DNA of 63,641 nt, filler included, from Nitrospinota bacterium (GTDB taxonomy: Bacteria > JAUXIQ01), in NCBI GenBank assembly GCA_030620925.1. It is 10 parts of 10 records of this genome, joined end to end, with 100 filler letters (N's around TTAATTAATTAA, not from the genome) between each part and the next. Parts side by side here need not be neighbours in the genome. Positions count along the whole stretch, not along the records: positions 46,680 to 55,076 come from JAUXIQ010000068.1; 9 more parts are not named here. The stretch is one strand, 5' to 3'. The translations under genes were made by a program, and so were the position numbers. This document shows positions 1 through 63,641 of this stretch, piece by piece (positions within the stretch are counted from its first letter, which is position 1; each line of letters begins with the position of its first letter). Below the pieces are notes generated by a model. That model worked only from the letters and a program-made list of their open reading frames with translations. It was not told the origin of the DNA and made no database searches.

Positions 1-174
1 GGCTCCCGGAAAGAGGGGCGGCTGAGCCCGACGGGACTGAATTACCCCCTCCCGTGGGAGGGGAAAATCGCATGAAGGGTTCCCGGGCCAGGAAGAGAAA
101 TAGAGCATGAGGACCGGCCCGGCGATATGGGCTCAACGGGCGAGCCTCGCAATAAGGGATGAAAAAGGGAATTT

Positions 175-669
175 ATGGAAAGTTTCCTCTTCTACATTTT
201 CGGCGGCATAGCCGTGGCTTCCGCGCTTCTGGTGGTGACCAGGCGCAATGCGGTAGGCAGCGCCATTTTCCTGATACTCTGTTTCTTCTGCCTGGGTGTG
301 CTCTACCTGCTGCTGCAGGCGCACTTCGTGGCGGTCATACAGGTGCTGGTATACGCCGGCGCTATCATGGTGCTCTTCCTTTTCGTGATTATGCTGCTCA
401 ACTTGAGCCAGATTGAGTTCGGGAGAATCCGCAATCTGGCGCTCAAGGTATTGGGGGCCGCCCTGGGTGTGGTGCTGCTGATAAACATCCTGGGCGCCAT
501 TAACAGGCCGCAGCTCTCCGAGGGGGTTCCCCTGAGCGAAGGGTTCGGGGGGACGGCCCAGGTGGGCATGCTGCTGTTTTCCAAGTACCTGATCCCCTTC
601 GAGGTGGCTTCGGTGCTTCTGCTGGCCGCCATCGTGGGGGCTATAATTCTGGCTCGGAGGGAGTTTTAG
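175..669 (+). CDS. nuoJ: NADH-quinone oxidoreductase subunit J
   Basis: Hydrophobic 164 aa with [19 protein letters not shown] and [10 protein letters not shown] motifs; position in the nuo operon. Confidence 0.97.
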
Positions 670-731
670 GCCTGGGGGAACCTGTCTGTATCCCGCCTAA
701 GGCGGGACCCCAGACCCCCTCCCAAGACTTT
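670..731. repeat. Intergenic REP-like palindromic element
   Basis: GGGGGAACC...CCCCAGACCCCCTCCC with an internal TCCCGCC-TAA-GGCGGGA palindrome; related palindromes occur near 27390-27480 and 58190. Confidence 0.55.
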
Positions 732-782
732 TATGACAGGTCATACAAGAGGTTTTCTCAACAGGAAAAGAGAAAGAAGGGT

Positions 783-1085
783 ATGGTTTCTGTAGAACAT
801 TATCTGATTCTTAGCGGCATTCTGTTCGCCATAGGCGTCATCGGCGTCCTCACCAGGCGCAACGCCATAATCGTCTTCATGTGCATAGAGCTTATGCTCA
901 ACGCAGTGAACCTGTCTTTCGTCGCCTTTGCAAGGCATTTCAACGATATGTCCGGCCACATCTTCGTGTTCATGATCATGACCGTGGCGGCGGCCGAGGC
1001 CGCGGTGGGTCTGGCCATAATACTGGCCATCTTCAGGAACAGGGAGACGGTGGACGTGGACGAGATAAACATAATGAAGTGGTGA
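783..1085 (+). CDS. nuoK: NADH-quinone oxidoreductase subunit K
   Basis: 100 aa with [12 protein letters not shown] and [10 protein letters not shown] motifs. Confidence 0.98.
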
Positions 1086-1101
1086 TCGCAGGGAGAGTTG
1101 T

Positions 1102-3096
1102 ATGCCACATCCTGAAGCGGTGTTTTTTTTGAGGTTCATCCCTCTCATGCCTCTGCTGGGGTTTCTGGTGAACGGGATCTTCGGAAGCCGTCTGCCCAGA
1201 AGGGCTGTGGGGCTCATCGGCTGCGGCACGGTGCTGGCCTCTCTGGTCATATCTTTCGTGGCTTTCGCCAGGCTGGTGGGCATGGAGCCGGAAAACCGTG
1301 CCCTGCTGGACACCGTTTACGTGTGGATCGAATCGGGGACGAAGGGATGGATTTTCAGGGCGGATGTGGCGTTCCTGGTGGACCCGTTGTCCAGCGTGAT
1401 GACGCTTGTGGTATCGGGTGTGGGTTTTCTCATTCACGTCTATTCCATCGGATACATGGGGCATGATCCTCGCTACCCCCGTTATTTTTCCATGCTCAAC
1501 CTGTTCACCTTCTTCATGCTGGTGCTGGTCATGGCCGATAACGCTCTCCTCCTTTTCCTTGGCTGGGAAGGGGTCGGCCTGAGCTCCTATCTCCTCATAG
1601 GTTTCTGGTTCGAGCGCGACTCGGCGGCGTCGGCGGGCAAGAAGGCTTTCATCGTCAACCGGGTGGGTGATTTCGGTTTCGTCCTGGCCGTATTGCTTAT
1701 TTTCGTTACCTTCCGCACCATCAACATCTACGAAATAGCAGGCATCGCCGGGGGACACCCCGAGCTGCTGGCGGGCGGAACAGCCATACTCATCACCCTG
1801 TTGCTGTTTATGGGGGCCGCCGGCAAGTCGGCCCAGATTCCCCTCTACGTCTGGCTGCCGGACGCCATGGAAGGCCCCACTCCGGTCAGCGCCCTGATAC
1901 ACGCAGCGACCATGGTCACCGCTGGAGTCTACATGGTGGCCCGCTTCAATTTCCTCTACCTGGCCGCTCCGGGTGTGATGATGGTGGTGGCCGTAATAGG
2001 AGTCATCACCGCCATTTTCGCCGCATCCATCGGCACCGCTCAGAACGATATAAAGCGCGTCCTGGCCTATTCCACCATCAGCCAGCTTGGATACATGTTC
2101 CTGGCCATGGGTGTCGGGGCATTCGCGGCGGGTATCTTCCATCTCATGACTCACGCCTTCTTCAAGGCCCTCCTCTTTCTGGGCGCGGGAAGCGTCATAC
2201 ACGCCATGTCCGATGAGATGGACATGCGAAACATGGGCGGGTTGAAGTCCATCATGCCCATAACTTTCTGGACAATGCTCTTCGCCACCCTGGCCATATC
2301 CGGTGTGCCGGGCCTTTCAGGCTTCTTCAGCAAGGACGAGATATTGTGGGAATCCTTCAGCTCGGCTTACGGGAGCACATTCCTTTGGGTGGTGGGAATC
2401 GTCACCGCCGGATTGACCGCCTTCTATATGTTCCGCCTGATGTTTATGACTTTCTATGGCGAATGCAGGGCCAGCGAGGAGGTCAAGCGCCATCTCCACG
2501 AATCGCCCGCGGTGATGACCGTCCCGTTGATTATCCTGGGCGGTCTCTCCATCATCGGGGGATACATCGGGCTGCCTAAAATCCTGGGAGGAGCGCACTG
2601 GTTCCAGAGCTTCCTGGACCCGGTGTTCGGCGGGGCGCACGAGGGGGCGACTCACGCTTCATCGGGAGTTACTCTGGCCTCAACCGGGGTCGAACACGCG
2701 TCGGCTTCGACGGAGTACATCCTGATGGTGGTATCCATCGTGGTGGCGGTGGTGGGTATTTTAATCGCCTATAAGTTGTACGTTAAGAGAACGGATTTAC
2801 CGCAGAAGATGGCCCAGCGGGTGCAGTGGGGCTACAAGCTGCTGCTCAATAAATATTACGTCGACGAAGGATATAACGCCTCCATAATTCAGCCGGTGAT
2901 CTCCTTTTCGCAGCATCTGTGGCGGCACTTCGATGATCTGATTATAGACGGCGGGGTGAACGGCCTGGGCTGGGTGGTGACCCGGATGAGCCGGGGTGTG
3001 CGGGTGGTGCATACGGGCTACGTGCAGAACTACGCCCTGCTGGTGTTGATAGGGACGCTGGGGATAATCTGGTATCTTCTTTTTTACAGGACTTAA
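1102..3096 (+). CDS. nuoL: NADH-quinone oxidoreductase subunit L
   Basis: GWEGVG, KSAQIPLYVWLPDAMEGPTPVSALIHAATMV and HAFFKALLFL motifs. Confidence 0.98.
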   Translation: MPHPEAVFFLRFIPLMPLLGFLVNGIFGSRLPRRAVGLIGCGTVLASLVISFVAFARLVGMEPENRALLDTVYVWIESGTKGWIFRADVAFLVDPLSSVMTLVVSGVGFLIHVYSIGYMGHDPRYPRYFSMLNLFTFFMLVLVMADNALLLFLGWEGVGLSSYLLIGFWFERDSAASAGKKAFIVNRVGDFGFVLAVLLIFVTFRTINIYEIAGIAGGHPELLAGGTAILITLLLFMGAAGKSAQIPLYVWLPDAMEGPTPVSALIHAATMVTAGVYMVARFNFLYLAAPGVMMVVAVIGVITAIFAASIGTAQNDIKRVLAYSTISQLGYMFLAMGVGAFAAGIFHLMTHAFFKALLFLGAGSVIHAMSDEMDMRNMGGLKSIMPITFWTMLFATLAISGVPGLSGFFSKDEILWESFSSAYGSTFLWVVGIVTAGLTAFYMFRLMFMTFYGECRASEEVKRHLHESPAVMTVPLIILGGLSIIGGYIGLPKILGGAHWFQSFLDPVFGGAHEGATHASSGVTLASTGVEHASASTEYILMVVSIVVAVVGILIAYKLYVKRTDLPQKMAQRVQWGYKLLLNKYYVDEGYNASIIQPVISFSQHLWRHFDDLIIDGGVNGLGWVVTRMSRGVRVVHTGYVQNYALLVLIGTLGIIWYLLFYRT

Positions 3097-3105
3097 TGAA
3101 AGCTT

Positions 3106-4728
3106 ATGGTTGCTGAATCTTCGTTGCTTACCTGGGTGGTCTTCACACCCCTCATAGGGGTGGCGATACTCCTTTTCGTCAAACCGGAGAGGGAGGAGCT
3201 GCTGCGCTGGATAACCTTGGCGGTGACCCTGTTCGTGTTCTTCCTCTCACTGCCGCTCTTCTTCAAGTTCAACTCCGATACCTATCTTATGCAGTTCACC
3301 CAGAAGATTCCCTGGATACCCGGGTACGGCATCTTTTACAGCGTGGGCATAGACGGCATAAGCCTGTTTCTGGTGCTGCTGACCACGTTCCTCATGCCTA
3401 TCTGCATCCTCTCCTCCTGGCGCTACATCACCGAAAAGATCAAACAGTACATGATAGCCATGCTGCTGCTGGAGATGGGCATGCTGGGCGTTTTCGTAGC
3501 CCTGGACCTGTTCCTGTTTTACATCTTTTGGGAGGCCATGCTCATCCCCATGTACCTGCTCATCGGAGTGTGGGGCGGCCCCCGCAAGATTTATGCGGCC
3601 ATAAAGTTTTTTCTGTATACCATGGCGGGCAGCCTGCTCATGCTGGTGGCCATCCTGTTCCTCTATTTCAAATCGGGGATGAATACCTTCGACATACTCA
3701 AGCTATACGAAGCGGGCTTTCCACTGGAGTTGCAGATATGGATGTTCCTGGCCTTCGCCGTGGCATTTGCCATCAAGGTGCCCATGTTCCCCTTCCATAC
3801 CTGGCTTCCCGACGCACACGTGGAAGCGCCCACTGCGGGGAGCGTGATCCTGGCCGCCGTGCTGTTAAAGATGGGCATCTACGGGTTCCTGCGGCTGGCC
3901 ATACCGCTGTTCCCGCAGGGCTCCCTCTATTTCACCCCGCTAATCATATATCTGGCCATCATAGGGATAATCTACGGGGCGCTGGTGGCTATGGTGCAGC
4001 CTGACGTCAAGAAGTTGGTAGCCTATTCATCCGTCAGCCACCTGGGGTTCGTCATGCTGGGCATCTACGCGCTCAATATGAACGGAATCGAGGGCGGCGT
4101 ATACCAGATGCTCAGCCACGGCCTCAGTACGGGAGCCCTCTTTTTGCTGGTGGGAATTATCTACGAACGGCGCCATACCCGCCTTATAGCCGATTTCGGC
4201 GGCATGCAGAAGCGGATGCCGATCTTCGGGGCCATCTTCCTCATCGTGGTCATGTCCTCCATCGGGCTTCCGGGCTTAAACGGTTTCGTGGGAGAGTTCC
4301 TGATACTGGTGGGAGCCTTCCAGGTCAAAAAGATATACGCTATTGTGGCCGCTGTGGGGGTAATATTGAGCGCCTGCTACATGCTGTGGATGTTCCAGCG
4401 CATGATGTTCGGCAAGCTGGACAAGCCGGAAAACGAGGAAGTATCCGACATCAACAAGCGGGAGCTTGCCTACATGCTTCCGGTGCTGGTGCTCATCGTT
4501 TTGATGGGCGTCTACCCCTCCCCGTTCCTGCGCAGGATGGACGCTTCGGTGGCCCATTTCATAGCGCTGAGTCAGGGCAAGAAAGAAGTTTATGCGTTTG
4601 AGGATAAAGCTGTAAACCCCGTCTCGCATCTGCTCGGAAAATCCAAAGTCGGAAAGAGCGATGGCAGGATGCGGGATGCACAATTTACGATGCACGATGC
4701 AGGGTTCAGGGTGAAGAGGAATAGATGA
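3106..4728 (+). CDS. nuoM: NADH-quinone oxidoreductase subunit M
   Basis: IKVPMFPFHTWLPDAHVEAPTAGS and AYSSVSHLG motifs; hydrophilic C-terminal extension. Confidence 0.98.
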   Translation: MVAESSLLTWVVFTPLIGVAILLFVKPEREELLRWITLAVTLFVFFLSLPLFFKFNSDTYLMQFTQKIPWIPGYGIFYSVGIDGISLFLVLLTTFLMPICILSSWRYITEKIKQYMIAMLLLEMGMLGVFVALDLFLFYIFWEAMLIPMYLLIGVWGGPRKIYAAIKFFLYTMAGSLLMLVAILFLYFKSGMNTFDILKLYEAGFPLELQIWMFLAFAVAFAIKVPMFPFHTWLPDAHVEAPTAGSVILAAVLLKMGIYGFLRLAIPLFPQGSLYFTPLIIYLAIIGIIYGALVAMVQPDVKKLVAYSSVSHLGFVMLGIYALNMNGIEGGVYQMLSHGLSTGALFLLVGIIYERRHTRLIADFGGMQKRMPIFGAIFLIVVMSSIGLPGLNGFVGEFLILVGAFQVKKIYAIVAAVGVILSACYMLWMFQRMMFGKLDKPENEEVSDINKRELAYMLPVLVLIVLMGVYPSPFLRRMDASVAHFIALSQGKKEVYAFEDKAVNPVSHLLGKSKVGKSDGRMRDAQFTMHDAGFRVKRNR

Positions 4729-4752
4729 ATCATGGATAAGGGAGCCTGAAAG

Positions 4753-6210
4753 TTGGAATTCACATTACCGGCAATAAAGATTGGTGCCATAGCTCCGGAG
4801 CTGATTCTGGTCTGTTCCGCGGCCGGACTGATGATGCTGGACGCTTTCGCCAAAGAGCGGGGCAAGACGCTCCTCCCTATCCTGAGCATCGTGGGGTTGG
4901 CGCTGGCGATGGTGGCGTCCCTCAAGCTGTGGGGAAAATCGGAAGTGACTTTCGCCGGTATGGTGGCCGTGGACAGCTACCGGGTGTTCTTTAATATTAT
5001 TTTCATCATCGGCGCCCTGCTCACCGTGCTCTTGTCCATGAACTATACCCCACGCGAGGAGATAGACCGGGGGGAGTACTACGTACTGGTCTTGCTGGCT
5101 ACGGTGGGTATGATGGTCATGGCCGCGGGAACCGACCTGATAATGATCTTCCTGGGCCTCGAACTGCTCTCCATAAGCGTTTACGTTCTGGCGGGGTTCG
5201 CCAGGGGGCAGTTGAAATCCAACGAAGCCGCCCTCAAATATTTTCTGTTGGGGGCTTTCGCCTCCGGTTTCCTGCTCTACGGCATGGCCCTGGTCTATGG
5301 GGCCGTGGGCAGCACCAACCTGGCCATGATAGCCGAGACGCTGGCCACACCGCACCTCCCCGCCAGGGTTTTGCTCATGGTGGGCGTGGGGCTCCTGGTG
5401 GTGGGTTTCGGCTTCAAGGTCGCCATAGTGCCCTTCCACATGTGGACGCCGGACGTCTACGAAGGTGCCCCCACTTCCATCACCGCGTTTATGGCCGTGG
5501 GGGTCAAGGCGGCCGCCTTCGCCGGTTTCGCCAGGGTGTTCATCGGCGCCCTGGGCGCGCTGCACCCCGATTGGACGATGGTCCTGTGGGTGCTGGCCGT
5601 GGCTACCATGACCGTGGGCAACCTGGCGGCTATCACCCAGAGCAATATCAAGCGGATGCTTGCTTATTCCAGTATCGCCCACGCGGGCTACGTCCTGGTG
5701 GGTATGGTGGCGGGTAACGAAGTGGGCCGCGCCAGCATGCTCTTCTACCTGCTGGCCTACACTTTCATGCAGGCCGGTGCATTCGGGGTGGTGATAATGC
5801 TGGGCCAGAAGGGCGAGCCCCGGCTCAACATAACCGATTACGCCGGCGTGGGTCACAAATATCCCTTAATCGGTGTAGCCATGGCCATCTTCATGTTCTC
5901 GCTGGGGGGTATTCCGCCCACGGCGGGTTTCGTGGGCAAGTTTTATCTGTTCGGGGCGGCCATCAAAGCAGGCTACGTATGGCTGGTGATCCTGGGGGTA
6001 ATCAACAGCGCCATATCCATATATTATTACCTGCGGGTGACCGTGGTCATGTACATGCACGAGGAGGGGGAGGAAGTCCTGGCCGTCTCCAGAGCGCCTG
6101 CGGTGGCCCTGGCCCTGATCCTCACCTCCGTTGCCACCTTAGGATTGGGGATATTCCCTTCCTGGATCTGGGAGCCGGTCCAGAAGACGGTTAACCTTCT
6201 CCTGGGTTAA
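4753..6210 (+). CDS. nuoN: NADH-quinone oxidoreductase subunit N
   Basis: EAALKYF, VPFHMWTPDVYEGAP and KRMLAYSSIAHAGY motifs; TTG start after GGAG. Confidence 0.97.
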   Translation: MEFTLPAIKIGAIAPELILVCSAAGLMMLDAFAKERGKTLLPILSIVGLALAMVASLKLWGKSEVTFAGMVAVDSYRVFFNIIFIIGALLTVLLSMNYTPREEIDRGEYYVLVLLATVGMMVMAAGTDLIMIFLGLELLSISVYVLAGFARGQLKSNEAALKYFLLGAFASGFLLYGMALVYGAVGSTNLAMIAETLATPHLPARVLLMVGVGLLVVGFGFKVAIVPFHMWTPDVYEGAPTSITAFMAVGVKAAAFAGFARVFIGALGALHPDWTMVLWVLAVATMTVGNLAAITQSNIKRMLAYSSIAHAGYVLVGMVAGNEVGRASMLFYLLAYTFMQAGAFGVVIMLGQKGEPRLNITDYAGVGHKYPLIGVAMAIFMFSLGGIPPTAGFVGKFYLFGAAIKAGYVWLVILGVINSAISIYYYLRVTVVMYMHEEGEEVLAVSRAPAVALALILTSVATLGLGIFPSWIWEPVQKTVNLLLG

Positions 6211-6230
6211 GGGCCGTTTCCAAAAACATC

Positions 6231-6260
6231 TTGACGGGCAGGTTCGCTTACTGAGATAAT
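6231..6260 (+). promoter_or_regulatory. Putative sigma70 promoter of tRNA-Phe
   Basis: TTGACG-N18-GATAAT upstream of the tRNA. Confidence 0.5.
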
Positions 6261-6312
6261 ACCGCCCTGCTGATAAGCCCTAATCTTCTCTTATACCCAC
6301 CTTTTAGCTGGT

Positions 6313-6385
<73 letters not shown>

Positions 6386-6489
6386 CCTCTTCATTTCTAT
6401 TAGTATCGGAGCGCCCCTGCGTCTGATAACAGGTAGGGTTATCCAATAATGCTGGTTTGAGCTGGTTGCTGTCATGAAGAATGGAAAAG

Positions 6490-6524
6490 AAGAGGGCACC
6501 GAGAATGGACCTCGGTGCCCTCTT
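6490..6524. terminator. Perfect 14-bp hairpin, likely intrinsic terminator
   Basis: AAGAGGGCACCGAG-7 nt-CTCGGTGCCCTCTT downstream of tRNA-Phe. Confidence 0.7.
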
Positions 6525-6583
6525 TGCCGGTGGTGATTTCCCGTAGAGACTCTTTTTCTTGGTGGGATTTGTTACGGTTAGTA

Positions 6584-6683
6584 NNNNNNNNNNNNNNNNN
6601 NNNNNNNNNNNNNNNNNNNNNNNNNNNTTAATTAATTAANNNNNNNNNNNNNNNNNNNNNNNNNNNNNNNNNNNNNNNNNNNN
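6584..6683. other. Artificial contig/scaffold linker
   Basis: 44 N + TTAATTAATTAA (stops in all six frames) + 44 N. Confidence 0.99.
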
Positions 6684-6823
6684 AAATAACCTTTTCTGAC
6701 GGCGAGTCGATAGACGTAGAAGGAGAAATGTTGAGGGTTTCCGACGACCAGGCAGTCGTTTATCTATACACTGAAATTCCACCTTCCAGGATTACAAAAG
6801 AGAACGAGCTTTTAAGAGATTAG
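6684..6823 (+). CDS. 3' fragment of a possible PilZ-like domain protein (truncated by the gap)
   Basis: Open frame ITFSDGESIDVEGEMLRVSDDQAVVYLYTEIPPSRITKENELLRD* resembles the C-terminal beta strands of PilZ. Confidence 0.4.
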
Positions 6824-6991
6824 CGTCAATCTCGATTTGCTGCCACAGCCTTTAAAACCCCCGTGGTGAGAAGTAGCGCAATTCAGGGGCGCAAATTACA
6901 CAAAAGTTTTTGGGTTGCATGCCCCGTGGAACGCGGGGTTTCAAAAGGCATTCTCACATTCCGTTTCCGGTATGCGGCTCAGCCTGAGCTT

Positions 6992-8683
6992 TTAGAGCCC
7001 ATCTCTAAGCTTTCGGGTGGCTTCCCGATCAACGGTCATGTCAGAGGGGTTTATGACCACCGCGTAAATTTTCTCCGCTGCTTCCATTGACACATAACCA
7101 TCCATCACGTCTTTCAAGACCAACTCCGGTTCTCGCTCAGAGGGAGTGAAGAAACCTCCTCCTCCGGCCTGGTTGAGCGTCACCACATCACCCGGAGAAA
7201 GCTGATAACTCTTCTTGGGGTCCGGGGTTATGGTCTCATTCACGGAAACGCCGCCCGGAGCCCCATCCTTGCCCCCCTGCAGACCCCAGGGCGGGAACTT
7301 GATCTTCTCGAACATGCAGGAGAGGACGGCGGGCTCTTCAGTCCTCACCCTGAACGACATGACCTGGGCCAACCCTCCCCTGTATTTTCCAGCCCCCCCG
7401 GAATCCTGCAGCAGCTCCTTCTTCACAATGAAAATCGGCGAGACGTTCTCCTGTATCTCCACCGGGGTGTTGGAAAGGTTGCTCGGGAAACCGGTGGTGG
7501 AGAGGCCGTCCTTGCCGGGCCGCGCCCCCATGCCGCCGTACCAGGTGGTGTAGGAGATAAACCTTTCGCCGCTTTCTTTCACGCCGTGGAGCATGGCCCC
7601 CATTATGAAGGAGCTATCGGCTATTACCTTTTCCGGAACTACCAGCGCCAGCGCGCCCAGCACGGCGCCGGGGGTGAAATGCCCTATGAGTCGCCGCCCG
7701 GATACCGGCGCCGGGTATCGGGTGTTGAATATGCTGCCCTCGGGAGCGGAGACTTTGACCGGTCTGAAGCTCCCCTCATTGGTGGGAATATCGGGGCATA
7801 GAGCACAGATGACAGCGTAAACGGAATAGGCCTGGGTATAGTTGAGAACGACGTTCACGCCTCTGTCGACTTCCGCCGAGCTGCCGGCGTAGTCGATGCC
7901 CATCTCGTCCCCTTCCACGGTCACCGTGCACTGCACGGTCAGCGGTTCATCCAGCCCATCTATATAGAACCGGTGCGGGTATTCGCCGTCGGGAACCCTG
8001 GAGACGGCCTCACGCATCATGACCTCGGAACGGGAAAGGATTATCTCCGAGAGCTCCTCCAAATCCTTCAAGCCGAATTCATCCATGGTCATCAGCAGCT
8101 TTTCTCCGCATACTTCGTTGGCCGCCACCTGGGCTCTTATGTCGCCCACCACTTCGCGCGGTGAACGTACGTTGTTCTCGATGATTTCGAAAAGCTCCTG
8201 ATTGGGCCTCCCCTTCTTATAGAGTTTCAAAATGGGAATCTGCAGCCCCTCCTCGTAAACCTCTTTCCCTTCAGCGGAATAGACCCTCCCCCCAATATCC
8301 ACTGCGTGGCAGGTGCTGGCAAGCAGAGCCACGCACCCTTCTCCCGAAAAGACAGGGGTAACGACGGTGATATCGTTGAGATGCCCCGACACTTTCCAGG
8401 GGTCGTTGGTTATGAGGGTATCGCCTTGTTCGAGTTTATCCAGGGGGTACTTCTGAAGAAAAGATTTGACCCCCGTGGCCATGGAGATGGTATGCCCCGG
8501 TGTGCCCGTGATCGATTGAGCAATCATCCTCCCCCGCCGGTCGAATACGCCGCAGGAGAGGTCCTGCATTTCGCTCACAATGGTAGAGAAGGAAGCCCTG
8601 GTCAGCGTAATCGCCATTTCCTCCATCAGTGATATCAGCCTGTTCCAGAGAATTTCCAGCGTTACTGCATCGATTTTTGCCAT
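6992..8683 (-). CDS. Hydantoinase B/oxoprolinase family protein (HyuB-like)
   Basis: NDPW..GHLND, CHAVDIGG, EEGLQIP, NTPVE and DSGGAGKYRGG motifs. Confidence 0.95.
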   Translation of the reverse strand: MAKIDAVTLEILWNRLISLMEEMAITLTRASFSTIVSEMQDLSCGVFDRRGRMIAQSITGTPGHTISMATGVKSFLQKYPLDKLEQGDTLITNDPWKVSGHLNDITVVTPVFSGEGCVALLASTCHAVDIGGRVYSAEGKEVYEEGLQIPILKLYKKGRPNQELFEIIENNVRSPREVVGDIRAQVAANEVCGEKLLMTMDEFGLKDLEELSEIILSRSEVMMREAVSRVPDGEYPHRFYIDGLDEPLTVQCTVTVEGDEMGIDYAGSSAEVDRGVNVVLNYTQAYSVYAVICALCPDIPTNEGSFRPVKVSAPEGSIFNTRYPAPVSGRRLIGHFTPGAVLGALALVVPEKVIADSSFIMGAMLHGVKESGERFISYTTWYGGMGARPGKDGLSTTGFPSNLSNTPVEIQENVSPIFIVKKELLQDSGGAGKYRGGLAQVMSFRVRTEEPAVLSCMFEKIKFPPWGLQGGKDGAPGGVSVNETITPDPKKSYQLSPGDVVTLNQAGGGGFFTPSEREPELVLKDVMDGYVSMEAAEKIYAVVINPSDMTVDREATRKLRDGL

Positions 8684-8686
8684 GGC

Positions 8687-10792
8687 TCAAGATTTCTCCA
8701 ACTGCACCACAAGATTAAGATGGTCATCCATCACCGCCGCGCACCCGGGCCCCAGCACCAGCGTGGACTCCCTCTCCTCTATGATGGCCGGCCCTGAAGC
8801 TTGATGTCCGGCCGACATACGGTACCGGTCGTAAACAGGGCAGTCGGTGTAGCCGCCAAGGCGCTGGAAATAGGCTTTGCGCTTTCCCTTGAAAGCGTTT
8901 TCGGCCGCGGGCTGAGAGACACTCCGCATAGACGAGGCCTCCGTCTCGACTTCATACTCAGGCCCTGAGACCACCACACGCCAGTTGAGGGCCTCTATCC
9001 CGGCGTCGGGGTTCACCCTTGCATAGAGCTTCACGTACTGTTCGTCGAACCCCCGCTTCATATCGCCCACGCTTCGTTTTTCCAGTTTACCGCCCGGGAT
9101 GGGCACCTCTATCTCGTGACGCTGCCCCACGTAGCGCATGTTCGCCGAGCGTTGAAAGTGCATCTCCTCATCGCTGATGCCGGCACTCCGAAGAAATTCC
9201 GCACCTTCCAGCTCCATCTCTTCGAACAGGGCGTTGACCCCTGAGAGGTCTATATCATCCAAAGGTGTCACGTGCGATCTCACCAGATCGTAGGCGAAAG
9301 GGGCCGCCAGGAGACCCAGGGCGGAGGTAACTCCCGCCCCCGGCGGGTAGACAATGGTTCCCACACCCAGCCTCCGGGCCACATCGTAGGCATGCACCGG
9401 CCCCGCCCCACCAAAGGCGATGAGGGTATGCGAAGCAGGATCGCGCCCCTGGCTCATGGCGTGCACCCGGGTCGCGTTGGCCATGTTCTCGTTGACCACC
9501 TGGTGGATGCCCAGGGCCGCCTCCTCCAGCTCCATGCCCAGGGGAACAGCGATGTGAGCCTCGATCGACCTGCGGGCGCACTCGACGTCCAGGTCCATTT
9601 TGCCCCCCAGAAAATAGGCGGGGTCCAGGTATCCCAGGACCAGGTCTGCATCGGTTACCGTGGGCAATTCACCGCCCATACCGTAGCAGGCCGGTCCGGG
9701 GTTCGCTCCCGCACTGTCGGGCCCCACTTTGAGCAGGCCCAGCTTGTCCGCCCGGGCGATGCTCCCGCCGCCCGCTCCGATTTCGATCATCTCCACCACG
9801 GGCAGATTAATCGGCAGACCACTGCCCTTCTTGAATCGGAAAGCGCGGCCCACTTCGAAGTTGGTGGTAGTGAGCGGTTTTCCATCTTCAATGAAGCAGG
9901 CTTTGGCCGTGGTCCCCCCCATATCGAAGGAGAGCAGACGCTTCTCCCCCCTCAGCTTACCGTAATAAGCAGCGGCGATGGCCCCCGCCGCAGGACCCGA
10001 CTCCAGAGCCCTGACCGGAAATCGCTGTGCGGTCTCGCAGGTGGTGATACCGCCGTTGGACAGCATCACCAGCAGGTCTCCTCCGAAGCCCAGCTCCTTC
10101 AGACGGTTTCCGAACCCGGACAGATAGTGGGTCATGGTGGGTTGTGCGTAGGCATTGGCAACGGTGGTGGAAGTGCGCTCAAACTCCCGTATCTCCGGCA
10201 CTACCTCAGACGAGATGGATACTGAGAGGTCGGGGGCCAGTCGCTCTATTATCTCCGCCGCCCGTTGTTCGTTAGACCCATTCATGAAACTGTGCAGGAA
10301 GCAGACCGCCACGGCCTCCACCCCTTCACCGAGGAGTTTTTCCACCGCCTGCACCACCTCTTCTTCGTTCAGAGGGGTGAGGACGGCGCCCTTTTCGTCC
10401 ATCCGCTCGGTCACCTCCATCCTCAACCGGCGGGGGACCAGCGGTTCCGGCATTTCCAGGAACAGGTTGTACATATCGTAGCGGCTCTCGCGCCGTATCT
10501 CCAGCACGTCGCGGAACCCGGCGGTAGTGATAAGCCCGGCCCTGGCTCCCTTGCGTTCTATGATGAGGTTGGTGACCAGCGTGGTGCCGTGAATTATGTT
10601 GAGCACTTCCTCCGGGTCCACACCGGTTTCGGCCAGCTGCTCCCGCACGCCATCCACGGCGGCCATCGACGGGTCCAGTGAAGAGGTGAGGATTTTCCCG
10701 ATAGTTCTCTTGCCGGTGGCTTCGTCCATGAGAATAACGTCGGTGAACGTGCCACCTATGTCCACCCCCAGACGATACCTTCCCTTTTCCAT
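8687..10792 (-). CDS. Hydantoinase A/oxoprolinase family ATP-binding subunit (HyuA-like)
   Basis: GVDIGGTFTD, HGTT, ESGPAAG, FDMGGTT and IGAGGGSIA motifs. Confidence 0.95.
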   Translation of the reverse strand: MEKGRYRLGVDIGGTFTDVILMDEATGKRTIGKILTSSLDPSMAAVDGVREQLAETGVDPEEVLNIIHGTTLVTNLIIERKGARAGLITTAGFRDVLEIRRESRYDMYNLFLEMPEPLVPRRLRMEVTERMDEKGAVLTPLNEEEVVQAVEKLLGEGVEAVAVCFLHSFMNGSNEQRAAEIIERLAPDLSVSISSEVVPEIREFERTSTTVANAYAQPTMTHYLSGFGNRLKELGFGGDLLVMLSNGGITTCETAQRFPVRALESGPAAGAIAAAYYGKLRGEKRLLSFDMGGTTAKACFIEDGKPLTTTNFEVGRAFRFKKGSGLPINLPVVEMIEIGAGGGSIARADKLGLLKVGPDSAGANPGPACYGMGGELPTVTDADLVLGYLDPAYFLGGKMDLDVECARRSIEAHIAVPLGMELEEAALGIHQVVNENMANATRVHAMSQGRDPASHTLIAFGGAGPVHAYDVARRLGVGTIVYPPGAGVTSALGLLAAPFAYDLVRSHVTPLDDIDLSGVNALFEEMELEGAEFLRSAGISDEEMHFQRSANMRYVGQRHEIEVPIPGGKLEKRSVGDMKRGFDEQYVKLYARVNPDAGIEALNWRVVVSGPEYEVETEASSMRSVSQPAAENAFKGKRKAYFQRLGGYTDCPVYDRYRMSAGHQASGPAIIEERESTLVLGPGCAAVMDDHLNLVVQLEKS

Positions 10793-11167
10793 CAGGATGG
10801 CCCCATGCAGATTTTCGCATAAAATATATAAAAGGGTTCAGGCGAGCAGATAAGAATTTATCATTACAATAACCGCTTTACAAGAACCAACTGCCGCACC
10901 GCCCCTTCCCTTCGCCCGGTAAAACCACTGTAATCTGGTGCAGCATCTAAAATCATTTAATCTAACGGCTGAGGCCGCTAAACATTGCCTCATATCCGTT
11001 TCATCCGGCTCACGTGCGCCTTGAACCTTTTAAGGGGGGGAGGTCGACCGAAGCTTATATATTGTCTTTTCCCTTCCCCGATGATATATTCATACCTCAA
11101 TTTCAATTTGCCTTTATTAATGTTTGCCCCGATCTGAATTCCGGTTACACGGATAAAAAGAGGGAAC

Positions 11168-11196
11168 TTGATTAAACTCCATCAAACTGTTATAAT
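11168..11196 (+). promoter_or_regulatory. sigma70 promoter for tRNA-Leu/tig-clpP-clpX
   Basis: TTGATT-N17-TATAAT. Confidence 0.7.
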
Positions 11197-11344
11197 TCTT
11201 TAAGCTGTTGATATGACTTGTAAAATGTTGATCTCTAAGGTCTTTGCCGGTGAGCCCGGGATGCCCCCGGTCCGGAAGATGGGAGCTGCATTCCCTGTCG
11301 GCTCACCATTTATTTATGCTCTATAAGCGCATTTAATTCATGGC

Positions 11345-11424
11345 GCGAGAGTGGCGGAACTGGTATACGCGCTGGATTTAGGATCCAGTGGGCAACCGTG
11401 GGGGTTCGAGTCCCCCCTCTCGCA
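11345..11424 (+). tRNA. tRNA-Leu(TAG)
   Basis: Acceptor GCGAGAG/CTCTCGC, anticodon arm CTGGA-TTTAGGA-TCCAG, variable arm, GGTTCGAG; CCA not encoded. Confidence 0.96.
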
Positions 11425-11450
11425 CAATTAAACCTCTGGACAGACACGAC

Positions 11451-12803
11451 ATGTTAGATTTAAAAATAGATGTGATAGAAGTCGACACTTGCACTAAAAA
11501 GCTGGAGCTGGAGCTGCCTTTCTCCCAGTACCAGAAAGAACTGGAGAAAGCATACCGCGCCCTGAACAGGAAGGTGCGCGTCCAGGGTTTTCGGAAGGGC
11601 AAGGCTCCCTTAAAAGTTTTGGAGAGGTATTACAAAGACCAGGTGGAAACAGAGGTCCTCCAAAAACTGGTGCCCGAATCGTTTAAAGAAGCCGTCGTTG
11701 AAAAAAACCTCAACGCAGTCGGTCAGCCAAGATTGGAGGATTTCAAGGTTGAAAAAGAAAAGCTGGTAAAGCTCATGCTGACGGTAGAAGTCAAACCCGA
11801 GATAGATGAAGTCTCTCACGAGGGCTTTGAATTCCAAAAAACCGTGCAGAATATCAGTCAGGAAAACGTAGACAAAGAAATAGATGGATTGAGAGAAAAG
11901 CTGGCCGAACTGAGCGAAAAACCTGATGGCCGGATAGAAAAAGGCGATTACGCCACCATAGACTATCAGCTTTTCATCGAAGGAAAAACAACGCCCGAGG
12001 AGAAAAGAGAGAACCTGACACTGGCGGTGGGAGATGGCAGCCTGGACGAAAACTTCGAAAGACAACTATTGGGAGTGAGCAAAGGGGACGAAAAGGAAAT
12101 CGTAATCAGATTTCCTCAAGAAAACACCCGCCCGGAATTGGCGGGTAAGGACGCTATTTTCAAGGTTAACATTAACGAAGTAAAGATCAAAGTGCTTCCT
12201 CCCTTAGACGACGACCTGGCGCGCCAACTGGGGGACTATGAAACCCTGGAGGACCTGAAGACCGATATCAGGGATAAGTTAGAAGAATACGAAGAGCAGC
12301 AGGCGACCAACCGCCTTAAAAAGGATCTCATATCCAAACTTGTGGAAGAAAACCCCGTTGAAGCTCCTCCCAGCCTGGTGGATGAAGAACTTAACCTCAG
12401 ATTGTTCCTGTTGCAGAGTCAGTTGCAGAGACAGGGCCTGCGACTCGAGAACCTCACCAGAGAAGACCTGGAAAAATGGCGCCAGGAAAATCGTGATGAC
12501 GCCGCCGGTAATGTGAAAGCCAACCTCATACTTGAAAAGATTGCTCAAATAAAAGGGATAGAGGTCAGCGACCAGGAATTGGATGAGGAGCTGAAGAAGG
12601 TGGGAATGGGGGCCAAGCAGGACACTCAAACCCTTAAGAAACAGATGGAAGAGAACGGGCGTCTGGCAAACCTCAAAGAGAGCCTACTCAGAGAAAAGAC
12701 GTTGAATAACATGTTGGAAGGATATAAGATTGAAGTGATAACTGCCGATAATATTGATGACCAAGCTCCACAAGGCCAAAACATAGAAGAAGAACAGGAG
12801 TAA
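11451..12803 (+). CDS. tig: Trigger factor
   Basis: GFRKGKAP ribosome-binding motif, FKBP-like domain, upstream of clpP; start moved to ATG 11451 because the longer ORF overlaps the tRNA. Confidence 0.96.
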
Positions 12804-12808
12804 CACTC

Positions 12809-13420
12809 ATGAGCCTAGTACCGATGGTGGTTGAACAGACATCCAGAGGAGAGCGAGCATACGACATCTATTCCAGACTCCTCAAAGACAGAATAATCTT
12901 CCTGGGCGCGCCCGTAGACGATATGATAGCGAACCTGGTTATGGCTCAGATGCTTTTTCTGGAGGCGGATAACCCCGATCAAGATATTTATCTTTACATT
13001 AATTGTCCCGGCGGAATGGTGACGGCGGGTCTGGCCATATATGACACCATGCAGTATATCCGGCCCGATATCTCGACCATCTGCATAGGCCAGGCGGCCA
13101 GCATGGCCGCGCTCCTGCTGGCCGCAGGCGCAGAGAAGAAGCGCTTCGCCCTGCCCCACGCCCGCATACTTATTCATCAACCCCTGGGCGGAGTGCAGGG
13201 CCAGGCTACGGACATAAACATACAGGCCAAGGAAATAATGAGAATGAGGGACCTCCTGGATGAAATCCTGATGCAACATACCAAACAGCCCCTGGAAAAG
13301 GTGCGCGAGGATACCGAGCGGGATTTCTTCATGACCGGTGAACTGGCCAAAGAATACGGTATAATAGACGAGGTAATAACCTCCAGGGAATTGCCGTCAG
13401 CCAACGAGAAAAAGCCGTAG
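12809..13420 (+). CDS. clpP: ATP-dependent Clp protease proteolytic subunit
   Basis: [18 protein letters not shown] and IHQPLGG motifs. Confidence 0.99.
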
Positions 13421-13473
13421 GCGACCAATAAAATAACCGCGAAACCAGATCAGCATATAGCGAGGTGCTCCTA

Positions 13474-14712
13474 ATGAGCAGGAAAGACCACCAGGGCGAA
13501 AACCTCAGATGCTCATTCTGCGGCAAGAGCCAGAACGAAGTTAAGAAGCTCATCGCCGGCCCCACCGTATACATATGCGATGAATGTATCAGCCTGTGCA
13601 ATAGTATCATCATAGAAGAACGAGCCCAGGAACGGGGGCAAAGCTTCAAGAACCTGCTTAAACCCAAAGAAATAAAAGTCAAGCTGGACGACCACGTTAT
13701 AGGGCAGGAGCAGGCCAAAAAAATCCTCTCCGTCGCTGTCCATAATCATTACAAAAGGATCGAGGCCAATACAGCCATGGATGACGTTGAGCTCCAGAAA
13801 AGCAACATAATGCTCATCGGCCCTACAGGATGCGGTAAAACCCTGCTCGCACAGACTATGGCCCGGACAATAAACGTCCCCTTCGCCATCGTGGACGCCA
13901 CCACTCACACCGAAGCCGGCTACGTGGGCGAAGACGTGGAAAATATCATCCTCAAGTTACTCCAGGCCGCGGACTACGACGTTGAACGCGCCGAACGCGG
14001 CATCATCTACATAGACGAGATAGACAAGATCAGTAAAAAATCCGAGAACCCCTCCATTACCAGAGACGTATCGGGCGAGGGCGTGCAGCAGGCACTGCTC
14101 AAGATCATGGAAGGCACTGTGGCCAGCGTGCCACCCCAGGGAGGACGAAAGCACCCCCATCAAGAGTTCGTCCAGGTGGATACCACCAACATACTGTTCA
14201 TATGCGGAGGCGCCTTCGTAGGGATTGAGAATATAGTCGCACAGCGCCTGGGTAAAAACGCAGTGGGCTTCCAATCCAAACTGAAGAGTAAAGAGAGTGA
14301 AAACAAGGGTGAAATGCTTTTGCACACCCAGCCGGAAGACCTCCTAATATACGGCCTCATACCCGAATTTATAGGAAGGCTCCCCGTGGCGGCCCTACTC
14401 GATCCTTTAACCCAGGAGGAGCTTGTGGAGATACTGACAGAGCCCAAAAACGCTCTGACCAAACAATATATGAAAATTTTCGAATTCGACGACGTTGTGT
14501 TGAAGTTCACCTCCGAAGCCCTGCAGGCCATCGCCTCAAAAGCAACCGCGCTTGGAACTGGAGCAAGAGGGCTGCGGACCATCCTGGAAAACCTCATGCT
14601 GGACGCCATGTACGAAATTCCTTCCAGTACAGACATAAAAGAATGGGCGATATCCGAGGAAGATATCGAAGCGCTGAACAGCGCATCTCAACGGTTCAGG
14701 CAGGCCAGTTGA
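13474..14712 (+). CDS. clpX: ATP-dependent Clp protease ATP-binding subunit ClpX
   Basis: CSFCGK zinc finger, GPTGCGKT Walker A, GYVG pore loop, RKH loop. Confidence 0.99.
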
Positions 14713-14726
14713 GGAATCCTTTTCAC

Positions 14727-14756
14727 TTGACACTTAACGCAGTCGGGTAGTAGCAT
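14727..14756 (+). promoter_or_regulatory. sigma70 promoter of tRNA-Val
   Basis: TTGACA-N18-TAGCAT immediately upstream of the tRNA. Confidence 0.6.
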
Positions 14757-14771
14757 TATACAGAAAATTAG

Positions 14772-14846
14772 AGGCACGTAGCTCAGGGGGAGAGCGCTTG
14801 CTTGACGCGCAAGAAGTCGGCGGTTCGAAACCGCCCGTGCCTACCA
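14772..14846 (+). tRNA. tRNA-Val(GAC)
   Basis: Acceptor AGGCACG/CGTGCCT, anticodon arm CTTGC-TTGACGC-GCAAG, encoded CCA. Confidence 0.96.
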
Positions 14847-15014
14847 TAATTAATTAAAAAGAAATATATTTCAACGTAGCGTACGGCTCGGACTTATAGT
14901 CAACCACCGATAGAGGTTTGTAACGCATAAATTTTTAAAGCGTTTACGGCCCCGGGAAAAAGATCCGGCAGGAAGGGGCCTCAAGGTTAAAAAGTTTAAT
15001 GTCATAATCATATT

Positions 15015-15063
15015 AAAAGGCATCATGAAACTCTTTTACCTGCATGATGCCTTTTTATTTTTT
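15015..15063 (+). terminator. Intrinsic terminator-like hairpin just upstream of thrS
   Basis: AAAAGGCATCATG...CATGATGCCTTTT followed by a T-rich tract. Confidence 0.7.
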
Positions 15064-15083
15064 CAGGTAACCGGAAAGCTGCA

Positions 15084-17021
15084 ATGCACCAATTAGGCGG
15101 AATTAAAATTAAAATATTGTCCGATAACACTACCGTCGAAAAACCGACGGGCGTTACACCCTTGGAGCTGCTGTCTGAGATGAAGAGGGCCGAACAGAAA
15201 AAGGTTACGGGCGTGCTGGTAAACGGAAATGCCGCAGATTTGAACCATCCCATTACCTCCGATGCCACTCTCAAGTTTCTCACCTTTGATGACTCGGAAG
15301 GAAAAGAGATATACCGCCACAGCACCTCACATATAATGGCCTACGCCGTGCAGCAGCTCTTTCCCGATGTGAAGCTGGCAATAGGCCCGGCCATCGAAGA
15401 CGGCTATTACTACGACTTCGATTCCAGCCAGACCTTCTCCAGCGAAAACTTCGAGCAAATCGAAAAGAGGATGGCCGAGATAATCAAGGAGGATATACCC
15501 TTCGAGAGGGAGACGCTTAAAAAAAGAGACGCCCTCAACCTGTTTAAGGAAAAAGGCGAACTCTACAAGGTGGAAATGCTGGGTGAAATAGAAGACGAAG
15601 AGGTCACCGTTTACCGGTTGGGCGATTTCGTAGACCTCTGCAGGGGCCCCCATCTGCAGACCTCGGGAAAAATCAAAGCTTATAAAATTCTCAACAGCGC
15701 CGGAGCTTACTGGCGTGGAGACGAGAGTAACAAGATGCTCCAGCGCCTTTACGGCACATCATTCCCCACCACCGAGCAGCTGGAATCCTTCCTGCAGAAG
15801 CTGGAAGACGCCAAGGCGCGCGACCACCGCGTGCTGGGTAAAAAGCTCTCCATATACACAGTGGGCGAAAAAGCCGGCCCGGGGCTCATATACTGGCAGC
15901 CTAAAGGGACTATTATCCGTAAAATAATAGAGCGGTTCTGGGAAGATGAGCATGTGAAGCACGGCTATGAGCTGGTCTGCATTCCACACATAGCCAAGGA
16001 CAGTATGTTCAGGACCTCGGGGCATTACGATTTTTTCCGGGAGAACATGTTTGTGATGCCCATAGATGAGGACGAATACGTCCTCAAACCCATGAACTGC
16101 CCGGGCCATATCCTCATATACCAGGAAAAGCTGCACAGTTACCGGGAGCTTCCCATCAGATATGCAGAGCTGGGCACGGTCTACAGATACGAGCGGCACG
16201 GCGCCCTGCACGGTATGCTCCGGGTTCGGGGTTTTACCCAGGACGACGCGCACATATTCTGCACCCCCGAGCAGCTCCCCCGGGAAATACTGGGAGTATT
16301 GGACCTCTCCCAGTATATGCTCAACACCTTCGGCTATAAGCAGTTCGAGGTGGATTTGAGCGTGCGCGATCCGGAAAACCCCCACAACTACGCCGGAGAC
16401 GAAGCCGAATGGGAGATGGCCGAGGGGGTCCTCGCTCGGGCCCTCGAGGAGAAGGAGTGGGAGTATACCAGGCAGGAAGGAGAAGCGGTCTTTTACGGCC
16501 CCAAGATCGACATAAAGATGATAGATGCGCTGGGGCGGGGATGGCAGGGGCCCACCATCCAGTTCGATTTCAATCTTCCGCGCCGCTGCGATGTCAACTA
16601 CATAGACACAGACGGCAAACCCCATAACGTGGTCATGGTACACCGTACCGTTCTGGGCTCCATGGAACGGTTCGTGGGCGGCCTCATAGAGCATCATGCA
16701 GGCGCATTCCCCCTCTGGCTGGCCCCGGTTCAGGTAAGAGTCTTACCCATTACGGACCGGCATGCCGAATACGGCGGTCAAGTGGTCGCACGGCTGCAAG
16801 AGAACAATATAAGAGTCGAGCAGGATGACCGCAGCGAAACCCTCGGCTTCAAGATCCGTCAGGCGCAGGAAGAGAAGATACCCTACGTGCTTGTGGTGGG
16901 GGACAGGGAGGTGCAGCAGGGCACCGCATCCGTCCGAAAGAGAGGAGGGAAAGACCTGGGCCCCATGGAAATGGAAAGCATCGTGAACATGCTGAAAGAG
17001 GAAATAGATTCTAAAATGTAG
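15084..17021 (+). CDS. thrS: Threonine--tRNA ligase
   Basis: TGS domain, HSTSH, DLCRGPH, KPMNCPGH and RVRGFTQDDAHIF motifs; exact start uncertain. Confidence 0.98.
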   Translation: MHQLGGIKIKILSDNTTVEKPTGVTPLELLSEMKRAEQKKVTGVLVNGNAADLNHPITSDATLKFLTFDDSEGKEIYRHSTSHIMAYAVQQLFPDVKLAIGPAIEDGYYYDFDSSQTFSSENFEQIEKRMAEIIKEDIPFERETLKKRDALNLFKEKGELYKVEMLGEIEDEEVTVYRLGDFVDLCRGPHLQTSGKIKAYKILNSAGAYWRGDESNKMLQRLYGTSFPTTEQLESFLQKLEDAKARDHRVLGKKLSIYTVGEKAGPGLIYWQPKGTIIRKIIERFWEDEHVKHGYELVCIPHIAKDSMFRTSGHYDFFRENMFVMPIDEDEYVLKPMNCPGHILIYQEKLHSYRELPIRYAELGTVYRYERHGALHGMLRVRGFTQDDAHIFCTPEQLPREILGVLDLSQYMLNTFGYKQFEVDLSVRDPENPHNYAGDEAEWEMAEGVLARALEEKEWEYTRQEGEAVFYGPKIDIKMIDALGRGWQGPTIQFDFNLPRRCDVNYIDTDGKPHNVVMVHRTVLGSMERFVGGLIEHHAGAFPLWLAPVQVRVLPITDRHAEYGGQVVARLQENNIRVEQDDRSETLGFKIRQAQEEKIPYVLVVGDREVQQGTASVRKRGGKDLGPMEMESIVNMLKEEIDSKM

Positions 17022-17098
17022 ACCACGGAGAGCTCAGCCGATATCACCCATAAGAGCTTTCCGCACTTTGACTGTTTCTCACACGTAAAAGGAGATTT

Positions 17099-17632
17099 AT
17101 GGTCTTTGAAAAAAAACACAGGGTCAACGAAGTCATCCGAATCAAAGAAGTGCGCCTCATAGGCTCGGACGGCTCACAGTTAGGAGTCTTACCCACGGAG
17201 CAGGCCATGAGCATGGCAGAGGAAGAAGGTCTCGATCTGGTGGAAGTAGCCCCCAACGAGAGACCGCCCGTCTGCCGCATAATGGACTACGGAAAATTCA
17301 AATACCAGCAGAGCAAACGCGGCCAGGAGGCTAAAAAGAAACAGAAACAGTTCCTGGTCAAAGAAATGAAGATGCGCCCCAAGACCGAGGAGCACGATTA
17401 CCAGTTCAAGATCAAGCATGTGCGCAGGTTCTTGTCGGAAGGGAATAAGACGAAAATAACCATAATGTTCAGGGGGAGGGAGCTCTCCCACCTAGAGCTG
17501 GGCCAGAAAATATTGGACAGACTCACCGAAGACCTGAGCGATGTATGCATCGTTGAGCAGGAGCCCAAAAGGGAAGGCCGCAACATGATCATGGTCCTAG
17601 CGCCTAGAGGCAATACGGCCCAGACCGATTAA
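17099..17632 (+). CDS. infC: Translation initiation factor IF-3
   Basis: GLDLVEVAP, PPVCRIMDYGKFKY and MFRGRE motifs; thrS-infC-rpmI-rplT synteny. Confidence 0.98.
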   Translation: MVFEKKHRVNEVIRIKEVRLIGSDGSQLGVLPTEQAMSMAEEEGLDLVEVAPNERPPVCRIMDYGKFKYQQSKRGQEAKKKQKQFLVKEMKMRPKTEEHDYQFKIKHVRRFLSEGNKTKITIMFRGRELSHLELGQKILDRLTEDLSDVCIVEQEPKREGRNMIMVLAPRGNTAQTD

Positions 17633-17782
17633 CCCCCGGGAATTAATCAATTCGAGGGCCGGGATCAGTTGGGATAAGATAGTCTAATAACATTCAGGCG
17701 GATATAATAGTTATTTATCCTACTATCTATTAGTTTAACCTGACACAGTCTAATAACGATCAATACGCCGGGAGAAATTCAG

Positions 17783-17977
17783 TTGCCTAAACTTAAGACC
17801 AATAGAGGAGCAGCAAAGAGATTCAAGGTTACCGCCTCTGGAAAGATCAAGAGAAACAAGGCGTATCGCGGCCACCTCCTTACCAAAAAAACCACCAAGC
17901 GCAAGCGCAACCTCAGGAAGAGCGGCCTGGTGGACACCACGAATGCCAAGGCGGTAAAAAGATTGCTCAATCCCTGA
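17783..17977 (+). CDS. rpmI: 50S ribosomal protein L35
   Basis: [18 protein letters not shown] start. Confidence 0.98.
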
Positions 17978-18038
17978 ATACCGTTGAAAGACTATTCTCC
18001 GGCGCTGCAACAATAACTAAGGTGACAGGAGTACTAAA

Positions 18039-18395
18039 ATGCCCAGAGTCAGGAACAGCCCCGCCACAAGGAGGCGGAGAAAAAAAGTCCTCCGTAGGGC
18101 CAAAGGATACGTAGGAGGACGCAGCAAGCTCTTCAAGACTGCGCGCGAAACCGTGGACCGCGCCGCAAGTTACGCTTACAGAGACCGTAAACAGCGCAGA
18201 AGGCAATTCCGTCGGCTCTGGATCATTCGCATAGGAGCGGCGGCCAGGCTGCATGGCATCTCGTACAACAAATTCATTCATGGCCTCAAAACCGCGGATA
18301 TCGACCTGGACAGGAAAACCCTCGCAGAAATCGCCATCAGCGACCCCGAGGCTTTCGGCAAACTGGCCGAACTGGCCAGGGAACAGGTATCATAA
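18039..18395 (+). CDS. rplT: 50S ribosomal protein L20
   Basis: MPRV, AKGY and YAYRDR..FRRLWI.RI motifs. Confidence 0.99.
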
Positions 18396-18461
18396 ACGGC
18401 TTAGAGAACACTATTTACGCGAAACGGCGCCCTGATCCCGTTTTCGCCGAGGTGAGATAAA

Positions 18462-19475
18462 TTGCCTACTTCGCTCGCAAAAATCGGGAAGTCCTTCGAG
18501 AAAGACCTCCAGGGGGCGACCGATGAGAAGCGCCTGAGCGATATACGGGTAAAATACCTGGGCAAGAAAGGCCTGCTTACATCCATTCGCAAGTCCTTCC
18601 GGGAGTTGAGCCCGGAAGAGCGGCCGGCCGCAGGCAAGGAGCTCAACAGCGTCGTCTCAAAACTGGAGAAGGCGCTGGAAGAGAAGAAGTCCCAGATGGA
18701 GCTGGAAAAGGGATCGTCTGTCGAAAAAGGCTGGATAGACGTAACCCTTCCGGGGAAACGCCCGCCGCTGGGCCGTAAGCACCCCATAACCCAGACCTGG
18801 GAAGAAGTCACCCGGATATTCATGGGCCTCGGTTTCGACGTGGTCGAAGGGCCCGAAGTCGAGCTGGACTACTACAATTTCGAGGCCCTGAACATCCCCA
18901 AAGACCATCCCGCCCGGGACATGCAGGACACTTTTTACGTAACGGAGGAAGTTCTCCTCAGAACCCACACCTCCCCCGTGCAGATAAGGGCCATGGAAAA
19001 CCATCCCCCGCCCATAAGCATCATCTCGCCGGGGAAGGTATACCGCTGCGACGCTGATATAACCCACAGCCCCATGTTCCACCAGGTAGAGGGCCTCAAG
19101 GTAGACAAAAATATCTCCCTGGCCGACCTCAAAGGGGTGCTGGAAGAGTTCGTCCATCAGTATTTCGGCGAAGACACCAAGCTGCGCTTCAGACCCTCCT
19201 TCTTCCCCTTCACCGAACCCAGCGCGGAAGTGGATATAAGCTGCGTTATGTGCGATGGAATGGGATGCAGGGTCTGCGGGCATAGCGGCTGGCTCGAGAT
19301 ACTGGGGTCGGGCATGGTCGACCCGGAAGTGTACCGTTTCGTGGGATACGACCCGGAAAACTGGACGGGGTTCGCTTTCGGGATGGGCCTGGAGAGGATC
19401 GCCATGCTTAAATACGGCATAGATGATATCAGGCTCTTCTTCGAAAACGACCACCGATTCCTCGAACAGTTCTGA
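18462..19475 (+). CDS. pheS: Phenylalanine--tRNA ligase alpha subunit
   Basis: [26 protein letters not shown] and [13 protein letters not shown] motifs. Confidence 0.99.
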
Positions 19476-19493
19476 CCGGGGAGCCACCATGCC

Positions 19494-20563
19494 ATGATGC
19501 TGACATACAACTGGCTTAAAGAATTCGTCGATTGCCGGCTCTCCCCCCAGGAGCTCACCGAAAGCCTCACCATGGCGGGCATAGAAGTCGATGCCGTGAA
19601 AGAAGCGAGCGAAGAGTTCAGCGGCATCATCGTGGGGAACATTCTCTCAGTGCGCCTCCACGAAAAGGCCGACCACCTCCAGGTATGCACGGTGGATATC
19701 GGAAGCGAGAAGCTCCCCATCGTCTGCGGTGCACCCAACATCGCCGTCGGTGATGCAAGTCCGGTGGCGCTGCCGGGGACCCTTCTTCCCAACGGAGCCA
19801 CGGTGCAGAAGGTGGAAATCAGGGGAGAAACCTCCGTGGGTATGCTCTGCTCGGCCGAAGAGCTCACCCTCATGGACGACACCTACGGCATTTTGCAGCT
19901 AGATAAAAAGCTCAAACCCGGCGCAGAGCTGGCCGAAGCCCTGGGCATCCATGACACCGTGCTCGATCTGAACATAACCCCCAACCGCGGCGATTGCTTA
20001 AGCGTCGCCGGCGTGGCCCGCGAAGTCGCCGCCATCACGGGAGCCCCGTTCAAGTATCCGGAGTTTGAGCTAAAAGAAGAGGGGGAACCCGCGGATAGAT
20101 GGACGTCGGTGGAGATACTGGAACCCGAGCTGTGCCCCCGATATACAGCCCGCATTATCGCAGGAATCAAGATCAAGTCTTCACCCCTCTGGATGCAGCT
20201 CCGCCTCAAGGCCGCCGGTATGCGACCCCTCAACAATATCGTGGATATCACCAACTACGTCATGCTGGAGCTGGGCCAGCCGCTTCACGCCTTCGACTAT
20301 CACCTGCTGAAAGAAAACCGCATCATAGTCAGGCGGGCGGAGAAGGGGGAACTGCTGGTCACCCTGGACGGCAAAGCGCGCACCCTCGACGACACCATGC
20401 TGGTGATAGCAGACGCCGGGAGAAGCGTCGCCCTTGCCGGCATCATGGGCGGACAGGATACAGAGGTCACAGAAAAATCAAAGGACATACTCCTGGAAGC
20501 CGCCCACTTCGACCCCCTCACCAACAGGAAAAACGCCAAAATATTGGGGCTGGATACGGAGGC
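19494..20563 (+). CDS. pheT: Phenylalanine--tRNA ligase beta subunit (3' truncated by the gap)
   Basis: [17 protein letters not shown] and [19 protein letters not shown] motifs. Confidence 0.98.
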
Positions 20564-20663
20564 NNNNNNNNNNNNNNNNNNNNNNNNNNNNNNNNNNNNN
20601 NNNNNNNTTAATTAATTAANNNNNNNNNNNNNNNNNNNNNNNNNNNNNNNNNNNNNNNNNNNN
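20564..20663. other. Artificial contig/scaffold linker
   Basis: N44-TTAATTAATTAA-N44. Confidence 0.99.
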
Positions 20664-21791
20664 CCCGAGACAGACGGAGAACGCAGAGGAAAAAGTTTTA
20701 AGAGGAGCCCTATGTACGGCGTCCATAAAGAGGCGGGAGCGAGGTTCATCCCTTTCGCCGGCTGGGAGATGCCGGTGCAATTCAGCGGCATAATAGAGGA
20801 ACATATCGCCGTGAGAAGCTCCGCCGGGCTCTTCGATTTAAACCACATGGGCGAAATAGAAGTGATCGGTGACGGGGCGGAAGATTTTCTGCAATACATT
20901 ATCACCAATGATCTGAACGCTATCGGAGACGGTGACGCCCAATATACGGTAATGTGCTATGAAGACGGCGGAACCGTGGATGACCTGCTGGTCTATCGAA
21001 TAAACCGAGAGCGCTATATGTTATGCGTGAACGCCGTCAACACAGAAAAAGATTACCTGTGGATGGTCAAAAACAGTAAAGGTAAAGTCCAGATCACCGA
21101 TAAGACTGCAGACTATGCACTTCTTGCCCTGCAAGGGCCCCATTCTAAAGCCGCTCTTCAACCTTCAGTTAAAGGCGATATGGATGGTTTGAAAAGGTTC
21201 GGTTTTATTCTAGAAGAGATGAACGGCGCCGAGGCGATGATATCTAGAACCGGTTACACCGGAGAGGACGGGTTCGAGATATTTCTCCCTTCAGATAAAT
21301 GCTCTGCGCTCTGGAAGGAGTTGCTGGCGGCAGGAAGCGAGTATAGTATAAAACCTGTGGGCCTGGGAGCCAGGGACACCCTGCGGCTGGAAATGGGTTA
21401 TCCTCTCTACGGCAATGAGCTCAGCCAGGACACCGACCCGTTAGAAGCCGGCCTGGGTTGGGTGGTGAAAATGGATAAAGGCCATTTCATGGGAAGAGAC
21501 GCGCTGCTCTCCCTGAAAGAACAAGGCACAGTGAGGAGGCTGGTGGGTTTGGAGATGATTGATAGAGGAATAGCCCGCCACGGTCATAGAATTTTCAGCG
21601 ATGAGAAAGACGTGGGATATATCACCAGCGGAACTATGTCCCCCTCATTGAAAGTGTCGATCGCCATGGGCTATGTATCTTCCGAAATGGCAAAAGAAGG
21701 CACCGTGCTTGAGGTTGATATCAGGGGGCGTCTGTGTTCCGCCCGGGTGGTAAAAAGGCCGTTTTACAAACCCTCTTCATCGGGCGGATAG
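20664..21791 (+). CDS. gcvT: Glycine cleavage system aminomethyltransferase T (5' end probably in the gap)
   Basis: FAGWEMPVQ, SRTGYTGEDGFE and GLGARDTLRLE motifs; frame stays open upstream of ATG 20712 (FKRSPMY resembles the usual LKRTPLY). Confidence 0.97.
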   Translation, partial: PETDGERRGKSFKRSPMYGVHKEAGARFIPFAGWEMPVQFSGIIEEHIAVRSSAGLFDLNHMGEIEVIGDGAEDFLQYIITNDLNAIGDGDAQYTVMCYEDGGTVDDLLVYRINRERYMLCVNAVNTEKDYLWMVKNSKGKVQITDKTADYALLALQGPHSKAALQPSVKGDMDGLKRFGFILEEMNGAEAMISRTGYTGEDGFEIFLPSDKCSALWKELLAAGSEYSIKPVGLGARDTLRLEMGYPLYGNELSQDTDPLEAGLGWVVKMDKGHFMGRDALLSLKEQGTVRRLVGLEMIDRGIARHGHRIFSDEKDVGYITSGTMSPSLKVSIAMGYVSSEMAKEGTVLEVDIRGRLCSARVVKRPFYKPSSSGG

Positions 21792-22029
21792 GGTTTCAAA
21801 TAAAGGTGGACAGACATTTTGAAAACTTTCTTACAAATACTGGAGCTTCATCCCGACCGGATAAATATATCTATCGGAAGGAGTTGCTGCCGACGGATGA
21901 GCCGATCCATAAAAATTAGTCTTGAACAAATTCTCTTTAGATAGTAAATGAAGGGGGGCAATTTGTCTTAAAGGCATTAACGTGAGATGAAGGCTTTTGA
22001 CTACCAGAATCAATGGGAGAGGAGAGACC

Positions 22030-22425
22030 ATGGAATTTCCGGAGAATCTGAAATATTCCAAAGAGCATGAGTGGACGAGGGTAGAGAGCAATCGGGCGAT
22101 CATCGGTATTACCGACTTTGCCCAGGATGAGTTAGGTGAGATAGTTTTTATCGACCTGCCCGCGGCGGGGACTAATGTAGAGGCCATGGAGACATTCGGG
22201 ACCATCGAATCGGTAAAGACCGTCTCCGATCTGTTTTCGTCTGTGAGCGGCCAGATTGTCGAGGTAAATTCTGCCCTTGAAGACGAGCCGGAATTTATCA
22301 ATAACGATCCCTACGGCGATGGCTGGATAATGATCGTGGAAATGTCCGACCCTAACCAACTCGACGATCTCCTCAACTCTTCTGAGTACCAGAACTACAT
22401 CGAGGAAGAGAAACAGGGAGATTAA
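22030..22425 (+). CDS. gcvH: Glycine cleavage system H protein
   Basis: YSKEHEW, GITDFAQDELG and lipoyl ESVK motifs; ATG after GGAGA. Confidence 0.98.
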   Translation: MEFPENLKYSKEHEWTRVESNRAIIGITDFAQDELGEIVFIDLPAAGTNVEAMETFGTIESVKTVSDLFSSVSGQIVEVNSALEDEPEFINNDPYGDGWIMIVEMSDPNQLDDLLNSSEYQNYIEEEKQGD

Positions 22426-22459
22426 GACGCCCCGCTTGTCTTCAAAGAGGGGACACACT

Positions 22460-23803
22460 TTGAGATACGTACCGCTCACGGATTCTGACCGTGAAAAAAT
22501 GCTGGAAATTATAGGTGCGGAATCCGTGGAGAGGATTTTGGGGCAGGTGCCGCAGGGCGTGAGGCTCAAAAGAGAGTTAGCCCTGCCCGAGGCTCTATCG
22601 GAGCATGAGCTGCTGGGGCACATGGTCCGCCTCAGCCGTATGAACGCCAACACTGAGGAATATACATACTTCCTGGGCGGGGGCGCATACAATCATATTA
22701 TTCCCAGCGTGGTGAAACACCTGTCTTCACGCGCTGAATTCTACACCCCCTATACCCCTTATCAGCCTGAGCTTAGCCAGGGCACTCTTCAGGCAACATA
22801 CGAATATCAGACTCTCATCTGCCAGCTCACCGGAATGGAAGTGGCCAACGCTTCCATGTATGATGGGGCGTCTGCCCTGGCAGAAGCTGCCATAATGGCC
22901 GGTCGCATCACCGACCGGGAGATGATAGCAGTTTCCCGAGCAGTGCACCCTGAATACCGCCAAACACTGCATACTTATATATCTCACATCGGAATGAGTA
23001 TAGAAGAAGCGGGAATTACCTCCGAAGGCGTTACGGATAGTGAACAGATAGAGCGAATGCTTAACGATAAAACGGCGGCGGTGGTAGTGCAATCGCCCAG
23101 CTTTCTGGGAGTGGTAGAGGATATAAAAAAGCTGGCATCTATTGCGCACAATGCAGGGGCGCTGTTGATAGCAGTAGTAGCGGAACCGATATCCCTGGGC
23201 ATTTTGTCGCCCCCGGGGGATTGCGATGCGGATATCGTGATGGGTGAGGGGCAGGCTTTGGGGAACGACCTGAATTACGGCGGCCCCTACCTGGGCTTTT
23301 TTGCTACCAGGGAAAAGTACCAACGTGATATGCCGGGCAGGTTAGTGGGTCAAACAGTGGACACCGCGGGAAGGCCGGGTTACGTGCTCACTCTGGCCAC
23401 GCGGGAACAGCATATTCGCCGGGGCAAAGCCACCTCCAACATCTGCACCAATGAAGCGTTATGCGCGTTGAACGCGGCCATCTTCATGTCCACCCTGGGC
23501 AGAAAAGGGTTCAGGGAGCTGGCCCTGCTCAATCTCCATAAAGCCGCCTACGCCAGAGACACTTTTTCCCGAATACCGGGATGCGCCCTGCCCTTCAACG
23601 CCCCCACTTTTAACGAATTCGTCCTCCAACTGCCTGCAAGCGTTGACGAGGTGAACCATAAACTGATCGAAGAAAAAATCATCGGCGGCCTCGATCTTTC
23701 CGGCTACTATCCTGAGCTAGAGCGCGCCGCTCTCATCTGTGTGACCGAAAAAGTCACCCTCGAAGACATAGATAAATTTGCCGGCGTACTGGAGAACTTA
23801 TAA
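22460..23803 (+). CDS. gcvPA: Glycine dehydrogenase (decarboxylating) subunit 1
   Basis: YTPYQPELSQG, NASMYDG and TREQHIRR..ATSNICTN motifs; TTG start after GAGGGG. Confidence 0.97.
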   Translation: MRYVPLTDSDREKMLEIIGAESVERILGQVPQGVRLKRELALPEALSEHELLGHMVRLSRMNANTEEYTYFLGGGAYNHIIPSVVKHLSSRAEFYTPYTPYQPELSQGTLQATYEYQTLICQLTGMEVANASMYDGASALAEAAIMAGRITDREMIAVSRAVHPEYRQTLHTYISHIGMSIEEAGITSEGVTDSEQIERMLNDKTAAVVVQSPSFLGVVEDIKKLASIAHNAGALLIAVVAEPISLGILSPPGDCDADIVMGEGQALGNDLNYGGPYLGFFATREKYQRDMPGRLVGQTVDTAGRPGYVLTLATREQHIRRGKATSNICTNEALCALNAAIFMSTLGRKGFRELALLNLHKAAYARDTFSRIPGCALPFNAPTFNEFVLQLPASVDEVNHKLIEEKIIGGLDLSGYYPELERAALICVTEKVTLEDIDKFAGVLENL

Positions 23804-24013
23804 CTCTTTATGATAAATGTACGGCCTCGAAAAAATCGTTGGCCGCGATTCCGCTCCGTGAGAGATTTAAGCTGTCCGCGAAATGCTTAACAATAGCCAT
23901 CGCGCCTGGAAGTCGCTCCTACAGGAGGGTCGCTGTCGCTCACGGAAGGAGTTGCTACCACAAGGTTAAAAGGGGTATTTTGGGGCGATTAAGTTGTATA
24001 TTGGTATTAAGTT

Positions 24014-25504
24014 ATGTCTGATTCAGCAGAAATAGGGGTATCGGACCTTAAACTCCGTGAACCGCTGATATTTGAAAGGGGAGCTCCCGCGCGCCAGGCC
24101 TTCTCGCTGCCCGAATGCGACGTCCCTCAGCAACCCCTGGCCAAGCTGCTGCCGGAGGCGCTGCTGAGGAAGGATATAGAAGGTTTCCCCGAGGTGAGTG
24201 AGGTGGAGGTGGTGCGCCACTTCACCCGGATTTCGCAGTGGAACTTCGGAGTGGATTACGGCTTCTATCCTTTAGGCTCCTGCACCATGAAATATAATCC
24301 CAAGCTCAATGAGGAAGCGGCATCCATCTCAGGATTCAGTAAAGCGCACCCCTACCAACCGCAACACCTGAGCCAGGGGCTCCTCCAGCTCATGCACGAG
24401 TTGGAGAGCGATCTTTGCGAGATCAGCGGCATGGACAGGGCCTCGCTGCAGCCCGCAGCCGGCGCTCACGGCGAGCTCACCGGTCTCATGCTCATCCAGG
24501 CTTACCACCGGGCCAGGGGCGAAAACCGGGGTAAGGTCATCCTCCCCGATTCATCGCACGGGACCAACCCCGCCAGCAGCTCACTCTGCGGCTATCAGGC
24601 TGTGGAGGTTACTTCCGGCCATAACGGCTGCGTGGAACCCGAGAAAGTGGCCGAAATAATGGACGAAAACGTTGCCGCCATGATGCTCACCAACCCCAAT
24701 ACCCTGGGACTCTTCGAGGAGCGTATTTTGGATATAGCCCGGATAGTCCATGAAAAGGGCGGTCTGCTCTACTGCGACGGGGCCAACCTGAACGCCTTGA
24801 TGGGCATCGCCAGGCCTGGAGATATGGGTTTCGACGTCATCCAGTTCAACCTCCACAAGACCTTCTCCACCCCTCACGGCGGAGGGGGCCCGGGTGCGGG
24901 CCCTGTGGGCATCAAGGAGGAGCTGTCTCCCTTCCTTCCCGTTCCCGTGGTAATAAAGGAAGGCGAGGATTATACGCTGAGTTACGACCTGCCGCAAAGC
25001 ATCGGCAAAGTCAGGTCGTTCTACGGGAACATAGGGGTGATGATCAAGGCATACGCGTATATCCGCTCCATGGGCCCTGAGGGATTAAAAGAAGCCAGCG
25101 AAGCCGCTCTCATAAACGCCAACTACATCATGACAAGGCTTCAGGGAAGGTATCACAAACCCTATGATAAATACTGTATGCACGAGTTCGTGCTCACCGA
25201 TAAACTCCAGAACAAGCATGGCGTGCAGACCCTGGACATCGCCAAGAGACTCATGGATTACGGCTACCATCCTCCCACCATATATTTCCCAATCATCGTG
25301 AAAGGCGCCATGATGATAGAACCCACCGAGACGGAGACCAGGGAGGACCTCGACCTTTTCATTGAGGCCATGCTGCGCATAGCCGATGAAGCGGAGAATG
25401 ACCCGGAGATTGTGAAGAGCGCACCGCACAAGACCCTGGTTTCCAGACTGGATGAGGCTCGGGCGGCGCGCAAGCCCAACCTGCGTTGGAGACCCTCAGG
25501 ATGA
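24014..25504 (+). CDS. gcvPB: Glycine dehydrogenase (decarboxylating) subunit 2
   Basis: PLGSCTMKYNP and the PLP-lysine motif NLHKTFSTPHGGGGPG. Confidence 0.98.
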   Translation: MSDSAEIGVSDLKLREPLIFERGAPARQAFSLPECDVPQQPLAKLLPEALLRKDIEGFPEVSEVEVVRHFTRISQWNFGVDYGFYPLGSCTMKYNPKLNEEAASISGFSKAHPYQPQHLSQGLLQLMHELESDLCEISGMDRASLQPAAGAHGELTGLMLIQAYHRARGENRGKVILPDSSHGTNPASSSLCGYQAVEVTSGHNGCVEPEKVAEIMDENVAAMMLTNPNTLGLFEERILDIARIVHEKGGLLYCDGANLNALMGIARPGDMGFDVIQFNLHKTFSTPHGGGGPGAGPVGIKEELSPFLPVPVVIKEGEDYTLSYDLPQSIGKVRSFYGNIGVMIKAYAYIRSMGPEGLKEASEAALINANYIMTRLQGRYHKPYDKYCMHEFVLTDKLQNKHGVQTLDIAKRLMDYGYHPPTIYFPIIVKGAMMIEPTETETREDLDLFIEAMLRIADEAENDPEIVKSAPHKTLVSRLDEARAARKPNLRWRPSG

Positions 25505-26349
25505 GCGGACCTAAGTGGCGTTTCATTGATACCGGCCACAGAGACGGTTACACCAACATGGCCGTGGACGAAGCCTTGCTGGCCGCCTGCCTCAAGGGCC
25601 TCGCACCACCGACGGTGCGCTTTTACGGCTGGCGCCCGGCCACGGTATCCCTGGGATACTTCCAGAAACTCGAAAAAGAAATCGATGTCGAGGCCTGCGA
25701 ACGACTGGGCCTGGGTATCGTGCGCCGGCCCACAGGGGGCAAGATGGTGCTCCACGATGACGAACTAACTTACAGCGTCATCGCCCGCCAGGGCCAGCAA
25801 ATTTTCCCCGGCGATATCCTGGGCACATACATGGTCATCAGCCAAGCCCTGGTAGTGGGACTTAAAAAACTGGGGGTGGAAGCCCGGATGATCCCCCACA
25901 GGAAGGGAGAGAAGCGAAGGGAGGAACCCCGTTCCGCGGCCTGTTTTTCCGTGCCTTCTTCTCACGAGGTGGTGGTGGGCGGCAAGAAGCTCGTGGGGAG
26001 TGCTCAGAAACGCTACCTGGACGGCGTGATTCAGCACGGCTCAATCCTCATCGGCCTGGACCTGGATAAATTAGTGTCGGTGCAGAAATTCAAGAGGCCG
26101 GAGCATCGGAGGCGTATGCGGGATTTTCTCGCCGGGCGCATGACCTGCATAAACGAATGGGTCCCGGATAAAGTCGATTTCGCTCAAGTGGCTGAAGCCA
26201 TGCGAGCGGGTTTTCAGGAGAGGTTCGGAGACGCCATGGAAACATCTCCCCTCTCGCCCTTCGAAGAAGAGCTGGTGGAAAAATTCAGGGAAACCAAGTA
26301 CAGTACTGAGGCATGGAACCTGAGGCGCGAGTCGCCTGTTGGTGTCTGA
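25501..26349 (+). CDS. Lipoate-protein ligase A family protein (LipM-like octanoyltransferase)
   Basis: NMAVDEAL, SLGYFQ, RRPTGG, ACF, KKLVGSAQ and QHGS motifs; ATGA overlap with gcvPB. Confidence 0.92.
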   Translation: MSGPKWRFIDTGHRDGYTNMAVDEALLAACLKGLAPPTVRFYGWRPATVSLGYFQKLEKEIDVEACERLGLGIVRRPTGGKMVLHDDELTYSVIARQGQQIFPGDILGTYMVISQALVVGLKKLGVEARMIPHRKGEKRREEPRSAACFSVPSSHEVVVGGKKLVGSAQKRYLDGVIQHGSILIGLDLDKLVSVQKFKRPEHRRRMRDFLAGRMTCINEWVPDKVDFAQVAEAMRAGFQERFGDAMETSPLSPFEEELVEKFRETKYSTEAWNLRRESPVGV

Positions 26350-26405
26350 CCCCGCTTCAAGAGGGCTTCAAGAAAGTTATCCCCGAATAGTTCCTGAAAA
26401 AAGTA

Positions 26406-26435
26406 TTGACACCCTATCTGGGCGGGATTTAAACT
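26406..26435 (+). promoter_or_regulatory. sigma70 promoter of tRNA-Gly
   Basis: TTGACA-N18-TAAACT. Confidence 0.6.
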
Positions 26436-26451
26436 ATATTTGCAATCGAGA

Positions 26452-26527
26452 GCGGGCGTAGCTCAGTTGGTAGAGTACAAGCTTCCCAAGCTTGGTGTCG
26501 CGGGTTCGAGTCCCGTCGCCCGCTCCA
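26452..26527 (+). tRNA. tRNA-Gly(CCC)
   Basis: Acceptor GCGGGCG/CGCCCGC, anticodon arm CAAGC-TTCCCAA-GCTTG, TCCA end. Confidence 0.97.
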
Positions 26528-26670
26528 GTTAATTCTTCTCTTTTCTCACGTTCTTTCCCTATTTCAATGATGTTTCAATGCCTGTTGTTTGTAATCCTGG
26601 ATAGATATTCATACGTCTGTATTGATAAATATGGTGTATTTGCCTTTGCATAATGTTATCCATGCAAATA

Positions 26671-26700
26671 TTGACAATGCTGGGAACCCATAACTATAAT
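26671..26700 (+). promoter_or_regulatory. Consensus sigma70 promoter upstream of the DUF507 pair
   Basis: TTGACA-N18-TATAAT. Confidence 0.75.
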
Positions 26701-26750
26701 AGATTCCTGGAAACTGGTCTGATATTTACATTTGGATATAAGGGGAGAGG

Positions 26751-27032
26751 ATGAAGCTGAGAAGCGAGATAATACACTTTATCGCCGAGGCACTGGCTGA
26801 GCAGGTGGTGGAGACGGGTCTTATCGAAACCGACTACTCTCAGGAGGAGCTGATCGAAAAGATCCAGCGAGTCATTACCGAGGACCTTCTGGTGGAGGAT
26901 CGCCTCAACGACGAAGTTCGGGAAATCCTGAGCAAGCACTCAGAACAGCTGGACAAGAGCCATGCCAACTACAGCGAGATGTTCAGAATGGTGAAAAACC
27001 GTCTGGTCAGGGAACGCGGCCTTATCCTGTAA
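26751..27032 (+). CDS. DUF507 family protein
   Basis: 93 aa with EDRLNDEVREIL and MFRMVKNRLVRERGLIL, typical of DUF507. Confidence 0.85.
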   Translation: MKLRSEIIHFIAEALAEQVVETGLIETDYSQEELIEKIQRVITEDLLVEDRLNDEVREILSKHSEQLDKSHANYSEMFRMVKNRLVRERGLIL

Positions 27033-27082
27033 CAAAAATTAATCACTCCCCTTTTGCGCTTTGCCGGAGAGGAAGGTGTAGT

Positions 27083-27256
27083 ATGAGATTGAACAGGGAA
27101 AAAGTAAACCATATTGCAAAACTGATCGTGGAAGATTTTAATAAAGACGATAGAGTAGGCCTCTTGCAAGAAGCCAATGATACTCGGATCCATGTTTTCA
27201 AGATGATGCTTGACCAGCTAACGGTAGAAGACGAGATAGACGGGGATGTTCGGCGC
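27083..27256 (+). CDS. Second DUF507 family protein (3' truncated)
   Basis: MRLNREKVNHIA...EDEID..VR; tandem paralogue. Confidence 0.8.
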
Positions 27257-27356
27257 NNNNNNNNNNNNNNNNNNNNNNNNNNNNNNNNNNNNNNNNNNNN
27301 TTAATTAATTAANNNNNNNNNNNNNNNNNNNNNNNNNNNNNNNNNNNNNNNNNNNN
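27257..27356. other. Artificial contig/scaffold linker
   Basis: N44-TTAATTAATTAA-N44. Confidence 0.99.
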
Positions 27357-27384
27357 ATCGGTTGGGGACTTATCCATGGAGCAT

Positions 27385-27480
27385 CCCGCGCCGCGGGACA
27401 TGAATTGTCTGTAGAGCTGGGTTAGGCGGGAAAACCGGTTGAATATAAACGGCATCCCGATCCCGCGTTACGCGGGATGC
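27385..27480. repeat. Two short TCCCGC...GCGGGA palindromes (REP-like)
   Basis: TCCCGCGCCGCGGGA and ATCCCGCGTTACGCGGGAT. Confidence 0.55.
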
Positions 27481-27549
27481 AGCGACCCACCGGCCGGCAG
27501 GGGCTGCGCTGAAGGCGGTGGATTTATCGCTCCTGCGGCGGAGGCGCTT

Positions 27550-28821
27550 TCACGATGTCTTCTTCTGCGCCTCCTTCTTCTGCATCTCCTCCTTTTTCAT
27601 TTGTCTCTTGTATTCCAGGATTTTGGGCGAATCTATCTGCACTGACTTGATACCCCACTGGCCGGGCTTGAGCTTTTCCATCAACGCGCCTTCTTTTTCC
27701 AGGGTGAAGGTTATCTGCCCACGCCCTTTCTCAAAGACTCCCATGTAGACGATGGTAGTCGGTTTATCATCTAAGCTTATGGGGATTTCCTCAATCCGGG
27801 GGCCTTTCAAAAGGGGCAAAGAGACGTTGACGGCTTCGTAAGTAATTGCAAAAGTAAAATCTTTTAGCTGATAGTGTTTCAAGCTGCCCAGGGCGTTGTA
27901 GGCCGTTTCGTTCTGTTTTACGAACCTTTTTAAGGGTAATAGTCGTTGGCCTTCAGGGGACAGGAGGAGGTGGGCCCCCTTGTAGCTCTTCTTATGAATC
28001 TGCTTGGTGTAAAGATTTACCTTTTGCTGGATGGTATCCTTATCCTGCATCAAGCTCTGGGTGAACATGTAGAAGCCGCCCATCAAGCCTAACCAGATTA
28101 CTAAAAATATTATGGAAAGAATCTTCAAAACTGTCGGCCCGGTTCCCTCTCCTTTCTTTTTTACCAGCAGGATGATTACGGGGATTATGGTGAGATATAA
28201 TCCCAGGGTGAACCAGTTTAACAGGCTTTTGCTCTTAACCTTGGCAACGACCAGGCAGATCAGGCCGAACAGAATACCGATACCCGCCAAAAACATGGGG
28301 GCTTTGGCCAGGAGCATGAGGGGTTTGTCCATTTCCGTCGTGGGGATGAACTTGGGAAAGCCCCCTTTTTCCTTTTTTTCTACCGGCGTTTCTTTCGGCT
28401 GCACGGTTTTCGGAGGCGCCGGCGGCGGTTTTCCCTTGGTTTTCACCTCCCGGGCAGCGACTACCTGTGGTTTTTTCTCAACCTTTTTCTTCGGCTTTTT
28501 TACAACAGGTGTCTTTTTGGCTGCCGGGGTTTTCTTAGCTGGTGGTTTGGTTACAATAGGCGCCCTCTTCAGCTTAACTTCAGGGCTCAGCTCTACCCAG
28601 CCCAACTGTTTGTTGGGCAGGCGAACGGCGAACCATCCGCTGCCTTTAGTCTGTACCACATTAAACGTCTTGCCGCCACCCGCAAAGGCTACCGCCTTGG
28701 ATTCCGCGCCCGGTGCGGCGCGCAGCTTGACGGCCGGCCCTATGGCGCTGATTGAATCCCCGAGACACACAACTGGAGTTAAAAAGAGTAATAGGACGAA
28801 TATTAGAGCTATCTTTTTCAT
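27550..28821 (-). CDS. Hypothetical membrane protein: signal peptide, SH3b-like domain, Lys/Pro linker, hydrophobic segments, C-terminal soluble domain
   Basis: Signal peptide; VKLRAAPG...WFAV...GWV SH3b pattern; KKTP repeats; three hydrophobic stretches. Confidence 0.8.
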   Translation of the reverse strand: MKKIALIFVLLLFLTPVVCLGDSISAIGPAVKLRAAPGAESKAVAFAGGGKTFNVVQTKGSGWFAVRLPNKQLGWVELSPEVKLKRAPIVTKPPAKKTPAAKKTPVVKKPKKKVEKKPQVVAAREVKTKGKPPPAPPKTVQPKETPVEKKEKGGFPKFIPTTEMDKPLMLLAKAPMFLAGIGILFGLICLVVAKVKSKSLLNWFTLGLYLTIIPVIILLVKKKGEGTGPTVLKILSIIFLVIWLGLMGGFYMFTQSLMQDKDTIQQKVNLYTKQIHKKSYKGAHLLLSPEGQRLLPLKRFVKQNETAYNALGSLKHYQLKDFTFAITYEAVNVSLPLLKGPRIEEIPISLDDKPTTIVYMGVFEKGRGQITFTLEKEGALMEKLKPGQWGIKSVQIDSPKILEYKRQMKKEEMQKKEAQKKTS

Positions 28822-29001
28822 TCCTTTTCCCTTCTTCGCAGAAATCCAGGACTGTATAAACCCGTGGAAACGAGTCCTGGTCTATATAACCCTTGATATA
28901 TTTAAACCCATTCTATATTAAATAGTTACGGCATTTTTTCATGGAAACTTAAGATAGTTTATATCAGGCGTCGATGCCCTGGCAGATCTGAGGATTTTCG
29001 G

Positions 29002-29706
29002 TCAGTCTGCTTCTGGCGACGGAAACCGGTCTCTGGAAGGGCAAATATCCCTCAGCACGCACTCACCGCACCTGGGCCTGGCGGGTTTACACACTTCCCG
29101 GCCATGTTTTATGACGTTGATGTGGAAGGAGTAGACCTTTTGGGGGGGTACAAGGGAGTTCATTATCTCGTGGGCTTTGGCGTCGCTGCATTTCTCAGGC
29201 AGCAGCCCCAGGCGGGTCGCTATCCGGAAAATGTGTGTATCCACGGGGAAGATCGGTTTGTTGCAGGAAAAGAGCAGCACACAGGCCACCGTTTTTGGCC
29301 CCACGCCGTTGAATGAGCTGAGGAGCTCAACCCCCTCTTCCAGGGTGAGGTCTTTCAGGAACCCCAGGTCGAGCTTGCCGTAACGATCGTTGATCTGCTT
29401 CAATATCTTCTTTATGCGGGCGCTCTTCTGGTTGGCAAGGCCGCCGACTTTTATGGCCCGGGTTATTTCCTGGACCGGGGCTTTCATGACCTGCTCCCAG
29501 GCGGGGAAGCGGGAGCGGAGGGAGGCGTAGGCGCGGTCGCGGTTCTTGTCGTTGGTGTTCTGCGAAAGTATGGTGAATATTAATTCTTCCAGGGGGTTCT
29601 TGTAGGGTTTTGGTGAAGGGACGCCTTTTTCCTTCTCCAGCAGGAGAATGGCTTTTTTGACAACCGATTCAGGTTTTTGCCTCTTAACTTTTATCTTGTT
29701 TCCCAT
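29002..29706 (-). CDS. nth: Endonuclease III family HhH-GPD glycosylase
   Basis: ILSQNT, GVGPKTV HhH, FPVDTH and Cx6Cx2Cx5C Fe-S motif. Confidence 0.9.
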   Translation of the reverse strand: MGNKIKVKRQKPESVVKKAILLLEKEKGVPSPKPYKNPLEELIFTILSQNTNDKNRDRAYASLRSRFPAWEQVMKAPVQEITRAIKVGGLANQKSARIKKILKQINDRYGKLDLGFLKDLTLEEGVELLSSFNGVGPKTVACVLLFSCNKPIFPVDTHIFRIATRLGLLPEKCSDAKAHEIMNSLVPPQKVYSFHINVIKHGREVCKPARPRCGECVLRDICPSRDRFPSPEAD

Positions 29707-29951
29707 ACACGGTTCCTTTAATTTAAATTATACTATGGTTCAGGCTTTGAATATTTTATTTCCTGCGGCGGCATATATTTTCCCGGTATGATGGGTTCGG
29801 GGACGTTTTCAGGTAAAGTAATGCAGCGGTTTACGATACTGCAAGCGCAGTCGAAAAAATCTCTTTAGGCCGAGGAGTTGCCTTTGTCCCTCCAACCTAA
29901 TATCCTGAATAAAAAAGTTACGTTAATGGATGTTCAACAGAGGAAAGAGAT

Positions 29952-30518
29952 ATGGATATGCTTTCCGATTATCCCCGCATCGTAGTTTTGAATGATGGAA
30001 CCCGTGCGTCGCTGAGGCCCATGGAGAAGGAAGACGAAAAGAGGCTTCTTGAGTTCTTCCGGAGCATTCCTGATGATGAACGCTGGTTTCTCAGGGATGA
30101 CGTGGCTGGCGCCTCCGTCTTGAAAGATTGGGCGGAAAACCTGGACTATTCGCACGTCCTCCCCATCCTGGCCGAGAGCGAAGGCGAGTTCGTGGCCTGC
30201 GCCAGCCTCCACTTCGCCAAGTACGGATGCACGAAGCAAGTAGGTGAGCTGCGCATCGTGATCGAACCCCGGTTCAGGCATAAGAAGCTGGGCACCTGGA
30301 TGCTGCTGGACCTCATTAACGTGGGCGTGAAGGTCGGGCTGGAGAAACTGGTGGCCGAGCTCTACTCCGAAGTTCACGAAGCGGCCACCAAGGCGGTGAA
30401 GAAACTGGATTTTTTCCAGGAGGCGTGCATTCCAGATTTCGCCCGGGGCAGGGAGGGGACCACCCACGACCTGCTCGTCTTCGTGAAGACCCTCCATCAC
30501 GAATGGACAGATTATTAA
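29952..30518 (+). CDS. GNAT family N-acetyltransferase (resembles the GNAT domain of Pat)
   Basis: LNDG..ASLRP, FFRSIP..ER.F and the acetyl-CoA motif RHKKLG. Confidence 0.88.
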   Translation: MDMLSDYPRIVVLNDGTRASLRPMEKEDEKRLLEFFRSIPDDERWFLRDDVAGASVLKDWAENLDYSHVLPILAESEGEFVACASLHFAKYGCTKQVGELRIVIEPRFRHKKLGTWMLLDLINVGVKVGLEKLVAELYSEVHEAATKAVKKLDFFQEACIPDFARGREGTTHDLLVFVKTLHHEWTDY

Positions 30519-30570
30519 TCCTCTGCCTCCCCTGAACGGTCGAGATGGTGGAAAAGCCGGTGGGGGTGAT

Positions 30571-31212
30571 TTGAAGATGCCTGCTAACGCATATAAACAG
30601 GTAGAATACAGGACGCCAAGAGGGCTGATCCGTATAAACGCGGAGAGCAGTTGGGAGTTCATAAATTCCCTCGATTTCGAGGAGGGGATAGGTGTATTCC
30701 CCCATTACCGCTCAATGCTGTGGGATAAAAAGTATATACTCAGGCTCCTGGACGAATATAAGGGCCGTATCGTAATCGCCCATACCGAAGATGGAAAGAT
30801 CGTGGGATATATCGCTTTCAGCCACCCCATACCTCTGGAGGGCTGGCCGACGGAACTCATTCCCCTGCTCTATGAAATGGGCTCCATCGAGGTGAGCCGG
30901 AACTATAGACGCATGGGTATAGCGAAGAAGTTGCTGGAGGTTTCCATGGCCGACGATGCCCTGAACGATTACATCGTCATCCTCTCCGGCTTTTCCTGGC
31001 ACTGGGACCTCGAAGGCGCCGCCCTTTCCAAGCATGAGTATCGCAAGATGCTCATGGGGCTCTTCGCATCTGTGGATTTAAGGCACTATTACACCAGCGA
31101 ACCCAATGTCCTCATGGATGCCGCCAACATGCTCATGGCCAAGGTGGGAAACAGAGTGAGCAAGGAGGATCACGACCGGTTCCTGGAGACTCTCTTTTCC
31201 TTTAAAAGATGA
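30571..31212 (+). CDS. acuA: AcuA-like protein lysine acetyltransferase
   Basis: IVGY, EMGSIEVS..YR..GIA, WHWDL, YRKML and AN.LMA.VG match Bacillus AcuA patterns. Confidence 0.8.
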   Translation: MKMPANAYKQVEYRTPRGLIRINAESSWEFINSLDFEEGIGVFPHYRSMLWDKKYILRLLDEYKGRIVIAHTEDGKIVGYIAFSHPIPLEGWPTELIPLLYEMGSIEVSRNYRRMGIAKKLLEVSMADDALNDYIVILSGFSWHWDLEGAALSKHEYRKMLMGLFASVDLRHYYTSEPNVLMDAANMLMAKVGNRVSKEDHDRFLETLFSFKR

Positions 31213-31401
31213 CTTTTATACACAGGTCATCCTCACTTAACAGCACTTTCTCGAGGGCGATGAATATGGGTTGTCGGCTTTCATCATCCTCATGTTTTAT
31301 TCTCTTGCTGAGGTAGTGTGAGCGTGTTAAAATCGGGCGTCGGTTGTTAGGAATGAATGGTAAATATAGGATTTATTTTCTATCAGGGAAGGAGGAGGAA
31401 A

Positions 31402-32175
31402 ATGGCTTACCAGTACATCAAGTATGAAAAGAAGGACCACCTGGCTTACATTACCATCAACAGACCAGACGTAATGAACTCGCTTCACCCCCCGGCTAAC
31501 CGTGAGCTCTCAGATGCTTTCGACGATTTCAGCAGAGACGACAATTGCTGGATAGGAATCGTTACCGGGGCCGGGGAAAAGGCTTTCTCAGCCGGAAACG
31601 ATCTCAAGTACACCGCTGAGCACGGCATGGAAAAGCTTGGCTCCGGGGGTTTCGGGGGGATCACTTACCGCTTCGATTCCTGGAAGCCGCTCATAGCCGC
31701 AGTCAACGGATACGCGCTGGGAGGCGGTTTCGAGATAGCCCTCTCCTGTGATATAATAGTGGCTTCGGAAAACGCTCAGTTGGGGCTGCCGGAACCCACG
31801 GTCGGTCTGATGGCCGGCGCCGGCGGAGTCCATAGGCTTCCGCGTCAGCTCCCCCTCAAGATAGCCATGGGCATGATATTGACCGGTAAGCCTCTCAGCG
31901 CCCAGAGGGCTTACGAAGTGGGTATAGTGAACGAGGTGGTTAAGCTCGAGGATTTGATGGCTACCGCCGAAAAGTGGGCTTCGGATATACTGCGCTGTGC
32001 GCCCCTCTCCGTCCGTGCCAGCAAGCAGTGCTCCATGGTGGGGCTGGAAATCGGCCAGGAGGATGCCCTCATGAGAAGATATCCCGCTGAGGACGAAATG
32101 AGGGATTCCGAGGACTACGTAGATGGCCCCAAGGCGTTTGCCGAAAAAAGGACGCCCCAGTGGAAGGGCAAGTAG
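31402..32175 (+). CDS. Enoyl-CoA hydratase/isomerase (crotonase, CaiD-like)
   Basis: FSAGNDL, KPLIAAVNGYALGGGFE, LPE and AFAEKRTPQWKG motifs; start after AGGAGGAGG. Confidence 0.95.
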   Translation: MAYQYIKYEKKDHLAYITINRPDVMNSLHPPANRELSDAFDDFSRDDNCWIGIVTGAGEKAFSAGNDLKYTAEHGMEKLGSGGFGGITYRFDSWKPLIAAVNGYALGGGFEIALSCDIIVASENAQLGLPEPTVGLMAGAGGVHRLPRQLPLKIAMGMILTGKPLSAQRAYEVGIVNEVVKLEDLMATAEKWASDILRCAPLSVRASKQCSMVGLEIGQEDALMRRYPAEDEMRDSEDYVDGPKAFAEKRTPQWKGK

Positions 32176-32188
32176 CGAGGTGGTGAGT

Positions 32189-32677
32189 ATGTATGAGAAA
32201 ATCCTGTTGGCCGTTGCTCTCCAGGCGGGCGGTGAAAAGAGCCCCCACGCACTGGCGGCGCGGGATGTGGCTATATCCATGGCCGCACGCGGCGCTAAAT
32301 CGGTGAGCGTCCTTACCGTTTACAGCTTGGAGAAGATCGATGGACATCACGAGCTGATTCCTACCACGGATGAAATCCGGGTGGGCAACTCTGTGGAGGA
32401 ACGGGCGCGACAGAGGCACGAAGTGGATCAAATCGGCAAAATGGAAGAGCAGGTGCGCGCGGCCATGGACCATTTCGTGGTCGAGATGCACAACAATGGA
32501 ATCAGCACTCAGGAGCTCATAAAAGAGGGAAACCCCCGTGAGCTGATCGTGGAAACGGCCGAAGAAATAGGCGCTGACCTCATTATTATGGGAGCTCACG
32601 CCCGGCGGCGCGTACTGGATGTGATTCTGGGGGGCACAGCTCAAGCGGTGACCAATCAGGCCCCCTGCGCGATCATC
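32189..32677 (+). CDS. Universal stress protein (3' truncated)
   Basis: MYEKILLA, GNP..IV..A, ADLIIMG and LGGTA..V...APC motifs. Confidence 0.93.
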
Positions 32678-32777
32678 NNNNNNNNNNNNNNNNNNNNNNN
32701 NNNNNNNNNNNNNNNNNNNNNTTAATTAATTAANNNNNNNNNNNNNNNNNNNNNNNNNNNNNNNNNNNNNNNNNNNN
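32678..32777. other. Artificial contig/scaffold linker
   Basis: N44-TTAATTAATTAA-N44. Confidence 0.99.
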
Positions 32778-32869
32778 CGGACAACCTCCAGAAAAATATC
32801 GCCCTCTTAAACAGGGCGCAAAAAGAGAAAAACTACTACTGCCGCAGCGGTATCGACAAACTCCTGTAA
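32778..32869 (+). CDS. 3' end of a probable family-2 glycosyltransferase
   Basis: DNLQKNIALLNRAQKEKNYYCRSGIDKLL* resembles GT2 C-termini; LPS cluster context. Confidence 0.45.
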
Positions 32870-32881
32870 AGGAAACGACTC

Positions 32882-33688
32882 ATGGTTTTACCGTTTGAAG
32901 AATTCACCAATTTGACCACAGAACTCTATGGAATAATAAAAGACGTAGAAGGCTACCTCACCAAGAGAGAGATGGAGTTTCTTGCCCTGCTCGCGGCATT
33001 CCCGACAACTAAGGGAGAAATACTTGAGATAGGGAGCTACAAGGGAAAATCAACTATAAGCCTGGCCAAAGGCGCTGCGTTAACCGAAAAACCCGATGTT
33101 ACGGCTGTTGATCCTTTGACCTCACCGTCCAGCACGGACCCGGATTTAGAAGGTAAAGAATCCTGCCTGGATGACTTTCAAAACAACCTGAAGAAGGCAG
33201 GGGTGGACAGATATATAAACTTCTATCAGAAGCATTCCGCCGAGCTTGCAAAGGAATGGAATGAAAAAATCAGGTTGCTTTGGATCGATGGTGATCACAC
33301 TTATCCAGGTACTAAAATGGATTTCGATATGTTCTCACCGTTTCTATCAGATGGGGCAATCATAGCATTTCATGACACTTTGAATGATTTCGAGGGCGGC
33401 ATCCGGGTTTTTATGGAAGACGTCCTCCTTTCAAAAAACTTCGGCCCTGCGGGAGTCTGCGGCTCTATCGGCTGGTCGCAATATTTTAAAGACCCGGACT
33501 TCGGATGGAAATACAGGGACCAAAAAATTAAACTCTACCTCAAATTGAGCAGACTCATTCCTCATATTATGTTAAACGACAACCTGAAAGGATTAAAGAA
33601 AACCAGATATAAAATTGCCAGGTGGAGAGTACCTCATTCGGAAGTCAAGCCTGAAGACTGGTTGAAAGAAGTAGTTATTGCAGAGTGA
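32882..33688 (+). CDS. Class I SAM-dependent methyltransferase (Methyltransf_24-like)
   Basis: LEIGSYKGKST, LLWIDGDHTY and AFHD motifs. Confidence 0.92.
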   Translation: MVLPFEEFTNLTTELYGIIKDVEGYLTKREMEFLALLAAFPTTKGEILEIGSYKGKSTISLAKGAALTEKPDVTAVDPLTSPSSTDPDLEGKESCLDDFQNNLKKAGVDRYINFYQKHSAELAKEWNEKIRLLWIDGDHTYPGTKMDFDMFSPFLSDGAIIAFHDTLNDFEGGIRVFMEDVLLSKNFGPAGVCGSIGWSQYFKDPDFGWKYRDQKIKLYLKLSRLIPHIMLNDNLKGLKKTRYKIARWRVPHSEVKPEDWLKEVVIAE

Positions 33689-33842
33689 GTCTCCGGGCAC
33701 GCAAATGGCGGCAAGTATTTAAAAAAATGATCTCGTTTATTAATCAAAAACCGATTTCGCACGCATGATAACTTCCTCTTCGGTTTTCTATTAACACCGG
33801 CAAAAATGCAGTCGTTGCCTTCTAAGAGCAAGTGAACCATAG

Positions 33843-34898
33843 ATGAACATTGGCAGCACCTATACAAACATCATCATACGCTGTGCCAACCCTCTGGGAG
33901 ATTTTGTGATGTCCCTGCCCGCTGCCGAGCAGATAAGCAGAGGTTCCCCCGGGGCGCGAACAACGTTGATAATGAAGCCCGCCTATCTGCCCCTGGTGGA
34001 TGGTTTGGGCTGGTATGGAGACACCCTCGGCTACGATAAGCATGCCCAACGGGGGATCAGTGGGTTCCTCAGAACGGTGGGCGAAATCAGGAGGAAAAAG
34101 TTCGACCTGGGGGTGCTGTTCGCCAACTCTTTCAGCTCAGCGCTCATGATGAAATTGTCGGGAGTGGAGGAGAGGGTGGGCTATTTGAGGGGGAACAGGG
34201 GCTGGCTGCTCACACGGCGGCTGGAGCCGATGATGGAGGACGGCAAGATTACCCCTCGGCCCATGGTAGACTATTACTGCGAACTGTCCCGCTTCCTGGG
34301 GTGCGGCACACCGGGGAGGACCCCCCGCATAGTCCTCACTGACGAAGAGGAGGAGGCAGGGGCCAAGTTTTTGAGCGCCAGGGGCATTGATCCCCATCAG
34401 CCGCTGCTGGGGCTGGTCCCCAGCGCCGGATACGGAAGCGCCAAGACGTGGCCGGCCGAATATTTCGCCAGGGCCGGCGACGCATTGGCGGAAACACTAA
34501 GCGCAAAGCCCGTAATCTTCGCCGAAGCCAGGGATGCCGCCGTGGCGGGAGCCATAAGCACCAGGATGTCCGGCAGCCCGCTGGACATGAGTGGAGAGGG
34601 AAGCTCACTGGCCGTTCTGAAACAGCTCATGGGCAGATGCGCATTGGTTCTGACCACCGACTCCGGTCCCCGGCATGTGGCCGCGGCCCTGGGGAAACCG
34701 GTGGTTGTTGTCTCGGGCTCCGCCGATCCCATTTACTCCACTACCGATTACGAACGAATAGCGGTGGAGAGGATCCCCCTGGACTGCAGCCCCTGCATGC
34801 TCAGGGAGTGCCCCACTGACCATCGCTGCATGACGGAGCTTAAACCGGAAAAGATAATCCGCTCAGCGATGAACCTGCTCAACAGAAGCGAAAAATAA
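33843..34898 (+). CDS. waaF: Lipopolysaccharide heptosyltransferase II (GT9)
   Basis: N.LGD.VMS.P, YGSAKTWP, DSGPRHVAAA and CSPC...ECP..H.CM motifs. Confidence 0.88.
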   Translation: MNIGSTYTNIIIRCANPLGDFVMSLPAAEQISRGSPGARTTLIMKPAYLPLVDGLGWYGDTLGYDKHAQRGISGFLRTVGEIRRKKFDLGVLFANSFSSALMMKLSGVEERVGYLRGNRGWLLTRRLEPMMEDGKITPRPMVDYYCELSRFLGCGTPGRTPRIVLTDEEEEAGAKFLSARGIDPHQPLLGLVPSAGYGSAKTWPAEYFARAGDALAETLSAKPVIFAEARDAAVAGAISTRMSGSPLDMSGEGSSLAVLKQLMGRCALVLTTDSGPRHVAAALGKPVVVVSGSADPIYSTTDYERIAVERIPLDCSPCMLRECPTDHRCMTELKPEKIIRSAMNLLNRSEK

Positions 34899-34989
34899 TT
34901 AAGTAACTCTAAATCCCGGCCCATTAGGACTTTTTAGAAGGAGCCTGAGGAAACGTTTTCTTAAAAAAGGTCTCCTCAGAGTTGGAAGC

Positions 34990-35766
34990 ATGTCGAACCT
35001 AGCGGTAACTGCCTGCATCATAACTTTTAATGAGGAAAGTAACATCCGCAGATGCCTGGAGAGCGTCAAGTGGGCGGATGAAATCGTGGTGGTGGATTCC
35101 AACAGCACCGACGCCACGGTGGAAATCTGCCGGGAGTATACACAGAAGATTTACCACCGTGAATTCGAAGGGCACATCGAGCAGAAAAGTTACGCCCTCC
35201 AATGTGCCGGCAACGATTGGGTGCTGTGCATAGATGCAGACGAAGAGCTTTCCCCGGCCCTCATCTCCGAAATAAGGGAGGGGCTCGAAAAAGAGGGTGA
35301 TAAATTCGAAGGCTTCTTCTTCCCGCGGCACGCGTTTTACCTGGGCCGATGGATAAATCACTGCGGATGGTATCCCGATTACAAGCTCCGCTTGTTCAGG
35401 AAATCGCTGGGCGAATGGGGGGGCACAAACCCCCACGATAAGGTTGAGCTGAAAGGCAGGACAAAACACCTGCGAAACGACATGAATCATTACACCTATA
35501 AAGACTTTTCCCACCACCTGAAAACGATCGACAACTACTCCACCATCTACGCCAGTGAAGCCCGACGGCGCGGTGAGCGCTTCAGCCTGGCCAAACTCAT
35601 CTTCAGGCCGGTTTTTAAATTCTTTGAGATTTATCTGTATAAAAAAGGCTGCATGGACGGACTGCCCGGCTTCATAATATCCGTGCTCTACTCATATTAC
35701 ATTTTCCTGCGCTACTCAAAGATCTGGGAAGCGGATGGGCACAGTTCCTCACTTCATGAAAAATAA
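34990..35766 (+). CDS. Family 2 glycosyltransferase (KdtX/WaaE-like LPS core)
   Basis: ITFNEE, VVDSNSTDAT, IDADE, GWYPD and HYTY motifs. Confidence 0.92.
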   Translation: MSNLAVTACIITFNEESNIRRCLESVKWADEIVVVDSNSTDATVEICREYTQKIYHREFEGHIEQKSYALQCAGNDWVLCIDADEELSPALISEIREGLEKEGDKFEGFFFPRHAFYLGRWINHCGWYPDYKLRLFRKSLGEWGGTNPHDKVELKGRTKHLRNDMNHYTYKDFSHHLKTIDNYSTIYASEARRRGERFSLAKLIFRPVFKFFEIYLYKKGCMDGLPGFIISVLYSYYIFLRYSKIWEADGHSSSLHEK

Positions 35767-36944
35767 TGAAAATAGCCATAGTCATACATAAATTTGATGT
35801 CAACAAAGGGGGGGCCGAACGCTTTGCGGCGGAACTGGCCCGTATGATGATCTCAGAAGAGCATGACGTACACATCTACTCAAACGCTTTTGAGGAAGAC
35901 ATCGCGGGGATTTCTTCCCACCACGTCAAGGCAGTTAAAATGCCGAGGTTCCTCTATGAGTTGACTTTCGCGGAAAATTCCTCCGAGGCTCTGCGGAAGG
36001 GCGGGTACGATGTAGTGCTTGGAATAAACCGTACCCTGTTTCAGGATATTCTTATCCTTCCCAGCGCGACTCGCACATGGTATTGGCAGGACCTGAAGTC
36101 ATTTAAAAACCCGCTGCTCAGACATTTGCGCAGGCTGTTAAGCAGAACCATCAGCCCCAAGTACAGGATAATATGTAGCCTTGAGAAAAAGATATACGGC
36201 GATGACCGCGTTTGGAAGATCGTGGCAAACTCTAATATGGTGAGGGATGATATCATTACGTCTCACAACGTTCCGCCGGATAAAGTGGAAACTGTCTACC
36301 ATGGTGTGGACCTGGAGGCGTTTGACCCTCACAACAGAGTGAGATTCAGGAAGGAGACCAGAGCATCGCTGGGAATAGGAAATGAAAAAATTGTCCTCTT
36401 TGTGGGGCACAATTTCCGACTCAAGGGTTTGCACTCCTTCGTTCAGGTCATCTCCATCCTGAAAAAGAGGGGGGCTTCAGGCTTCAAAGGCGTTGTCGTA
36501 GGGCGAGGAAAGAGAGAACCCTACTTACGAGAAGCCGAAAAGCTGGGGTGTGATGATCTGCTCGTCTTCTCCGGCCAGCTGGACGACATGAGAAGGATAT
36601 ACGCAGCGAGCGACCTGCTGCTGCAGCCCACCTACTACGACGCTTGCTCCCTGACCACCCTGGAGGCCCTGGCCAGCGGGCTGCCGGTGGTCACCACGCG
36701 CTACAACGGCGCCGGCGAGCTGATAAACGACGGCCAGGAAGGTTACGTGGTGGACGATCCCGCCGACGTGGAAAAACTGGCCGCCAGGGTCGCCATACTG
36801 TTGAACGAAGAGAAACTGACCTCCGCCTCCGCCAAAGCCAGGGAACTTGCCCAACACTACCCCCACGATCTCAACTACAAAAGGATTCTGGAGCTGTGCA
36901 AGGAAATGGCCGCGGAGAGAAGAGGGAAATGGACTGAGCTGTAA
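35766..36944 (+). CDS. Family 4 glycosyltransferase (WaaG/RfaG-like)
   Basis: GGAER, F.LKGL and YD.....LEALASGLPVVTT motifs. Confidence 0.92.
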   Translation: MKIAIVIHKFDVNKGGAERFAAELARMMISEEHDVHIYSNAFEEDIAGISSHHVKAVKMPRFLYELTFAENSSEALRKGGYDVVLGINRTLFQDILILPSATRTWYWQDLKSFKNPLLRHLRRLLSRTISPKYRIICSLEKKIYGDDRVWKIVANSNMVRDDIITSHNVPPDKVETVYHGVDLEAFDPHNRVRFRKETRASLGIGNEKIVLFVGHNFRLKGLHSFVQVISILKKRGASGFKGVVVGRGKREPYLREAEKLGCDDLLVFSGQLDDMRRIYAASDLLLQPTYYDACSLTTLEALASGLPVVTTRYNGAGELINDGQEGYVVDDPADVEKLAARVAILLNEEKLTSASAKARELAQHYPHDLNYKRILELCKEMAAERRGKWTEL

Positions 36945-37241
36945 CCAAAGACCGTTGGCGAGGTCGACCTGCGATCCTGAGTTCAGAAGGCGCTACTATG
37001 CTATCGCATTCGATTTTCTCTCCCGGTCCCGCGTTCCGCGTGATGCCCCTGCAACCCCACATCGTGTTATTCTGAGTCCCCGGCCCCTGTTTACTTTCCC
37101 TCCTTGATAATATTCCCTCTAATGATAAACTGCCTATGTTTCTGAAATGGGGGCGGCCCCGCCCGCCGCGGTGCAGTCGTCCCTGCCATGCTTCCAGGCA
37201 CGAACAGTGAGAACTGACATAAAGGGTATGGAGGATAGAAA

Positions 37242-37904
37242 GTGACGGAAACAAAGGGCGACCAGGAGCCCCGCTGCAGTATGTGCGGAGTGTACGTTTG
37301 CATGACCGCCGATAAAAAGTATGAAGGGCCGGACTTCTGCCCCACCCGGACCAGGGAAGACGTTATCGAAGCGGTTGTAGAAAAATACGCCGACCCCAAA
37401 CTTCAGCGGTTCGCCAAAGCCGCCAGCGAGGTGGAGGGCGAGGGCTACATGAAGTGGACGAGGGTGGAAGAGATCATCCAGCTCAGCAAAAAGATGGGCT
37501 ATAGTAAGCTGGGCATAGCAAGTTGCCTGGGTCTGCGAAGCGAAGCAAAGGTGATGACGGAAATATTGGAGAGCCGCGGCTTCGAAGTGGTATGCGTATG
37601 CTGCAAGACGGGAGCCGTTCCCAAGGAAACGATAGGTATCCAGGATTCTTCCAAGGTGCGGCCCGGACACCACGAATCCATGTGCAACCCCATAGCCCAG
37701 GCGGAAATACTCAACAGGGCGGAGACCGAATTCAACGTGCTCATGGGGCTGTGCGTGGGCCACGACAGCCTGTTCCTCAAACATTCAGAAGCCTTGACCA
37801 CTGTGCTGGTGGCCAAGGATAGAGTCCTGGCCCATAACCCCGCGGCTGCACTTTACTGTTACAAAGGCTATTACAGGCGGCTGATGGAGGACGGCCCGAG
37901 TTAA
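37242..37904 (+). CDS. DUF1847 Cys-rich metal-binding protein
   Basis: TRVEE, CLGL, CCK, MCNPIAQA, GLCVGHDSLF and KDRVLAHNP motifs. Confidence 0.9.
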   Translation: MTETKGDQEPRCSMCGVYVCMTADKKYEGPDFCPTRTREDVIEAVVEKYADPKLQRFAKAASEVEGEGYMKWTRVEEIIQLSKKMGYSKLGIASCLGLRSEAKVMTEILESRGFEVVCVCCKTGAVPKETIGIQDSSKVRPGHHESMCNPIAQAEILNRAETEFNVLMGLCVGHDSLFLKHSEALTTVLVAKDRVLAHNPAAALYCYKGYYRRLMEDGPS

Positions 37905-38018
37905 GGTAAACTTAACAGCCGTTCTTTAATACTTGATTGGCCTCCAGGGACATAGTATCATTCCAACCGCTCCGAGGGCGTGCCTGTTGACCCCTCAACC
38001 CACACCAGGTAGCCATAA

Positions 38019-38177
38019 ATGGATAAAGAAATTAAATGGTCGGACCAGAGGAAGGAATGGCATTACCCCCGTCTTGCCGAGAAGGCCATGCAGAGTTTGG
38101 AGAAGAACAATTTCAGCACCCACTACTTCGGCACGGTGGAAGAGGCCAAAGCGGGAATCATGGAAATGATCCCCGAG
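38019..38177 (+). CDS. LUD-domain (lactate utilisation LutC-like) protein, 5' fragment
   Basis: W......EKAM.SLEKNNF......EEAK..I.EMIP, typical LUD N-terminus. Confidence 0.65.
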
Positions 38178-38277
38178 NNNNNNNNNNNNNNNNNNNNNNN
38201 NNNNNNNNNNNNNNNNNNNNNTTAATTAATTAANNNNNNNNNNNNNNNNNNNNNNNNNNNNNNNNNNNNNNNNNNNN
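38178..38277. other. Artificial contig/scaffold linker
   Basis: N44-TTAATTAATTAA-N44. Confidence 0.99.
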
Positions 38278-38307
38278 AGGTTATAGTTTTCTTCCATTCC
38301 TTCGTAG

Positions 38308-39648
38308 TCAGCCAGTTTTTTTAAGGTGTTTCAATATCTCCCAGCTTTTGAGTATTTGCACAGCGCGGCTTAGCTGGATATCATCCTCAATGGATTTCTC
38401 TTCCTTCAGTTTTTCTTTGGCCTCTTTTTCTTCTTTCTCTCCGGGCAAGCTATTCTTGAGATCCTTTTCTCTTATGGGTTTGCGTTTTTCCTCTTTCGGG
38501 GGTGCTTTTACGACAATTTTTTCCTTGACGATGATATCCGGGGTAATCCCTTTACCTTGAATGAGCTTCCCGCTGGGGGTGTAGTACCTTGCGGTAGTAA
38601 TACGCAGCCCCGAACCGTCGCTCAGCGGGATGATGGTCTGCACCGAGCCTTTCCCGAAGGATTGTTCTCCCAGGATCACCGCACGCTGGTAATCCTGCAT
38701 GGCGCCGGCCACGATCTCCGAAGCGCTGGCGCTGCCCGCGTTTACCAGCACCACCATGGGATATTGCACGTGAGCTCCCTTCCCATGAGAATTGAAGACC
38801 ATGTTCTGGTTTTTTATCCTCCCCTTGGTGGAGACGATAACTTTTCCTCCGTCCAGGAATATATCCGATACTTCCACCGCCTGGTCCAGAAGACCGCCGG
38901 GATTATTGCGCAAATCCAGCACAAGACCCTTTATCTGCTCACCTTCCAGAACCTTGAGGGCTTCTTTCATCTCTTTGGAGGTGTTCTGGTTAAAACTTCT
39001 AATCTTGATGTACCCGATATCATCTTCCAGCAGGCGGTATCGGACGCTCTTTATTCTGATGATGTCGCGGACTATGGTGACGTCGAATGGCTCTTTAACC
39101 CCCTTGCGTAATATGGTTATGGTCACCGATGTGCCTTTCTTGCCTCGAAGGCGTTTAACGGCATCAAAGAGGGTCATGTCGAAAGTATCTTCACCTTCAA
39201 CTTTTATTATTTTGTCCCCGGCTTTCATACCGGCACGGAATGCCGGTGTGTCTTCTATGGGGGAGACCACAGTCAGCACGCTGTCGCGGATGGTTATTTC
39301 TATTCCCAGGCCCCCGAAGCTGCCCTTGGTTTCCACCTGCATTTCCTTGAAAACTTCTGGAAGCATATGACTGGAATGGGGATCAAGTGTTTTCAGCATT
39401 CCCTTGATGGCGCCTTCCACCATTTTTTTTGAGTCAACATCCTCCACGTAATTGCGCTCGACGAGAGATATTACCTCAGTGAACGTCCTGAGGTTCTCAT
39501 AGGTGTCTGAGGAGCCCCAGCTTATATTTCCGGAGCGTCCCAGCAGGAGGAAGACTATAAGCAGACTCAGGGCCAGAATTATGGCCAGTTTTCCGTTATT
39601 GTTATTCATCTTCATTTTCATTGACCTCCGGGAACCACTTTCTTTCAC
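38308..39648 (-). CDS. ctpA: Carboxyl-terminal processing protease (S41)
   Basis: LDPHS, GLGI PDZ, DLRNNPGG, SASASEI and GKGSVQ motifs; start may be a downstream Met. Confidence 0.95.
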   Translation of the reverse strand: MKESGSRRSMKMKMNNNNGKLAIILALSLLIVFLLLGRSGNISWGSSDTYENLRTFTEVISLVERNYVEDVDSKKMVEGAIKGMLKTLDPHSSHMLPEVFKEMQVETKGSFGGLGIEITIRDSVLTVVSPIEDTPAFRAGMKAGDKIIKVEGEDTFDMTLFDAVKRLRGKKGTSVTITILRKGVKEPFDVTIVRDIIRIKSVRYRLLEDDIGYIKIRSFNQNTSKEMKEALKVLEGEQIKGLVLDLRNNPGGLLDQAVEVSDIFLDGGKVIVSTKGRIKNQNMVFNSHGKGAHVQYPMVVLVNAGSASASEIVAGAMQDYQRAVILGEQSFGKGSVQTIIPLSDGSGLRITTARYYTPSGKLIQGKGITPDIIVKEKIVVKAPPKEEKRKPIREKDLKNSLPGEKEEKEAKEKLKEEKSIEDDIQLSRAVQILKSWEILKHLKKTG

Positions 39649-39681
39649 CTCTCAATAGATATATACGTATCATGGAATAGG

Positions 39682-40626
39682 TCATCCGGCCTTCCTCCGC
39701 ATCAGCTTACCGGCTTCTTCAACTATGTGCTGCACTGAGAGACCGTAATGTTCTAAAAGCTCTTCGGGGTGGCCCGATACTCCGAAAGTGTCTCTTATGC
39801 CCATGCGCATCATGGGAACAGGGTAACTTTCTCCCAGGGCTTCAGCCACGGCGCTGCCCAGTCCGCCTATTATGGAGTGTTCCTCTACGGTAAGCACGGC
39901 GCCCGTTTTTCGCGCCACTTCCGTGACGCACTCCGCGTCCAGGGGTTTGATGGTGGACATATTGACCACGCAGGCTTCCAACCCTTGTTCGCTAAGTTTC
40001 TGCGCCGCCTCCAGCGATTTGCTCACCATATAGCCGGTGGCGATGATGGCCAGGTCTTTTCCATCCCTGATTACGTTGGCCTTTCCTAACTCAAATTTAT
40101 AACTATCATCGAACAGGACGGGATATTTATTGCGGGCAAGGCGCAGGTATACCGGACCCTGATGAGCGTAGATACTCCGCACCATACGTTCCGTCTCCAC
40201 AGCATCGGCAGGCACTACCAGCGTCATGTTTGGAAGCGCCCTCATTATAGCCAGGTCTTCGTTGGCCTGGTGGGTGGCCCCGTCTTCACCAACGGTAAGG
40301 CCTCCGTGGCTGGCCACCACGTTAACGTTGAGGCAGGGCAGACATATGCACAGCCGTATCTGCTCCCATGCCCTGCCCGAGGCGAAGATAGCGAAGGTGC
40401 TGGCGAAGGGCACTTTTCCCGAGCTGGCCAGGCCGGCGGCGGTGCTCATCATGTCCTGCTCGGATACCCCCATGTTGAAGAAACGTTGGGGGAACTTCTT
40501 ACCGAAGAGTGCTGATCGGGTCGAACCTGAGAGGTCACAATCCAGTGCTACTATCTCCTGGTGTTCCTCTCCGAGCTTAACCAGAGTCTCACCGTAGACG
40601 TCCCGCGTGGAAACCATTCGGCTCAA
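39682..40626 (-). CDS. Transketolase, C-terminal (pyrimidine-binding) subunit
   Basis: GVSEQ, GEDGATHQ, GPVYLR and EEH..GGLG motifs. Confidence 0.95.
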   Translation of the reverse strand: MSRMVSTRDVYGETLVKLGEEHQEIVALDCDLSGSTRSALFGKKFPQRFFNMGVSEQDMMSTAAGLASSGKVPFASTFAIFASGRAWEQIRLCICLPCLNVNVVASHGGLTVGEDGATHQANEDLAIMRALPNMTLVVPADAVETERMVRSIYAHQGPVYLRLARNKYPVLFDDSYKFELGKANVIRDGKDLAIIATGYMVSKSLEAAQKLSEQGLEACVVNMSTIKPLDAECVTEVARKTGAVLTVEEHSIIGGLGSAVAEALGESYPVPMMRMGIRDTFGVSGHPEELLEHYGLSVQHIVEEAGKLMRRKAG

Positions 40627-40643
40627 ATTTTTAAACCCTCACT

Positions 40644-41492
40644 CTATAGTTTTAGTTTCGCCTCTTGCAGCTCGGCCAGCGCACGATCCAGCTCATCCTT
40701 GTCAGGGGCCACGCCGTGGTACTTATTCTGGTCTTCGATGAAGGAAATGCCTTTGCCCTTGACCGTATTGGCAATGATCAGGGAGGGCCTGTCCTTCTCC
40801 TCCTCGGCTCTTTTCAAAGCCCCTATGATGGCGTCAAAGTTGTGCCCGTCTATATCTTCAACGTACCAGCCGAAAGCCTCCCACTTATCTCTGAGCGGGT
40901 ATATGGACATAATCTGTTCCACCGGGCCGTCTATTTGAAACTTGTTATGGTCTACAATAGCGCACAGGTTATCCAGCAAATAGTGGGAAGAGGTCATGGC
41001 CGCCTCCCATATCTGACCTTCTTGTAATTCCCCGTCCCCCATGAGCGCATAAACTCGGGAAGGCTTCCCGTCCATCTTGAGTGCCAGGGCAATGCCGTTA
41101 GCCTGAGAGAGCCCCTGCCCCAACGAGCCGGTGCAGACTTCTACTCCCGGGGTCATCCTGCTTTCAGGGTGCCCCTGCAGTAAGCCGCCCAGCTTCCTCA
41201 GACTGTTTAAATAGTCCTCGGGAAAGTAACCCGCCCGGCACAGAACGCTGTAAAGGGCAGGTGCGCCGTGACCCTTGGAGAGTACGAAGCGGTCTCTCTC
41301 CGGCCATTTCGGCTGGTCACTGCGGTATTTCATCTTAAAAAAGTAGAGTGAGACCAGTATTTCGACGACGGAGAGCGAGCCTCCGGTGTGGCCGGAGCCG
41401 GCCTCGCACAGCATTTTTAGCACGTCTATTCTGGTCTGGAGCGCTTTCTTCTTGAGGTCTTTTATGACTCCAGAATCTACACCTGTCGCCAA
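40644..41492 (-). CDS. Transketolase, N-terminal (TPP-binding) subunit
   Basis: GHTGGSLS, DRFVLSKGH, GSLGQG and GDGE..EG motifs. Confidence 0.95.
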   Translation of the reverse strand: MATGVDSGVIKDLKKKALQTRIDVLKMLCEAGSGHTGGSLSVVEILVSLYFFKMKYRSDQPKWPERDRFVLSKGHGAPALYSVLCRAGYFPEDYLNSLRKLGGLLQGHPESRMTPGVEVCTGSLGQGLSQANGIALALKMDGKPSRVYALMGDGELQEGQIWEAAMTSSHYLLDNLCAIVDHNKFQIDGPVEQIMSIYPLRDKWEAFGWYVEDIDGHNFDAIIGALKRAEEEKDRPSLIIANTVKGKGISFIEDQNKYHGVAPDKDELDRALAELQEAKLKL

Positions 41493-41584
41493 AATGTTCC
41501 CCCTGCTTTTATTTTTAAACCGCTGAATCAGTTATAGATTAACATCTCCATACGCATACCGCAACATGAAAGAGGAACCCGGAC

Positions 41585-42097
41585 TCACGTTTCCTCTAAT
41601 CTGGCCAAAACGAAGACCAGGTCGGCTAACCTGTTAAGGTAGCGGAGGATTTCGGGGTTCTTGAGTATCCCCTGTTCTCTCAGCCCCACTGCCCTGCGTT
41701 CTCCCCGTCTGATGGTGGTGCGTGCCAGGTCCAGGGCTGCAGAAGCGGGGTCGGCGCCGGGAATGATCAAAGCTTTGGGAAGTTCTATCTGGCCCGCTAA
41801 TTCCTCGATGAGCCCCTCTAATTTATCGACTTTGGCTTCGTCGACCCTGTCGGTAAGGCGCTCGAGGTTTTCATCCTGTGTGGCCAGCTCCGCGCCCACA
41901 ACGAAAAGTTCCTTCTGCAGCTCGAGGACTATCTCCTTGACCCTCTCTTTTTCCGCCAGCGCACGCCCCAGGCCCAGGGCGGAGACCGCCTCGTCGAGTA
42001 TGCCGTAAGTTTCGGTTCTGGGGTCTGATTTAGGAACTCTTCCGCCGAAAAGAAGGCTGGTCTCGCCTTCATCGCCCTTTTTGTTGAAAAGTTTCAT
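41585..42097 (-). CDS. ATP:cob(I)alamin adenosyltransferase (PduO-type)
   Basis: KKGDEGETSL, YG.LDE, ART..RR.ER and YLNRL.D motifs. Confidence 0.93.
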   Translation of the reverse strand: MKLFNKKGDEGETSLLFGGRVPKSDPRTETYGILDEAVSALGLGRALAEKERVKEIVLELQKELFVVGAELATQDENLERLTDRVDEAKVDKLEGLIEELAGQIELPKALIIPGADPASAALDLARTTIRRGERRAVGLREQGILKNPEILRYLNRLADLVFVLARLEET

Positions 42098-42145
42098 CCT
42101 TCGCTCCCTCTCCTGGTTGAATATATACTGAAGATAACCGGGTAA

Positions 42146-42679
42146 TCAAACCATTTCACCTATAAGATCGTATGCGGAGGCATCTGTGATTTTCACCCGG
42201 CGGAAGCTTCCTGCTTCCGCACGACCGCCGGCAATAAGCACCTGACCGTCAACCTCCGGGGCGTGGGCCGCCGTCCGGGCACATAACGCCCAACCCTCCT
42301 CGCCGGGCCCTTCGATGAGTACTTCAACGGTTTTCCCCACCATCAGGCGGTTTATCGACAGGGAGACGTCTTGCTGGAGCGACATCAGTTCGTCCAGCCT
42401 GCGCTGCTTGACCTTCTCGCCGACCTGTCCGGGCAATGAGGCGGCGGGAGTACCTTCCTGGGGGGAGTAGGCGAAAGCCCCCAGACGCTGAAAACGCGCC
42501 CCCTCCACGAATTCCAGCAGCTCCCTGAAATCTTTCTCCCGCTCTCCAGGAAGCCCGACTATGAAGGTGGTGCGCAGGGTGATTTCGGGGATTGTCGAGC
42601 GTAATTCCCCGATCAACCGTTCGATGCCGGCCCTGTCGACCCGTCTGTTCATGGCCCCAAGCAGCCCATCTGAGACGTG
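42146..42679 (-). CDS. rimO: Ribosomal protein S12 methylthiotransferase RimO, 3' fragment
   Basis: LRTTFIVGLPGE, F.YS.QEGT and the TRAM APEVDG...YDL.GE motif. Confidence 0.9.
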   Translation of the reverse strand, partial: HVSDGLLGAMNRRVDRAGIERLIGELRSTIPEITLRTTFIVGLPGEREKDFRELLEFVEGARFQRLGAFAYSPQEGTPAASLPGQVGEKVKQRRLDELMSLQQDVSLSINRLMVGKTVEVLIEGPGEEGWALCARTAAHAPEVDGQVLIAGGRAEAGSFRRVKITDASAYDLIGEMV

Positions 42680-42779
42680 NNNNNNNNNNNNNNNNNNNNN
42701 NNNNNNNNNNNNNNNNNNNNNNNTTAATTAATTAANNNNNNNNNNNNNNNNNNNNNNNNNNNNNNNNNNNNNNNNNNNN
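42680..42779. other. Artificial contig/scaffold linker
   Basis: N44-TTAATTAATTAA-N44. Confidence 0.99.
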
Positions 42780-42814
42780 GGCCTTACTTTCCATCCTTAT
42801 CGATCTTCTTTCCC

Positions 42815-43120
42815 GTGCCTGCCCCGCGTGTGGCGGGGATGGGGGAGGTGGGTGGGGGTGAACCACTCGGAACGCGAAGTGGAATGTCATCACCCTCCCT
42901 TATTCCCTCCCGTCAAGGGAGGGAAAATATGCACACTGCAAAAAGGTAACACGAGAGTTTATAGGGGCGGAATCCCTTCCGAGGCAAGCTTTGTCGCCCG
43001 TGTGCTCCGTTCAAGTTCTTCTGAGCGGAGCATATCGAAGTGGTTTCAGCTAGGCGCGGGTCTTTCTCCTTGCAGAGAAGTTCTTCGCCCCCGCGGGTTG
43101 CGGGGCTCAGCGTGACAAAC
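42815..43120. repeat. Cluster of REP-like palindromes
   Basis: CCCCGC-GTGTG-GCGGGG; CCCTCCC-GTCAA-GGGAGGG; TGCTCCG...CGGAGCA; GCCCCGCG-GGT-TGCGGGGC followed by TCAGCGTGACA. Confidence 0.6.
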
Positions 43121-43248
43121 AAATGTTTTCGTGGGAGCTTGACTCTGTCTCGGTGGGAGAAAGGCGGGGTTTTTACCGGAATGGTCCTCTCAGAGCATCA
43201 GCTTTGAGTTCCTTCGAAGTTTCGAGGTTTAAAGAGGGAGGTAAGTTG

Positions 43249-43605
43249 ATGAAGTCGTTAATTGTTATCTTAATTTGCGGGCTGATGATAGCCGCCGCCG
43301 TGGGGGAAGCCGTCTCCCAGGAAGTGGTGGTGGTGAATATGAAAGTGACAAAAATAGGGTTCGATCCGGCCGAGGTCACTGTCGATAAGGGGCAGACGGT
43401 GGTGCTGAAAATTACCGCCGTCGATCGCGATCACGGAATAGTTATTCCCCGGTTGGGGGTGCCGAGGACTCTTCTGCCGAAGGGAGAGGAGGTGGAAGTA
43501 AAGTTTACCGCCAGCAAACCGGGCACTTACCGATTCAAATGTTCCGTCCGATGCGGTTGGCGCCACGTGCTGGGGTGGGTCAGCGGTAACATCATAGTGA
43601 AATAG
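43249..43605 (+). CDS. Secreted cupredoxin-domain protein (CuA-like)
   Basis: Signal peptide, FDPAEVTV..G..V, DHG and PGTY.F.CSVRCG..H motifs; start after GGAGG. Confidence 0.88.
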   Translation: MKSLIVILICGLMIAAAVGEAVSQEVVVVNMKVTKIGFDPAEVTVDKGQTVVLKITAVDRDHGIVIPRLGVPRTLLPKGEEVEVKFTASKPGTYRFKCSVRCGWRHVLGWVSGNIIVK

Positions 43606-43648
43606 CGTGAATCGAAGCGTACACCAAGGAGCTTATCCAGGTTTATCT

Positions 43649-43704
43649 TTTACTACGAAGACACCAGCACTATTCTTGTTTGTCTTAGTATCTTCGTGGT
43701 GAAA
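43649..43704. terminator. Hairpin between convergent genes (possible bidirectional terminator or repeat)
   Basis: TTTACTACGAAGACAC...GTATCTTCGTGGTGAAA. Confidence 0.5.
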
Positions 43705-43712
43705 TTCATTAA

Positions 43713-44729
43713 TCAGGATGCTTTGGCCGCGTTTACCCGCTCGTTGATCTCATCCAGGGTATATTTACCGGGTTGCTCTCCTTTTTGGACCATCTCCTCC
43801 ACCATGCCGAAAATGGTCTGGTTGATGGGTGTGGGGACGCCATGTTTTTGCCCCAGTCTGACGATCTCGCCATAGAAGCTGTCCAGCTCGGTGCGGCCGC
43901 GCTGCAGGTAGACGTCCTGCCAGGTTGAGGGCCTGAGCAGCATGTGCTCTTCTATGTCCGGTGTCTGTTTGTCCTCCATAGTGCGGAAGGTCTGGAGCAC
44001 TTTTTCCACGGGTGGCAGGCCGGGCATTGTGCCCAGCTCGATTCCGGCGGCGTTGGAGGCTCTATACGCTTCCTCCTGTATATCCGCCAGCAACTCCCTC
44101 AGCTTTTTGTTCCAGGCTATCTCCTGGCCGCAAATATCGGTCATGGCGAAGACGCCGTTACCCAGGTTCATGAACACCTTGCGCCATTTCATTTTCATTA
44201 TTTCTTTTGTAGTGGTGATCTTGAAGTCCGCATCGGCGAGTGCTTTGCCCACGTTTTCCGCCATCTCGTCGATGCCTTCCGGGTAGTTTCCCATGCCCAG
44301 CCCTCTGTCCACGGTATGGATAACCTCACCGGGCGTGATATGCGTGCCGCTGAACAGCACCACGCCCCCATAGACGTTATTGAAATACTCGGAAGCGACC
44401 TCTTCGTTGCGCACGCCGTTCTGGAAGCAGAATACGGGGGTATCGGGGTCTACGTGTCCACGGGCGGCCTCGACCGCTTCCCTGGTCTCCGGCGATTTCA
44501 TGACCATGAAAATTACGTCGTCCGGCTGCATCTCCACGTCGGTTATCCTGGCCGCCGCGGGCACTTTTATGACGTGCTCCCCGGCAAGGCCCTTGAGCCG
44601 AAGCCCGTCCTGCATAATTTTTTCGATGTGTTCGCCCACGTCGATCAATACGACGTCGTACCCCGCCAGATGCAGCTCGGCCCCGATGGGGCCGCCTATT
44701 CCGCCGCAACCGTAGATTATGAATCGCAT
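43713..44729 (-). CDS. Ketopantoate reductase (PanE/ApbA) family oxidoreductase
   Basis: GCGGIG Rossmann fold, MKS, FQNG, W.K...N and PST.QD...GR.TE motifs. Confidence 0.9.
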   Translation of the reverse strand: MRFIIYGCGGIGGPIGAELHLAGYDVVLIDVGEHIEKIMQDGLRLKGLAGEHVIKVPAAARITDVEMQPDDVIFMVMKSPETREAVEAARGHVDPDTPVFCFQNGVRNEEVASEYFNNVYGGVVLFSGTHITPGEVIHTVDRGLGMGNYPEGIDEMAENVGKALADADFKITTTKEIMKMKWRKVFMNLGNGVFAMTDICGQEIAWNKKLRELLADIQEEAYRASNAAGIELGTMPGLPPVEKVLQTFRTMEDKQTPDIEEHMLLRPSTWQDVYLQRGRTELDSFYGEIVRLGQKHGVPTPINQTIFGMVEEMVQKGEQPGKYTLDEINERVNAAKAS

Positions 44730-44792
44730 TTAGCTCCCCCCTCTGAATCTGTAGATTGCTCCTTGGTTGTATCCCATGTTTCGTATTCAGGT

Positions 44793-45254
44793 TTATATTT
44801 CTTTCAGCCGCGTTTCCAGGAGTTTTTCAAGGATTTTCCTGTGCTCTTCTTCTTCCTTGATAAGCTGCTGCAACAGACGTAAAACGTCATCATCTTCCTG
44901 TTCCCGCGCGCTGCTTACCAGGTCCATGTATAGAGAGATGGATTCGAGCTCGCTGTGCATGCAGGCTTGAAGCGCTTCCTCTTCGGAGACTCTCGCCCCC
45001 TTTGCGAACGTACCTTCAGATGCAGACAGCGTGAGGTCGATCTCTTCAAACGGGTTTACCTGGGAGATCTGTGATAAGTCCATGACCATGATGATATGCT
45101 TCAGCTCTTCGAGGGCCAGCTTGTTGAGGGTTTTCTTGAGCCGCTTTTCCGATAAGATGTTGGCCGCCCCGCTGAGGCTAGTGAAAGAACCCTTCTCTTT
45201 ATCGAGTGCCAGTTTCAGGATGTCCAGCACATCAAGTTTTTTATTCTCTTCCAT
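44793..45254 (-). CDS. Ferritin-like/rubrerythrin family protein
   Basis: Two ExxH repeats (EELKH, EEEEH) with E-containing helices. Confidence 0.82.
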   Translation of the reverse strand: MEENKKLDVLDILKLALDKEKGSFTSLSGAANILSEKRLKKTLNKLALEELKHIIMVMDLSQISQVNPFEEIDLTLSASEGTFAKGARVSEEEALQACMHSELESISLYMDLVSSAREQEDDDVLRLLQQLIKEEEEHRKILEKLLETRLKEI

Positions 45255-45366
45255 GTTTCATGTTTATCGTTCAGAAGTTCAGAAGTAAGGTTGAAAATTC
45301 CTTGCTGCTGTCCGAGTCTGTTCCCTGCCCGCAGGGTCAAGAGGGTCTGGTGTTAGGTGGAAAAAT

Positions 45367-45395
45367 ATACTAATATGGGTGGAGCTCGAAAGCAA
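45367..45395 (-). promoter_or_regulatory. Putative sigma70 promoter of the ferritin-like gene
   Basis: Minus strand TTGCTT-N17-TAGTAT, about 110 nt upstream of the ATG. Confidence 0.5.
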
Positions 45396-45535
45396 GGTAG
45401 ATTTTCCTTGCGAATTTGCCTAACGCCTTGCCTGTCGTGAAGCGGGAGAAATGGTTAATGGAGAATTAATCGGTTGAACGGACTTACACCTGTAACGTAT
45501 GTAATTGTCAATAAAACCGGAGGGAGGTAAGGGTA

Positions 45536-45859
45536 ATGAGGTTCATCGATTTGGATTCAATGGATAAGAAATCATTAAGAGAAGGCATTCAGAGCCGGAT
45601 CGTTTCCGGCGAAAAGATGATGATGGCCTTCATGGACGTGGAAGCCAATATGAGCGATCCGGGCCACAGCCATCCCCACGAGCAGTGTGGGATAGTCCTT
45701 GAAGGCGAGATCGAGATGACCATAGGAGACGAGGTCAAGCTCTGCAAGAAGGGTGACATCTATTTCATCCCCGGCGACCTGCCCCACGGGGGCAAAACTT
45801 TCGAGAAACCCTGCCTGGTGCTGGACGTCTTCAGCCCGCCCAGGGAGGACTACAAATAA
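45536..45859 (+). CDS. Cupin domain protein (KdgF-like)
   Basis: HSHPHEQ, IPGDLPH and DVFSPPRED motifs. Confidence 0.92.
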   Translation: MRFIDLDSMDKKSLREGIQSRIVSGEKMMMAFMDVEANMSDPGHSHPHEQCGIVLEGEIEMTIGDEVKLCKKGDIYFIPGDLPHGGKTFEKPCLVLDVFSPPREDYK

Positions 45860-45885
45860 ACACCTGCCGGAGAGGGGGACACAAG

Positions 45886-47043
45886 GTGAGTTACGAGACC
45901 TTAGAAGTGGAGCGGGAGGAATCTTCTGCAATCATAAAGTTGAACAGACCCGACAAACGAAACGCGCTGTCCATTCAGCTCAGGAACGAGATGGTGGAAT
46001 GTCTCGGGGAAATTGAAAGTGATGATGAAGTGAAGGCCGTGCTGGTTACCGGAAACGGCCCCGCGTTTTGCGCCGGTTTCGACCTGGAGGAGTTCAAGAA
46101 CCCGGACCCCGACCATATAAAGGCCATCCAGGAAAGTTCCCGGAGGTTTCACGCCGCGGTCACCGGTTTCCCCAAGCCGCTGGTGGCCGCCATCAACGGT
46201 CCGGCCATGGCGGGAGGGCTCGACCTGGCGCTCATGTGCGACATCCGCCTGGCCTCGGAGAAGGCCCTTTTCGGGCATCCCGAGCTGCGGTTCGGCTCCC
46301 ACGTGCTCTACGGGCTTGTCAAGGAAGCCGTGGGGGGAGGCATGGCCAGGGACCTCTGCCTGTCGGGCAGGAACATCGACGCCGCTGAGGCCCACCGCAT
46401 AGGTCTGGTGAGCAAGTTGACGACTCCGGATAAGCTGATGGAAGAATCGAGGGCCATGCTCGGAGAAATCTGCAAGTCACCCCTCAGAATTCTGGTCTCG
46501 ATGAAAGAGAGGGTCAAGAAATACTCTGCGGAAGCCATAGAAGGAGCCACCTCCAGCGAAGGCGATTCCTTTGTGGATANNNNNNNNNNNNNNNNNNNNN
46601 NNNNNNNNNNNNNNNNNNNNNNNTTAATTAATTAANNNNNNNNNNNNNNNNNNNNNNNNNNNNNNNNNNNNNNNNNNNNCATCCGCCTGGCCTCGGAGAA
46701 GGCCCTTTTCGGGCATCCCGAGCTGCGGTTCGGCTCCCACGTGCTCTACGGGCTTGTCAAGGAAGCAGTGGGGGGAGGCATGGCCAGGGACCTCTGCCTG
46801 TCGGGCAGGAACATCGACGCCGCTGAGGCCCACCGCATAGGCCTGGTGAGCAAGTTGACGACTCCGGATAAGCTGATGGAAGAATCGAGGGCCATGCTCG
46901 GAGAAATCTGTAAGTCACCACTCAGAATTCTGGTCTCGATGAAAGAGAGGGTCAAGAAATACTCTGCGGAAGCCATAGAAGGAGCCACCTCCAGCGAAGG
47001 CGATTCCTTTGTGGATATAATCAGAGAAGGGCTGAAAAAATAG
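45886..47043 (+). CDS. Enoyl-CoA hydratase/isomerase; one gene split by the linker, with a duplicated overlap
   Basis: LNRPDKRNA, FCAGFDL, KPLVAAING.AMAGGLD and HPE motifs; 46242-46579 is repeated at 46680-47017 and the stop is at 47043. Confidence 0.9.
46580..46679. other. Artificial linker between overlapping contigs
   Basis: N44-TTAATTAATTAA-N44 flanked by a 338-bp duplicated sequence. Confidence 0.99.
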
Positions 47044-47064
47044 CGGAGTGGATAAGGGAGAGAT

Positions 47065-48255
47065 ATGGAGAAGAATAAGAATGAGATGGAGAGCGTTCCG
47101 CGCTCAAGGGAGGACGATTATTCGGATGAGGCCATAGAAACGCGGCGCAGGTGGATCAAGGAGAAGACCGGCGTTGAGCTCAAGCATATGGCCGCACACT
47201 CGGTGACCGGTAAAGACGTGGAGGGGAACATCGAGAACTTCATCGGCGTGGTGCAGGTGCCCGTAGGGCTTGCCGGGCCGCTTAAGGTAAATGGTGAGCA
47301 CGCTGACGGCGTGTTCTACATTCCCCTGGCCACCACGGAGGGGGCGCTGGTGGCTTCCTACAGCAGGGGGATGAGGGCCATAACCGAATCGGGAGGCGCC
47401 GAGGCCCGCCTGTTCAGCGACCACACCCAGGTGACCCCCATGTTCGTCTTTCGGCGGACGGGTGAAGCGGCAGAGTTCCTGGATTGGGTGGACGCCAACT
47501 ACGATAGGATAAAGGAGGTGGCCGAATCCACCACCCGACACGGCAAGCTGCTGAAAATAGACAAGTACCTCATCGGGAGACGGGCGGCGCTCCGCATGTA
47601 CTACTACACCGGGGACGCCATGGGCCTCAACATGATAACCAACGCCTCGGACAGGGCGGCGAGGTTCATAGAAGAGCAGGTAAAGCCCGAGTCCGTTCTC
47701 TTCCCCAGCTCCATGGGCACGGACAAGAAATCGGCGGCCATCAACATGGTCACCGGGCGGGGAAAGAGGGTTTCTGTGGACGTAGTGCTGCCGGAAGAGG
47801 TGGTGGAAAAAAGGCTTCACACAACGCCCAGGGCAATGGCCCAGGGCTTCTTGACCACCGTGGTAGGGAATGCTCAGGCGGGCACCCTCACCCAGTCCAT
47901 GCACCCCGCCAACGGCCTCACAGCTCTGTTAATGGCAACTGGGCAGGACGTGGCCTACGTCCCCGACTCGGTGGCCACCATAACCACCATGGAGTTAACC
48001 GAAGAGGGCGGCCTTTACGTCAGTCTCTACATGCCCTGCCTCATCCTGGGCACCGTGGGGGGCGGCGTGAGCCTGGGCGGCTTCAGGGAGGCGCTGGAGA
48101 TAATGGACTGCTACGGTGCGGGCAAAGCCAGGAAGTTCGCCGAGATAGCCGCGGCGGCGGTCCTAGGCGGGGAGATTTCGACCCATGCAGCAACAATCAC
48201 CGGAGAGTTCTCCCAGGCTCATAACCGGCTGGGCCGCAACCGGCCCCGGGAATAA
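47065..48255 (+). CDS. Class I (NADPH-type) HMG-CoA reductase family protein, divergent
   Basis: ENFIG, ATTEGALVAS, GDAMGLNM, TDKK, HPAN, GQD.A, GTVGGG and C-terminal AH motifs. Confidence 0.9.
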   Translation: MEKNKNEMESVPRSREDDYSDEAIETRRRWIKEKTGVELKHMAAHSVTGKDVEGNIENFIGVVQVPVGLAGPLKVNGEHADGVFYIPLATTEGALVASYSRGMRAITESGGAEARLFSDHTQVTPMFVFRRTGEAAEFLDWVDANYDRIKEVAESTTRHGKLLKIDKYLIGRRAALRMYYYTGDAMGLNMITNASDRAARFIEEQVKPESVLFPSSMGTDKKSAAINMVTGRGKRVSVDVVLPEEVVEKRLHTTPRAMAQGFLTTVVGNAQAGTLTQSMHPANGLTALLMATGQDVAYVPDSVATITTMELTEEGGLYVSLYMPCLILGTVGGGVSLGGFREALEIMDCYGAGKARKFAEIAAAAVLGGEISTHAATITGEFSQAHNRLGRNRPRE

Positions 48256-48273
48256 AAAGGGCCGGTAAAAAAA

Positions 48274-48308
48274 CAGGCGCCTTTCCGATAAGAAGGAAAG
48301 ACGCCTGC
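48274..48308. terminator. Hairpin between convergent genes; terminator for the minus-strand operon
   Basis: CAGGCGCCTTTCC-8 nt-GGAAAGACGCCTG preceded by an A7 run (T run on the minus strand). Confidence 0.7.
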
Positions 48309-48322
48309 CGGGGGGGTAGGGA

Positions 48323-48697
48323 TCAATCACCTACCGTCTCGTATTCTTCCCACCACCTCACATCCACGGCTTTCAGCTTGGGGACTACTCTGCCTCTGAC
48401 CTTTACCTTCGCGCTGGCTTTGAGGGGTGCTTTACGTATCTGTTCCTCGATGGCCGTGCTTCCGCCCAGGATGTATACGTTACCATCATCGGTGATGAGC
48501 AAGTGCGCTATATGATCGATCGGACATACGCCCGCTTTTCCGTGCATTGTCCCATCGGCTGAGATGCAATATATGAAGCCGGTGAGAGTTGTTTCTCCCG
48601 TGGATATCTCGTCGGCTAGTGCGTTAGTTCCATAAAACATAACAAGCATTGCGGCCACAAGGAGCCCCGGGAGTATCAACCTCCGCGTCTGTTTCAT
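48323..48697 (-). CDS. Small secreted hypothetical protein with Cys/His cluster
   Basis: Signal peptide ending ALA; C..H..C..H..H; beta-rich TLTG...KVKVRG pattern (OB-fold-like); GGAGG RBS. Confidence 0.8.
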   Translation of the reverse strand: MKQTRRLILPGLLVAAMLVMFYGTNALADEISTGETTLTGFIYCISADGTMHGKAGVCPIDHIAHLLITDDGNVYILGGSTAIEEQIRKAPLKASAKVKVRGRVVPKLKAVDVRWWEEYETVGD

Positions 48698-48790
48698 TCC
48701 GGGTCACCTCCTTTCCTTTTAATGGAAAGGATATATCGCCTGGAAGTCTTTTCAACAGCGGGAGGTCATAATTTCATCTTCGCAGTAAGG

Positions 48791-49951
48791 TTAAAATTTT
48801 ACCTCCAACTGGGCCAGGAACTCGTTGTTTTCAACGTCTACGGCGCCGCCCGTGTCCTCATCGATCAAGCTGTATTCGAGTTTGACCTTCACGTTCTTCT
48901 GAATCTCGATGATGCCCGCCAGGGTGAAAACCTGCCAGTCCCAGGTGAGGACTTCGCCGGGGTCGTTGATGAGTCCGTTGTCCAGGTCGTTATACCTTAT
49001 CAGAACGACGATGGACTTGGGCCTGTTCCAGGGGGTCTTGAACTTGTAGGAGGGCTCTATATACCATCCTTTGCGGTCCAGGTCTCCGGTGCCGGTGCTT
49101 ATGTATTCGAACACACAATTTAATTTCTTCTGCCACTTATGAGTCAGGCGGAAGCCATACATGCTCTTCGAGTCTTCCAGTGAGCTGTAGCCGCCGGAGG
49201 CAAGCTCAGTATTGAGCGCCGAGACTTCATCCGGGGTAAGCTTGCTGAAGAAGACCCAGCCCAGAACGTCTATCTTACCGAACTGTCCGAAATCCTGTTT
49301 CCTTCCGGCGCCGAAACCTATCTCCTTGTTCTCGCTCTCGTCACCGACGTTGCGGTCTTCATGCAGGAACTTGGCGCCGCCGTCCTCCATCACCTTTTGC
49401 GTTGTCAGCTCTGTGGCGCTCTTTGCTATTCTCAGGCCGTTGGTGTAGGAGAAGAACCAGTAGGCGAAATCCAGCTTTCCGCCCACGGTGATCCCCAGGT
49501 CGTCATCCCGCCAGAAGGCGGAACCGTTCAGCGGGTAGGTCTCGGTGATCCGGCTTCGCTTGATGAAGCGGTCTTCCAGCCCCACCTTAATGAACGTTTT
49601 TCCGGGAAAACCGGCAAAGGTTACGTGGCCCTCTTCCAGGATGGTCTTGCCGTCCGTCATCGCTATTTCAGCCTTCATGCTGACGTTTTCTTTTAGTTTA
49701 ATCTTGGGGATCAGGTAGAACTGGTCGATCTTGAACTGGCTTTGTGAATCTTTGGCATCTCCCTGGGCGTCCCTGTATTCGATCTCTAGCTCGCCCCCTA
49801 TCTCCCATTTCTCTCCTTTAACGGATAAAAGGCCCCCTTCGTAGGGCTCGCCCACGTCGGCAAACACCTTTGTTGCTGGTGTTAAACCAAACACCAGCAA
49901 AAGAGCCAGCATTGTGATGAACAGTCGTGATGGAATTATTTTCATCCACAT
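48791..49951 (-). CDS. Outer-membrane beta-barrel porin-like protein
   Basis: Signal peptide, amphipathic beta strands, C-terminal FLAQLEVKF (BAM signal ending in Phe). Confidence 0.85.
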   Translation of the reverse strand: MWMKIIPSRLFITMLALLLVFGLTPATKVFADVGEPYEGGLLSVKGEKWEIGGELEIEYRDAQGDAKDSQSQFKIDQFYLIPKIKLKENVSMKAEIAMTDGKTILEEGHVTFAGFPGKTFIKVGLEDRFIKRSRITETYPLNGSAFWRDDDLGITVGGKLDFAYWFFSYTNGLRIAKSATELTTQKVMEDGGAKFLHEDRNVGDESENKEIGFGAGRKQDFGQFGKIDVLGWVFFSKLTPDEVSALNTELASGGYSSLEDSKSMYGFRLTHKWQKKLNCVFEYISTGTGDLDRKGWYIEPSYKFKTPWNRPKSIVVLIRYNDLDNGLINDPGEVLTWDWQVFTLAGIIEIQKNVKVKLEYSLIDEDTGGAVDVENNEFLAQLEVKF

Positions 49952-50202
49952 CTCCTTTCGAACAAATCAGATCAAGCGTTTAATACGAACAGAACTTATC
50001 TCGCCGTACCTAATATATATAGAAAACGGCGTGGTTAAATCCGGGCAGGGCATAATCTTTAAATTAATTACTGTTATATTTATATTCGCTAATTATAAAA
50101 TAGAAGTTAGGTTCGGGCAGGGAAATATTGGTTACCTTTTATAAAGTAAATAAATGCAGTCATTTAGAGTGTAAAGTTAATTGAACGGATATGGTGAATA
50201 TT

Positions 50203-50221
50203 GAGAATGATAATCAATATT
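50203..50221. promoter_or_regulatory. Fur box
   Basis: GAGAATGATAATCAATATT, 16/19 match to GATAATGATAATCATTATC. Confidence 0.8.
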
Positions 50222-50235
50222 AAATTATGTGTCAA
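50207..50235 (-). promoter_or_regulatory. sigma70 promoter of the porin operon, overlapped by the Fur box
   Basis: Minus strand TTGACA-N17-TATCAT. Confidence 0.75.
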
Positions 50236-50383
50236 GTGCTTTCTTCTTTTTGGGGAAATTTTTTTGATGGCTTTGGTACGGCGTGTTATCTATAGGCTGA
50301 TTTAGATGATATTCTAACTAAAAAGAAAACTTATTGTTCCCTTCAAGGATAAAGTGCTAGTTGCGTCCTTTCTTAATGTTTTT

Positions 50384-51064
50384 TCAAGTTTCAACAAGTT
50401 GTTTAGCGATGTTTTCTATTTCCAGCTCCAGGAAGCTCTTGGTCAGCCTGGCTATTTCACGATAAAAGCTTAATTGGGCTTCAGAGATAACCTTGTCGCA
50501 AAATTCAGGGATCCACCTGCTCAGGTGCTCTTCCATGAATTTCTTCTCAATCTTCAGGAAGTATATGGCTTCCTGTTTGTCTTCCTTCCGCCACGCCTCC
50601 CCTTCCTTCAGCAACAGCTCCCGCATGAACTCCAGCTCCACACTGATATGATCGGGGAGACCCTGGTAATCGGATTTATATTCCAGCCCCGTCGATTCGA
50701 TAAACTTCTTGACCTCAACGGTGGACATTCCCCAGAGTAAGCCACACTGGCCGTCATCCCTCTGGTGATGGACCGACTCATGGGGGGAAATATGTTTTCC
50801 GGGACCGATGAACAGCCTGGCGTATTCCACCGCCAGGTCCTCGAGCAGGTCGTCCCCTGCTTTCTGGAGAAAATCGTTCTCAAACTGAACCCCCAGGTCG
50901 GATAACGCCTGTAGAACAGGGGGCTCGGTAATTTGCTTTAAAAGGTCCGATTTCAGCTCCGTTCGGTAAATAACGGCCAGCAGACCGTAGACGTTGCTCC
51001 GCTCTTGAGACGTCTCGGCGAGGTCTTTCAACTCAACGTCGTTTTCCAAGGAACACATTTTCAT
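50384..51064 (-). CDS. TorD/DmsD family molybdoenzyme maturation chaperone
   Basis: EYARLF.GP, SPHES, PDHISVELEFM and F..EHL..W motifs; start chosen after GCGGGGA. Confidence 0.93.
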   Translation of the reverse strand: MKMCSLENDVELKDLAETSQERSNVYGLLAVIYRTELKSDLLKQITEPPVLQALSDLGVQFENDFLQKAGDDLLEDLAVEYARLFIGPGKHISPHESVHHQRDDGQCGLLWGMSTVEVKKFIESTGLEYKSDYQGLPDHISVELEFMRELLLKEGEAWRKEDKQEAIYFLKIEKKFMEEHLSRWIPEFCDKVISEAQLSFYREIARLTKSFLELEIENIAKQLVET

Positions 51065-51114
51065 TAATCCCCGCTTCATCATTAGTTTGAAGCCATCAGG
51101 GTGTGGTTTTAGTG

Positions 51115-51141
51115 GGGGAACCCTCCTTATGAAGGTTCCCC
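51115..51141. repeat. Intercistronic hairpin GGGGAACC...GGTTCCCC
   Basis: Inverted repeat between the catalytic-subunit and chaperone genes; same GGGGGAACC start as the element at 674. Confidence 0.5.
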
Positions 51142-51170
51142 TCATTTAACAACGCATCCGCGTAGGTTGG

Positions 51171-53642
51171 TTATGCTTTGGTGACCTTGACCACAGTGTC
51201 ATACCACCTCTGGCCGCCGGCGATGGGATCGGGGCTGTTAGGGATGACCCAGTTGGGGTGCATCCCGTTGTCCGCCCACCATTTGAGTTGGAGATCCACG
51301 TCTTCCTGTGTCCCCAGAGGCGAGGTCTTACCGGAAGCGTAACGTCCATATTCCCAGTGGCCGCAGTGATTGGAGATGGCGATGACCCCGGGGACTATCT
51401 CCTCGGTAACCCGTGCTTCGGTGGTTATCTCGTTTATGGAGGACTTTACCTTTATCTTCTGGCCGTCCTTTATGCCCAGCTCCTTTGCGGTGGCTGAGTT
51501 GATCCAGGCGGGGTTCTTGTGATAGAGCTCGGTGAGGTACTTGCAGTTCTGGGTGCGGGAATGGGTCTGCGTGTTGAGTTTGTAAGTGGTCAGGATCAAC
51601 TCACCTTTTTTCATCTTTTGATGCTCGGGGATAGGCACCCAGGTGGGTAGAGGTGGGAACCCCTTCTTCTTAAGCTCGTCTGAATAGATGGACAGCTTGC
51701 CCGTATGTCGTCCTATTTTATCCGGCTTGAACCCCAGGTAGGCCACCCCGTTTACCATCTGACCCACGTAGTTCTTGCCCTTCTTGCTGTCGTATTTGTC
51801 TCCTTTGAAGATCAGCCCTGTCTCCGGGTCTACGGTGGTCCCCTGGAGGTCTTTCTCGCTCAATTTTTTGGCGTAGAAGAGATAGTTGGGTTTGGCGTTG
51901 GGGTCATGCCAGGCGCCGTGTTTCTTCATGTACTCGAATCCACCAGCCTCTTTCACACCCTTGGTGTGTTCGCATGCGTCGCGCACGAACTCCTCCGCGG
52001 AGGCAAAGGGGAGCCATTTCTCCATCCCGCCCCCGATTCTCTTGGCCAGTTCGATGCACACGTCCTTGAAGTCCCGTACTTCCCCCAGTGGCTTGACGAT
52101 GGGCTGCCGGATGTAGTATTCGGGGATGCCGTTGTAGGAGACCATATCCTCCCAGTCCCAGCGTTCAAGATAGGTGGTGTCGGGCAGGATGATGTCGGCC
52201 AGGGCCGTCCCCTCACCGTAGAATGGGTCCACAGCTATGTGCATAGGGATGTAGTTTTCGTTGGAGAGGACTTCGATGTTATCCCTGCAGTCCCCGTTGG
52301 AGTACACGGCATTGTAGCAGTAGCTGATGTAGATTTCCGGCCTGCCATACTTGCCCTCTTTGATGAGCTTGAGTACCTGATGGCTGACGTGATGGGTGGG
52401 GAAGGCTATGTTCTCCCCGTCCAGTATTTTAAGTTTCTTCTTGGCTTTGTGAGGTTTGGGGTAGGAGTTCTTCCAGGGGGCTCCCACAGCTTTCAGGCGG
52501 CCCCCCTTATCTCCGATGTAACCGCAGATGGCCTCCAGCATCATGGCCGCCCGCTCGTTCTGGATGCCGTTGTAATGCTGTACCAGGCCTCTATATGACA
52601 ACACCGTTCCCGGTTTGGCCGTTGCGAAGCGGTAAGCTATCTCTTCTATCTTCTGTGAGGGTACTCCGCTTACGCCCTCCGCCCAACTTGAAGTGTACTG
52701 CTTGAGGTGGTCTTTCAGTTTCTGGACGGTGGCGTTGGTCCAGGCCTCAATGAACTTTCGGTCATAGAGCTCGTTCTGCATGATGTAGTTGGCCATGGCC
52801 AGGATGACCGCTCCGTCGGTGCCGGGGCGAACGGGGACCCATTCGTCGGACCTGGCGGCGGTGTTAGAAAACCTTACGTCGAAGGTTACCATGGGCACCC
52901 CCCTGTCATTTCTGGTTTTTATAATCCGTTGCGAAAGGGGGATATGAGAGGTGTGTGTCTCGAATATGTTGGAGCCGAAATTAAGGATGAAGTTGGTGTT
53001 CATGACGTCGGTGATGTCGTAGTGGTGCCCCCAGGTGAGCTCCTGTGCGGTCCACTTGATGCCTTCGCAGATGGAGGTGTGGTTCCCGATGGTAGCAGTC
53101 CCGTATGCGGTCAGGAAGTGGCTCTTGATAATTTTGCTGGAGCTGGCCTTCATGCGCCCGTAATGGAACATGACTTTCTCCGGGTGTCCTTCCTCCCGGA
53201 GCTTCTTCATGGGGGGGACGATCTCCTGGAAAGCCTGCTCCCAGGTGAGGCGCTTCCACTTGCCCTCGCCCCGCTTGCCCACCCGCTTCATGGGGTAGAG
53301 CAACCGGTCGGGGTCGTAAACCTGGTTGACACCCCCTTGCCCCCTGGCGCAGAGGACGCCTCCGGTGCGGGGTAGCTTGGGGTTGCCCTCTATTTTCACC
53401 AGCCTCCCGTCTTCAACGTATCCTATAATCCCGTCCCGGGCCACGCACTGCCAGCAGGCTGAGGGGATGGCCTTGCGCTCTTTCCCGGTGGCGGGGGAGA
53501 TGTCCCTGCCCGCTTCAATGAGGGGGTTCCCTTTCAGTGAGCCTTGGGCCAGAACCTTTTCTGCGCCGAAACCCGAAATAAAAGTGCCTATACCTGCGCC
53601 CAGCTTAAGGAAATTTCGCCTGGTCATTTTCTTCTGCATCAT
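51171..53642 (-). CDS. Tat-exported Mo/W-bisPGD oxidoreductase catalytic subunit (ArrA/TtrA/AnrA-like branch of the DMSO reductase family)
   Basis: TRRNFLK Tat motif; CWQCVARD...C FS0 motif; YDPDRL..P; YGR; NHTSICE; PGTD.A; ADIILPD..YLER. Confidence 0.93.
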   Translation of the reverse strand: MMQKKMTRRNFLKLGAGIGTFISGFGAEKVLAQGSLKGNPLIEAGRDISPATGKERKAIPSACWQCVARDGIIGYVEDGRLVKIEGNPKLPRTGGVLCARGQGGVNQVYDPDRLLYPMKRVGKRGEGKWKRLTWEQAFQEIVPPMKKLREEGHPEKVMFHYGRMKASSSKIIKSHFLTAYGTATIGNHTSICEGIKWTAQELTWGHHYDITDVMNTNFILNFGSNIFETHTSHIPLSQRIIKTRNDRGVPMVTFDVRFSNTAARSDEWVPVRPGTDGAVILAMANYIMQNELYDRKFIEAWTNATVQKLKDHLKQYTSSWAEGVSGVPSQKIEEIAYRFATAKPGTVLSYRGLVQHYNGIQNERAAMMLEAICGYIGDKGGRLKAVGAPWKNSYPKPHKAKKKLKILDGENIAFPTHHVSHQVLKLIKEGKYGRPEIYISYCYNAVYSNGDCRDNIEVLSNENYIPMHIAVDPFYGEGTALADIILPDTTYLERWDWEDMVSYNGIPEYYIRQPIVKPLGEVRDFKDVCIELAKRIGGGMEKWLPFASAEEFVRDACEHTKGVKEAGGFEYMKKHGAWHDPNAKPNYLFYAKKLSEKDLQGTTVDPETGLIFKGDKYDSKKGKNYVGQMVNGVAYLGFKPDKIGRHTGKLSIYSDELKKKGFPPLPTWVPIPEHQKMKKGELILTTYKLNTQTHSRTQNCKYLTELYHKNPAWINSATAKELGIKDGQKIKVKSSINEITTEARVTEEIVPGVIAISNHCGHWEYGRYASGKTSPLGTQEDVDLQLKWWADNGMHPNWVIPNSPDPIAGGQRWYDTVVKVTKA

Positions 53643-53691
53643 TCTCTCCTTCTCAGAACCGGTCAGCATTACATATTGAAGAGTATCTCTG

Positions 53692-54537
53692 CTACTTGTA
53701 TTGAACCGGCGTCCGGCCTTCTCTGATAGCCAGCGTAGCCTTGTTCATTTTGTTGGACTCTACTATCTGGGCATAGAAGTCGTCATCGAGGCCGATGTAA
53801 TAGCACTGGGGATCGGTGTTTAGCTCCGGCCTCAAAACGCGCGTCTGGTTAGAGGCTATGAGCCGTGATAACTTGCTTGTAGGGTCGTTGAGGTTGCCTG
53901 CCAGTCGCGCATGCCCCTGGCAGGTGTTGACGCATGAGGGGATGACGCCCTCTGCAAGCCTGTGGGCGCAGAGGGAGCATTTATCAGCGGCTTTCATCTC
54001 CAGCATGCCACCGGCGGCTTTCACGGGGTCCAGATACCGGACGCCATAGGGGCAATCATCTACGCAGGCACCGCAGCCGATGCATCTGTCCTGGTCTATC
54101 AAGACTATCCCGTCCGGGCGTTGGTAAGTGGCGCGTTTTTTATATTTCTTTTTGGTACCGTCGGGAAAGGTTAATACTGCTTCTTCCTCATCCACAGGGC
54201 AGTTCTCTATGCAAGGTGGGTTTGCGCAGTGGTTGCAGAGCCAGGGGATGAAAGTGCGTTTCACCTGCGGGTAGGTGCCCGCTACCTTTTCGCCCACACC
54301 GGCGCGAAACACACCCAGCCGAAGGTCGAACTCAGTCTTACATGCCACCGCGCAGGCGTTGCATCCTATGCAACGCCTCAGGTCCACAAGGAAGCCCCAT
54401 CTTACGGGGCCTGTAGACCTCCGCACCGCCTCCGCCGTTCCGGATAAGGCAGCCAAGCCCAGGCCCGTCGCCAGCCCGGCTCCTAGGGCAAGTTTCATAA
54501 ATTCGCTTCGGCTCACCTCTTCATAATCTTCTCCCAT
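53692..54537 (-). CDS. 4Fe-4S dicluster electron-transfer subunit (DmsB/ArrB-like)
   Basis: CIGCNACAVAC, CNHCANPPC...CP, CIGCGACVDDCP and KCSLC...PSCVNTC motifs; N-terminal signal-like peptide. Confidence 0.95.
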   Translation of the reverse strand: MGEDYEEVSRSEFMKLALGAGLATGLGLAALSGTAEAVRRSTGPVRWGFLVDLRRCIGCNACAVACKTEFDLRLGVFRAGVGEKVAGTYPQVKRTFIPWLCNHCANPPCIENCPVDEEEAVLTFPDGTKKKYKKRATYQRPDGIVLIDQDRCIGCGACVDDCPYGVRYLDPVKAAGGMLEMKAADKCSLCAHRLAEGVIPSCVNTCQGHARLAGNLNDPTSKLSRLIASNQTRVLRPELNTDPQCYYIGLDDDFYAQIVESNKMNKATLAIREGRTPVQYK

Positions 54538-55076
54538 CAGATTTATCCCTCCCTCTCTTGGAATTATTATGTGTGGCCACGTCACTTAAACATAATTCAG
54601 GTGCATAAACAAAACGCGATGTGCACGTATAATTGCATTTATATATGCAATAATCGTTCTAAATCAAGGGTTACATTAACTTTTGTTAACACTTGGAAGC
54701 TGATATTTTTTGTTTCGCCTCTGTTCTCCAAGGCACTTAAGAAGGGATTTGCCCGTATGCCCTTTAAATAAGGGGTAGATGGGGTGGTGTGAGGTTCTAT
54801 TTTAAATATCTGTGGATGGATTTACCTGTTATTTTTTATGATTCAAATTATTTTTCTTCGAGTTCATGCCTTGAAAAAAACCATTTTTATATCACCAAAC
54901 GGTAACATAGGTTACTCTTTAGTAACCGGTGAGCCTTAAAACTCGGTATAATGCCGGATGTCAAAGGTTATGTTTCTTTACCTTCTCCCAGAGGTTTTTC
55001 CTGCTGATCGCTCGCGGTCGATTACTCTAACTATAAAAGTGGGACAATGATTGGAAGCAGATCATTAGCGGGGTCC

Positions 55077-55176
55077 NNNNNNNNNNNNNNNNNNNNNNNN
55101 NNNNNNNNNNNNNNNNNNNNTTAATTAATTAANNNNNNNNNNNNNNNNNNNNNNNNNNNNNNNNNNNNNNNNNNNN
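55077..55176. other. Artificial contig/scaffold linker
   Basis: N44-TTAATTAATTAA-N44. Confidence 0.99.
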
Positions 55177-55736
55177 CCCTTAAAGATAATATTGAACCCC
55201 GGCTCGTCATGCAGGACGGACTGATAGCGGGCATGTCGGTGATTGGGGAACGTTTCAAGAACAACGATATATACCTCCCGGACGTCCTGGTGGCGGCCAG
55301 GGCCATGAACGCCGGACTGGCCATCGTGGAACCGTTACTGGCCGAAGCCGGCGAGGAACCGGTAGCCAGAGCGGTCTCAGGCACGGTGAAGGGCGACCTG
55401 CACGACATCGGGAAAAACATAGTGGTCATGATGCTGCGCGGAGCGGGCTTCCAGGTCGCCGATCTGGGGGTGGACGTGGCGCCCGAAAAATTCCTTGAAG
55501 CCGCCAGCGAGACCGGCGCCCAACTGGTCACCTTGTCCTCCCTGCTCACCCTCTCCATGCCCACAATGGAGGCGGCTCTGACGGCCATCAGAGACAGCGA
55601 CTTGCGGGATAAAGTCAAGGTGATGGTGGGCGGCGCGCCGGTTACTCAGCTATACGCCGACGGCATAGGGGCCGACGGCTACGCCTCCGACGCCGCAACC
55701 GCCGTGGAAAAAGCCAAAGAGCTCCTGGGCTTGTGA
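55177..55736 (+). CDS. Methyltransferase corrinoid protein (5' truncated)
   Basis: Cap domain GL.AGM..IG.RF; B12 motif GDLHDIGKN; DLGVDV; VMVGGAPVT. Confidence 0.95.
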
Positions 55737-55817
55737 AGAAATTGAACTGTGGCAGGCGCGGGGATGTTTTTTTAAGACCGGGATGCCTGTCCCCAAAACG
55801 AAAAGGGGAAACTAATC

Positions 55818-56879
55818 ATGGTTGAGATGACTTCACGGGAGAGGGTGCTCAAGACCTTCGAGCGCAAGATACCGGACAGGGTCCCCCTCTTCACCCAGGG
55901 CCTCGACCCCATTTTTATCAAGGAATTGGGAGGTGGCAACCCCTACCGGGCACTGGAAGCGCTTGAGGTGGACATCTTTCCCATCAGGAGCATGGTATGG
56001 TGTGAGGGTCGGCCCCAATTCGCTTCATTGAAAGAGGAACTCCCTCCTGAAATGGTGCTGTCCGGCGGCTTCTTCGGGGGTTGGGAGGGTGTTGACGAGT
56101 TCGGGCGCATCTGGAAACAGGGCTCATACATGGGCGGTATGGTGAAAACTGAGGAGGACATCGAAAAATACGTGCCTCCTTTGAAACTGGAGGAACGCAC
56201 GGACCCCGAACAGGCAAAGGCGATAATGGAAAAATTCAGTCACAAGGCTTTCACCCTCTCCTCCCACACCGGCCCCTTCGGCATGGCCATGGAGAGCATG
56301 GGCCAGGTGGAGTTCTGCCTGGCTTTCATGGACAACAGGGAACTGATACGCAAGCACCTGCGCGCCCGCACCGATTGGTTCATAGGCATCGCTCAATACG
56401 CCCAGGAGCTGGGCGTGGACCTCGTTCTCATGGGCGACGACGTGGCCTACAAGGAACGCACCTTCATTTCGGCGGAAGATTTCAACGAGATGGTCATACC
56501 CGAATACGGGCGCATCTGCCAGGCCGTGGACCTGCCGGTGATTTGGCATTCCGACGGCTACACGACCCCCCTCATGGAGGGAGCCGTGAAAGCCGGATTC
56601 GCCGCTGTGCATGCCCTGGAGCCCGCCGCCGGGGTGGACCTGGGGGAGATCAAGAAAAACTACGGGGAAAAGCTGGTGCTTATGGGAAACGTTGATGTGG
56701 GTGACGTCCTATGCAACGATGATCTTGAGGCTGTGAGGAAGGACATTGACCGCTGCATGGCCCAGGCCAAGGAGGGAGGGGGTTATATGCTTTCGGACTG
56801 CAACTCCATTCATGCTGCATGTAAAACCGCCGCCCTTAAGGAAATGTTTCGCTACGGGAAAGAGGTTGGAAAATATTGA
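55818..56879 (+). CDS. Uroporphyrinogen decarboxylase family protein (MtaA/CmuA-like methyltransferase)
   Basis: MTSRERV...PDRVP, DEFG, GDD.A, HSDG, GNVD and GGGY motifs; adjacent to the corrinoid protein. Confidence 0.88.
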   Translation: MVEMTSRERVLKTFERKIPDRVPLFTQGLDPIFIKELGGGNPYRALEALEVDIFPIRSMVWCEGRPQFASLKEELPPEMVLSGGFFGGWEGVDEFGRIWKQGSYMGGMVKTEEDIEKYVPPLKLEERTDPEQAKAIMEKFSHKAFTLSSHTGPFGMAMESMGQVEFCLAFMDNRELIRKHLRARTDWFIGIAQYAQELGVDLVLMGDDVAYKERTFISAEDFNEMVIPEYGRICQAVDLPVIWHSDGYTTPLMEGAVKAGFAAVHALEPAAGVDLGEIKKNYGEKLVLMGNVDVGDVLCNDDLEAVRKDIDRCMAQAKEGGGYMLSDCNSIHAACKTAALKEMFRYGKEVGKY

Positions 56880-56885
56880 GCCTCA

Positions 56886-57818
56886 CTACAGGGCCAGCAT
56901 CCTTTGAGCGTTCAGCCCCAGGACAGCCGCCGATTCGTCCCTGCTCAGTAACGCCTCCCCTCCCTCATCGGCTGAGAGGCCGTCTATAAATTTTATCCAA
57001 TCACCGGCGGCTATGGCCCGCCCGAAAACGAGGCCGTCGGTTCCGAACAGGATTCTCTCCGCACCTATGCTCTCCAGCATCCCCTTCAATGCACTGCGAA
57101 AAGAATCTTCATCAACCGTCACATTGGGCTGCCAGCCGCTAATGTCCGTGCTCACGTTGGGCCGTCTTCGGCCTACCTCAGCGAGTTCCTCCCACCAGTC
57201 TAAGGCCATGTGAGCGGCTATGATGTTCAGCTCCGGATAGCGTGCGGCCAGGGCGTCGACGTTGGCGGGGCGAGCGAAACTTTCATCCAGTGGAGGGGAA
57301 ATGTGGCCGGTATGCGTCAGCAACGGTATGTTCAGATCGCAGGCTTTCCTGTAAAGCGGGTCCCAGGCTTCGTCATCGGGAAAGAAGCCGGCTGCTGGGT
57401 GGAGCTTCAGACCCTTGAACCCCCACTCGGTGACGCCTCGCTCCAGCAGCTCGAGCGCATTCGCCCTGCGGGGGTCCACCCCCACGAAGGCCACGAACTT
57501 ATCAGGATATTTCTTCACCAGCTCGGCGTGGGCCTCGTTCTGTTCCTCGATGGCGGTCGGAGCCTCCCCTGCCGACGCCAGCCCGTAGTCTAACGGGTGC
57601 AGGACGGTCACGTCTATGCCCTCCTCCTCCATCTGCTGGAGGTGGCGTTCTCCCGAGGGGTCAAGGTAGTTGGTGAAAATCTCGTTCTTGAGGGCGTCCC
57701 TGGAGACATTCTGGCTGTCGGCGCCCAGCCTTTCGGCCAGGAGGTCGGCCATGGCGTCCCACATGGCCTCGTTGCGCCACTCCCGACTCCATATATGGCT
57801 GTGAAAATCGATGATCAT
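56886..57818 (-). CDS. Amidohydrolase family 2 (metal-dependent TIM-barrel) protein
   Basis: IIDFHSH, GLKLHP, HTG, AHM and LFGTD motifs. Confidence 0.92.
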   Translation of the reverse strand: MIIDFHSHIWSREWRNEAMWDAMADLLAERLGADSQNVSRDALKNEIFTNYLDPSGERHLQQMEEEGIDVTVLHPLDYGLASAGEAPTAIEEQNEAHAELVKKYPDKFVAFVGVDPRRANALELLERGVTEWGFKGLKLHPAAGFFPDDEAWDPLYRKACDLNIPLLTHTGHISPPLDESFARPANVDALAARYPELNIIAAHMALDWWEELAEVGRRRPNVSTDISGWQPNVTVDEDSFRSALKGMLESIGAERILFGTDGLVFGRAIAAGDWIKFIDGLSADEGGEALLSRDESAAVLGLNAQRMLAL

Positions 57819-57904
57819 GCACGCATATTAAACATAAAATAGTCATTCGTTCAACAAAATAAGATGGCGCAACGGGTTTGCCAGTGCGGGCGCGATTATA
57901 TTGA

Positions 57905-58365
57905 TAACCCCTCCCCACTTTCCCCTCCCGCACGGGGAGGGGAAGGTTGATAACCCAAAAGATTTCTTAATGATAAACACTGGTCAGACAAATAGTAAGG
58001 TAGGATATTAGGTCTCCTCCCCCTTGCCCCCGTCTTCCACGGGGTGAGGAGAAGACCGATCCTATCAGCAATAAATCTCCCCTCCCCTGGACCCCGGCTG
58101 TCGCGGAGCGTTCCGGTTGAGGGGAAAAAGGGGAGGGGGTGTTTGAAATGCGTATAATAAAGCGGGTTTGCACTGGCAGGCGAGATTCTTCGTCCCGCGG
58201 CAGGCGGGACTCAGAATGACAGGGTGCGGTGCCGTAGGGGCAGGCCCCTGTGCCTGTCCAAATAATATGAATACCAATCCCCACGGGGGGTTGCCCCTAC
58301 GACACCCAACGTCCCCAGCAATTTCTTGTAGGGGCGGGTTTCAAACCCGCCCCTACGGCCGTACA
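57905..58365. repeat. Dense mosaic of REP-like palindromes including GTAG-type REPINs
   Basis: CCCCTCCC-GCACG-GGGAGGGG; GAGATTCTTCGTCCCGC..GCGGGACTCAGAATGACA; GTAGGGGCA...TGCCCCTAC; GTAGGGGCGGGTTT-C-AAACCCGCCCCTAC. Confidence 0.75.
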
Positions 58366-58366
58366 A

Positions 58367-59659
58367 CTACAGGTTGTAGCCCACTTCACCGTGCTGGGTC
58401 TGGTCCAGGCCGGTGATCTCTTCTTCGTCATTCACCCGCAGTCCCATGGTCTTATTCAGGATCAGCGCTATTACCAGTGTAACCACGAAGGCGTATGTAC
58501 CGGTTACGGCCACCCCCAGGAGCTGTATCAAGAACTGGTGTATGTTGCCGGTGATGAGGCCCGCCGCACCCACGGTGGCAAAGATGCCCGTTGCCAAGGC
58601 CCCCCACGCTCCACCCACGCCGTGGATGCCGAAGACGTCAAGTGAGTCATCATAGCGGTACTTATTCTTTAGCAATATGGCCTTGTAGCACAGAAAACCA
58701 ACGATGAGGCCGATCACCAGTGCCCACTGCGGGGTAACGAAACCCGCCGCAGGGGTTATAGCCACCAACCCGGCAACTATGCCCGAGGCTGCCCCCAGTG
58801 CGCTGGGTTTCCCCTGATGTACCCATTCCGAAACCATCCAGGCCAGCGATCCGGCGGCCGCCGCCAGGTGCGTATTGGTGAAGGCCAGCGACGCGCTGGT
58901 TCCTGAAGAAAGGGCGCTCCCCGCATTAAATCCGAACCACCCAAACCACAGCAACCCTGCACCCAGCAGTGTTATCCCAAGGTTGTGGGGGATGATCATC
59001 TCCGTCATGAACCCCCTCCGTGCGCTCAATACTTTTATTGCCGCCAGAGAGGATATGCCTGAAGAGAGATGGACCACTGTACCACCAGCAAAGTCCAGTG
59101 CCCCCAGCTCTGCCAGCCAGCCTCCCGGGCCCCACACCCAGTGGGCACTGGGGTCGTAAACAAAAGTGCTCCACAATAAAATGAATACCATATAGGTGCT
59201 GAACTTCACCCTCTCGGCCAATGCACCGCTTATGAGGGCCGGGGTGATGATGGCGAACATACCTTGAAACATGACGAATACATAGGTAGGTATGGTCCCG
59301 CTGACGCTTTCAGGACCTAGACCCTTCAACAACAGGAAATCGAAGCCTCCCCAGAAATGCCACTTATCCGCCCCGAAAGAGAGAGAATATCCGAGGACCA
59401 CCCACTGGATGCTTATGATTGCCAAAGCCACGAAGCTATGCATCATAGTGCTCAGCACGTTCCTGCTCCGCACCATTCCCGCATAGAACAGGGCCAGACC
59501 GGGAAGCATCAACATCACCAGAGCTGTGGAAACCAGCATCCAGGCGGTATCACCCCGGTCGATGCCGCCCTCTCCAGCCAGGGCGGTGCCGGTGGTACCC
59601 AGAAGTACCACTGAAAAAATGCAGGCGAAAAGAGCGGCTTTCTTATCGTCTCTGTTCAC
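58367..59659 (-). CDS. amtB: Ammonium transporter
   Basis: GDTAW, PGLALFYAG, FQ.MFA.IT, DFAGGTVVH, WFGWFGFNAGS and DDSLDVFGIHG motifs. Confidence 0.98.
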   Translation of the reverse strand: MNRDDKKAALFACIFSVVLLGTTGTALAGEGGIDRGDTAWMLVSTALVMLMLPGLALFYAGMVRSRNVLSTMMHSFVALAIISIQWVVLGYSLSFGADKWHFWGGFDFLLLKGLGPESVSGTIPTYVFVMFQGMFAIITPALISGALAERVKFSTYMVFILLWSTFVYDPSAHWVWGPGGWLAELGALDFAGGTVVHLSSGISSLAAIKVLSARRGFMTEMIIPHNLGITLLGAGLLWFGWFGFNAGSALSSGTSASLAFTNTHLAAAAGSLAWMVSEWVHQGKPSALGAASGIVAGLVAITPAAGFVTPQWALVIGLIVGFLCYKAILLKNKYRYDDSLDVFGIHGVGGAWGALATGIFATVGAAGLITGNIHQFLIQLLGVAVTGTYAFVVTLVIALILNKTMGLRVNDEEEITGLDQTQHGEVGYNL

Positions 59660-59769
59660 GTTGCTACTCCTCCATTTAATGCGCCATACTGCAATAACTT
59701 ACCGTGTCTCGACGACGGCTTTCGGCCGCGCCGCTCTCAAACCAGGGGAAAAACCATCCCTTACAAAGA

Positions 59770-59784
59770 GCAAACTTCATGCCA
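59770..59784 (-). promoter_or_regulatory. sigma54 promoter of amtB
   Basis: Minus strand TGGCATGAAGTTTGC (-24/-12). Confidence 0.82.
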
Positions 59785-59895
59785 GGGTGTTGAAAAGAAA
59801 ATGGGAAAGGGCCGGGAGGCCCTGTCCTGAGGTCAATTAGATCGTTTTAGGTTTAAAAACCAGCGAAAGCTCCGGCCTCTCAACCGGTGGTTTTC

Positions 59896-59912
59896 TGCCC
59901 AAATATTGTGCA
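59896..59912. promoter_or_regulatory. NtrC-type enhancer site
   Basis: TGCCCAAATATTGTGCA versus consensus TGCAC-N7-GTGCA, lying between two divergent sigma54 promoters. Confidence 0.75.
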
Positions 59913-60087
59913 GCAGTGATTAATAAATAAACAAAAACGCTGCGGGCATCCTTATGCTTATACTTTTTCGGGTCCTCCCCGCCGAGCTTCCCATATTTCG
60001 GCGTTCGCGCTTTACTCCATGAAATTATTGTGATAAATTCATTTCCGGAGATATGGATAAATTCCTTTCTTAAAGTTTAAGGTGATG

Positions 60088-60577
<490 letters not shown>

Positions 60578-60635
60578 CTCCGTTACCGCGGAACCGGACC
60601 TTAAAATAGATCAATTAAGGTTAATGGGAGGAAAA

Positions 60636-60834
60636 ATGAACAGTGAGGAAGTCATCCGTTTTACCAAAGAAAACAACGTCCAAATGTTGGACCTGAAGTT
60701 CATAGATCTGCCGGGGATATGGCAGCACTTTTCCATGTCCATGAGCGAAATGAACGATGAACTGTTTGAAGAGGGTGTGGGATTCGACGGGTCGAGCATC
60801 CGCGGCTTCCAATCCATCGATGAAAGCGACATGC
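60636..60834 (+). CDS. glnA: Glutamine synthetase type I, 5' fragment
   Basis: DLKFIDLPGIWQHF and GFDGSSIRGFQSIDESDM motifs. Confidence 0.96.
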
Positions 60835-60934
60835 NNNNNNNNNNNNNNNNNNNNNNNNNNNNNNNNNNNNNNNNNNNNTTAATTAATTAANNNNNNNNNN
60901 NNNNNNNNNNNNNNNNNNNNNNNNNNNNNNNNNN
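60835..60934. other. Artificial contig/scaffold linker
   Basis: N44-TTAATTAATTAA-N44. Confidence 0.99.
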
Positions 60935-61257
60935 AATAAGAAAGCCGCAATCGTGAGGAAAGACAAGACTGCCAGAACAGTGTAGCTGGGAGCCACACCT
61001 ATGTAGCTCATGAACGTTACGGCAACCGCCGGGCCCAGAACCACAAAGTATCTTCGCGTTACCAGGTCCGCCAGGTAACCGAAAACAGGCTGAGTTATCG
61101 ATGAAGAAAAGGTAAAAATGGATACCAGAAAGGTCTCAGAGGTAATGGAAATATCCACTTTCAGGATCAACAACGGCAGAAGCGGCGGGAGGAAACTTAC
61201 ATAAGAGTCGTTAAAAAAATGGACCGTAGTGAGCAGGGCAAGTCTCCTTTTTTCCAT
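60935..61257 (-). CDS. MFS transporter (Fsr-like), 5' fragment
   Basis: H..ND.Y...LPPLLP and QP.FGYLAD motifs. Confidence 0.85.
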
Positions 61258-61275
61258 TAACCCCCCTGCCCTGCT

Positions 61276-62181
61276 TCATATCTCTTCATAAAAAACCGCT
61301 CTGTCCACTGTCAATATATCGATGGGCTCCGGTATATCTTTGCGCAATACTGTGATGCTGATCTCCGCTCCCGCTTCGCCCTTCCATAACTCTTCGTAAA
61401 ATTGCCTCCTGTCGTCTATTCCGACTCCGTTAATCTCCGTTATGGCGTCTTTAACCTGGAGGCCGGCTTTATGGGCCGGACCGTCGATAACCAGGCCCGC
61501 CACCAGGACACCCATTTCCGAAGATATGGTATACGCCCCTATCCAGGGCCGAGGCACCCTGCCCCGAATTGTCCCATGTTCCAGTATATCTTCTTTGGCT
61601 TTGTGAAACAGATTTATGGGAATGGCCATGCTCATCTCTTTAACGGAATTGAGATTCAAGTAAACTATCCCCATAACTTTACCCAGGTTATTTAACATGG
61701 GGCCGCCGCCGAAGCCGGAGTTAACTGCGGTGCTCATTATTCCGTCGTCGATCATGTATTCCCAGTAAGCGTCGAAAGGTTTGATGACGGTTACGAAACC
61801 TTGTGTGACCCGCCGCTCGTGCTGGCTGGTGCTGGCCAGGGCAAGTATCTTGTCCGATACTTTCAATTCATCCGAATACCCCAGAGGCACCACGGGAAAC
61901 CCGCTCCCCTCCGCTTTGATCACCGCGAACCCGCTTTCAAAATCCATGTAAACTACATGGGCGGGGTATTCTTTCTTATCGTGGGTGGTGATGGTGATCT
62001 CTTTGGCTCCCAGCACTATGTAATTGACGGTCAGAATATGACCGTCTGAAGTGACCAGGGAACCGGTGCCCATCCTTTCATGCCCCAAGACTTTTACCGA
62101 TGGGTTACGGTGCGAGATGTAGGCATGTATGTTGACCGTGGCGGGAACTATCCGTTCAAGAAATCTTAAATAATCGCCCAA
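61276..62181 (-). CDS. S1C (HtrA-like) trypsin fold plus PDZ protein with degenerate catalytic triad
   Basis: GTG.LV..DG.ILT, PLG.SD.L, GGPMLN..G.V.GI, RPWIG and PA.KAGL..D.I..ING motifs. Confidence 0.85.
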   Translation of the reverse strand: MGDYLRFLERIVPATVNIHAYISHRNPSVKVLGHERMGTGSLVTSDGHILTVNYIVLGAKEITITTHDKKEYPAHVVYMDFESGFAVIKAEGSGFPVVPLGYSDELKVSDKILALASTSQHERRVTQGFVTVIKPFDAYWEYMIDDGIMSTAVNSGFGGGPMLNNLGKVMGIVYLNLNSVKEMSMAIPINLFHKAKEDILEHGTIRGRVPRPWIGAYTISSEMGVLVAGLVIDGPAHKAGLQVKDAITEINGVGIDDRRQFYEELWKGEAGAEISITVLRKDIPEPIDILTVDRAVFYEEI

Positions 62182-62488
62182 AACTGCCAGCCTCTTATTT
62201 TAATAGTATTGTCTCTTGATACCAGGATGCGATCGTCTCCTCGGACAATCCACTAAATGTTAACATACGGTTTTCGGCCTCGTCAACTTACAAACCGAAT
62301 GAGACTCGCTACCCTTTAATTTTCTTTGAGGTTATCCGCCCTTCCTGTAAAATATGACGGCGCGTGCCAATGAACGGCGCGCCTCACAAAACAGGCCGCG
62401 CATACCCGTCATTTGCTGAGGGTATAAACGAAAAATTGACCTGTTCCATCTGGGGGACGCACCTCTCTTTTGATGAGGATCATGTTTG

Positions 62489-63641
62489 GTGAATGAGGCC
62501 AGGACAGAACAAATTCCCGATACCTCCTACGTGAACCGTACCATTTTAATAATAGTTTTAGGCGGATTCATATCCGTGTTCAGCGCCTCCATCATCAACG
62601 TTACGCTTCCGAATATCAGGACCGCGTTCGGCACCAACGTTGAAACCGTTAAATGGGTGGTGAACATCAATCTGGTGACATTCGCCGTGCTTATGCCCAC
62701 AACCGGCTGGCTGATCAGACGCCTGGGCCTCAAGAGCACATTCGTCCTGAGCCTGTCCTTATTCTCTGTAGGGTCATTCCTCTGCGGGATCGCATGGAGC
62801 ATAGACTCTTTATTAGTATTCCGAGCGGTGCAGGGAGCCGGCGGCGGGCTTTTATGGCCCATGTCCATGGCCTTGATGACGGTGGTGTTTCCCCAGGAGA
62901 AAAGGGGTCGCGGCATGGCGTTCTACGGTATCGGCACCAGCACGGGAGGAACCTTCGGGCCGCTCATGGGTGGCTACCTGGTGGATAACTTCAACTGGCG
63001 CCTGATCTTCTACATTAGCATGGCGCTTGGGCTGGCAGGTTTAGTGGTCAGCCTTTTTCTGCTGAGAAGAGATAGGGAGCGGATCAGCGAAAAATTCGAT
63101 TTCTGGGGATTCCTGACCCTCTCGATCGCTATCGTCAGTCTGCTGGTGGCCCTGAGCCAGGGACGCGTAGAGGGTTGGAAATCTGACTACATACTGAGCC
63201 TGTTCTTGATTTTCGCCTTATCTTTCTGCGGCTGGATTTTTACCGCCTCTAAAGTGCAAAATCCGTTGATTGACCTCCGGATGTTACGCAACGTACATTT
63301 TATGGCCGGGGCCATAGTATCTTTTCTTTTGGGGGTGTGCCTGTTCGGGAGTAACTTTCTGATGCCCCTGTTCATGGACAAACTACTCAATTATTCAGTG
63401 CTGCGTATTGCAGCCTCGTTGGCGCCGGGCGTATCGCTTTCCATACTTACCACCCGTATAGGAGGCGTAATGAGCGATGCTTTCAGTCCGCGCCTGCCCA
63501 CCATTTTAGGGCTGCTCTTTTGGGCGGCCTTCGCCTACGTCTTCAGCCTGAATGATTTGCGGGTCAGCTTCTTCGGAATAGCGCTCATAATTCTTCTCAG
63601 GGGCACCGGCCTGGGAATGAGCTATACACCCGCTATGACGG
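62489..63641 (+). CDS. DHA2 (EmrB/QacA) MFS efflux permease, runs off the window end
   Basis: Translated by hand: IINVTLPNI, W(V)VN..L, GWL.RRLG, FRAVQGAGGG, FP.EKRG, GP.MGGYL..WR.IF; absent from the ORF track because it has no stop in the window. Confidence 0.92.
   Translation, partial: MNEARTEQIPDTSYVNRTILIIVLGGFISVFSASIINVTLPNIRTAFGTNVETVKWVVNINLVTFAVLMPTTGWLIRRLGLKSTFVLSLSLFSVGSFLCGIAWSIDSLLVFRAVQGAGGGLLWPMSMALMTVVFPQEKRGRGMAFYGIGTSTGGTFGPLMGGYLVDNFNWRLIFYISMALGLAGLVVSLFLLRRDRERISEKFDFWGFLTLSIAIVSLLVALSQGRVEGWKSDYILSLFLIFALSFCGWIFTASKVQNPLIDLRMLRNVHFMAGAIVSFLLGVCLFGSNFLMPLFMDKLLNYSVLRIAASLAPGVSLSILTTRIGGVMSDAFSPRLPTILGLLFWAAFAYVFSLNDLRVSFFGIALIILLRGTGLGMSYTPAMT

Follow-up and report, generated by a model that had tools for sequence, protein, structure and literature searches.

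Three co-directional genes lie at positions 45536-48255 of the window, the term used here for the whole 63.6 kb stretch of draft genome that was analyzed, in which 10 unlinked contigs are joined by 9 identical linkers. The genes encode a cupin, a crotonase, and a homologue of class-I HMG-CoA reductase (HMGR). The intergenic gaps are 26 and 21 bp, the same tight spacing given in a preliminary description of this DNA, and a purine-rich Shine-Dalgarno-like stretch precedes each of the three starts. The operon is flanked by a divergent gene upstream and, downstream, by a hairpin and then a convergent gene. The features of the locus are:

45536-45859, plus strand: cupin, 107 aa
45886-47043, plus strand: crotonase, whole gene with a GTG start, cut by a linker
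45886..46579, plus strand: first 231 codons of the crotonase, on the left contig
46580..46679, no strand: artificial, non-biological contig linker, N44-TTAATTAATTAA-N44
46680..47043, plus strand: C-terminal part of the crotonase, on the right contig; new sequence is limited to the final 8 codons and the stop
47065-48255, plus strand: HMGR-like gene, 396 aa
48272..48309, scored on the minus strand: terminator-like hairpin, 15 pairs, 8 of them G-C
48323-48697: convergent gene beyond the hairpin

Since the plus strand has an A-run ahead of the stem, the hairpin may terminate transcription in both directions. An Rfam search of the region upstream of the cupin (45200-45600, E up to 1) gave no match to a riboswitch or other known RNA, and the only RNAs found across the whole window are 4 tRNAs. 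A scan for sigma-70 promoters upstream of the operon found none on the plus strand and 3 sites on the minus strand of the same region, against 1.7 expected.

The linker falls inside the crotonase gene. The end of the left contig (46243-46579) is repeated at the start of the right contig (46680-47016) over 337 bp with 98.8% identity and 4 mismatches, which bears out the earlier claim that contig overlap shows the gene to be continuous. The overlap is found at this junction alone, and the other 8 of the 9 junctions in the window have none. Because 4 of the 337 overlapping bases differ, the two contigs may stem from two strains.

The first gene encodes a small, single-domain protein (Cupin_2, E 3.6e-14) with the motifs GHSHPHEQ...G and PGDLPHG; it is a cupin of the metal type. 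Its close homologues are 68-94% identical. The nearest solved structure is 4e2g (101 bits over 104 residues), which was deposited without a function name and thus offers no functional lead; the next structure matches, the BacB isomerase and KdgF, are weak (at most 50 bits). Assignment as a DMSP-lyase-type cupin was set aside, as the match to 5cu1 is weak (E 1.4e-4).

The second protein is a member of the crotonase family (ECH_1, E 5.6e-48, 164 bits). Its best NCBIfam match, PRK06190, scores 183 bits, under the cut-off of 253, and no NCBIfam equivalog cut-off was reached. The best PDB match is 5zai, a 3-hydroxypropionyl-CoA dehydratase (140 bits), and M. tuberculosis EchA8 (3pzk) scores 130 bits. 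Hydratases of the crotonase family carry a Glu/Glu acid pair. The acid pair of the window crotonase is D113 and E133 and is invariant in its homologues, with D113 present in 120 of 120.

Catalytic and HMG-binding residues of the reductase

The HMGR-like protein matches PF00368 (HMG-CoA_red) over residues 23-391 with an E of 4.4e-113 and 378 bits. Its AF2 model (pLDDT 85) was compared with class I HMGR structures, as had been suggested, and matches 6hr7 and 1dqa with TM-scores of 0.86-0.88. The class I catalytic and NADPH motifs read earlier from the sequence are all present in the translation: TTEG (E92), DAMG (184-187), DKK (220-222), GQD (D295), and a terminal SQAH (H386). For residue equivalences, human HMGR (1dq8/2q1l) and the Methanothermococcus thermolithotrophicus enzyme (6hr7) served as references, each aligned pairwise with HMMER. 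The catalytic residues E92, K221, D295, and H386 correspond to human Glu559, Lys691, Asp767, and His866, and N283 is kept as well. R158 aligns with human R627, which we take to contact the 2'-phosphate of NADPH.

Residues that bind the HMG moiety are lost. Human R590 is replaced by V123 (HTQVTP) in both pairwise alignments, K735 by T264 (LTT) in the two pairwise and three family alignments, and L862 by F382. The cis-loop reads PSSMG, and S684 pairs with S215 in the gapped human alignment or with P214 in the gapless family alignments. As described in PMC9500038, K735 forms a salt bridge to the HMG carboxylate, and R590 and S684 are among the polar contacts. Of the three losses that had been proposed by eye, those of the arginine and the lysine hold up by alignment; the altered cis-loop was found again, while the partner of its serine depends on the alignment chosen. 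The protein scores 354.6 bits against the TIGR00533 equivalog, whose cut-off is 441.8, and 63.8 bits against the 'degradative' HMGR family TIGR00532, whose cut-off is 259.95.

A scan of species-representative genomes yielded 80 loci for comparison, 13 archaeal canonical and 67 bacterial, the best of them 49% identical to the window reductase and none in its clade. R590, S684, K735, and L862 are all kept in the 13 canonical loci. In the bacterial loci, R590 and K735 are never both kept (0/67), and Phe, Trp, or Tyr stands at the L862 position in 63 of 67. The canonical proteins (11 and 18 rows) form one side of a branch with a support of 100 in two unrooted trees. The window reductase lies outside this group in both, in a clade of its own of 4 rows, also with a support of 100. 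On the non-canonical side of the split it is accompanied by Trp-type proteins that have WS/DGAT neighbors.

Directly upstream of the HMGR gene, 4 of the 13 archaeal canonical loci encode an HMG-CoA synthase, a thiolase, and an OB-fold/zinc-ribbon protein of the DUF35 type (Pfam OB_ChsH2_C, zf-ChsH2). The preliminary description had found neither HMG-CoA synthase nor mevalonate kinase in the window, and our scans agree: no gene for either, and no MEP gene, was found among 55 of the 67 window ORFs (NCBIfam) or among 16 ORFs (Pfam), which is weak evidence because the window consists of 10 unlinked contigs of a draft genome. Since K735 and R590 are lost, the score falls under the TIGR00533 cut-off, and the protein lies outside the canonical clade, it is very unlikely to be the HMGR of a mevalonate pathway.

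Relatives, gene neighborhoods and FcrA

The clade of the window reductase is rare and comprises 4 sequence clusters, including the window's own. Within 8 kb of the HMGR-like gene, a crotonase homologue was found in none of the 80 loci and a cupin homologue in 1, so the link among the three genes is not general. Homologues of all three genes do appear to occur together on one other contig. In one source (JGI), counterparts of the window's reductase (P0004, 82% identity), crotonase (P0132, 72%), and cupin (P0242, 83%) each come from a single contig of 10,598 bp, the co-occurrence being judged from equal contig sizes and not from gene order. Likewise, the crotonase P0136 (75% identity) and the cupin P0361 each come from a contig of 1,376 bp, where sharing is again judged from equal size. 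Close relatives of the crotonase form 17 clusters (at least 63% identity) against 3 for the reductase besides the window's own, and the long contigs that carry them (21,894, 53,743, and 167,402 bp) are absent from the reductase list; the crotonase thus often occurs without this reductase.

WS/DGAT is encoded directly upstream of the HMGR-like gene in three bacterial loci (L039, L040, and L060), and Acidobacteriota loci are flanked by KS, ACP, and PlsC-like genes. No gene for WS/DGAT, PlsC-like proteins, AGPS, or FadD was found on the two contigs of the operon or elsewhere among the scanned window ORFs. Literature searches returned no report under 'HMG-CoA reductase-like' and nothing relevant on HMGR with PilZ or on HMGR with Acidobacteria and ACP. 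A preprint (10.64898/2026.04.01.713023) was set aside, its topic being cofactor engineering. Lone HmgR genes have been noted in some Streptomyces (PMC13001223).

Class-I HMGR homologues that convert fatty acyl-CoA to alcohol and do not act on HMG-CoA have been named FcrA and studied from Natronomonas pharaonis and 'Ca. Promineifilum breve' (Grossi et al. 2025, ISME J, PMC11948995). According to the main text of that paper, purified Pb-FcrA uses NADPH and reduces acyl-CoA of C14 and longer; HMG-CoA is not reduced, and simvastatin does not inhibit the enzyme. FcrA keeps the catalytic residues of HMGR, and the Lys of the HMG salt bridge is generally replaced by a small residue; this Lys is printed as 'Lys795', which we read, going by its description there, as Lys735. 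In every FcrA a bulky residue, Trp in the case of N. pharaonis, stands in place of Leu862, and the change of Ser684 to Glu, Glu360 in N. pharaonis, is given as a further mark. An N-terminal Lad or ACP domain is present in some FcrA only. The pocket is described as elongated and able to fit C14 or longer chains, but 12 of 59 modeled pockets of putative FcrA fit smaller molecules only. The same source reports that fcrA often occurs without WS/DGAT, and its main text contains no mention of crotonase, enoyl-CoA hydratase, or cupin.

The kind of reductase found here is therefore already in print as FcrA (PMC11948995). The proposal that this is a repurposed enzyme stands as far as residues, score, and trees set it apart from the mevalonate HMGR; its description as an undescribed type does not.

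Proposed function and alternatives

Based on these observations, we lean toward a non-mevalonate, FcrA-like reductase that is coupled to its operon and would convert an acyl-CoA lacking the HMG carboxylate to a primary alcohol. The HMGR machinery (Glu, Lys, Asp, and His, with two NADPH) would reduce the acyl-CoA thioester, passing through the aldehyde level to the primary alcohol with release of CoA. The crotonase would hydrate or isomerize an enoyl-CoA, and the cupin may also help to prepare the acyl-CoA. The reductase would then act on the crotonase product, and the route would end not in mevalonate but in an alcohol that is hydroxylated or unsaturated, such as a 1,3-diol. We infer the reductase activity by comparison with FcrA; we also infer which way the reaction runs, which cofactor it uses, that it is linked to the crotonase, and which substrate, of what chain length, it takes. 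A crotonase-processed acyl-CoA is a plausible substrate. The candidate named in the preliminary description, a hydroxyacyl-CoA produced or consumed by the crotonase, would draw its support from the layout of the operon and from one other contig that homologues of the three genes seem to share.

A more specific form of this reading can be put forward only tentatively. The Asp/Glu crotonase, perhaps after isomerization by the cupin, would supply a 3-hydroxy or otherwise modified acyl-CoA, and an FcrA-like four-electron reduction would yield a diol or unsaturated alcohol, the whole forming an undescribed short pathway. The reductase would in that case have a remodeled pocket with the putative signature V/P/T/F (V123/P214/T264/F382).

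There is some chance, clearly smaller than that of the operon-coupled reductase, that the enzyme is an ordinary FcrA, with the crotonase and cupin as beta-oxidation-type or unrelated neighbors and not as dedicated partners. Both the small residue at the K735 position and the aromatic one at L862 fit such an enzyme, as do the lipid contexts of related bacterial loci (WS/DGAT; KS, ACP, and PlsC-like genes), and PMC11948995 describes fcrA as frequently lacking WS/DGAT. On the other hand, WS/DGAT, PlsC-like, AGPS, and FadD genes were not found among the scanned window ORFs, the reductase carries neither a Lad nor an ACP domain and has no Glu for S684, and the tight three-gene operon appears to be conserved in a relative whose proteins are 72-83% identical. 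The modeled pockets limited to smaller molecules (12/59, PMC11948995) also argue against assuming a long-chain substrate.

An oxidative catabolic role is unlikely. Using CoA and NADP+, the enzyme would turn an alcohol or diol into acyl-CoA, which the crotonase would dehydrate or isomerize for beta-oxidation; such a role would be like that of the degradative class-II HMGR in Pseudomonas mevalonii. In favor of it, the HMGR reaction can run both ways, one HMGR family is known as degradative (TIGR00532), crotonases typically belong to catabolic routes, and the best PDB match of this one (5zai) is a dehydratase. The match of the window reductase to the degradative family is weak, however (63.8 bits vs 259.95), the NADPH-type contact R158 is kept, the operon has no transporter or regulator for an alcohol substrate, and the characterized relative FcrA is reductive with NADPH (PMC11948995).

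It is highly improbable that the gene encodes a genuine but divergent HMGR of a bacterial mevalonate pathway. The similarity to the Pfam and TIGR00533 families is strong, no catalytic residue is missing, and the protein has the DKK loop. Against this stand the replacement of K735, R590, and L862, the score under the equivalog cut-off, the position outside the canonical clade with a support of 100, the lack of a nearby mevalonate gene where 4 canonical archaeal loci have such genes upstream, and the inability of FcrA with similar replacements to reduce HMG-CoA (PMC11948995).

That the two contigs are adjacent in the window only and do not belong to one genome, as its concatenated make-up, the 8 of 9 junctions without overlap, and the 4 mismatches in the crotonase overlap might suggest, is scarcely credible given an in-frame overlap of 337 bp at 98.8% identity inside one gene and an independent 10,598-bp contig that appears to carry homologues of all three genes.

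Genes like the window reductase are routinely annotated as 'hydroxymethylglutaryl-CoA reductase (NADPH)', and such annotation can pass for evidence of a mevalonate pathway in bacteria that probably do not have one. The locus offers a concrete case of the 'other pathway' for FcrA-like homologues without wax-ester genes, in a rare and deep-branching subclade that differs in its pocket signature and is tied to a crotonase and a cupin. Should the enzyme act on a short or hydroxylated acyl-CoA, the range of chemistry known for the HMGR fold would widen, and a single enzyme would lead from acyl-CoA to diols, a route of biotechnological interest. The short-pathway reading, if true, would give the HMGR superfamily a new substrate class in addition to HMG-CoA and long-chain fatty acyl-CoA. 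If the enzyme is an ordinary long-chain FcrA, the outcome is an annotation correction only.

Comparison with known systems

The cupin has the His/His/Glu...His motif region in common with 4e2g, the 'Cupin 2 conserved barrel domain protein'. The crotonase aligns with 5zai and 3pzk from its residue 1 and keeps the oxyanion-hole region and the second catalytic Glu (E133). It differs from both in having Asp (D113) for the first catalytic Glu and in being ~20 residues shorter at the C-terminus.

The canonical class-I HMGRs from human (1dq8/1dqa) and M. thermolithotrophicus (6hr7) are 43% and 35% identical to the window reductase and have TTEG, DAMG, DKK, GQD, and the C-terminal His in common with it. 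The window reductase differs from them in V123, T264, and F382, in a PSSMG instead of an SGNxC cis-loop, and in having no HMG-CoA synthase or thiolase upstream.

HMGR-like proteins of Acidobacteriota, Nitrospirota, and Planctomycetota, annotated in MAGs as 'hydroxymethylglutaryl-CoA reductase', are 45-50% identical to the window reductase. Like it, they have Ile or Val for R590, a replaced K735, and Phe at L862, but they form a separate clade in which D690 and K692 are often Glu and Arg (SEKRA). They lie beside KS-KS-ACP, an FAD amine-oxidase-like gene, and a PlsC-epimerase fusion, or else beside PilZ fusions with histidine kinases, and never beside a crotonase.

The N-terminal Lad or ACP domain of some FcrA is missing from the window reductase, which has 396 aa with PF00368 starting at residue 23, and its gene shares an operon with crotonase and cupin genes, where the WS/DGAT, PlsC-like, and AGPS neighbors are absent. 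The S684 position holds Pro or Ser instead of Glu; among the 150 nearest representatives, this column has Glu 71 times, Asp 15 times, and Pro only twice. The Trp-type FcrA-like proteins with WS/DGAT neighbors keep R590, whereas the window reductase has lost it. Without the Glu at S684 and with R590 lost, the window reductase could differ from FcrA beyond chain length. The two nevertheless have the fold and the four catalytic residues in common, along with a small residue for K735 (T264), a bulky aromatic one for L862 (F382), a position outside the canonical HMGR clade, and surroundings free of mevalonate genes. By its sequence, the window reductase joins the large non-canonical branch of class-I HMGRs whose characterized members are FcrA.

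The operon and its contig junction

Nine copies of one artificial linker (44 N, TTAATTAATTAA, 44 N) connect the ten contigs of the window, and the seventh junction falls inside the operon, within the crotonase gene. The features of the region are:

6584-6683, 20564-20663, 27257-27356, 32678-32777, 38178-38277, 42680-42779, 46580-46679 (the seventh), 55077-55176 and 60835-60934, artificial linkers
42780-46579, left contig, carrying the cupin gene and the crotonase start
46680-55076, right contig, carrying the crotonase end and the reductase gene
43713-44729 (-), PanE/ApbA-family 2-dehydropantoate-reductase-like gene, two genes upstream of the operon
44793-45254, ferritin/rubrerythrin-like gene, divergent, upstream of the operon
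45536-45859 (+), cupin gene, 107 aa
45886-47043 (+), crotonase gene with a GTG start, 26 bp after the cupin gene, running off the left contig end
47065-48255 (+), reductase gene, 396 aa, 21 bp after the crotonase gene
48272-48309, hairpin of 15 pairs between the operon and the convergent downstream genes
48323-54585 (-), convergent genes downstream of the operon

The crotonase frame of the left contig picks up again on the right contig and reaches its stop at 47043. The final 337 bp of the left contig and the initial 337 bp of the right contig are 98.8% identical (4 mismatches), and a comparison of all nine junctions found no end overlap at the other eight. An assembly artefact is one rival explanation for an operon that spans a junction, but the gene order cupin-crotonase-reductase is well supported because the contig ends overlap at this junction alone. 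The preliminary description of a co-directional, tightly spaced trio, continuous through the contig overlap, is thereby confirmed. The two contigs may originate from two close strains. Neighbourhood across the eight overlap-free junctions is meaningless.

Upstream of the operon, neither a sigma-70-like promoter on the plus strand nor an Rfam element was found. The convergent genes nearest the operon encode a secreted 124-aa protein and a 386-aa protein without a family match; those farther away encode a TorD-like chaperone, a PhsA/Ttr-like molybdopterin oxidoreductase (831 aa), and a TtrB/DsrO-like 4Fe-4S subunit. Bacterial housekeeping genes in the window include tig, clpXP, infC, rplT, and an LPS heptosyltransferase gene. 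No mevalonate or MEP gene was found within the window ORFs scanned (ten contigs of a draft genome), in agreement with the earlier statement that the window lacks HMG-CoA synthase and mevalonate kinase. A second crotonase on another contig (31357-32172, +) scores best against a DpgD-type enoyl-CoA hydratase model, with 318 bits where the cut-off is 400. A hydantoinase A/B pair (6995-10792, -) is caprolactamase-/acetophenone-carboxylase-like, far under the equivalog cut-offs. A corrinoid protein (MtbC/MtgC-like) adjoining a URO-D/MtaA-like methyltransferase (55179-56876, +) suggests bacterial methyl-group metabolism.

Active sites of the trio

Pfam assigns the trio to Cupin_2, ECH_1, and HMG-CoA_red, the last with 378 bits over residues 23-391 of the reductase. 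The AlphaFold2 model of the reductase (mean pLDDT 85) gives TM-scores of 0.86-0.88 against archaeal 6hr7 and human HMGR 1dqa. Residues were mapped by HMMER alignments to human HMGR and the M. thermolithotrophicus enzyme, with the human numbering anchored at E559 in TTEG, D653 in DAMG, and D767 in GQD. The class I catalytic and NADPH motifs, noted earlier, are recovered in these alignments (E92, DAMG, D220-K221-K222, D295, H386). The reductase keeps E92 (E559), S98 (S565), R101 (R568), R158 (R627), D220-K221-K222 (D690-K692), H280 and N283 (H752, N755), D295 (D767), and H386 (H866).

The proposed loss of R590 and K735 also holds, since both alignments place V123 opposite R590 and T264 opposite K735. 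In PMC9500038, K735 makes the salt bridge with the HMG carboxylate, and R590 and S684 are among the polar contacts. The reading of the cis-loop as PSSMG stands, but the S684 equivalent is ambiguous, pairing with S215 or P214 according to the placement of a one-residue gap. A true HMGR, another rival explanation, would agree with the family match and the kept catalytic residues; against it stand the two lost residues and the score on TIGR00533, an NCBIfam equivalog, where 354.6 bits falls short of the curated threshold of 441.8.

The crotonase alignment starts at residue 1 against 3-hydroxypropionyl-CoA dehydratase 5zai and M. tuberculosis EchA8. Asp113 sits at the first catalytic Glu position of these enzymes, and E133 is the second catalytic Glu, as in both. 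The pair is near-invariant in the best 120 homologues (Asp in 120/120, Glu in 119/120), so the crotonase belongs to a conserved and presumably active subfamily. In dienoyl-CoA isomerase an Asp and a Glu are arranged in a similar way. The cupin shows the usual His/His/Glu...His motif region, and its nearest solved structure, 4e2g, was deposited without a function name.

Relatives and their gene neighbourhoods

Among 5.8 billion protein clusters, only three close relatives of the reductase were found (P0002-P0004, 80-85% identical). The next group (P0005-P0021, one labelled 'Euryarchaeota archaeon') is about 50-52% identical, and after it come a great many bacterial proteins with 45-50% identity. 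In the best 120 matches, the R590 column holds Ile in 62, Val in 46, and Arg in 6, and 2 have Lys in the K735 column. A library clustered at 50% identity gave 3,535 relatives at E up to 0.001. The nearest 150 representatives keep the catalytic tetrad in 141 cases, the canonical R..K..L signature in 12, and an aromatic residue at L862 in 127; their S684 column holds Glu in 71, Asp in 15, and Pro in 2. Two HMGR-like proteins, P0055 and P0098, are fused to a 4HBT_2 thioesterase-like domain (PF13279).

Scanning species-representative genomes yielded 80 loci (67 bacterial, 13 archaeal), which were picked by likeness to the query profile and are no evidence that bacteria lack canonical class-I enzymes. 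Positions 590/684/735/862 are Arg/Ser/Lys/Leu at all 13 archaeal loci. Four of them carry HMG-CoA synthase, thiolase, and a DUF35-type OB-fold/zinc-ribbon protein (OB_ChsH2_C, zf-ChsH2) directly upstream, and these mevalonate-type neighbours act as the method's positive control. R590 and K735 are never kept together in the 67 bacterial proteins (neither in 46, Arg only in 20, Lys only in 1); all 67 keep E559, K691, N755, and D767, and 63 have Phe, Trp, or Tyr at the L862 position.

Within 8 kb of the HMGR-like gene, a crotonase homologue occurs at 0/80 loci and a cupin homologue at 1/80; the context at the fetched loci is lipid or signalling genes. The neighbour scan took in 19 of the 22 largest clusters and, at seven loci, 43 of the 55 neighbouring ORFs. 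It left aside three clusters of long ORFs on the minus strand and twelve short, overlapping, previously annotated or simply omitted ORFs, including the ~900-aa L001:13406-16105. Among the 80 loci, an upstream KS-KS-ACP arrangement (KS at 17 loci, ACP at 7), a downstream FAD amine-oxidase-like gene (20), a PlsC-epimerase fusion (14), SDR (5), ABC1 kinase (7), and histidine kinases (7) were counted.

In Acidobacteriota and allies (within L002-L080, e.g. L007:4431-10751, L006:9771-11459, L025:2635-4347), two ketosynthase genes and an ACP lie upstream of the HMGR-like gene, and a FAD amine-oxidase (phytoene-desaturase-like), a PlsC-acyltransferase/epimerase fusion, an SDR, and an ABC1 kinase lie downstream. 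This neighbourhood looks like an uncharacterised lipid cluster. HMGR-like proteins of Nitrospirota and Planctomycetia have a PilZ fusion, or 7TM histidine kinases and response regulators after them (P0032, P0046, P0088, P0096, P0120; L013:9145-12849; L001:9200-11275), which suggests c-di-GMP or two-component control; a literature search found no paper on HMGR with PilZ. In a Planctomycetia MAG, a 1770-aa RHS-repeat protein with a TcdB middle/N-terminal region (L001:457-5766) lies upstream of the HMGR-like gene and is probably unrelated to the reductase.

The crotonase and cupin context is thus not general across the 80 loci. In the query's own clade, homologues of the reductase (82% identical), crotonase (72%), and cupin (83%) from one source each come from a contig of 10,598 bp, apparently the same one. 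This points to conservation of the trio's gene content. Another crotonase and cupin apparently share a 1,376-bp contig. On the other hand, close crotonase relatives far outnumber close reductase relatives, and their long contigs do not recur among the reductase relatives, which speaks against a strict crotonase-reductase link.

Comparison with FcrA

The HMGR-related fatty acyl-CoA reductase FcrA was described by Grossi et al. 2025 (PMC11948995); the literature search found FcrA in no other paper. According to that paper, FcrA is a homologue of class-I HMGR and uses NADPH to turn fatty acyl-CoA (C14 and longer in vitro) into fatty alcohol. It has no activity on HMG-CoA, simvastatin does not inhibit it, and Glu559, Lys691, Asp767, and His866 are conserved in it. 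Ser684 is changed to Glu in N. pharaonis FcrA, the salt-bridge lysine, printed 'Lys795', to small residues, and Leu862 to a bulky residue in all FcrA. By its described role, we read 'Lys795' as K735; other papers name the salt-bridge residue Lys735 (PMC9500038), and 'Lys795' in section 19 of PMC11948995 is probably a misprint. The paper describes FcrA and putative FcrA as a large monophyletic clade in bacteria without the mevalonate pathway, with fcrA frequently lacking WS/DGAT and only smaller molecules fitting 12 of 59 modelled pockets. The main text mentions neither crotonase, enoyl-CoA hydratase nor cupin, and no paper linking cupin, crotonase, and HMGR-like gene types was found in the literature search.

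The proteins with R/E/x/W at positions 590/684/735/862 match the described FcrA best (17 of the 80 loci, mostly Gammaproteobacteria), and most are extended at the N-terminus by about 139 residues. Three of these loci carry WS/DGAT directly upstream, in agreement with the published FcrA role. These wax ester synthase/DGAT genes, from Woeseiaceae and Flavobacteriaceae-labelled MAGs, are:

L039:1826-3247
L040:6590-8002
L060:4571-5983

Two unrooted maximum-likelihood trees were built, one of 56 rows (38 of the 80 loci and 18 database proteins) and one of 89 rows, among them 61 of the 150 representatives. Both trees separate the canonical clade from everything else by a 100* branch; outside it fall the query clade, with 4 rows (100*), and its sister clade, with 6 rows (100*). 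These two join at 91 in the larger tree, and more loosely (86) with three representatives of APSF, SPNF, and VCAF signatures. Because the trees are unrooted and contain no characterised FcrA sequences, a place for the query inside the published FcrA clade is at most compatible with the data.

The best-supported reading is that the reductase would be an FcrA-like, NADPH-dependent, four-electron acyl-CoA-to-alcohol reductase coupled to the crotonase and perhaps the cupin. It would take an acyl-CoA without the HMG carboxylate, which the operon crotonase, and perhaps the cupin, would shape for it. A candidate substrate is a 3-hydroxyacyl-CoA, which would yield a 1,3-diol and is in keeping with the crotonase and with the kept D690 and K692, but these two residues do not discriminate since Trp-type FcrA-like proteins keep both.

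The foremost rival is an ordinary long-chain FcrA. The query (V/P/T/F) resembles FcrA in the change of K735 to a small residue and of L862 to an aromatic one, but differs in lacking the Ser684-to-Glu change and any Lad or ACP domain. Oxidative catabolic use is a further, less likely rival. The core proposal of a repurposed reductase is sound, but the type of reductase can no longer be called undescribed, having been described since 2025 with FcrA (PMC11948995). The novelty lies in a rare subclade that has its own pocket signature and sits in an operon with a crotonase and a cupin.

Follow-up and report, generated by a model that had tools for sequence, protein, structure and literature searches.

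An uncultured marine-sediment bacterium of the scarcely sampled phylum Nitrospinota carries a putative two-gene operon that encodes a porin and a small secreted Cys/His protein, and that is preceded by a near-consensus promoter overlapped by a Fur-type candidate operator. In our estimate the chances are about even that this is an iron-starvation-induced outer-membrane porin operon with a lineage-specific periplasmic partner; we infer Fur binding, co-transcription, the iron substrate and every function of the small protein. The window (the whole 63,641-nt stretch of DNA that was analysed) consists of MAG contigs joined by runs of N, and the locus sits within a single 8397-nt contig at window positions 46680-55076. 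On the minus strand the order is promoter/operator, a leader of about 250 nt, the gene for the 386-aa barrel, that for the 124-aa secreted protein and finally a terminator; all but the leader had been noted in a first-pass annotation of the DNA, and all of them were located on that strand by scans and by reading the sequence. Genome-wide scans reported below cover a 2.5-Mb assembly that is 89% complete.

The promoter consists of a -35 hexamer TTGACA (50230..50235, minus strand), identified by consensus scan and sequence reading, and a -10 hexamer TATCAT (50207..50212, minus strand), identified by consensus scan. Hexamers and 17-nt spacer are as the first-pass annotation had described them; the promoter matches the sigma-70 consensus at 11/12 positions, and the genome contains 110 promoter sites scoring at least 11/12. 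The -10 hexamer lies inside the Fur-type candidate operator (50203..50221), which agrees at 16/19 positions with the classical 19-base Fur consensus. Within the window this box is unique at up to three mismatches (whole-window shuffles yielded such a box in 1/100 cases), and in the 2.5-Mb assembly it is both the best match and the sole one at up to three mismatches. A match of this quality arose in 2/2000 dinucleotide shuffles of the 432-nt, 32%-GC intergenic region, and the box over the -10 element that had been reported earlier is thus statistically unusual. The -10 hexamer and the box are not independent because they share letters, while the perfect -35 hexamer is independent of the box. 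An alternative reading of the candidate operator is a pair of overlapping 7-1-7 half sites with 12/14 matches apiece, and the operator cannot be distinguished by sequence from a PerR-type box. It is enclosed by a perfect 8-nt inverted repeat, AATATTGA-N9-TCAATATT (50197..50221; pair I3). The sequencing runs listed as containing this stretch come from marine-sediment and cold-seep habitats and include none of RNA; contigs from four runs were used to compare populations. In run X1 the population is 97% identical and 0/16 intergenic differences fall inside 50199-50238; this unchanged promoter core is not significant, about 1.5 differences being expected there. In a second run, X3, nine differences come without a position, and the box could contain them.

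A candidate repressor is encoded in the same genome. The Fur-like gene on contig C305, a 142-aa ORF, matches PF01475 with 129.6 bits, and among NCBIfam models it scores best with ferric uptake regulators, under the cut-offs; a second Fur-family gene, on contig C339, also matches PF01475 and is PerR-like. No Fur box was found near fur itself. The next-best 19-mer and 7-1-7 sites genome-wide neighbour genes for a LysR regulator, EF-G, a secretin, a radical-SAM protein, methylmalonyl-CoA mutase and others. As no good Fur-type site besides this one precedes an iron gene, a regulon cannot be demonstrated in this genome. Searches of the assembly for a TonB-dependent barrel, FeoB_C, FTR1, Nramp and PepSY_TM gave no matches, and FeoB_N gave weak generic GTPase matches only; since the genome is 89% complete, absence of an iron transporter is not proven by these searches. 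The first-pass annotation had suggested looking for co-occurrence of homologues with feoAB or FTR1, and no such link was found. The genome likewise yielded no other porin of the Porin_4 or Porin_O_P type, and no porin of the kind described here was found in the sister genome, which is also 89% complete.

An AT-rich leader of about 250 nt and 32% GC (49952..50200, minus strand) separates the promoter from the porin gene, on the assumption that transcription starts just after the -10 hexamer. It carries CGGGCAGGG twice, at 50042 and 50114, and is unusually long for a simple Fur promoter. Positions 47900-50500 returned zero Rfam matches at E up to 1, which rules out a riboswitch (Moco or other) in the leader. 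The predicted fold of the leader is not unusual (z = -0.87). A terminator scan found none within it, which makes a separate Fur-controlled small RNA unlikely. Between the two genes lies a 93-nt spacer (48698..48790, minus strand) in which sequence reading identified a GGAGG ribosome-binding site before the second gene, together with a weak promoter-like site (9/12) at 48755-48728. The terminator claimed after the second gene was recovered by scan at 48272..48309 (minus strand, reading 48309-48272), with a 15-bp stem containing eight G-C pairs and a T run; an HMG-CoA reductase gene is convergent with the porin operon and has this terminator in common with it. On the upstream side, genes for an FeS subunit, a TAT-signal Mo oxidoreductase (best NCBIfam model PhsA, 349 bits, below cut-off) and a TorD-type chaperone are encoded on the same strand and end 432 nt away; a terminator scan between them and the porin promoter found none.

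The porin gene is a 386-aa ORF (48791..49951, minus strand) with a Sec signal peptide, a 16-strand barrel and a C-terminal Phe. Its true start is probably the third codon, at 49945, judging from the spacing to the ribosome-binding site, and the collection copy of the protein (P0001) has 384 aa. The N terminus, MKIIPSRLFITMLALLLVFGLTPATKVFA, reads as a Sec signal peptide, and the last residue, F386, is invariant in 27/27 sequences. The AF2 model (pLDDT 81, pTM 0.78) has 16 long strands and a loop, residues 128-149, between strands 5 and 6 that includes a short helix at 141-146. In a structural search against the PDB (Foldseek, VIA-align) it gave Z values of 23-26 to more than 50 porin entries, the closest being OprP and OprO (Z 25.9 and 25.7), with OmpF-type porins at about 24. 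The barrel is accordingly modelled as a classical 16-strand (OmpF/OprP-type) porin. The protein matched neither the plug nor the barrel of TonB-dependent receptors in Pfam (PF07715, PF00593), which together with the model upholds the earlier view that it lacks a plug and is not such a receptor. The same annotation had singled out the acidity of the barrel. The values hold (pI 5.04, net charge -11 over the last 345 aa), but acidity was common to 24/24 family members for which it was computed, and it is uninformative because it is equal in all relatives whatever their context. Loops L3 and L4, with the segments SRKTE..AFWRDDD and DDDDN respectively in the window's porin, are conserved in relatives across every gene context, and the chemistry of the pore therefore does not track the neighbouring genes.

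Profile searches with both proteins returned nothing above threshold in Pfam or NCBIfam, in line with the earlier statement that neither gene could be assigned to a named family. For the porin, Porin_4 (PF13609) gave no match at E up to 0.1, nor did it in the genome, while weak matches appeared in 5/27 relatives (best E 1.8e-05). Porin_O_P (PF07396) matched neither the porin nor its 27 relatives, and a genome search with this model stayed empty at E up to 0.01. No NCBIfam model matched the porin at E up to 1, the LbtU model NF033652 (90-bit cut-off) had no match genome-wide at E up to 1, and the profile of the porin family produced only a chance match among PDB sequences (E 1.6). Trimer_CC matched the N-terminal segment weakly in 3/27 relatives. 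By these searches the family is not covered by any Pfam, NCBIfam or PDB sequence model. A language-model search placed the barrel beside two clusters named 'LbtU family siderophore porin' (0.97 and 0.96), a similarity that we treat as a lead.

Gene neighbourhoods and upstream sequences support a tie of porin relatives to Fur and iron in two other lineages, Nitrospirota and gammaproteobacteria. Among the loci of 25 full-length relatives, a FUR-family gene immediately precedes the porin in seven (L005, L007, L010, L011, L014, L024 and L025). All seven belong to Nitrospirota and carry a fused double permease and an ABC ATPase downstream, an arrangement that recurs downstream of the porin at L012. 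The best NCBIfam models for the Fur-like genes beside related porins are ferric uptake regulators. The -35 and -10 elements and a Fur-like box are conserved across these seven fur-porin-ABC loci, and at 5/7 of them no more than 7/200 shuffles reached the observed match to the box. The clade of the window's porin forms a separate deep branch, outside the Fur-ABC clade. Gammaproteobacterial porins are remote homologues (hhalign probability 98.9%, E 1e-17, 326 columns); FMN_bind follows the porin in 9/10 ORFs scanned, PepSY_TM is present in 11/12 loci scanned, and Fur-like sites of at least 14/19 were found upstream at 8/16 loci vs 0/24 upstream regions of the closer family. Iron is not the sole gene-context association of the porin relatives. 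PstS adjoins two of them (L001, L008), PhnD-like genes adjoin five (L002, L003, L013, L023, L009), TupA adjoins L015 and a ModA-like binding protein L006, Moco biosynthesis genes adjoin L022, and EB_dh adjoins L020 and L022; neighbours related to Mo or W occur in only 3 or 4 of the 25 loci. Two alignments of limited diversity, one for the small protein and one for the porin clade, returned zero relatives in metagenome scans.

The second gene (48323..48697, minus strand) encodes a protein of 124 aa with a signal peptide that, by reading of the sequence, ends ALA|DE, so that the mature form comprises residues 29-124. The secreted protein with a C..H..C..H..H pattern described by the first-pass annotation is indeed present, with residues C44, H52, C58, H62 and H65 and the motif C44-x13-C58-P-x-D-H62-x2-H65. 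The two Cys, C44 and C58, never vary, both H62 and H65 occur in 21/23 homologues, and H52 is variable. Export by Tat was considered and set aside: the TRR motif is not kept in homologues, and Sec is likelier. The AF2 model (pLDDT 78) has a core of five strands plus a helix at about 90, and structure searches returned OB folds with Z up to 7.2, a level generic to OB folds. The structural comparison suggested for both proteins thus led to 16-strand porins for the one and to OB folds for the other, and the small protein is best described as a predicted OB fold with a conserved C-x13-CPxDHxxH motif. The BOF Pfam model matched none of seven homologues at E up to 10, and this motif is not known to be a BOF feature. 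An identity as DUF6370, proposed by a language model (0.90), was rejected: hmmscan gave none at E up to 10, and PF19897 was absent from the genome search. Four paralogues of the small protein occur in this genome and the sister genome, none adjoining a porin, and the second of them lies 2 kb from another Mo oxidoreductase. Apart from the window, a pairing with a porin is indicated for one close relative only, in which P0003 and P0031 are each on a 5124-nt contig; the relatives P0002-P0004, P0032, P0038 and P0039 are 68-88% identical.

According to the reading that we prefer, in iron-sufficient cells the genome's Fur-like repressor would occupy the operator over the -10 element and block RNA polymerase at the strong sigma-70 promoter, while under iron scarcity a transcript comprising the leader of about 250 nt, the porin and the small protein would be produced, ending at the terminator. 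The porin, a 16-strand OmpF/OprP-type barrel that is probably a trimer and has L3 as its constriction loop, would make the outer membrane more permeable to a small form of iron, either Fe2+ or a small ferric chelate, independently of TonB. In the periplasm, the 2-Cys/2-His cluster of the OB-fold protein might accept the metal, or the protein might dock on the periplasmic face of the porin. The first-pass annotation had proposed a module of this kind, for iron or another metal; it is supported in part, by the porin fold, the operator, the Fur-like gene and the Fur-linked relatives, and the paralogues of the small protein are not linked to porins. A bolder version, possible but doubtful in our view, holds that the locus represents a third form of TonB-independent iron uptake through porins under Fur control, one that works without flavin, in which a new periplasmic OB-fold metalloprotein would take metal from the pore or keep it reduced.

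The genes upstream suggest that the porin might instead serve the periplasmic Mo/W enzyme encoded there and admit its oxyanion substrate (thiosulfate, polysulfide, tetrathionate or an arsenate-type compound being candidates) or molybdate/tungstate, with the Fur-like box arising by chance or tying an iron-sulfur-rich respiratory module to the iron supply. This would fit Mo-enzyme genes that end 432 nt away on the same strand with no terminator found in between, the relatives beside TupA, ModA-like, Moco and EB_dh genes, the anion specificity of the closest structures, OprP and OprO, and the paralogue near another Mo oxidoreductase. However, the two genes come with a near-consensus promoter of their own and a spacer of 32% GC, OprP and OprO are ahead of general porins by only about 1 Z and Porin_O_P does not match, the leader contains no Moco riboswitch or other Rfam element, and neighbours of this type are confined to 3 or 4 of 25 loci; we consider this role rather unlikely. 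We attach a similarly low likelihood to a general-diffusion porin whose AT-rich promoter resembles a Fur box by chance, accompanied by a YgiW/YdeI/SipA-like protein with a role in periplasmic stress or in association with the porin, its two Cys forming a disulfide and not a metal site. With no other Porin_4 or Porin_O_P type in the genome this may be the main porin, its fold equals OmpF/OmpC within about 1.5 Z, no Fur regulon is demonstrable, YgiW is among the OB-fold matches (Z 6.2), the paralogues occupy unrelated contexts, and BOF proteins bind OmpF, OmpD and OmpA (PMC6370654). Against it, no other site in 2.5 Mb matches as well as the operator, whose level is reached in 2/2000 local shuffles, the sister genome has no such porin, contrary to a core housekeeping role, related porins recur in Fur/iron contexts, no BOF Pfam match appears at E up to 10, and H62 and H65 are conserved along with the Cys pair.

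If the box is a genuine operator, it could also belong to another Fur-family regulator, PerR-like or sensing Mn or Zn, and the locus would then respond to peroxide or to shortage of Mn or Zn. Clusters of the 2-Cys/2-His type are typical ligands of zinc, and that of the small protein would suit this metal, the gene on C339 could supply a PerR-like regulator, and the half sites fit the Fur and PerR 7-1-7 consensuses almost equally; an Mn2+ uptake porin, MnoP, is described in PMC6011978. The high match to the classical iron-Fur consensus (16/19), the ferric-uptake-regulator-like genes and iron-type modules that adjoin related porins, and the lack of an Nramp match in the genome all point away from this explanation, which is the least probable of those considered and which we regard as very unlikely.

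How iron gets past the outer membrane when no TonB-dependent receptor is involved is little understood beyond a few pathogens, and the usual assumption is that ferrous iron diffuses through general porins. MnoP is controlled by Mur. In Pseudomonas aeruginosa, starvation induces the porins OprP/OprO, whose genes accompany those of an ABC uptake system. The locus and its relatives define a porin superfamily lacking a Pfam, NCBIfam or PDB sequence model that recurs beside Fur genes, Fur-like boxes, ABC importers and periplasmic flavoproteins, in lineages that include the environmentally important Nitrospirota and marine Gammaproteobacteria. If the preferred reading is true, the 2-Cys/2-His OB-fold protein would be a new kind of periplasmic partner, and the locus a compact two-gene system amenable to expression and measurement; if the Fur box is a chance match, what remains is an ordinary porin gene with an unrelated neighbour. 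OprP and OprO (PDB 2o4v, 4rjw) resemble the porin in their 16 strands (305-307 residues aligned, rmsd 3.3-3.4), and the adjacency of L001 and L008 to pstS is reminiscent of their ABC linkage, whereas identity is 15% and the Z lead over OmpF/OmpC-type porins is about 1-1.5.

Several systems offer precedents. LbtU of Legionella pneumophila is presented in PMC11705809 as a Fur-regulated, TonB-independent, porin-sized outer-membrane importer of an iron species; the window's barrel is placed beside LbtU clusters by the language-model search, whereas the window has no nearby rhizoferrin synthesis or LbtC-type genes and co-encodes a small OB-fold protein. MnoP of Bradyrhizobium japonicum is given as a specific TonB-independent Mn2+ outer-membrane channel (PMC6011978), and PMC5378763 describes the TonB-independent outer-membrane proteins of Francisella, FupA for ferrous iron and FslE for siderophore, the siderophore operon of FslE being Fur-regulated. 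These are precedents for metal channels from families confined to their own lineages, and no sequence relation to them was seen. PepSY-like clusters have been linked to iron assimilation and Fur (PMC8238504), and in that account of flavinylation-associated PepSY-like systems (Meheust et al, 2021) the word 'porin' has 0 occurrences. The porins of FMN_bind/PepSY_TM operons share with the window's porin a remote homology, upstream Fur-like boxes and a periplasmic partner right after the porin; they differ in having about 17% identity to it and an N-terminal coiled coil of their own, and their partner is a flavoprotein with a PepSY_TM membrane protein, whereas no PepSY_TM was found in the window's genome. 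Small secreted OB folds that bind porins are represented by the BOF proteins YgiW, YdeI and SipA (PMC6370654). YgiW (1nnx) matches the small protein over 70 residues with an rmsd of 2.7, at a Z of 6.2 that is tied with those of dozens of unrelated OB folds.

The porin and its small companion gene lie on the minus strand of a single 8397-nt MAG contig (positions 46680-55076 of the window, which consists of several contigs separated by N runs), and the best reading of this locus is a porin under Fur-type control. As the first-pass annotation had described, a TTGACA-17-TATCAT promoter (-35 at 50235-50230, -10 at 50212-50207; 11/12 match, 17-nt spacer) is followed by a 386-aa barrel ORF (48791-49951), a 124-aa ORF for a secreted protein (48323-48697) and a strong terminator hairpin (48309-48272). 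The terminator also serves a convergent gene for HMG-CoA reductase. A leader of ~250 nt (GC 32%) separates promoter and porin ORF, and the 93-nt spacer between the two ORFs carries a GGAGG ribosome-binding site. Translation of the porin most likely begins at the third codon (49945), judging by its position six bases past an AGGAG; the copy in the public collection is 384 aa long. Within the AT-rich leader, a G+C-rich word, CGGGCAGGG, occurs twice (50042-50050 and 50114-50122, 72 nt apart), and there is an imperfect palindrome, CGCCGT..TATATATA..ACGGCG (50002-50031).

The -10 was confirmed to lie inside a predicted Fur-type operator (50203-50221), which spans it and agrees at 16 of 19 positions with the classical 19-base Fur consensus. 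Because they have letters in common, the -10 and the box do not count as two independent features; the -35, a perfect hexamer, is independent of the box. The genome contains 110 promoter-like sites that reach 11/12. The operator was the sole match with at most three mismatches in the window, where one of 100 shuffles gave such a match, and also the sole one across the whole 2.5-Mb assembly. Since the intergenic region is AT-rich, its 432 nt were shuffled by themselves as a local control, and 16/19 was reached in 2 of 2000 shuffles. A perfect inverted repeat, AATATTGA-N9-TCAATATT (50197-50221), encloses the operator, which can be read as two overlapping 7-1-7 half sites (12/14 each), an architecture of Fur boxes. 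A sequencing run with a natural population 97% identical to the locus showed 16 intergenic differences, none of them in 50199-50238 (~1.5 expected, not significant).

AF2 modelled the porin as a 16-strand barrel (pLDDT 81, pTM 0.78) with Phe as its terminal residue; strands 5 and 6 are joined by a long loop that includes a short helix and corresponds to the L3 loop of classical porins. Structural ranking by Foldseek, a check proposed with the annotation, and by VIA-align placed OprP (Z 25.9) and OprO (Z 25.7) on top at 15% identity, with OmpK37, OmpF, OmpC and DcaP close behind (Z about 24-25). By the 16-strand model and these matches the barrel is a porin of the classical type and no TonB-dependent receptor, as had been proposed; the fold alone does not give the substrate. 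The barrel is also acidic as described (pI 5.0), a property common to all relatives, and it indeed has no named family: nothing in Pfam or NCBIfam scored above threshold, and a family-profile search of PDB sequences returned no match. Among 27 family members, Porin_4 was touched weakly by five and Porin_O_P by none. Some members are longer, about 410-460 aa (among them P0005-P0009 and P0012), and are extended at the N terminus, which the window's protein is not. Weak Trimer_CC matches were seen in 3 of the 27 and suggest that the extension is a coiled-coil stalk, as in gammaproteobacterial homologues.

The porin family is small, with 30 proteins in a 5.8-billion collection; a search of 185,579 species genomes gave 25 full-length loci. 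Neighbours were scanned as 150 ORFs within about 3 kb of the 25 loci, with one short ORF left out. In seven Nitrospirota loci (L005, L007, L010, L011, L014, L024, L025) a FUR-family gene lies immediately upstream of the porin, and downstream come a fused double permease and a TOBE_2-containing ABC ATPase. L012 agrees with them on the downstream side; upstream it is cut by a contig end. The promoters of these seven fur genes can be aligned and have in common a -35 (TTGAAA), a -10 (TAGAAT) and a Fur-like box, GATTATGATAATGAATCGC, whose match was equalled by at most 7 of 200 shuffles in five of the seven. Further upstream, some of these loci hold HmuY-like proteins, ApbE (with FMN_bind in L010) or a TonB-dependent receptor; no substrate-binding protein was seen in the seven clusters. 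The operon of fur, porin, fused permease and ATPase is conserved in Nitrospirota and Manganitrophaceae (e.g. L005:5441-9894). In a tree of 38 rows (without L004, L017 and L020, whose ORFs were truncated or ambiguous, and without 11 proteins of the collection), the Fur-ABC loci form one clade, and the window's clade (with P0002, P0003 and P0004) is a separate deep branch.

Remote homologues place the family in a wider superfamily. Sixteen of the 24 weak partial matches from the species-genome search were examined, and all were porins from Gammaproteobacteria, 387-453 aa in length, that carry a coiled coil at the N terminus. When 14 of these were made into a profile, hhalign aligned it to the window's family across 326 columns at a probability of 98.9% (E 1e-17). 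In a scan of 23 ORFs at 13 loci, an FMN_bind domain was seen in 9 of 10 of the ORFs of roughly 180 aa that follow the porin, and at 11 of 12 loci the ORF after that encodes a PepSY_TM protein. Fur-like sites scoring 14/19 or better were present 24-154 nt upstream of the porin at 8 of 16 loci, compared with 0 of 24 upstream regions in the closer porin family; at these eight loci 1 to 13 of 200 shuffles were equal or better, and several of the eight are not independent, being from related genomes of Shewanella or Colwellia. Such porins stand first in porin/FMN_bind/PepSY_TM operons (L026-L049, e.g. L038:5044-7801), with Fur-like boxes such as GCAAATGATAATGATTTGC. Five of the 14 gammaproteobacterial porins weakly matched the NCBIfam model of ExtI, a selenite/tellurite operon porin. 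PepSY-like flavinylation clusters are linked to iron assimilation and Fur repression in PMC8238504, a paper that nowhere mentions a porin. By protein language model, the barrel's neighbours were unnamed clusters, Porin_O_P clusters and two 'LbtU family siderophore porin' clusters (0.97, 0.96), whereas the LbtU model NF033652 had no match anywhere in the window's genome. LbtU is a Fur-regulated, TonB-independent receptor for ferri-rhizoferrin in Legionella, according to PMC11705809.

The small protein has a Sec-type signal peptide and an AF2 core (pLDDT about 90) of five to six strands and one helix. The proposed Foldseek check, together with VIA-align, recovered an OB fold but no specific named relative: matches were generic (SSB, PriB, RPA, NlpE C-domain, YgiW, SilF), and the best Z, 7.2, is within the level that the tool calls common. 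Its 22 other family members are likewise unnamed and without a Pfam domain, which bears out the original failure to assign it. In the alignment of 23, G40, C44, G56, C58, T69 and G72 are invariant and P59, H62 and H65 occur in at least 90%, so the motif is C-x13-C-P-x-[DE]-H-x2-H; the annotated C..H..C..H..H thus holds for C44, C58, H62 and H65, and H52 is variable. These four residues would suit a metal site, or C44 and C58 could form a disulfide with two histidines nearby. The C-terminal tail WWEEYETVGD occurs only in the window's nearest group (P0031, P0032, P0038, P0039). The pair is probably kept in one close relative, because the homologues P0003 and P0031 are each on a single 5124-nt contig. 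Within the phylum, the window's genome and one sister genome were compared, and none of their other four copies adjoins a porin: one in the window's genome (contig C33, 29752-30117; L065:5744-6118; 47% identical) is beside an Hsp20 gene, two are in tandem beside a dehydratase-like gene in the sister genome, and one there is beside flagellar and sigma-54 genes, as read by eye from translated ORFs. No porin of this family was found in the sister genome (89% complete).

Control by a Fur-type regulator gains weight because related porins show repeated Fur and iron contexts, and to this extent the earlier metal-uptake interpretation stands; we predict that the porin is iron-selective, that Fur binds at the operator and that the small protein serves as an 'acceptor'. 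The concept is already known from LbtU, FupA/FslE, MnoP and PepSY-like systems, and neither the porin family nor its OB-fold partner has a name. An account in which the porin is an ordinary one, the Fur box a chance match and the small protein a BOF-like partner is unlikely, set against the rarity of the box in shuffles. BOF proteins, periplasmic OB-fold proteins that bind porins (PMC6370654), offer it a non-metal precedent for such a pair. Furthermore, no iron gene lies behind the genome's next-best Fur-type sites (19-mer and 7-1-7 scans), which precede genes for a LysR regulator, a halogenase-like protein, EF-G, a secretin, a radical-SAM enzyme, methylmalonyl-CoA mutase and similar, and these neighbours would count against a working Fur regulon. 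No Fur-type box was found near the genome's fur gene, and the assembly (89% complete, 445 contigs) gave no matches for a TonB-dependent receptor barrel, FeoB C-domain, FTR1, Nramp or PepSY_TM, nor for Porin_4 or Porin_O_P. The genome has both a Fur-like gene (contig C305) and a PerR-like gene (contig C339); we hold it distinctly improbable that another Fur-family regulator, answering to another metal or to peroxide, is in control.

A porin that works in oxyanion uptake or together with the Mo enzyme encoded nearby is as unlikely as the chance-box account. On the same strand, upstream genes encode an FeS subunit, an oxidoreductase of the Mo/W bis-MGD type with PhsA as best model (below cut-off) and a weak TAT-signal match, and a TorD-type chaperone. 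These genes end 432 nt ahead of the porin, and a scan found no terminator in between; this stretch holds the porin's promoter and Fur-type box. The C33 copy of the small protein has a second pair of Mo oxidoreductase and FeS genes 2 kb away. Elsewhere the porin adjoins PstS and PstCAB-type genes (L001, L008), TupA (L015), a ModA-like protein (L006) or Moco biosynthesis genes with EB_dh (L022). In L002, L003, L013 and L023, and two genes away in L009, there is a PhnD-like binding protein with a sensor kinase or GGDEF protein next in line. Outside the Fur-ABC group, the rest have no telling neighbours. The L3 and L4 segments are conserved in every genomic context of the family.

The PhnD-like protein of those five loci, from several phyla, is followed by a HAMP-GGDEF protein or HAMP-PAS histidine kinase without ABC permeases, an arrangement that looks like a binding-protein-dependent sensor module. 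The Mo/W module of the window (50384-54585, minus strand; in the order FeS subunit, catalytic subunit, chaperone) is predicted to be periplasmic, with a Phs/Psr/Ttr/Arr-like catalytic subunit under every equivalog cut-off and no membrane anchor up to the contig end at 55076. Identical enoyl-CoA hydratase C-terminal sequence flanks an N-run junction (45886-46635 and 46741-47043), so the two adjacent contigs either overlap or represent a duplication in the assembly.

Follow-up and report, generated by a model that had tools for sequence, protein, structure and literature searches.

Arr and Arx are closely related enzymes that run in opposite directions, and ArrB is not known to carry a signal peptide. 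In the ttrBCA and srdBCA operons the gene order is B-NrfD-A, and TtrB does carry its own signal peptide. The anr cluster of Geobacter sp. SVR, a finding attributed to Kambara et al. 2024, reportedly has the order X-S-R-B-A-D (anrXSRBAD) and encodes a periplasmic enzyme, the antimonate respiratory reductase Anr; Desulfuribacillus stibiiarsenatis has an AnrA as well. The ArrAB enzyme of Shewanella sp. ANA-3 is described in PMC2762525 as soluble and periplasmic, without a membrane subunit and with the tetrahaem CymA as its electron donor. X-S-R genes control some arsenate respirers, according to PMC5908839.

The window analyzed here is a stretch of 63,641 nucleotides from a Nitrospinota bacterium, comprising ten contigs joined by linkers of the form N44-TTAATTAATTAA-N44. 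One contig (46680-55076) carries a B-A-D operon. The order X-S-R-B-A-D reported for anr is also that of the closest relative among the matches listed (L001, with A 83% identical), whereas the window has B-A-D and a remnant of R. We give a probability of about one half to the reading that A and B constitute a soluble periplasmic reductase of As(V)/Sb(V)-like oxyanions with a separately encoded donor, accompanied by the chaperone D. In this it would resemble the ANA-3 ArrAB, which is soluble, periplasmic, anchor-less and served by a separate donor, CymA.

The operon and its contig

53692-54537, minus strand: B, electron-transfer subunit, 281 residues, ATG behind a GGAGGG ribosome-binding site
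51171-53669, minus strand: A, Tat-exported Mo/W-bis-pyranopterin guanine dinucleotide catalytic subunit, 832 residues
50384-51145, minus strand: D, TorD/NarJ-family maturation and Tat-proofreading chaperone, 253 residues

All three proteins are full-length and retain the invariant residues of their family. Besides four [4Fe-4S] motifs, B has an N-terminal signal peptide of its own; it matches Pfam Fer4_11 (61.8 bits) and other 4Fe-4S dicluster models. Its NCBIfam scores are all below the cut-offs (TtrB 195.7 of 416, DsrO 169.1 of 200, ArrB 150.5 of 450 bits). A comparison of N-termini shows SRSEFMK in B and [ST]RRxF[LIV]K in most relatives, so that most B subunits of the family have an RR signal, unlike ArrB.

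A contains the Pfam domains Molybdop_Fe4S4, Molybdopterin and Molydop_binding, a twin-arginine signal (RRNFLK), an FS0 motif C-x2-C-x3-D...C, and the motifs HYGRM (HYGRMKASS) and NHTSICE. The cysteine of the latter is the putative Mo ligand. An alternative version of the A protein begins 10 codons later and has 822 residues. The predicted structure has a pLDDT of 81. D matches Nitrate_red_del (PF02613, the TorD/NarJ family) with 97.9 bits and the TorD model with 82.8 bits, under the cut-off of 132; its real start is probably further inside the reading frame, at one of the internal ATGs from 51082 on, rather than at the ATG at 51145. The initial annotation had described a B-A-D operon for a periplasmic molybdoenzyme, with HYGRM and NHTSICE in its catalytic subunit. 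The minus-strand reading frames, Pfam domains and signal motifs agree with it, and both motifs are in A.

Likewise, the annotation saw no NrfD/PsrC anchor in the operon, and Pfam and NCBIfam profile searches found no NrfD match among the reading frames between 48323 and 54537. The start of B is 540 nucleotides from the upstream contig end, and 'no anchor' is therefore strictly valid only inside the operon contig and a second contig, which overlaps its far side by ~338 nucleotides. The search for partners that had been proposed turned up no NrfD, cytochrome c, X or S gene in the ten contigs, which amount to ~63 kb of the genome, nor an R gene apart from a 16-codon remnant.

Placement of the catalytic subunit

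A belongs to a large clade, W (57-67% identity), which is spread over many phyla and almost wholly uncultured. We recovered 68 W loci, nearly all from metagenome-assembled genomes of many phyla. The 120 best-scoring relatives of A listed, headed by the protein of the window itself, span 56-100% identity, and none of them bears a specific name. The genome of Geobacter sp. SVR is closed and 4.7 Mb long (PMC8032467), whereas the contigs of these 120 do not exceed 375 kb; its AnrA protein is therefore not among them. The 120 score at least 1083 bits and are 56-60% identical at the last rank. A misses every curated NCBIfam cut-off (PhsA 349.5 of 694, ArrA 178.8 of 1600 and TtrA 124.6 of 1750 bits), and none of 62 more distant representatives scanned reaches an equivalog cut-off. 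The clade has 99-100% support, and its sister is a group found in Rhodocyclales. W is a large, well-separated and uncharacterized clade.

In both trees W lies outside the Arr/Arx clade, and also outside the PhsA clade, which includes the E. coli plasmid PhsA. The earlier statement that the protein matches neither ArrA nor ArxA exactly is borne out by this position and by the missed cut-offs. The trees set W beside Arr/Arx, which is among its nearest labelled neighbors (SH-like support 99 in one tree, SH-aLRT 96 in the other). This grouping is not secure: a tree in which the superclade groups with the PhsA clade instead has p = 0.156 in the AU test and so is not rejected. Kinship with the arsenate reductases is therefore not robustly supported.

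The active-site motifs resemble those of ArrA in part. The GR motif is common to W, its sister group and the Arr/Arx groups. In a HMMER alignment to ArrA (6cz7), A keeps the GR arginine, the histidine, the cysteine ligand and the lysine, corresponding to R165, H189, C193 and K198, which we take to be the arsenate-contacting residues; Tyr166 and Ser190 are replaced by Met and Thr. The two folds superimpose with a TM score of 0.76, and no structures match A better than ArrA and PsrA. However, the identity in the structural alignment is ~20%, and A has YGRM for (R/K)GRY, HTSICEG for HSSVCAE and an Asp for the third FS0 cysteine. The arr gene order is A-B, in contrast to the B-A-D order of the window. 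Arx shares with the W loci the X-S-R regulators, a TorD-type chaperone and the GR motif, but its genes (arxB'ABC(D), arxXSR) include an extra FeS protein before A, with B and NrfD after A, and its motifs YGRGWG and GHSSMCSDG (the ligand motif) differ from those of A.

By plain score, the nearest described enzymes are sulfur reductases. PhsA (349.5 bits) and Thermus PsrA (223 bits) rank above ArrA (178.8 and 158.7 bits), and the Thermus polysulfide reductase (2vpw) is both the best match among solved sequences and the top hit by Foldseek E-value, with the same fold (TM 0.74). TtrB is the best NCBIfam model for B, which like TtrB has its own signal peptide, and JGI labels some relatives 'thiosulfate reductase / polysulfide reductase chain A'. 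The B-(NrfD)-A order of 21 of 58 relatives is that of the tetrathionate reductase TtrBCA and the selenate reductase SrdBCA, the anchor of those 21 being of the PsrC/NrfD family, and the AU test is compatible with a clade joining W to PhsA. AB could accordingly be a polysulfide, thiosulfate or tetrathionate reductase of the Psr/Phs/Ttr kind whose membrane subunit was lost or was never there. We consider this unlikely. The scores are far under the cut-offs, that for PhsA being half of the required value, and A has about 830 residues compared to 1022 in the TtrA model. The PhsA clade lacks the GR and HTSICEGGKW motifs. PsrABC and PhsABC have the order A-B-C with an anchor, which the window lacks, and the neighbors of the W operons include AioX/ArrX-type sensors, phosphate-type porins and ars genes. 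Nor did any rhodanese or sulfur-transfer gene happen to be noticed close to the W loci.

Gene neighborhoods of the relatives

The counts that follow were obtained with a greedy ORF caller and with Pfam labels taken from a single representative of each cluster. B is upstream of A in 58 of the 68 loci, and D follows A in 50 of the 55 loci that have at least 800 nucleotides downstream. B adjoins A directly in 36 of the 58; about 1 kb separates them in 21, and 669 nucleotides in one. An NrfD-cluster reading frame is found somewhere in 18 of the 21 spaced loci, and between B and A in 13 (the one representative scanned matches Pfam NrfD with 134 bits). Among the adjacent-type loci, 15 of 36 have multihaem cytochrome genes and 8 of 36 have NrfD elsewhere in the locus, which fits the earlier suggestion that electrons come from a separate partner. 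Fourteen adjacent-type loci extend for 5 kb or more in both directions, and seven of these have neither NrfD nor cytochrome c; the anchor-less form is thus not an artefact of contig ends. Moco genes are also found among the neighbors.

The X gene is present in 11 of the 36 adjacent-type loci, mostly followed by genes for a sensor kinase and a sigma-54 regulator, and in none of the 21 NrfD-type loci. One X protein was scanned and matches Pfam Phosphonate-bd with 204 bits. The X protein of locus L006 scores 205 bits with the solved ArrX, 121-123 with AioX and at most 69 with PtxB/PhnD. A cysteine that PMC5908839 describes as present in AioX, ArxX and ArrX and absent from PhnD is found in 10 of the 11 X proteins. 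The same paper states that X proteins track organismal phylogeny and not enzyme type, and the likeness to ArrX may therefore say little about the ligand. Porin_O_P-type genes also occur among the neighbors; ArsR and/or LMWP-type ArsC genes occur in only 4 of the 68 loci, and the sister-group locus of Azoarcus sp. KH32C has arsA and ACR3 as neighbors. The company of arsenic-type sensors, anion porins and ars genes makes respiration of an As/Sb-like oxyanion probable. This supports, indirectly, an arsenic or antimony oxyanion, two of the options named in the initial annotation, while the AU test, the reduction of the window's sensor genes to the R remnant and an X protein without the cysteine in L001 speak against it.

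The same genes might serve the oxidizing direction, with AB oxidizing arsenite (or antimonite) in the manner of Arx, under anaerobic or micro-oxic conditions, and delivering electrons to cytochromes or quinone. Arr and Arx show that close kin can run in opposite directions, and the nearest labelled clade contains Arx-type enzymes of Cereibacter azotoformans ORIO and Sulfuricella denitrificans (so labelled because their genes are arranged as X-S-R plus FeS-A-FeS-NrfD-TorD). Between the Azoarcus sp. KH32C locus and Sulfuricella the X proteins are 52% identical, and many hosts belong to lithotrophic lineages (Nitrospinota, Acidiferrobacterales, Mariprofundaceae, Gallionella). Although the sequence cannot tell the direction, we find an oxidase quite improbable: A lacks the ArxA motif YGRGWG, the L006 X protein is far nearer to the arsenate binder ArrX than to the arsenite binder AioX, and many hosts (Desulfobacterota, Aminicenantes, Firmicutes) are anaerobic and have modules of multihaem cytochromes.

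It is very doubtful that the substrate is a different anion, such as selenite, selenate, tellurate, vanadate or a P- or S-containing oxyanion, sensed via a PtxB/PhnD-like protein. Clade W fails all curated families, chromate-transporter and TauE/SafE genes are near some relatives, and the X protein of L001, which lacks the AioX-type cysteine, finds its best matches among binders of phosphite and phosphonate (PtxB 75, ArrX 69, AioX 40 bits). However, this is one X protein of 11, and the catalytic-site motifs of A are the same as in relatives with arsenic-type X proteins.

In the preferred reading, that of an oxyanion reductase, AB is a heterodimer of the DMSO-reductase (Mo/W-bisPGD) superfamily. 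The substrate is most likely a group-15 oxyanion, arsenate or antimonate, serving as terminal electron acceptor; this assignment draws on context and is the weakest step. As known for the superfamily, D would keep the Tat signal of apo-A bound until cofactor insertion is complete, and A and B would be exported folded. Electrons would pass from the four [4Fe-4S] clusters of B through FS0 of A to the Mo, with the cysteine of NHTSICE as its ligand. Judging from the relatives, AB would have no quinol-oxidizing subunit of its own, and its donor, either multihaem c-type cytochromes or a cytochrome/FeS/NrfD module, would be encoded elsewhere; in some relatives such genes adjoin the operon. An OprO/P-like porin would carry the anionic substrate across the outer membrane.

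Flanking regions of the operon

54961-55011, minus strand: 3' remnant of a sigma-54-dependent response-regulator gene (R), the last 16 codons (AISRKNLWEKVKKHNL) and stop
54911-54926, minus strand: palindrome GTTAC-N6-GTAAC, conserved with L001
54646-54661, minus strand: element homologous, by sequence comparison, to the -24/-12 (sigma-54) promoter of L001

In L001 the X-S-R sensor genes precede the operon. The 540-nucleotide region upstream of B in the window is homologous to the regulator-B spacer of L001, with 72% column identity in the DNA alignment. The R remnant is identical in 12 of 16 residues (tblastn, E 0.01), and an in-frame stop five codons upstream cuts its reading frame. Beyond it lie only 65 nucleotides of unrelated sequence up to the contig end, and the last 59 nucleotides before that end may be an assembly artefact. 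The homology of remnant and spacer to L001 makes a hidden upstream anchor unlikely. Unless the contig end is such an artefact, the X-S-R genes are gone in this genome.

L001 carries two GTTAC-N6-GTAAC palindromes in tandem, and that of the window is at the homologous place. Seven in all are found across the operon contig and ~1.0 Mb of loci, and the palindrome is a candidate binding site, on sequence grounds, of the lost regulator. The -24/-12 element is TGGTACGATAATTGCT in L001 and TAGAACGATTATTGCA in the window, where the -24 GG has become AG. That the locus is decaying or silent, its structural genes intact but its sensor-regulator genes and sigma-54 promoter lost, would account for this change, the truncated R and the lack of X, S and R genes on the ten contigs, but it is highly improbable given full-length A, B and D with their invariant residues, a possibly artefactual contig end and a window of only about 63 kb, and is in any case compatible with the other readings.

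Downstream of the operon, the following features are found.

50207-50235, minus strand: sigma-70-like promoter TTGACA-17-TATCAT (11/12 matches) in front of the porin gene
48791-49951, minus strand: outer-membrane β-barrel protein with a signal peptide and about 16 predicted strands
48323-48697, minus strand: small secreted protein without a known family, its gene positioned for co-transcription with the porin gene
48272-48309, minus strand: strong terminator after the small secreted-protein gene

The porin promoter noted in the initial annotation was recovered at 50235-50207 by a consensus scan alone, which found 6 sites compared to 5.7 expected in shuffles. The small secreted protein matches no Pfam or NCBIfam family and has no relative in the 68 loci. 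The β-barrel protein, whose model is of low confidence (pLDDT 56.5), has a weak Pfam match to OMP_b-brl and is a distant kin of the phosphate-selective porins O/P (OprO/P-like); hhalign against the Porin_O_P-type neighbors gave 82% and E 1e-5 over 308 columns. Kin of this protein are encoded directly upstream of B in three W loci (L004, L015 and L023).

The operon, its proteins and its contig

The operon consists of three closely spaced genes on the minus strand of 50384-54537:

53692-54537, minus strand: B, the Fe-S subunit, 281 residues counted from an ATG that is preceded by a GGAGGG site
51171-53669, minus strand: A, the molybdoenzyme catalytic subunit, 832 residues, with a twin-arginine signal (RRNFLK) at residues 17-22
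50384-51145, minus strand: D, a chaperone of the TorD/NarJ family (PF02613)

This order, with no NrfD/PsrC membrane anchor subunit, had been read from the sequence in the initial annotation and was confirmed by ORF calling and by Pfam and NCBIfam scans of the operon and of the porin unit downstream of it. A carries three Pfam domains in one chain (PF04879, 33.5 bits; PF00384, 119.9 bits; PF01568, 67.9 bits). These domains and the twin-arginine signal identify it as a member of the periplasmic-type DMSO-reductase (Mo/W-bisPGD) superfamily, and the fold matches agree. The motifs HYGRM and NHTSICE, pointed out earlier, are both present. The cysteine of NHTSICE aligns with the metal ligand cysteine of ArrA (6cz7), as expected of a Mo/W ligand, and is invariant in all 28 aligned relatives. 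The third cysteine of FS0, the Fe-S cluster in A, is replaced by Asp (C-x2-C-x3-D; 53429-53455, residues 73-81). Most anchor-less relatives and some members of the Rhodocyclales sister group share this Asp, which may give either an Asp-ligated [4Fe-4S] or a [3Fe-4S] cluster; the NrfD-type branch has Cys.

B has four ferredoxin-type [4Fe-4S] cysteine motifs, and its N terminus is a hydrophobic signal that ends in AEA; the pairing of such an A with such a B is textbook. Most B subunits of the relatives have a signal of their own, [ST]RRxF[LIV]K. The corresponding stretch has a single Arg in the window (SRSEF, 54450-54537) and in L001, the locus with the closest relative of A (83% identical; TRSEF, 4063-4150), and reads RK or RN in a few others. 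D scores 97.9 bits against Pfam Nitrate_red_del (gathering score 22.2), which places it in the TorD/NarJ family, and stays under the specific equivalog cut-offs for TorD (82.8 of 132 bits) and DmsD (44.9 of 162 bits). Very probably the operon encodes a soluble AB molybdoenzyme, exported by Tat, together with its chaperone, and this enzyme belongs to a large uncharacterised clade and represents a form without its own quinol-oxidising subunit. Anchor-less AB enzymes with a cytochrome as electron donor are already known, one example being Shewanella ArrAB with CymA (PMC2762525).

The operon contig spans 46680-55076 (8397 bases, the length listed for the contig of the window's own protein) and its end lies 540 nt upstream of B. 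What had been taken for an upstream non-coding region is thus the end of the contig. The joins between the contigs consist of N44-TTAATTAATTAA-N44 spacers, and gene neighbourhood across them is meaningless because the window is made of ten joined contigs:

6584-6683, 20564-20663, 27257-27356, 32678-32777 and 38178-38277: joins between contigs
42680-42779, 46580-46679, 55077-55176 and 60835-60934: further joins between contigs

Contigs 42780-46579 and 46680-55076 overlap with imperfect identity by about 338 nt (46242-46579 and 46680-47017) inside an enoyl-CoA hydratase gene, and are therefore neighbours in the genome. Owing to this overlap the C-terminal peptide of the hydratase gene is read twice. 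On the other contigs 55 ORFs were scanned; they include no NrfD, c-type cytochrome, PhnD-like binding protein, sensor kinase or sigma-54 regulator. The NrfD or multihaem partners and the regulators of X-S-R type (binding protein, sensor kinase and sigma-54 response regulator), for which a search had been proposed in the initial annotation, were accordingly not found on the ten contigs of the window.

The porin unit downstream of D has the following elements:

50207-50235, minus strand: sigma-70-like promoter ahead of the porin gene (50235-50207)
48791-49951, minus strand: outer-membrane protein (porin), 386 residues, downstream of D
48323-48697, minus strand: secreted protein, 124 residues, after the porin
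48272-48309, minus strand: strong terminator at the end of the unit (48309-48272)

The protein of 48791-49951 has no Pfam Porin_O_P match, only a weak match to OMP_b-brl. A profile-profile comparison nevertheless links it to neighbours of Porin_O_P type in other loci (hhalign, 82%, E 1e-5), and its predicted model has about 16 strands at low confidence (pLDDT 56.5). Relatives of this porin are positioned directly upstream of B in three other loci (L004, L015 and L023). Two clusters of the relatives' neighbours (7 and 16), named porin-like from their position alone, have no detectable relation to it.

An NADPH-type HMG-CoA reductase, a gene uncommon in bacteria, lies beside the porin unit on the plus strand (47065-48255; Pfam 378.5 bits; TIGR00533 354.6 bits, below the cut-off of 441.8). 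The contig that follows starts within a gene for a B12-binding-domain protein, which precedes a URO-D-like gene of methyltransferase type (55179-56879). The pair suggests a corrinoid methyltransferase system.

Relatives of the operon and the DNA upstream of B

Identity to A ranges from 56 to 100% among its best 120 relatives (the first is the window's own protein), which come from many phyla and carry generic names only. A scan of species genomes gave 68 loci, nearly all of them in MAGs. A HMMER search of 1.84 billion representatives gave 14287 proteins at E <= 0.001, 1535 of them at E <= 1e-30; the count of 14287 describes the wider superfamily, of which clade W, the uncharacterised family that holds A, is a part with at least 120 closer members.

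Gene neighbourhoods were counted from our own ORF calls, BLAST clustering and Pfam searches with one representative per cluster. B is upstream of A in 58 of the 68 loci, the remaining ten being cut or without a detectable B, and D follows A in 50 of the 55 loci with 800 nt or more of downstream sequence. The gap between B and A sorts the 58 loci into 36 in which the two genes are adjacent, 21 with about 1 kb between them and one with 669 nt. The loci with the 1-kb gap belong mostly to Alpha- and Gammaproteobacteria. An ORF of the NrfD cluster is present somewhere in 18 of these 21 loci, between B and A in 13, and none of the 21 has an X gene. Among the 36 adjacent-type loci, a PhnD-like X gene occurs in 11, mostly followed by genes for a sensor kinase and a sigma-54 regulator; porin-like genes and multihaem cytochrome genes occur in 15 each. 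NrfD is encoded elsewhere in 8 of the 36, as part of a second A-B-NrfD operon or of cytochrome/FeS/NrfD modules. Among the 14 adjacent-type loci that extend 5 kb or more to both sides, 7 lack both NrfD and cytochrome c. Genes for Moco synthesis or molybdate transport accompany 19 of the 68 loci, and ArsR and/or LMWP-type ArsC accompany four. In the plasmid pAZKH of Azoarcus sp. KH32C (locus L069, 52528-72999), which represents the sister group of W, a B-NrfD-A-D operon lies beside a divergent X-S-R, arsA and ACR3.

Three Aminicenantes-type loci, one of them titled Eubacteriales, contain a second A-B-NrfD operon about 6 kb downstream of B-A-D (L006, at 18700-22442, L007 and L008). It is preceded by a small multihaem cytochrome gene and sited downstream of Moco genes. 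In five loci from Desulfobacterota and Nitrospiraceae (L018, L040, L041, L047 and L058) B-A-D is flanked by multihaem cytochromes, a second FeS protein with NrfD, and cytochrome b561-like genes; these flanking genes look like a separate quinol:cytochrome module.

The complete order X-S-R-B-A-D is present in L001, an uncultured Nitrospinota contig, where the regulator gene, the palindromes and the -24/-12 element are intact. The window has only B-A-D and a remnant of R. The 540 nt upstream of B align with the regulator-B spacer of L001 at 72% column identity and contain three traces of the ancestral cluster:

54961-55011, minus strand: regulator remnant with stop, of which 55011-54964 encodes AISRKNLWEKVKKHNL
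54911-54926, minus strand: palindrome GTTAC-N6-GTAAC
54646-54661, minus strand: -24/-12 element, TAGAACGATTATTGCA

The peptide AISRKNLWEKVKKHNL shares 12 of its 16 residues with the C-terminus of the sigma-54-dependent regulator of L001. Five codons further upstream there is an in-frame stop, and the last 59 nt before the contig end are unrelated sequence. The palindrome is conserved: two copies lie in L001 and one in the window, out of seven in the loci (about 1 Mb) together with the operon contig of the window. Where L001 has the -24/-12 element TGGTACGATAATTGCT, the window has AG in place of the GG at -24, and no canonical sigma-54 promoter is present upstream of B. The match to the L001 spacer, together with these three traces, indicates an X-S-R-B-A-D cluster as the ancestor of the window operon, whose sensor genes would have been either deleted or lost at a faulty contig end. 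An anchor gene just past the contig end was also considered; it is unlikely, judging by sequence comparison, because the upstream stretch is a remnant of that cluster, the DNA being regulator-B spacer, and the relatives that have their own anchor carry it as an extra 1 kb between B and A.

Clade W, its active site and its proposed substrate

The best guess for the substrate is an arsenate- or antimonate-like oxyanion, which would be reduced; we give this a probability of roughly 0.45-0.5. The guess draws on the sensors, the porins, the ars neighbours, the active-site residues and the unsettled position of A in the tree. None of the 62 full-length representatives scanned reaches an NCBIfam equivalog cut-off, and the window's own subunits score as follows.

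Scores of A and B against NCBIfam equivalog families (bits), all below the cut-off
A, PhsA (NF012032): 349.5, cut-off 694
A, ArrA (NF041714): 178.8, cut-off 1600
A, TtrA: 124.6, cut-off 1750
B, TtrB: 195.7, cut-off 416
B, DsrO: 169.1, cut-off 200
B, ArrB: 150.5, cut-off 450

Among solved structures, Thermus PsrA scores higher than ArrA by sequence (223 against 159 bits). By fold the two are level, with TM values of 0.74 for PsrA and 0.76 for ArrA against a predicted model of A (pLDDT 81).

Two trees were calculated. The first (FastTree) has 131 rows, representatives of at least 680 residues hand-picked from the lists of relatives. The second (IQ-TREE quick, LG+G4, SH-aLRT only) has 61 rows drawn from these 131 plus two Arx-type rows, and is rooted on a Vibrio DmsA-family protein. 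A plasmid collection provided the PhsA, DmsA-family and Arx-type loci. The Arx-type reference from Cereibacter azotoformans strain ORIO comes from what we take to be a photoarsenotroph, a point for which a literature search gave no confirmation. The Arx-type labels were given by operon architecture, X-S-R plus FeS-A-FeS-NrfD-TorD, the arxB'ABC/arxXSR pattern described in a passage of PMC5908839.

Clade W is supported at 99-100% in both trees. Its sister (82-88%) includes the pAZKH protein, which is 41.5% identical to A, and occurs in Aromatoleum, Thauera and Sulfuricystis. A superclade with 100% support unites W, the sister group and a set of shorter proteins. In both trees W lies outside the PhsA clade and outside the Arr/Arx clade, which holds the Arx-type references and ArrA-like representatives (16 rows in FastTree, 9 in IQ-TREE). 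Judged from these trees, whose references are the E. coli plasmid PhsA and two Arx-type proteins, without verified ArrA, PsrA, TtrA, SrrA, SrdA or AnrA, the place of W in neither labelled clade is firm. The superclade joins Arr/Arx without the PhsA clade at 99 (FastTree) and 96 (IQ-TREE), but the AU test, at an lnL difference of 26 and p = 0.156, does not reject its union with the PhsA clade. A phylogeny of A, a step proposed in the initial annotation, in this form sets W apart from both labelled clades, either of which may be the nearer one.

The shorter members of the superclade (about 750 residues; P0130, P0131, P0141, P0147, P0136, P0163 and others) have neither the ligand cysteine nor the GR motif, which suggests that they may be non-catalytic molybdopterin-like subunits. 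This group was considered as the home of AnrA, the antimonate reductase, and rejected because many of its members have no Cys ligand.

A sulfur-compound reductase, a reading in keeping with the PhsA and PsrA scores and with the alternative retained by the AU test, is unlikely; W stays outside the PhsA clade, and the GR motif found in W, the sister group and Arr/Arx is missing from that clade. The enzyme would then be an ordinary Psr/Phs-like reductase, for which the annotation 'molybdopterin-dependent oxidoreductase' is adequate.

The ArrA motifs are (R/K)GRY and HSS(I/V)CAE, forms that are also visible in the alignment with 6cz7, and ArrA residues R165, Y166, H189, S190, C193 and K198 are said by Glasser et al. 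2018 to bind arsenate. In this alignment A retains the Arg of GR, the ligand Cys with the His ahead of it, and the next Lys. It has Met for the Tyr that follows GR and Thr for the Ser. The earlier observation that A matches neither ArrA nor ArxA exactly holds: HYGRM and HTSICEG stand against the two ArrA motifs, and YGRMKA takes the place of YGRGWG, which contains the GRGWG motif of ArxA. An oxidase of the Arx kind, to which the grouping of the superclade with Arr/Arx would be agreeable, is decidedly unlikely; the Arx gene order FeS-A-FeS-NrfD-TorD (arxB'ABC(D)) also differs from the B-A-D of the window.

The binding protein X of L006 scores 205 bits against ArrX (6x6b), 121-123 bits against AioX and at most 69 bits against PtxB/PhnD. 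An F[IV]C[ST]G cysteine is present in 10 of the 11 X proteins; a passage of PMC5908839 describes it as conserved in AioX, ArxX and ArrX and missing from PhnD. The exception is X of L001, which has SFGAV at this site and scores best against PtxB (75 bits). The likeness to ArrX is weak evidence for the ligand, because the X-S-R phylogeny tracks organisms rather than enzymes (a passage of the same paper, PMC5908839). Some other anion as substrate, with which the PtxB score of the L001 protein would be consistent, is quite improbable beside the cysteine of the other ten. A silent locus, which is compatible with the other readings, is most improbable.

The anr cluster of Geobacter sp. SVR reportedly has the order X-S-R-B-A-D. 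No Geobacter or Desulfuribacillus name is among the 360 matches listed for three queries (A, the Azoarcus sister-group protein and a basal representative of W). The best 120 relatives of A (at least 1083 bits, a rank at which identity is 56-60%) all lie on contigs of at most 375 kb. The SVR genome is a closed 4.7 Mb, so the SVR protein is not one of them. The two genome descriptions of Geobacter sp. SVR make no mention of the reductase. Should AnrA fall in clade W, the window enzyme would join the Anr family as a new member; otherwise W is a further uncharacterised lineage.

It is possible, though doubtful, that W and its Rhodocyclales sister constitute a third independent lineage of respiratory As/Sb oxyanion oxidoreductases, apart from Arr/Arx and the characterised Anr. 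Such a lineage would extend over dozens of phyla, most of them uncultured, with marine Alpha- and Gammaproteobacteria and Nitrospinota among them. Its quinol-coupled form (B-NrfD-A-D) and its cytochrome-coupled form (B-A-D) would be interchangeable, and the third Cys of FS0 would often be replaced by Asp. Surveys of arrA, arxA and aioA genes would then overlook a large share of environmental As/Sb redox cycling. A few marker genes, arrA, arxA, aioA and lately anrA, usually serve to infer how mobile As and Sb are in sediments, aquifers and oxygen-poor waters. If W acts on As/Sb oxyanions, the current markers under-count the process and miss whole phyla. Clade W also offers a natural comparison of an inserted NrfD with separate cytochromes, as two ways for one catalytic module to be wired to the respiratory chain. 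Azoarcus sp. KH32C is a cultured denitrifier, and Aromatoleum, Thauera aromatica and Sulfuricystis have relatives 80-91% identical to its protein; such organisms would be tractable for tests of function.
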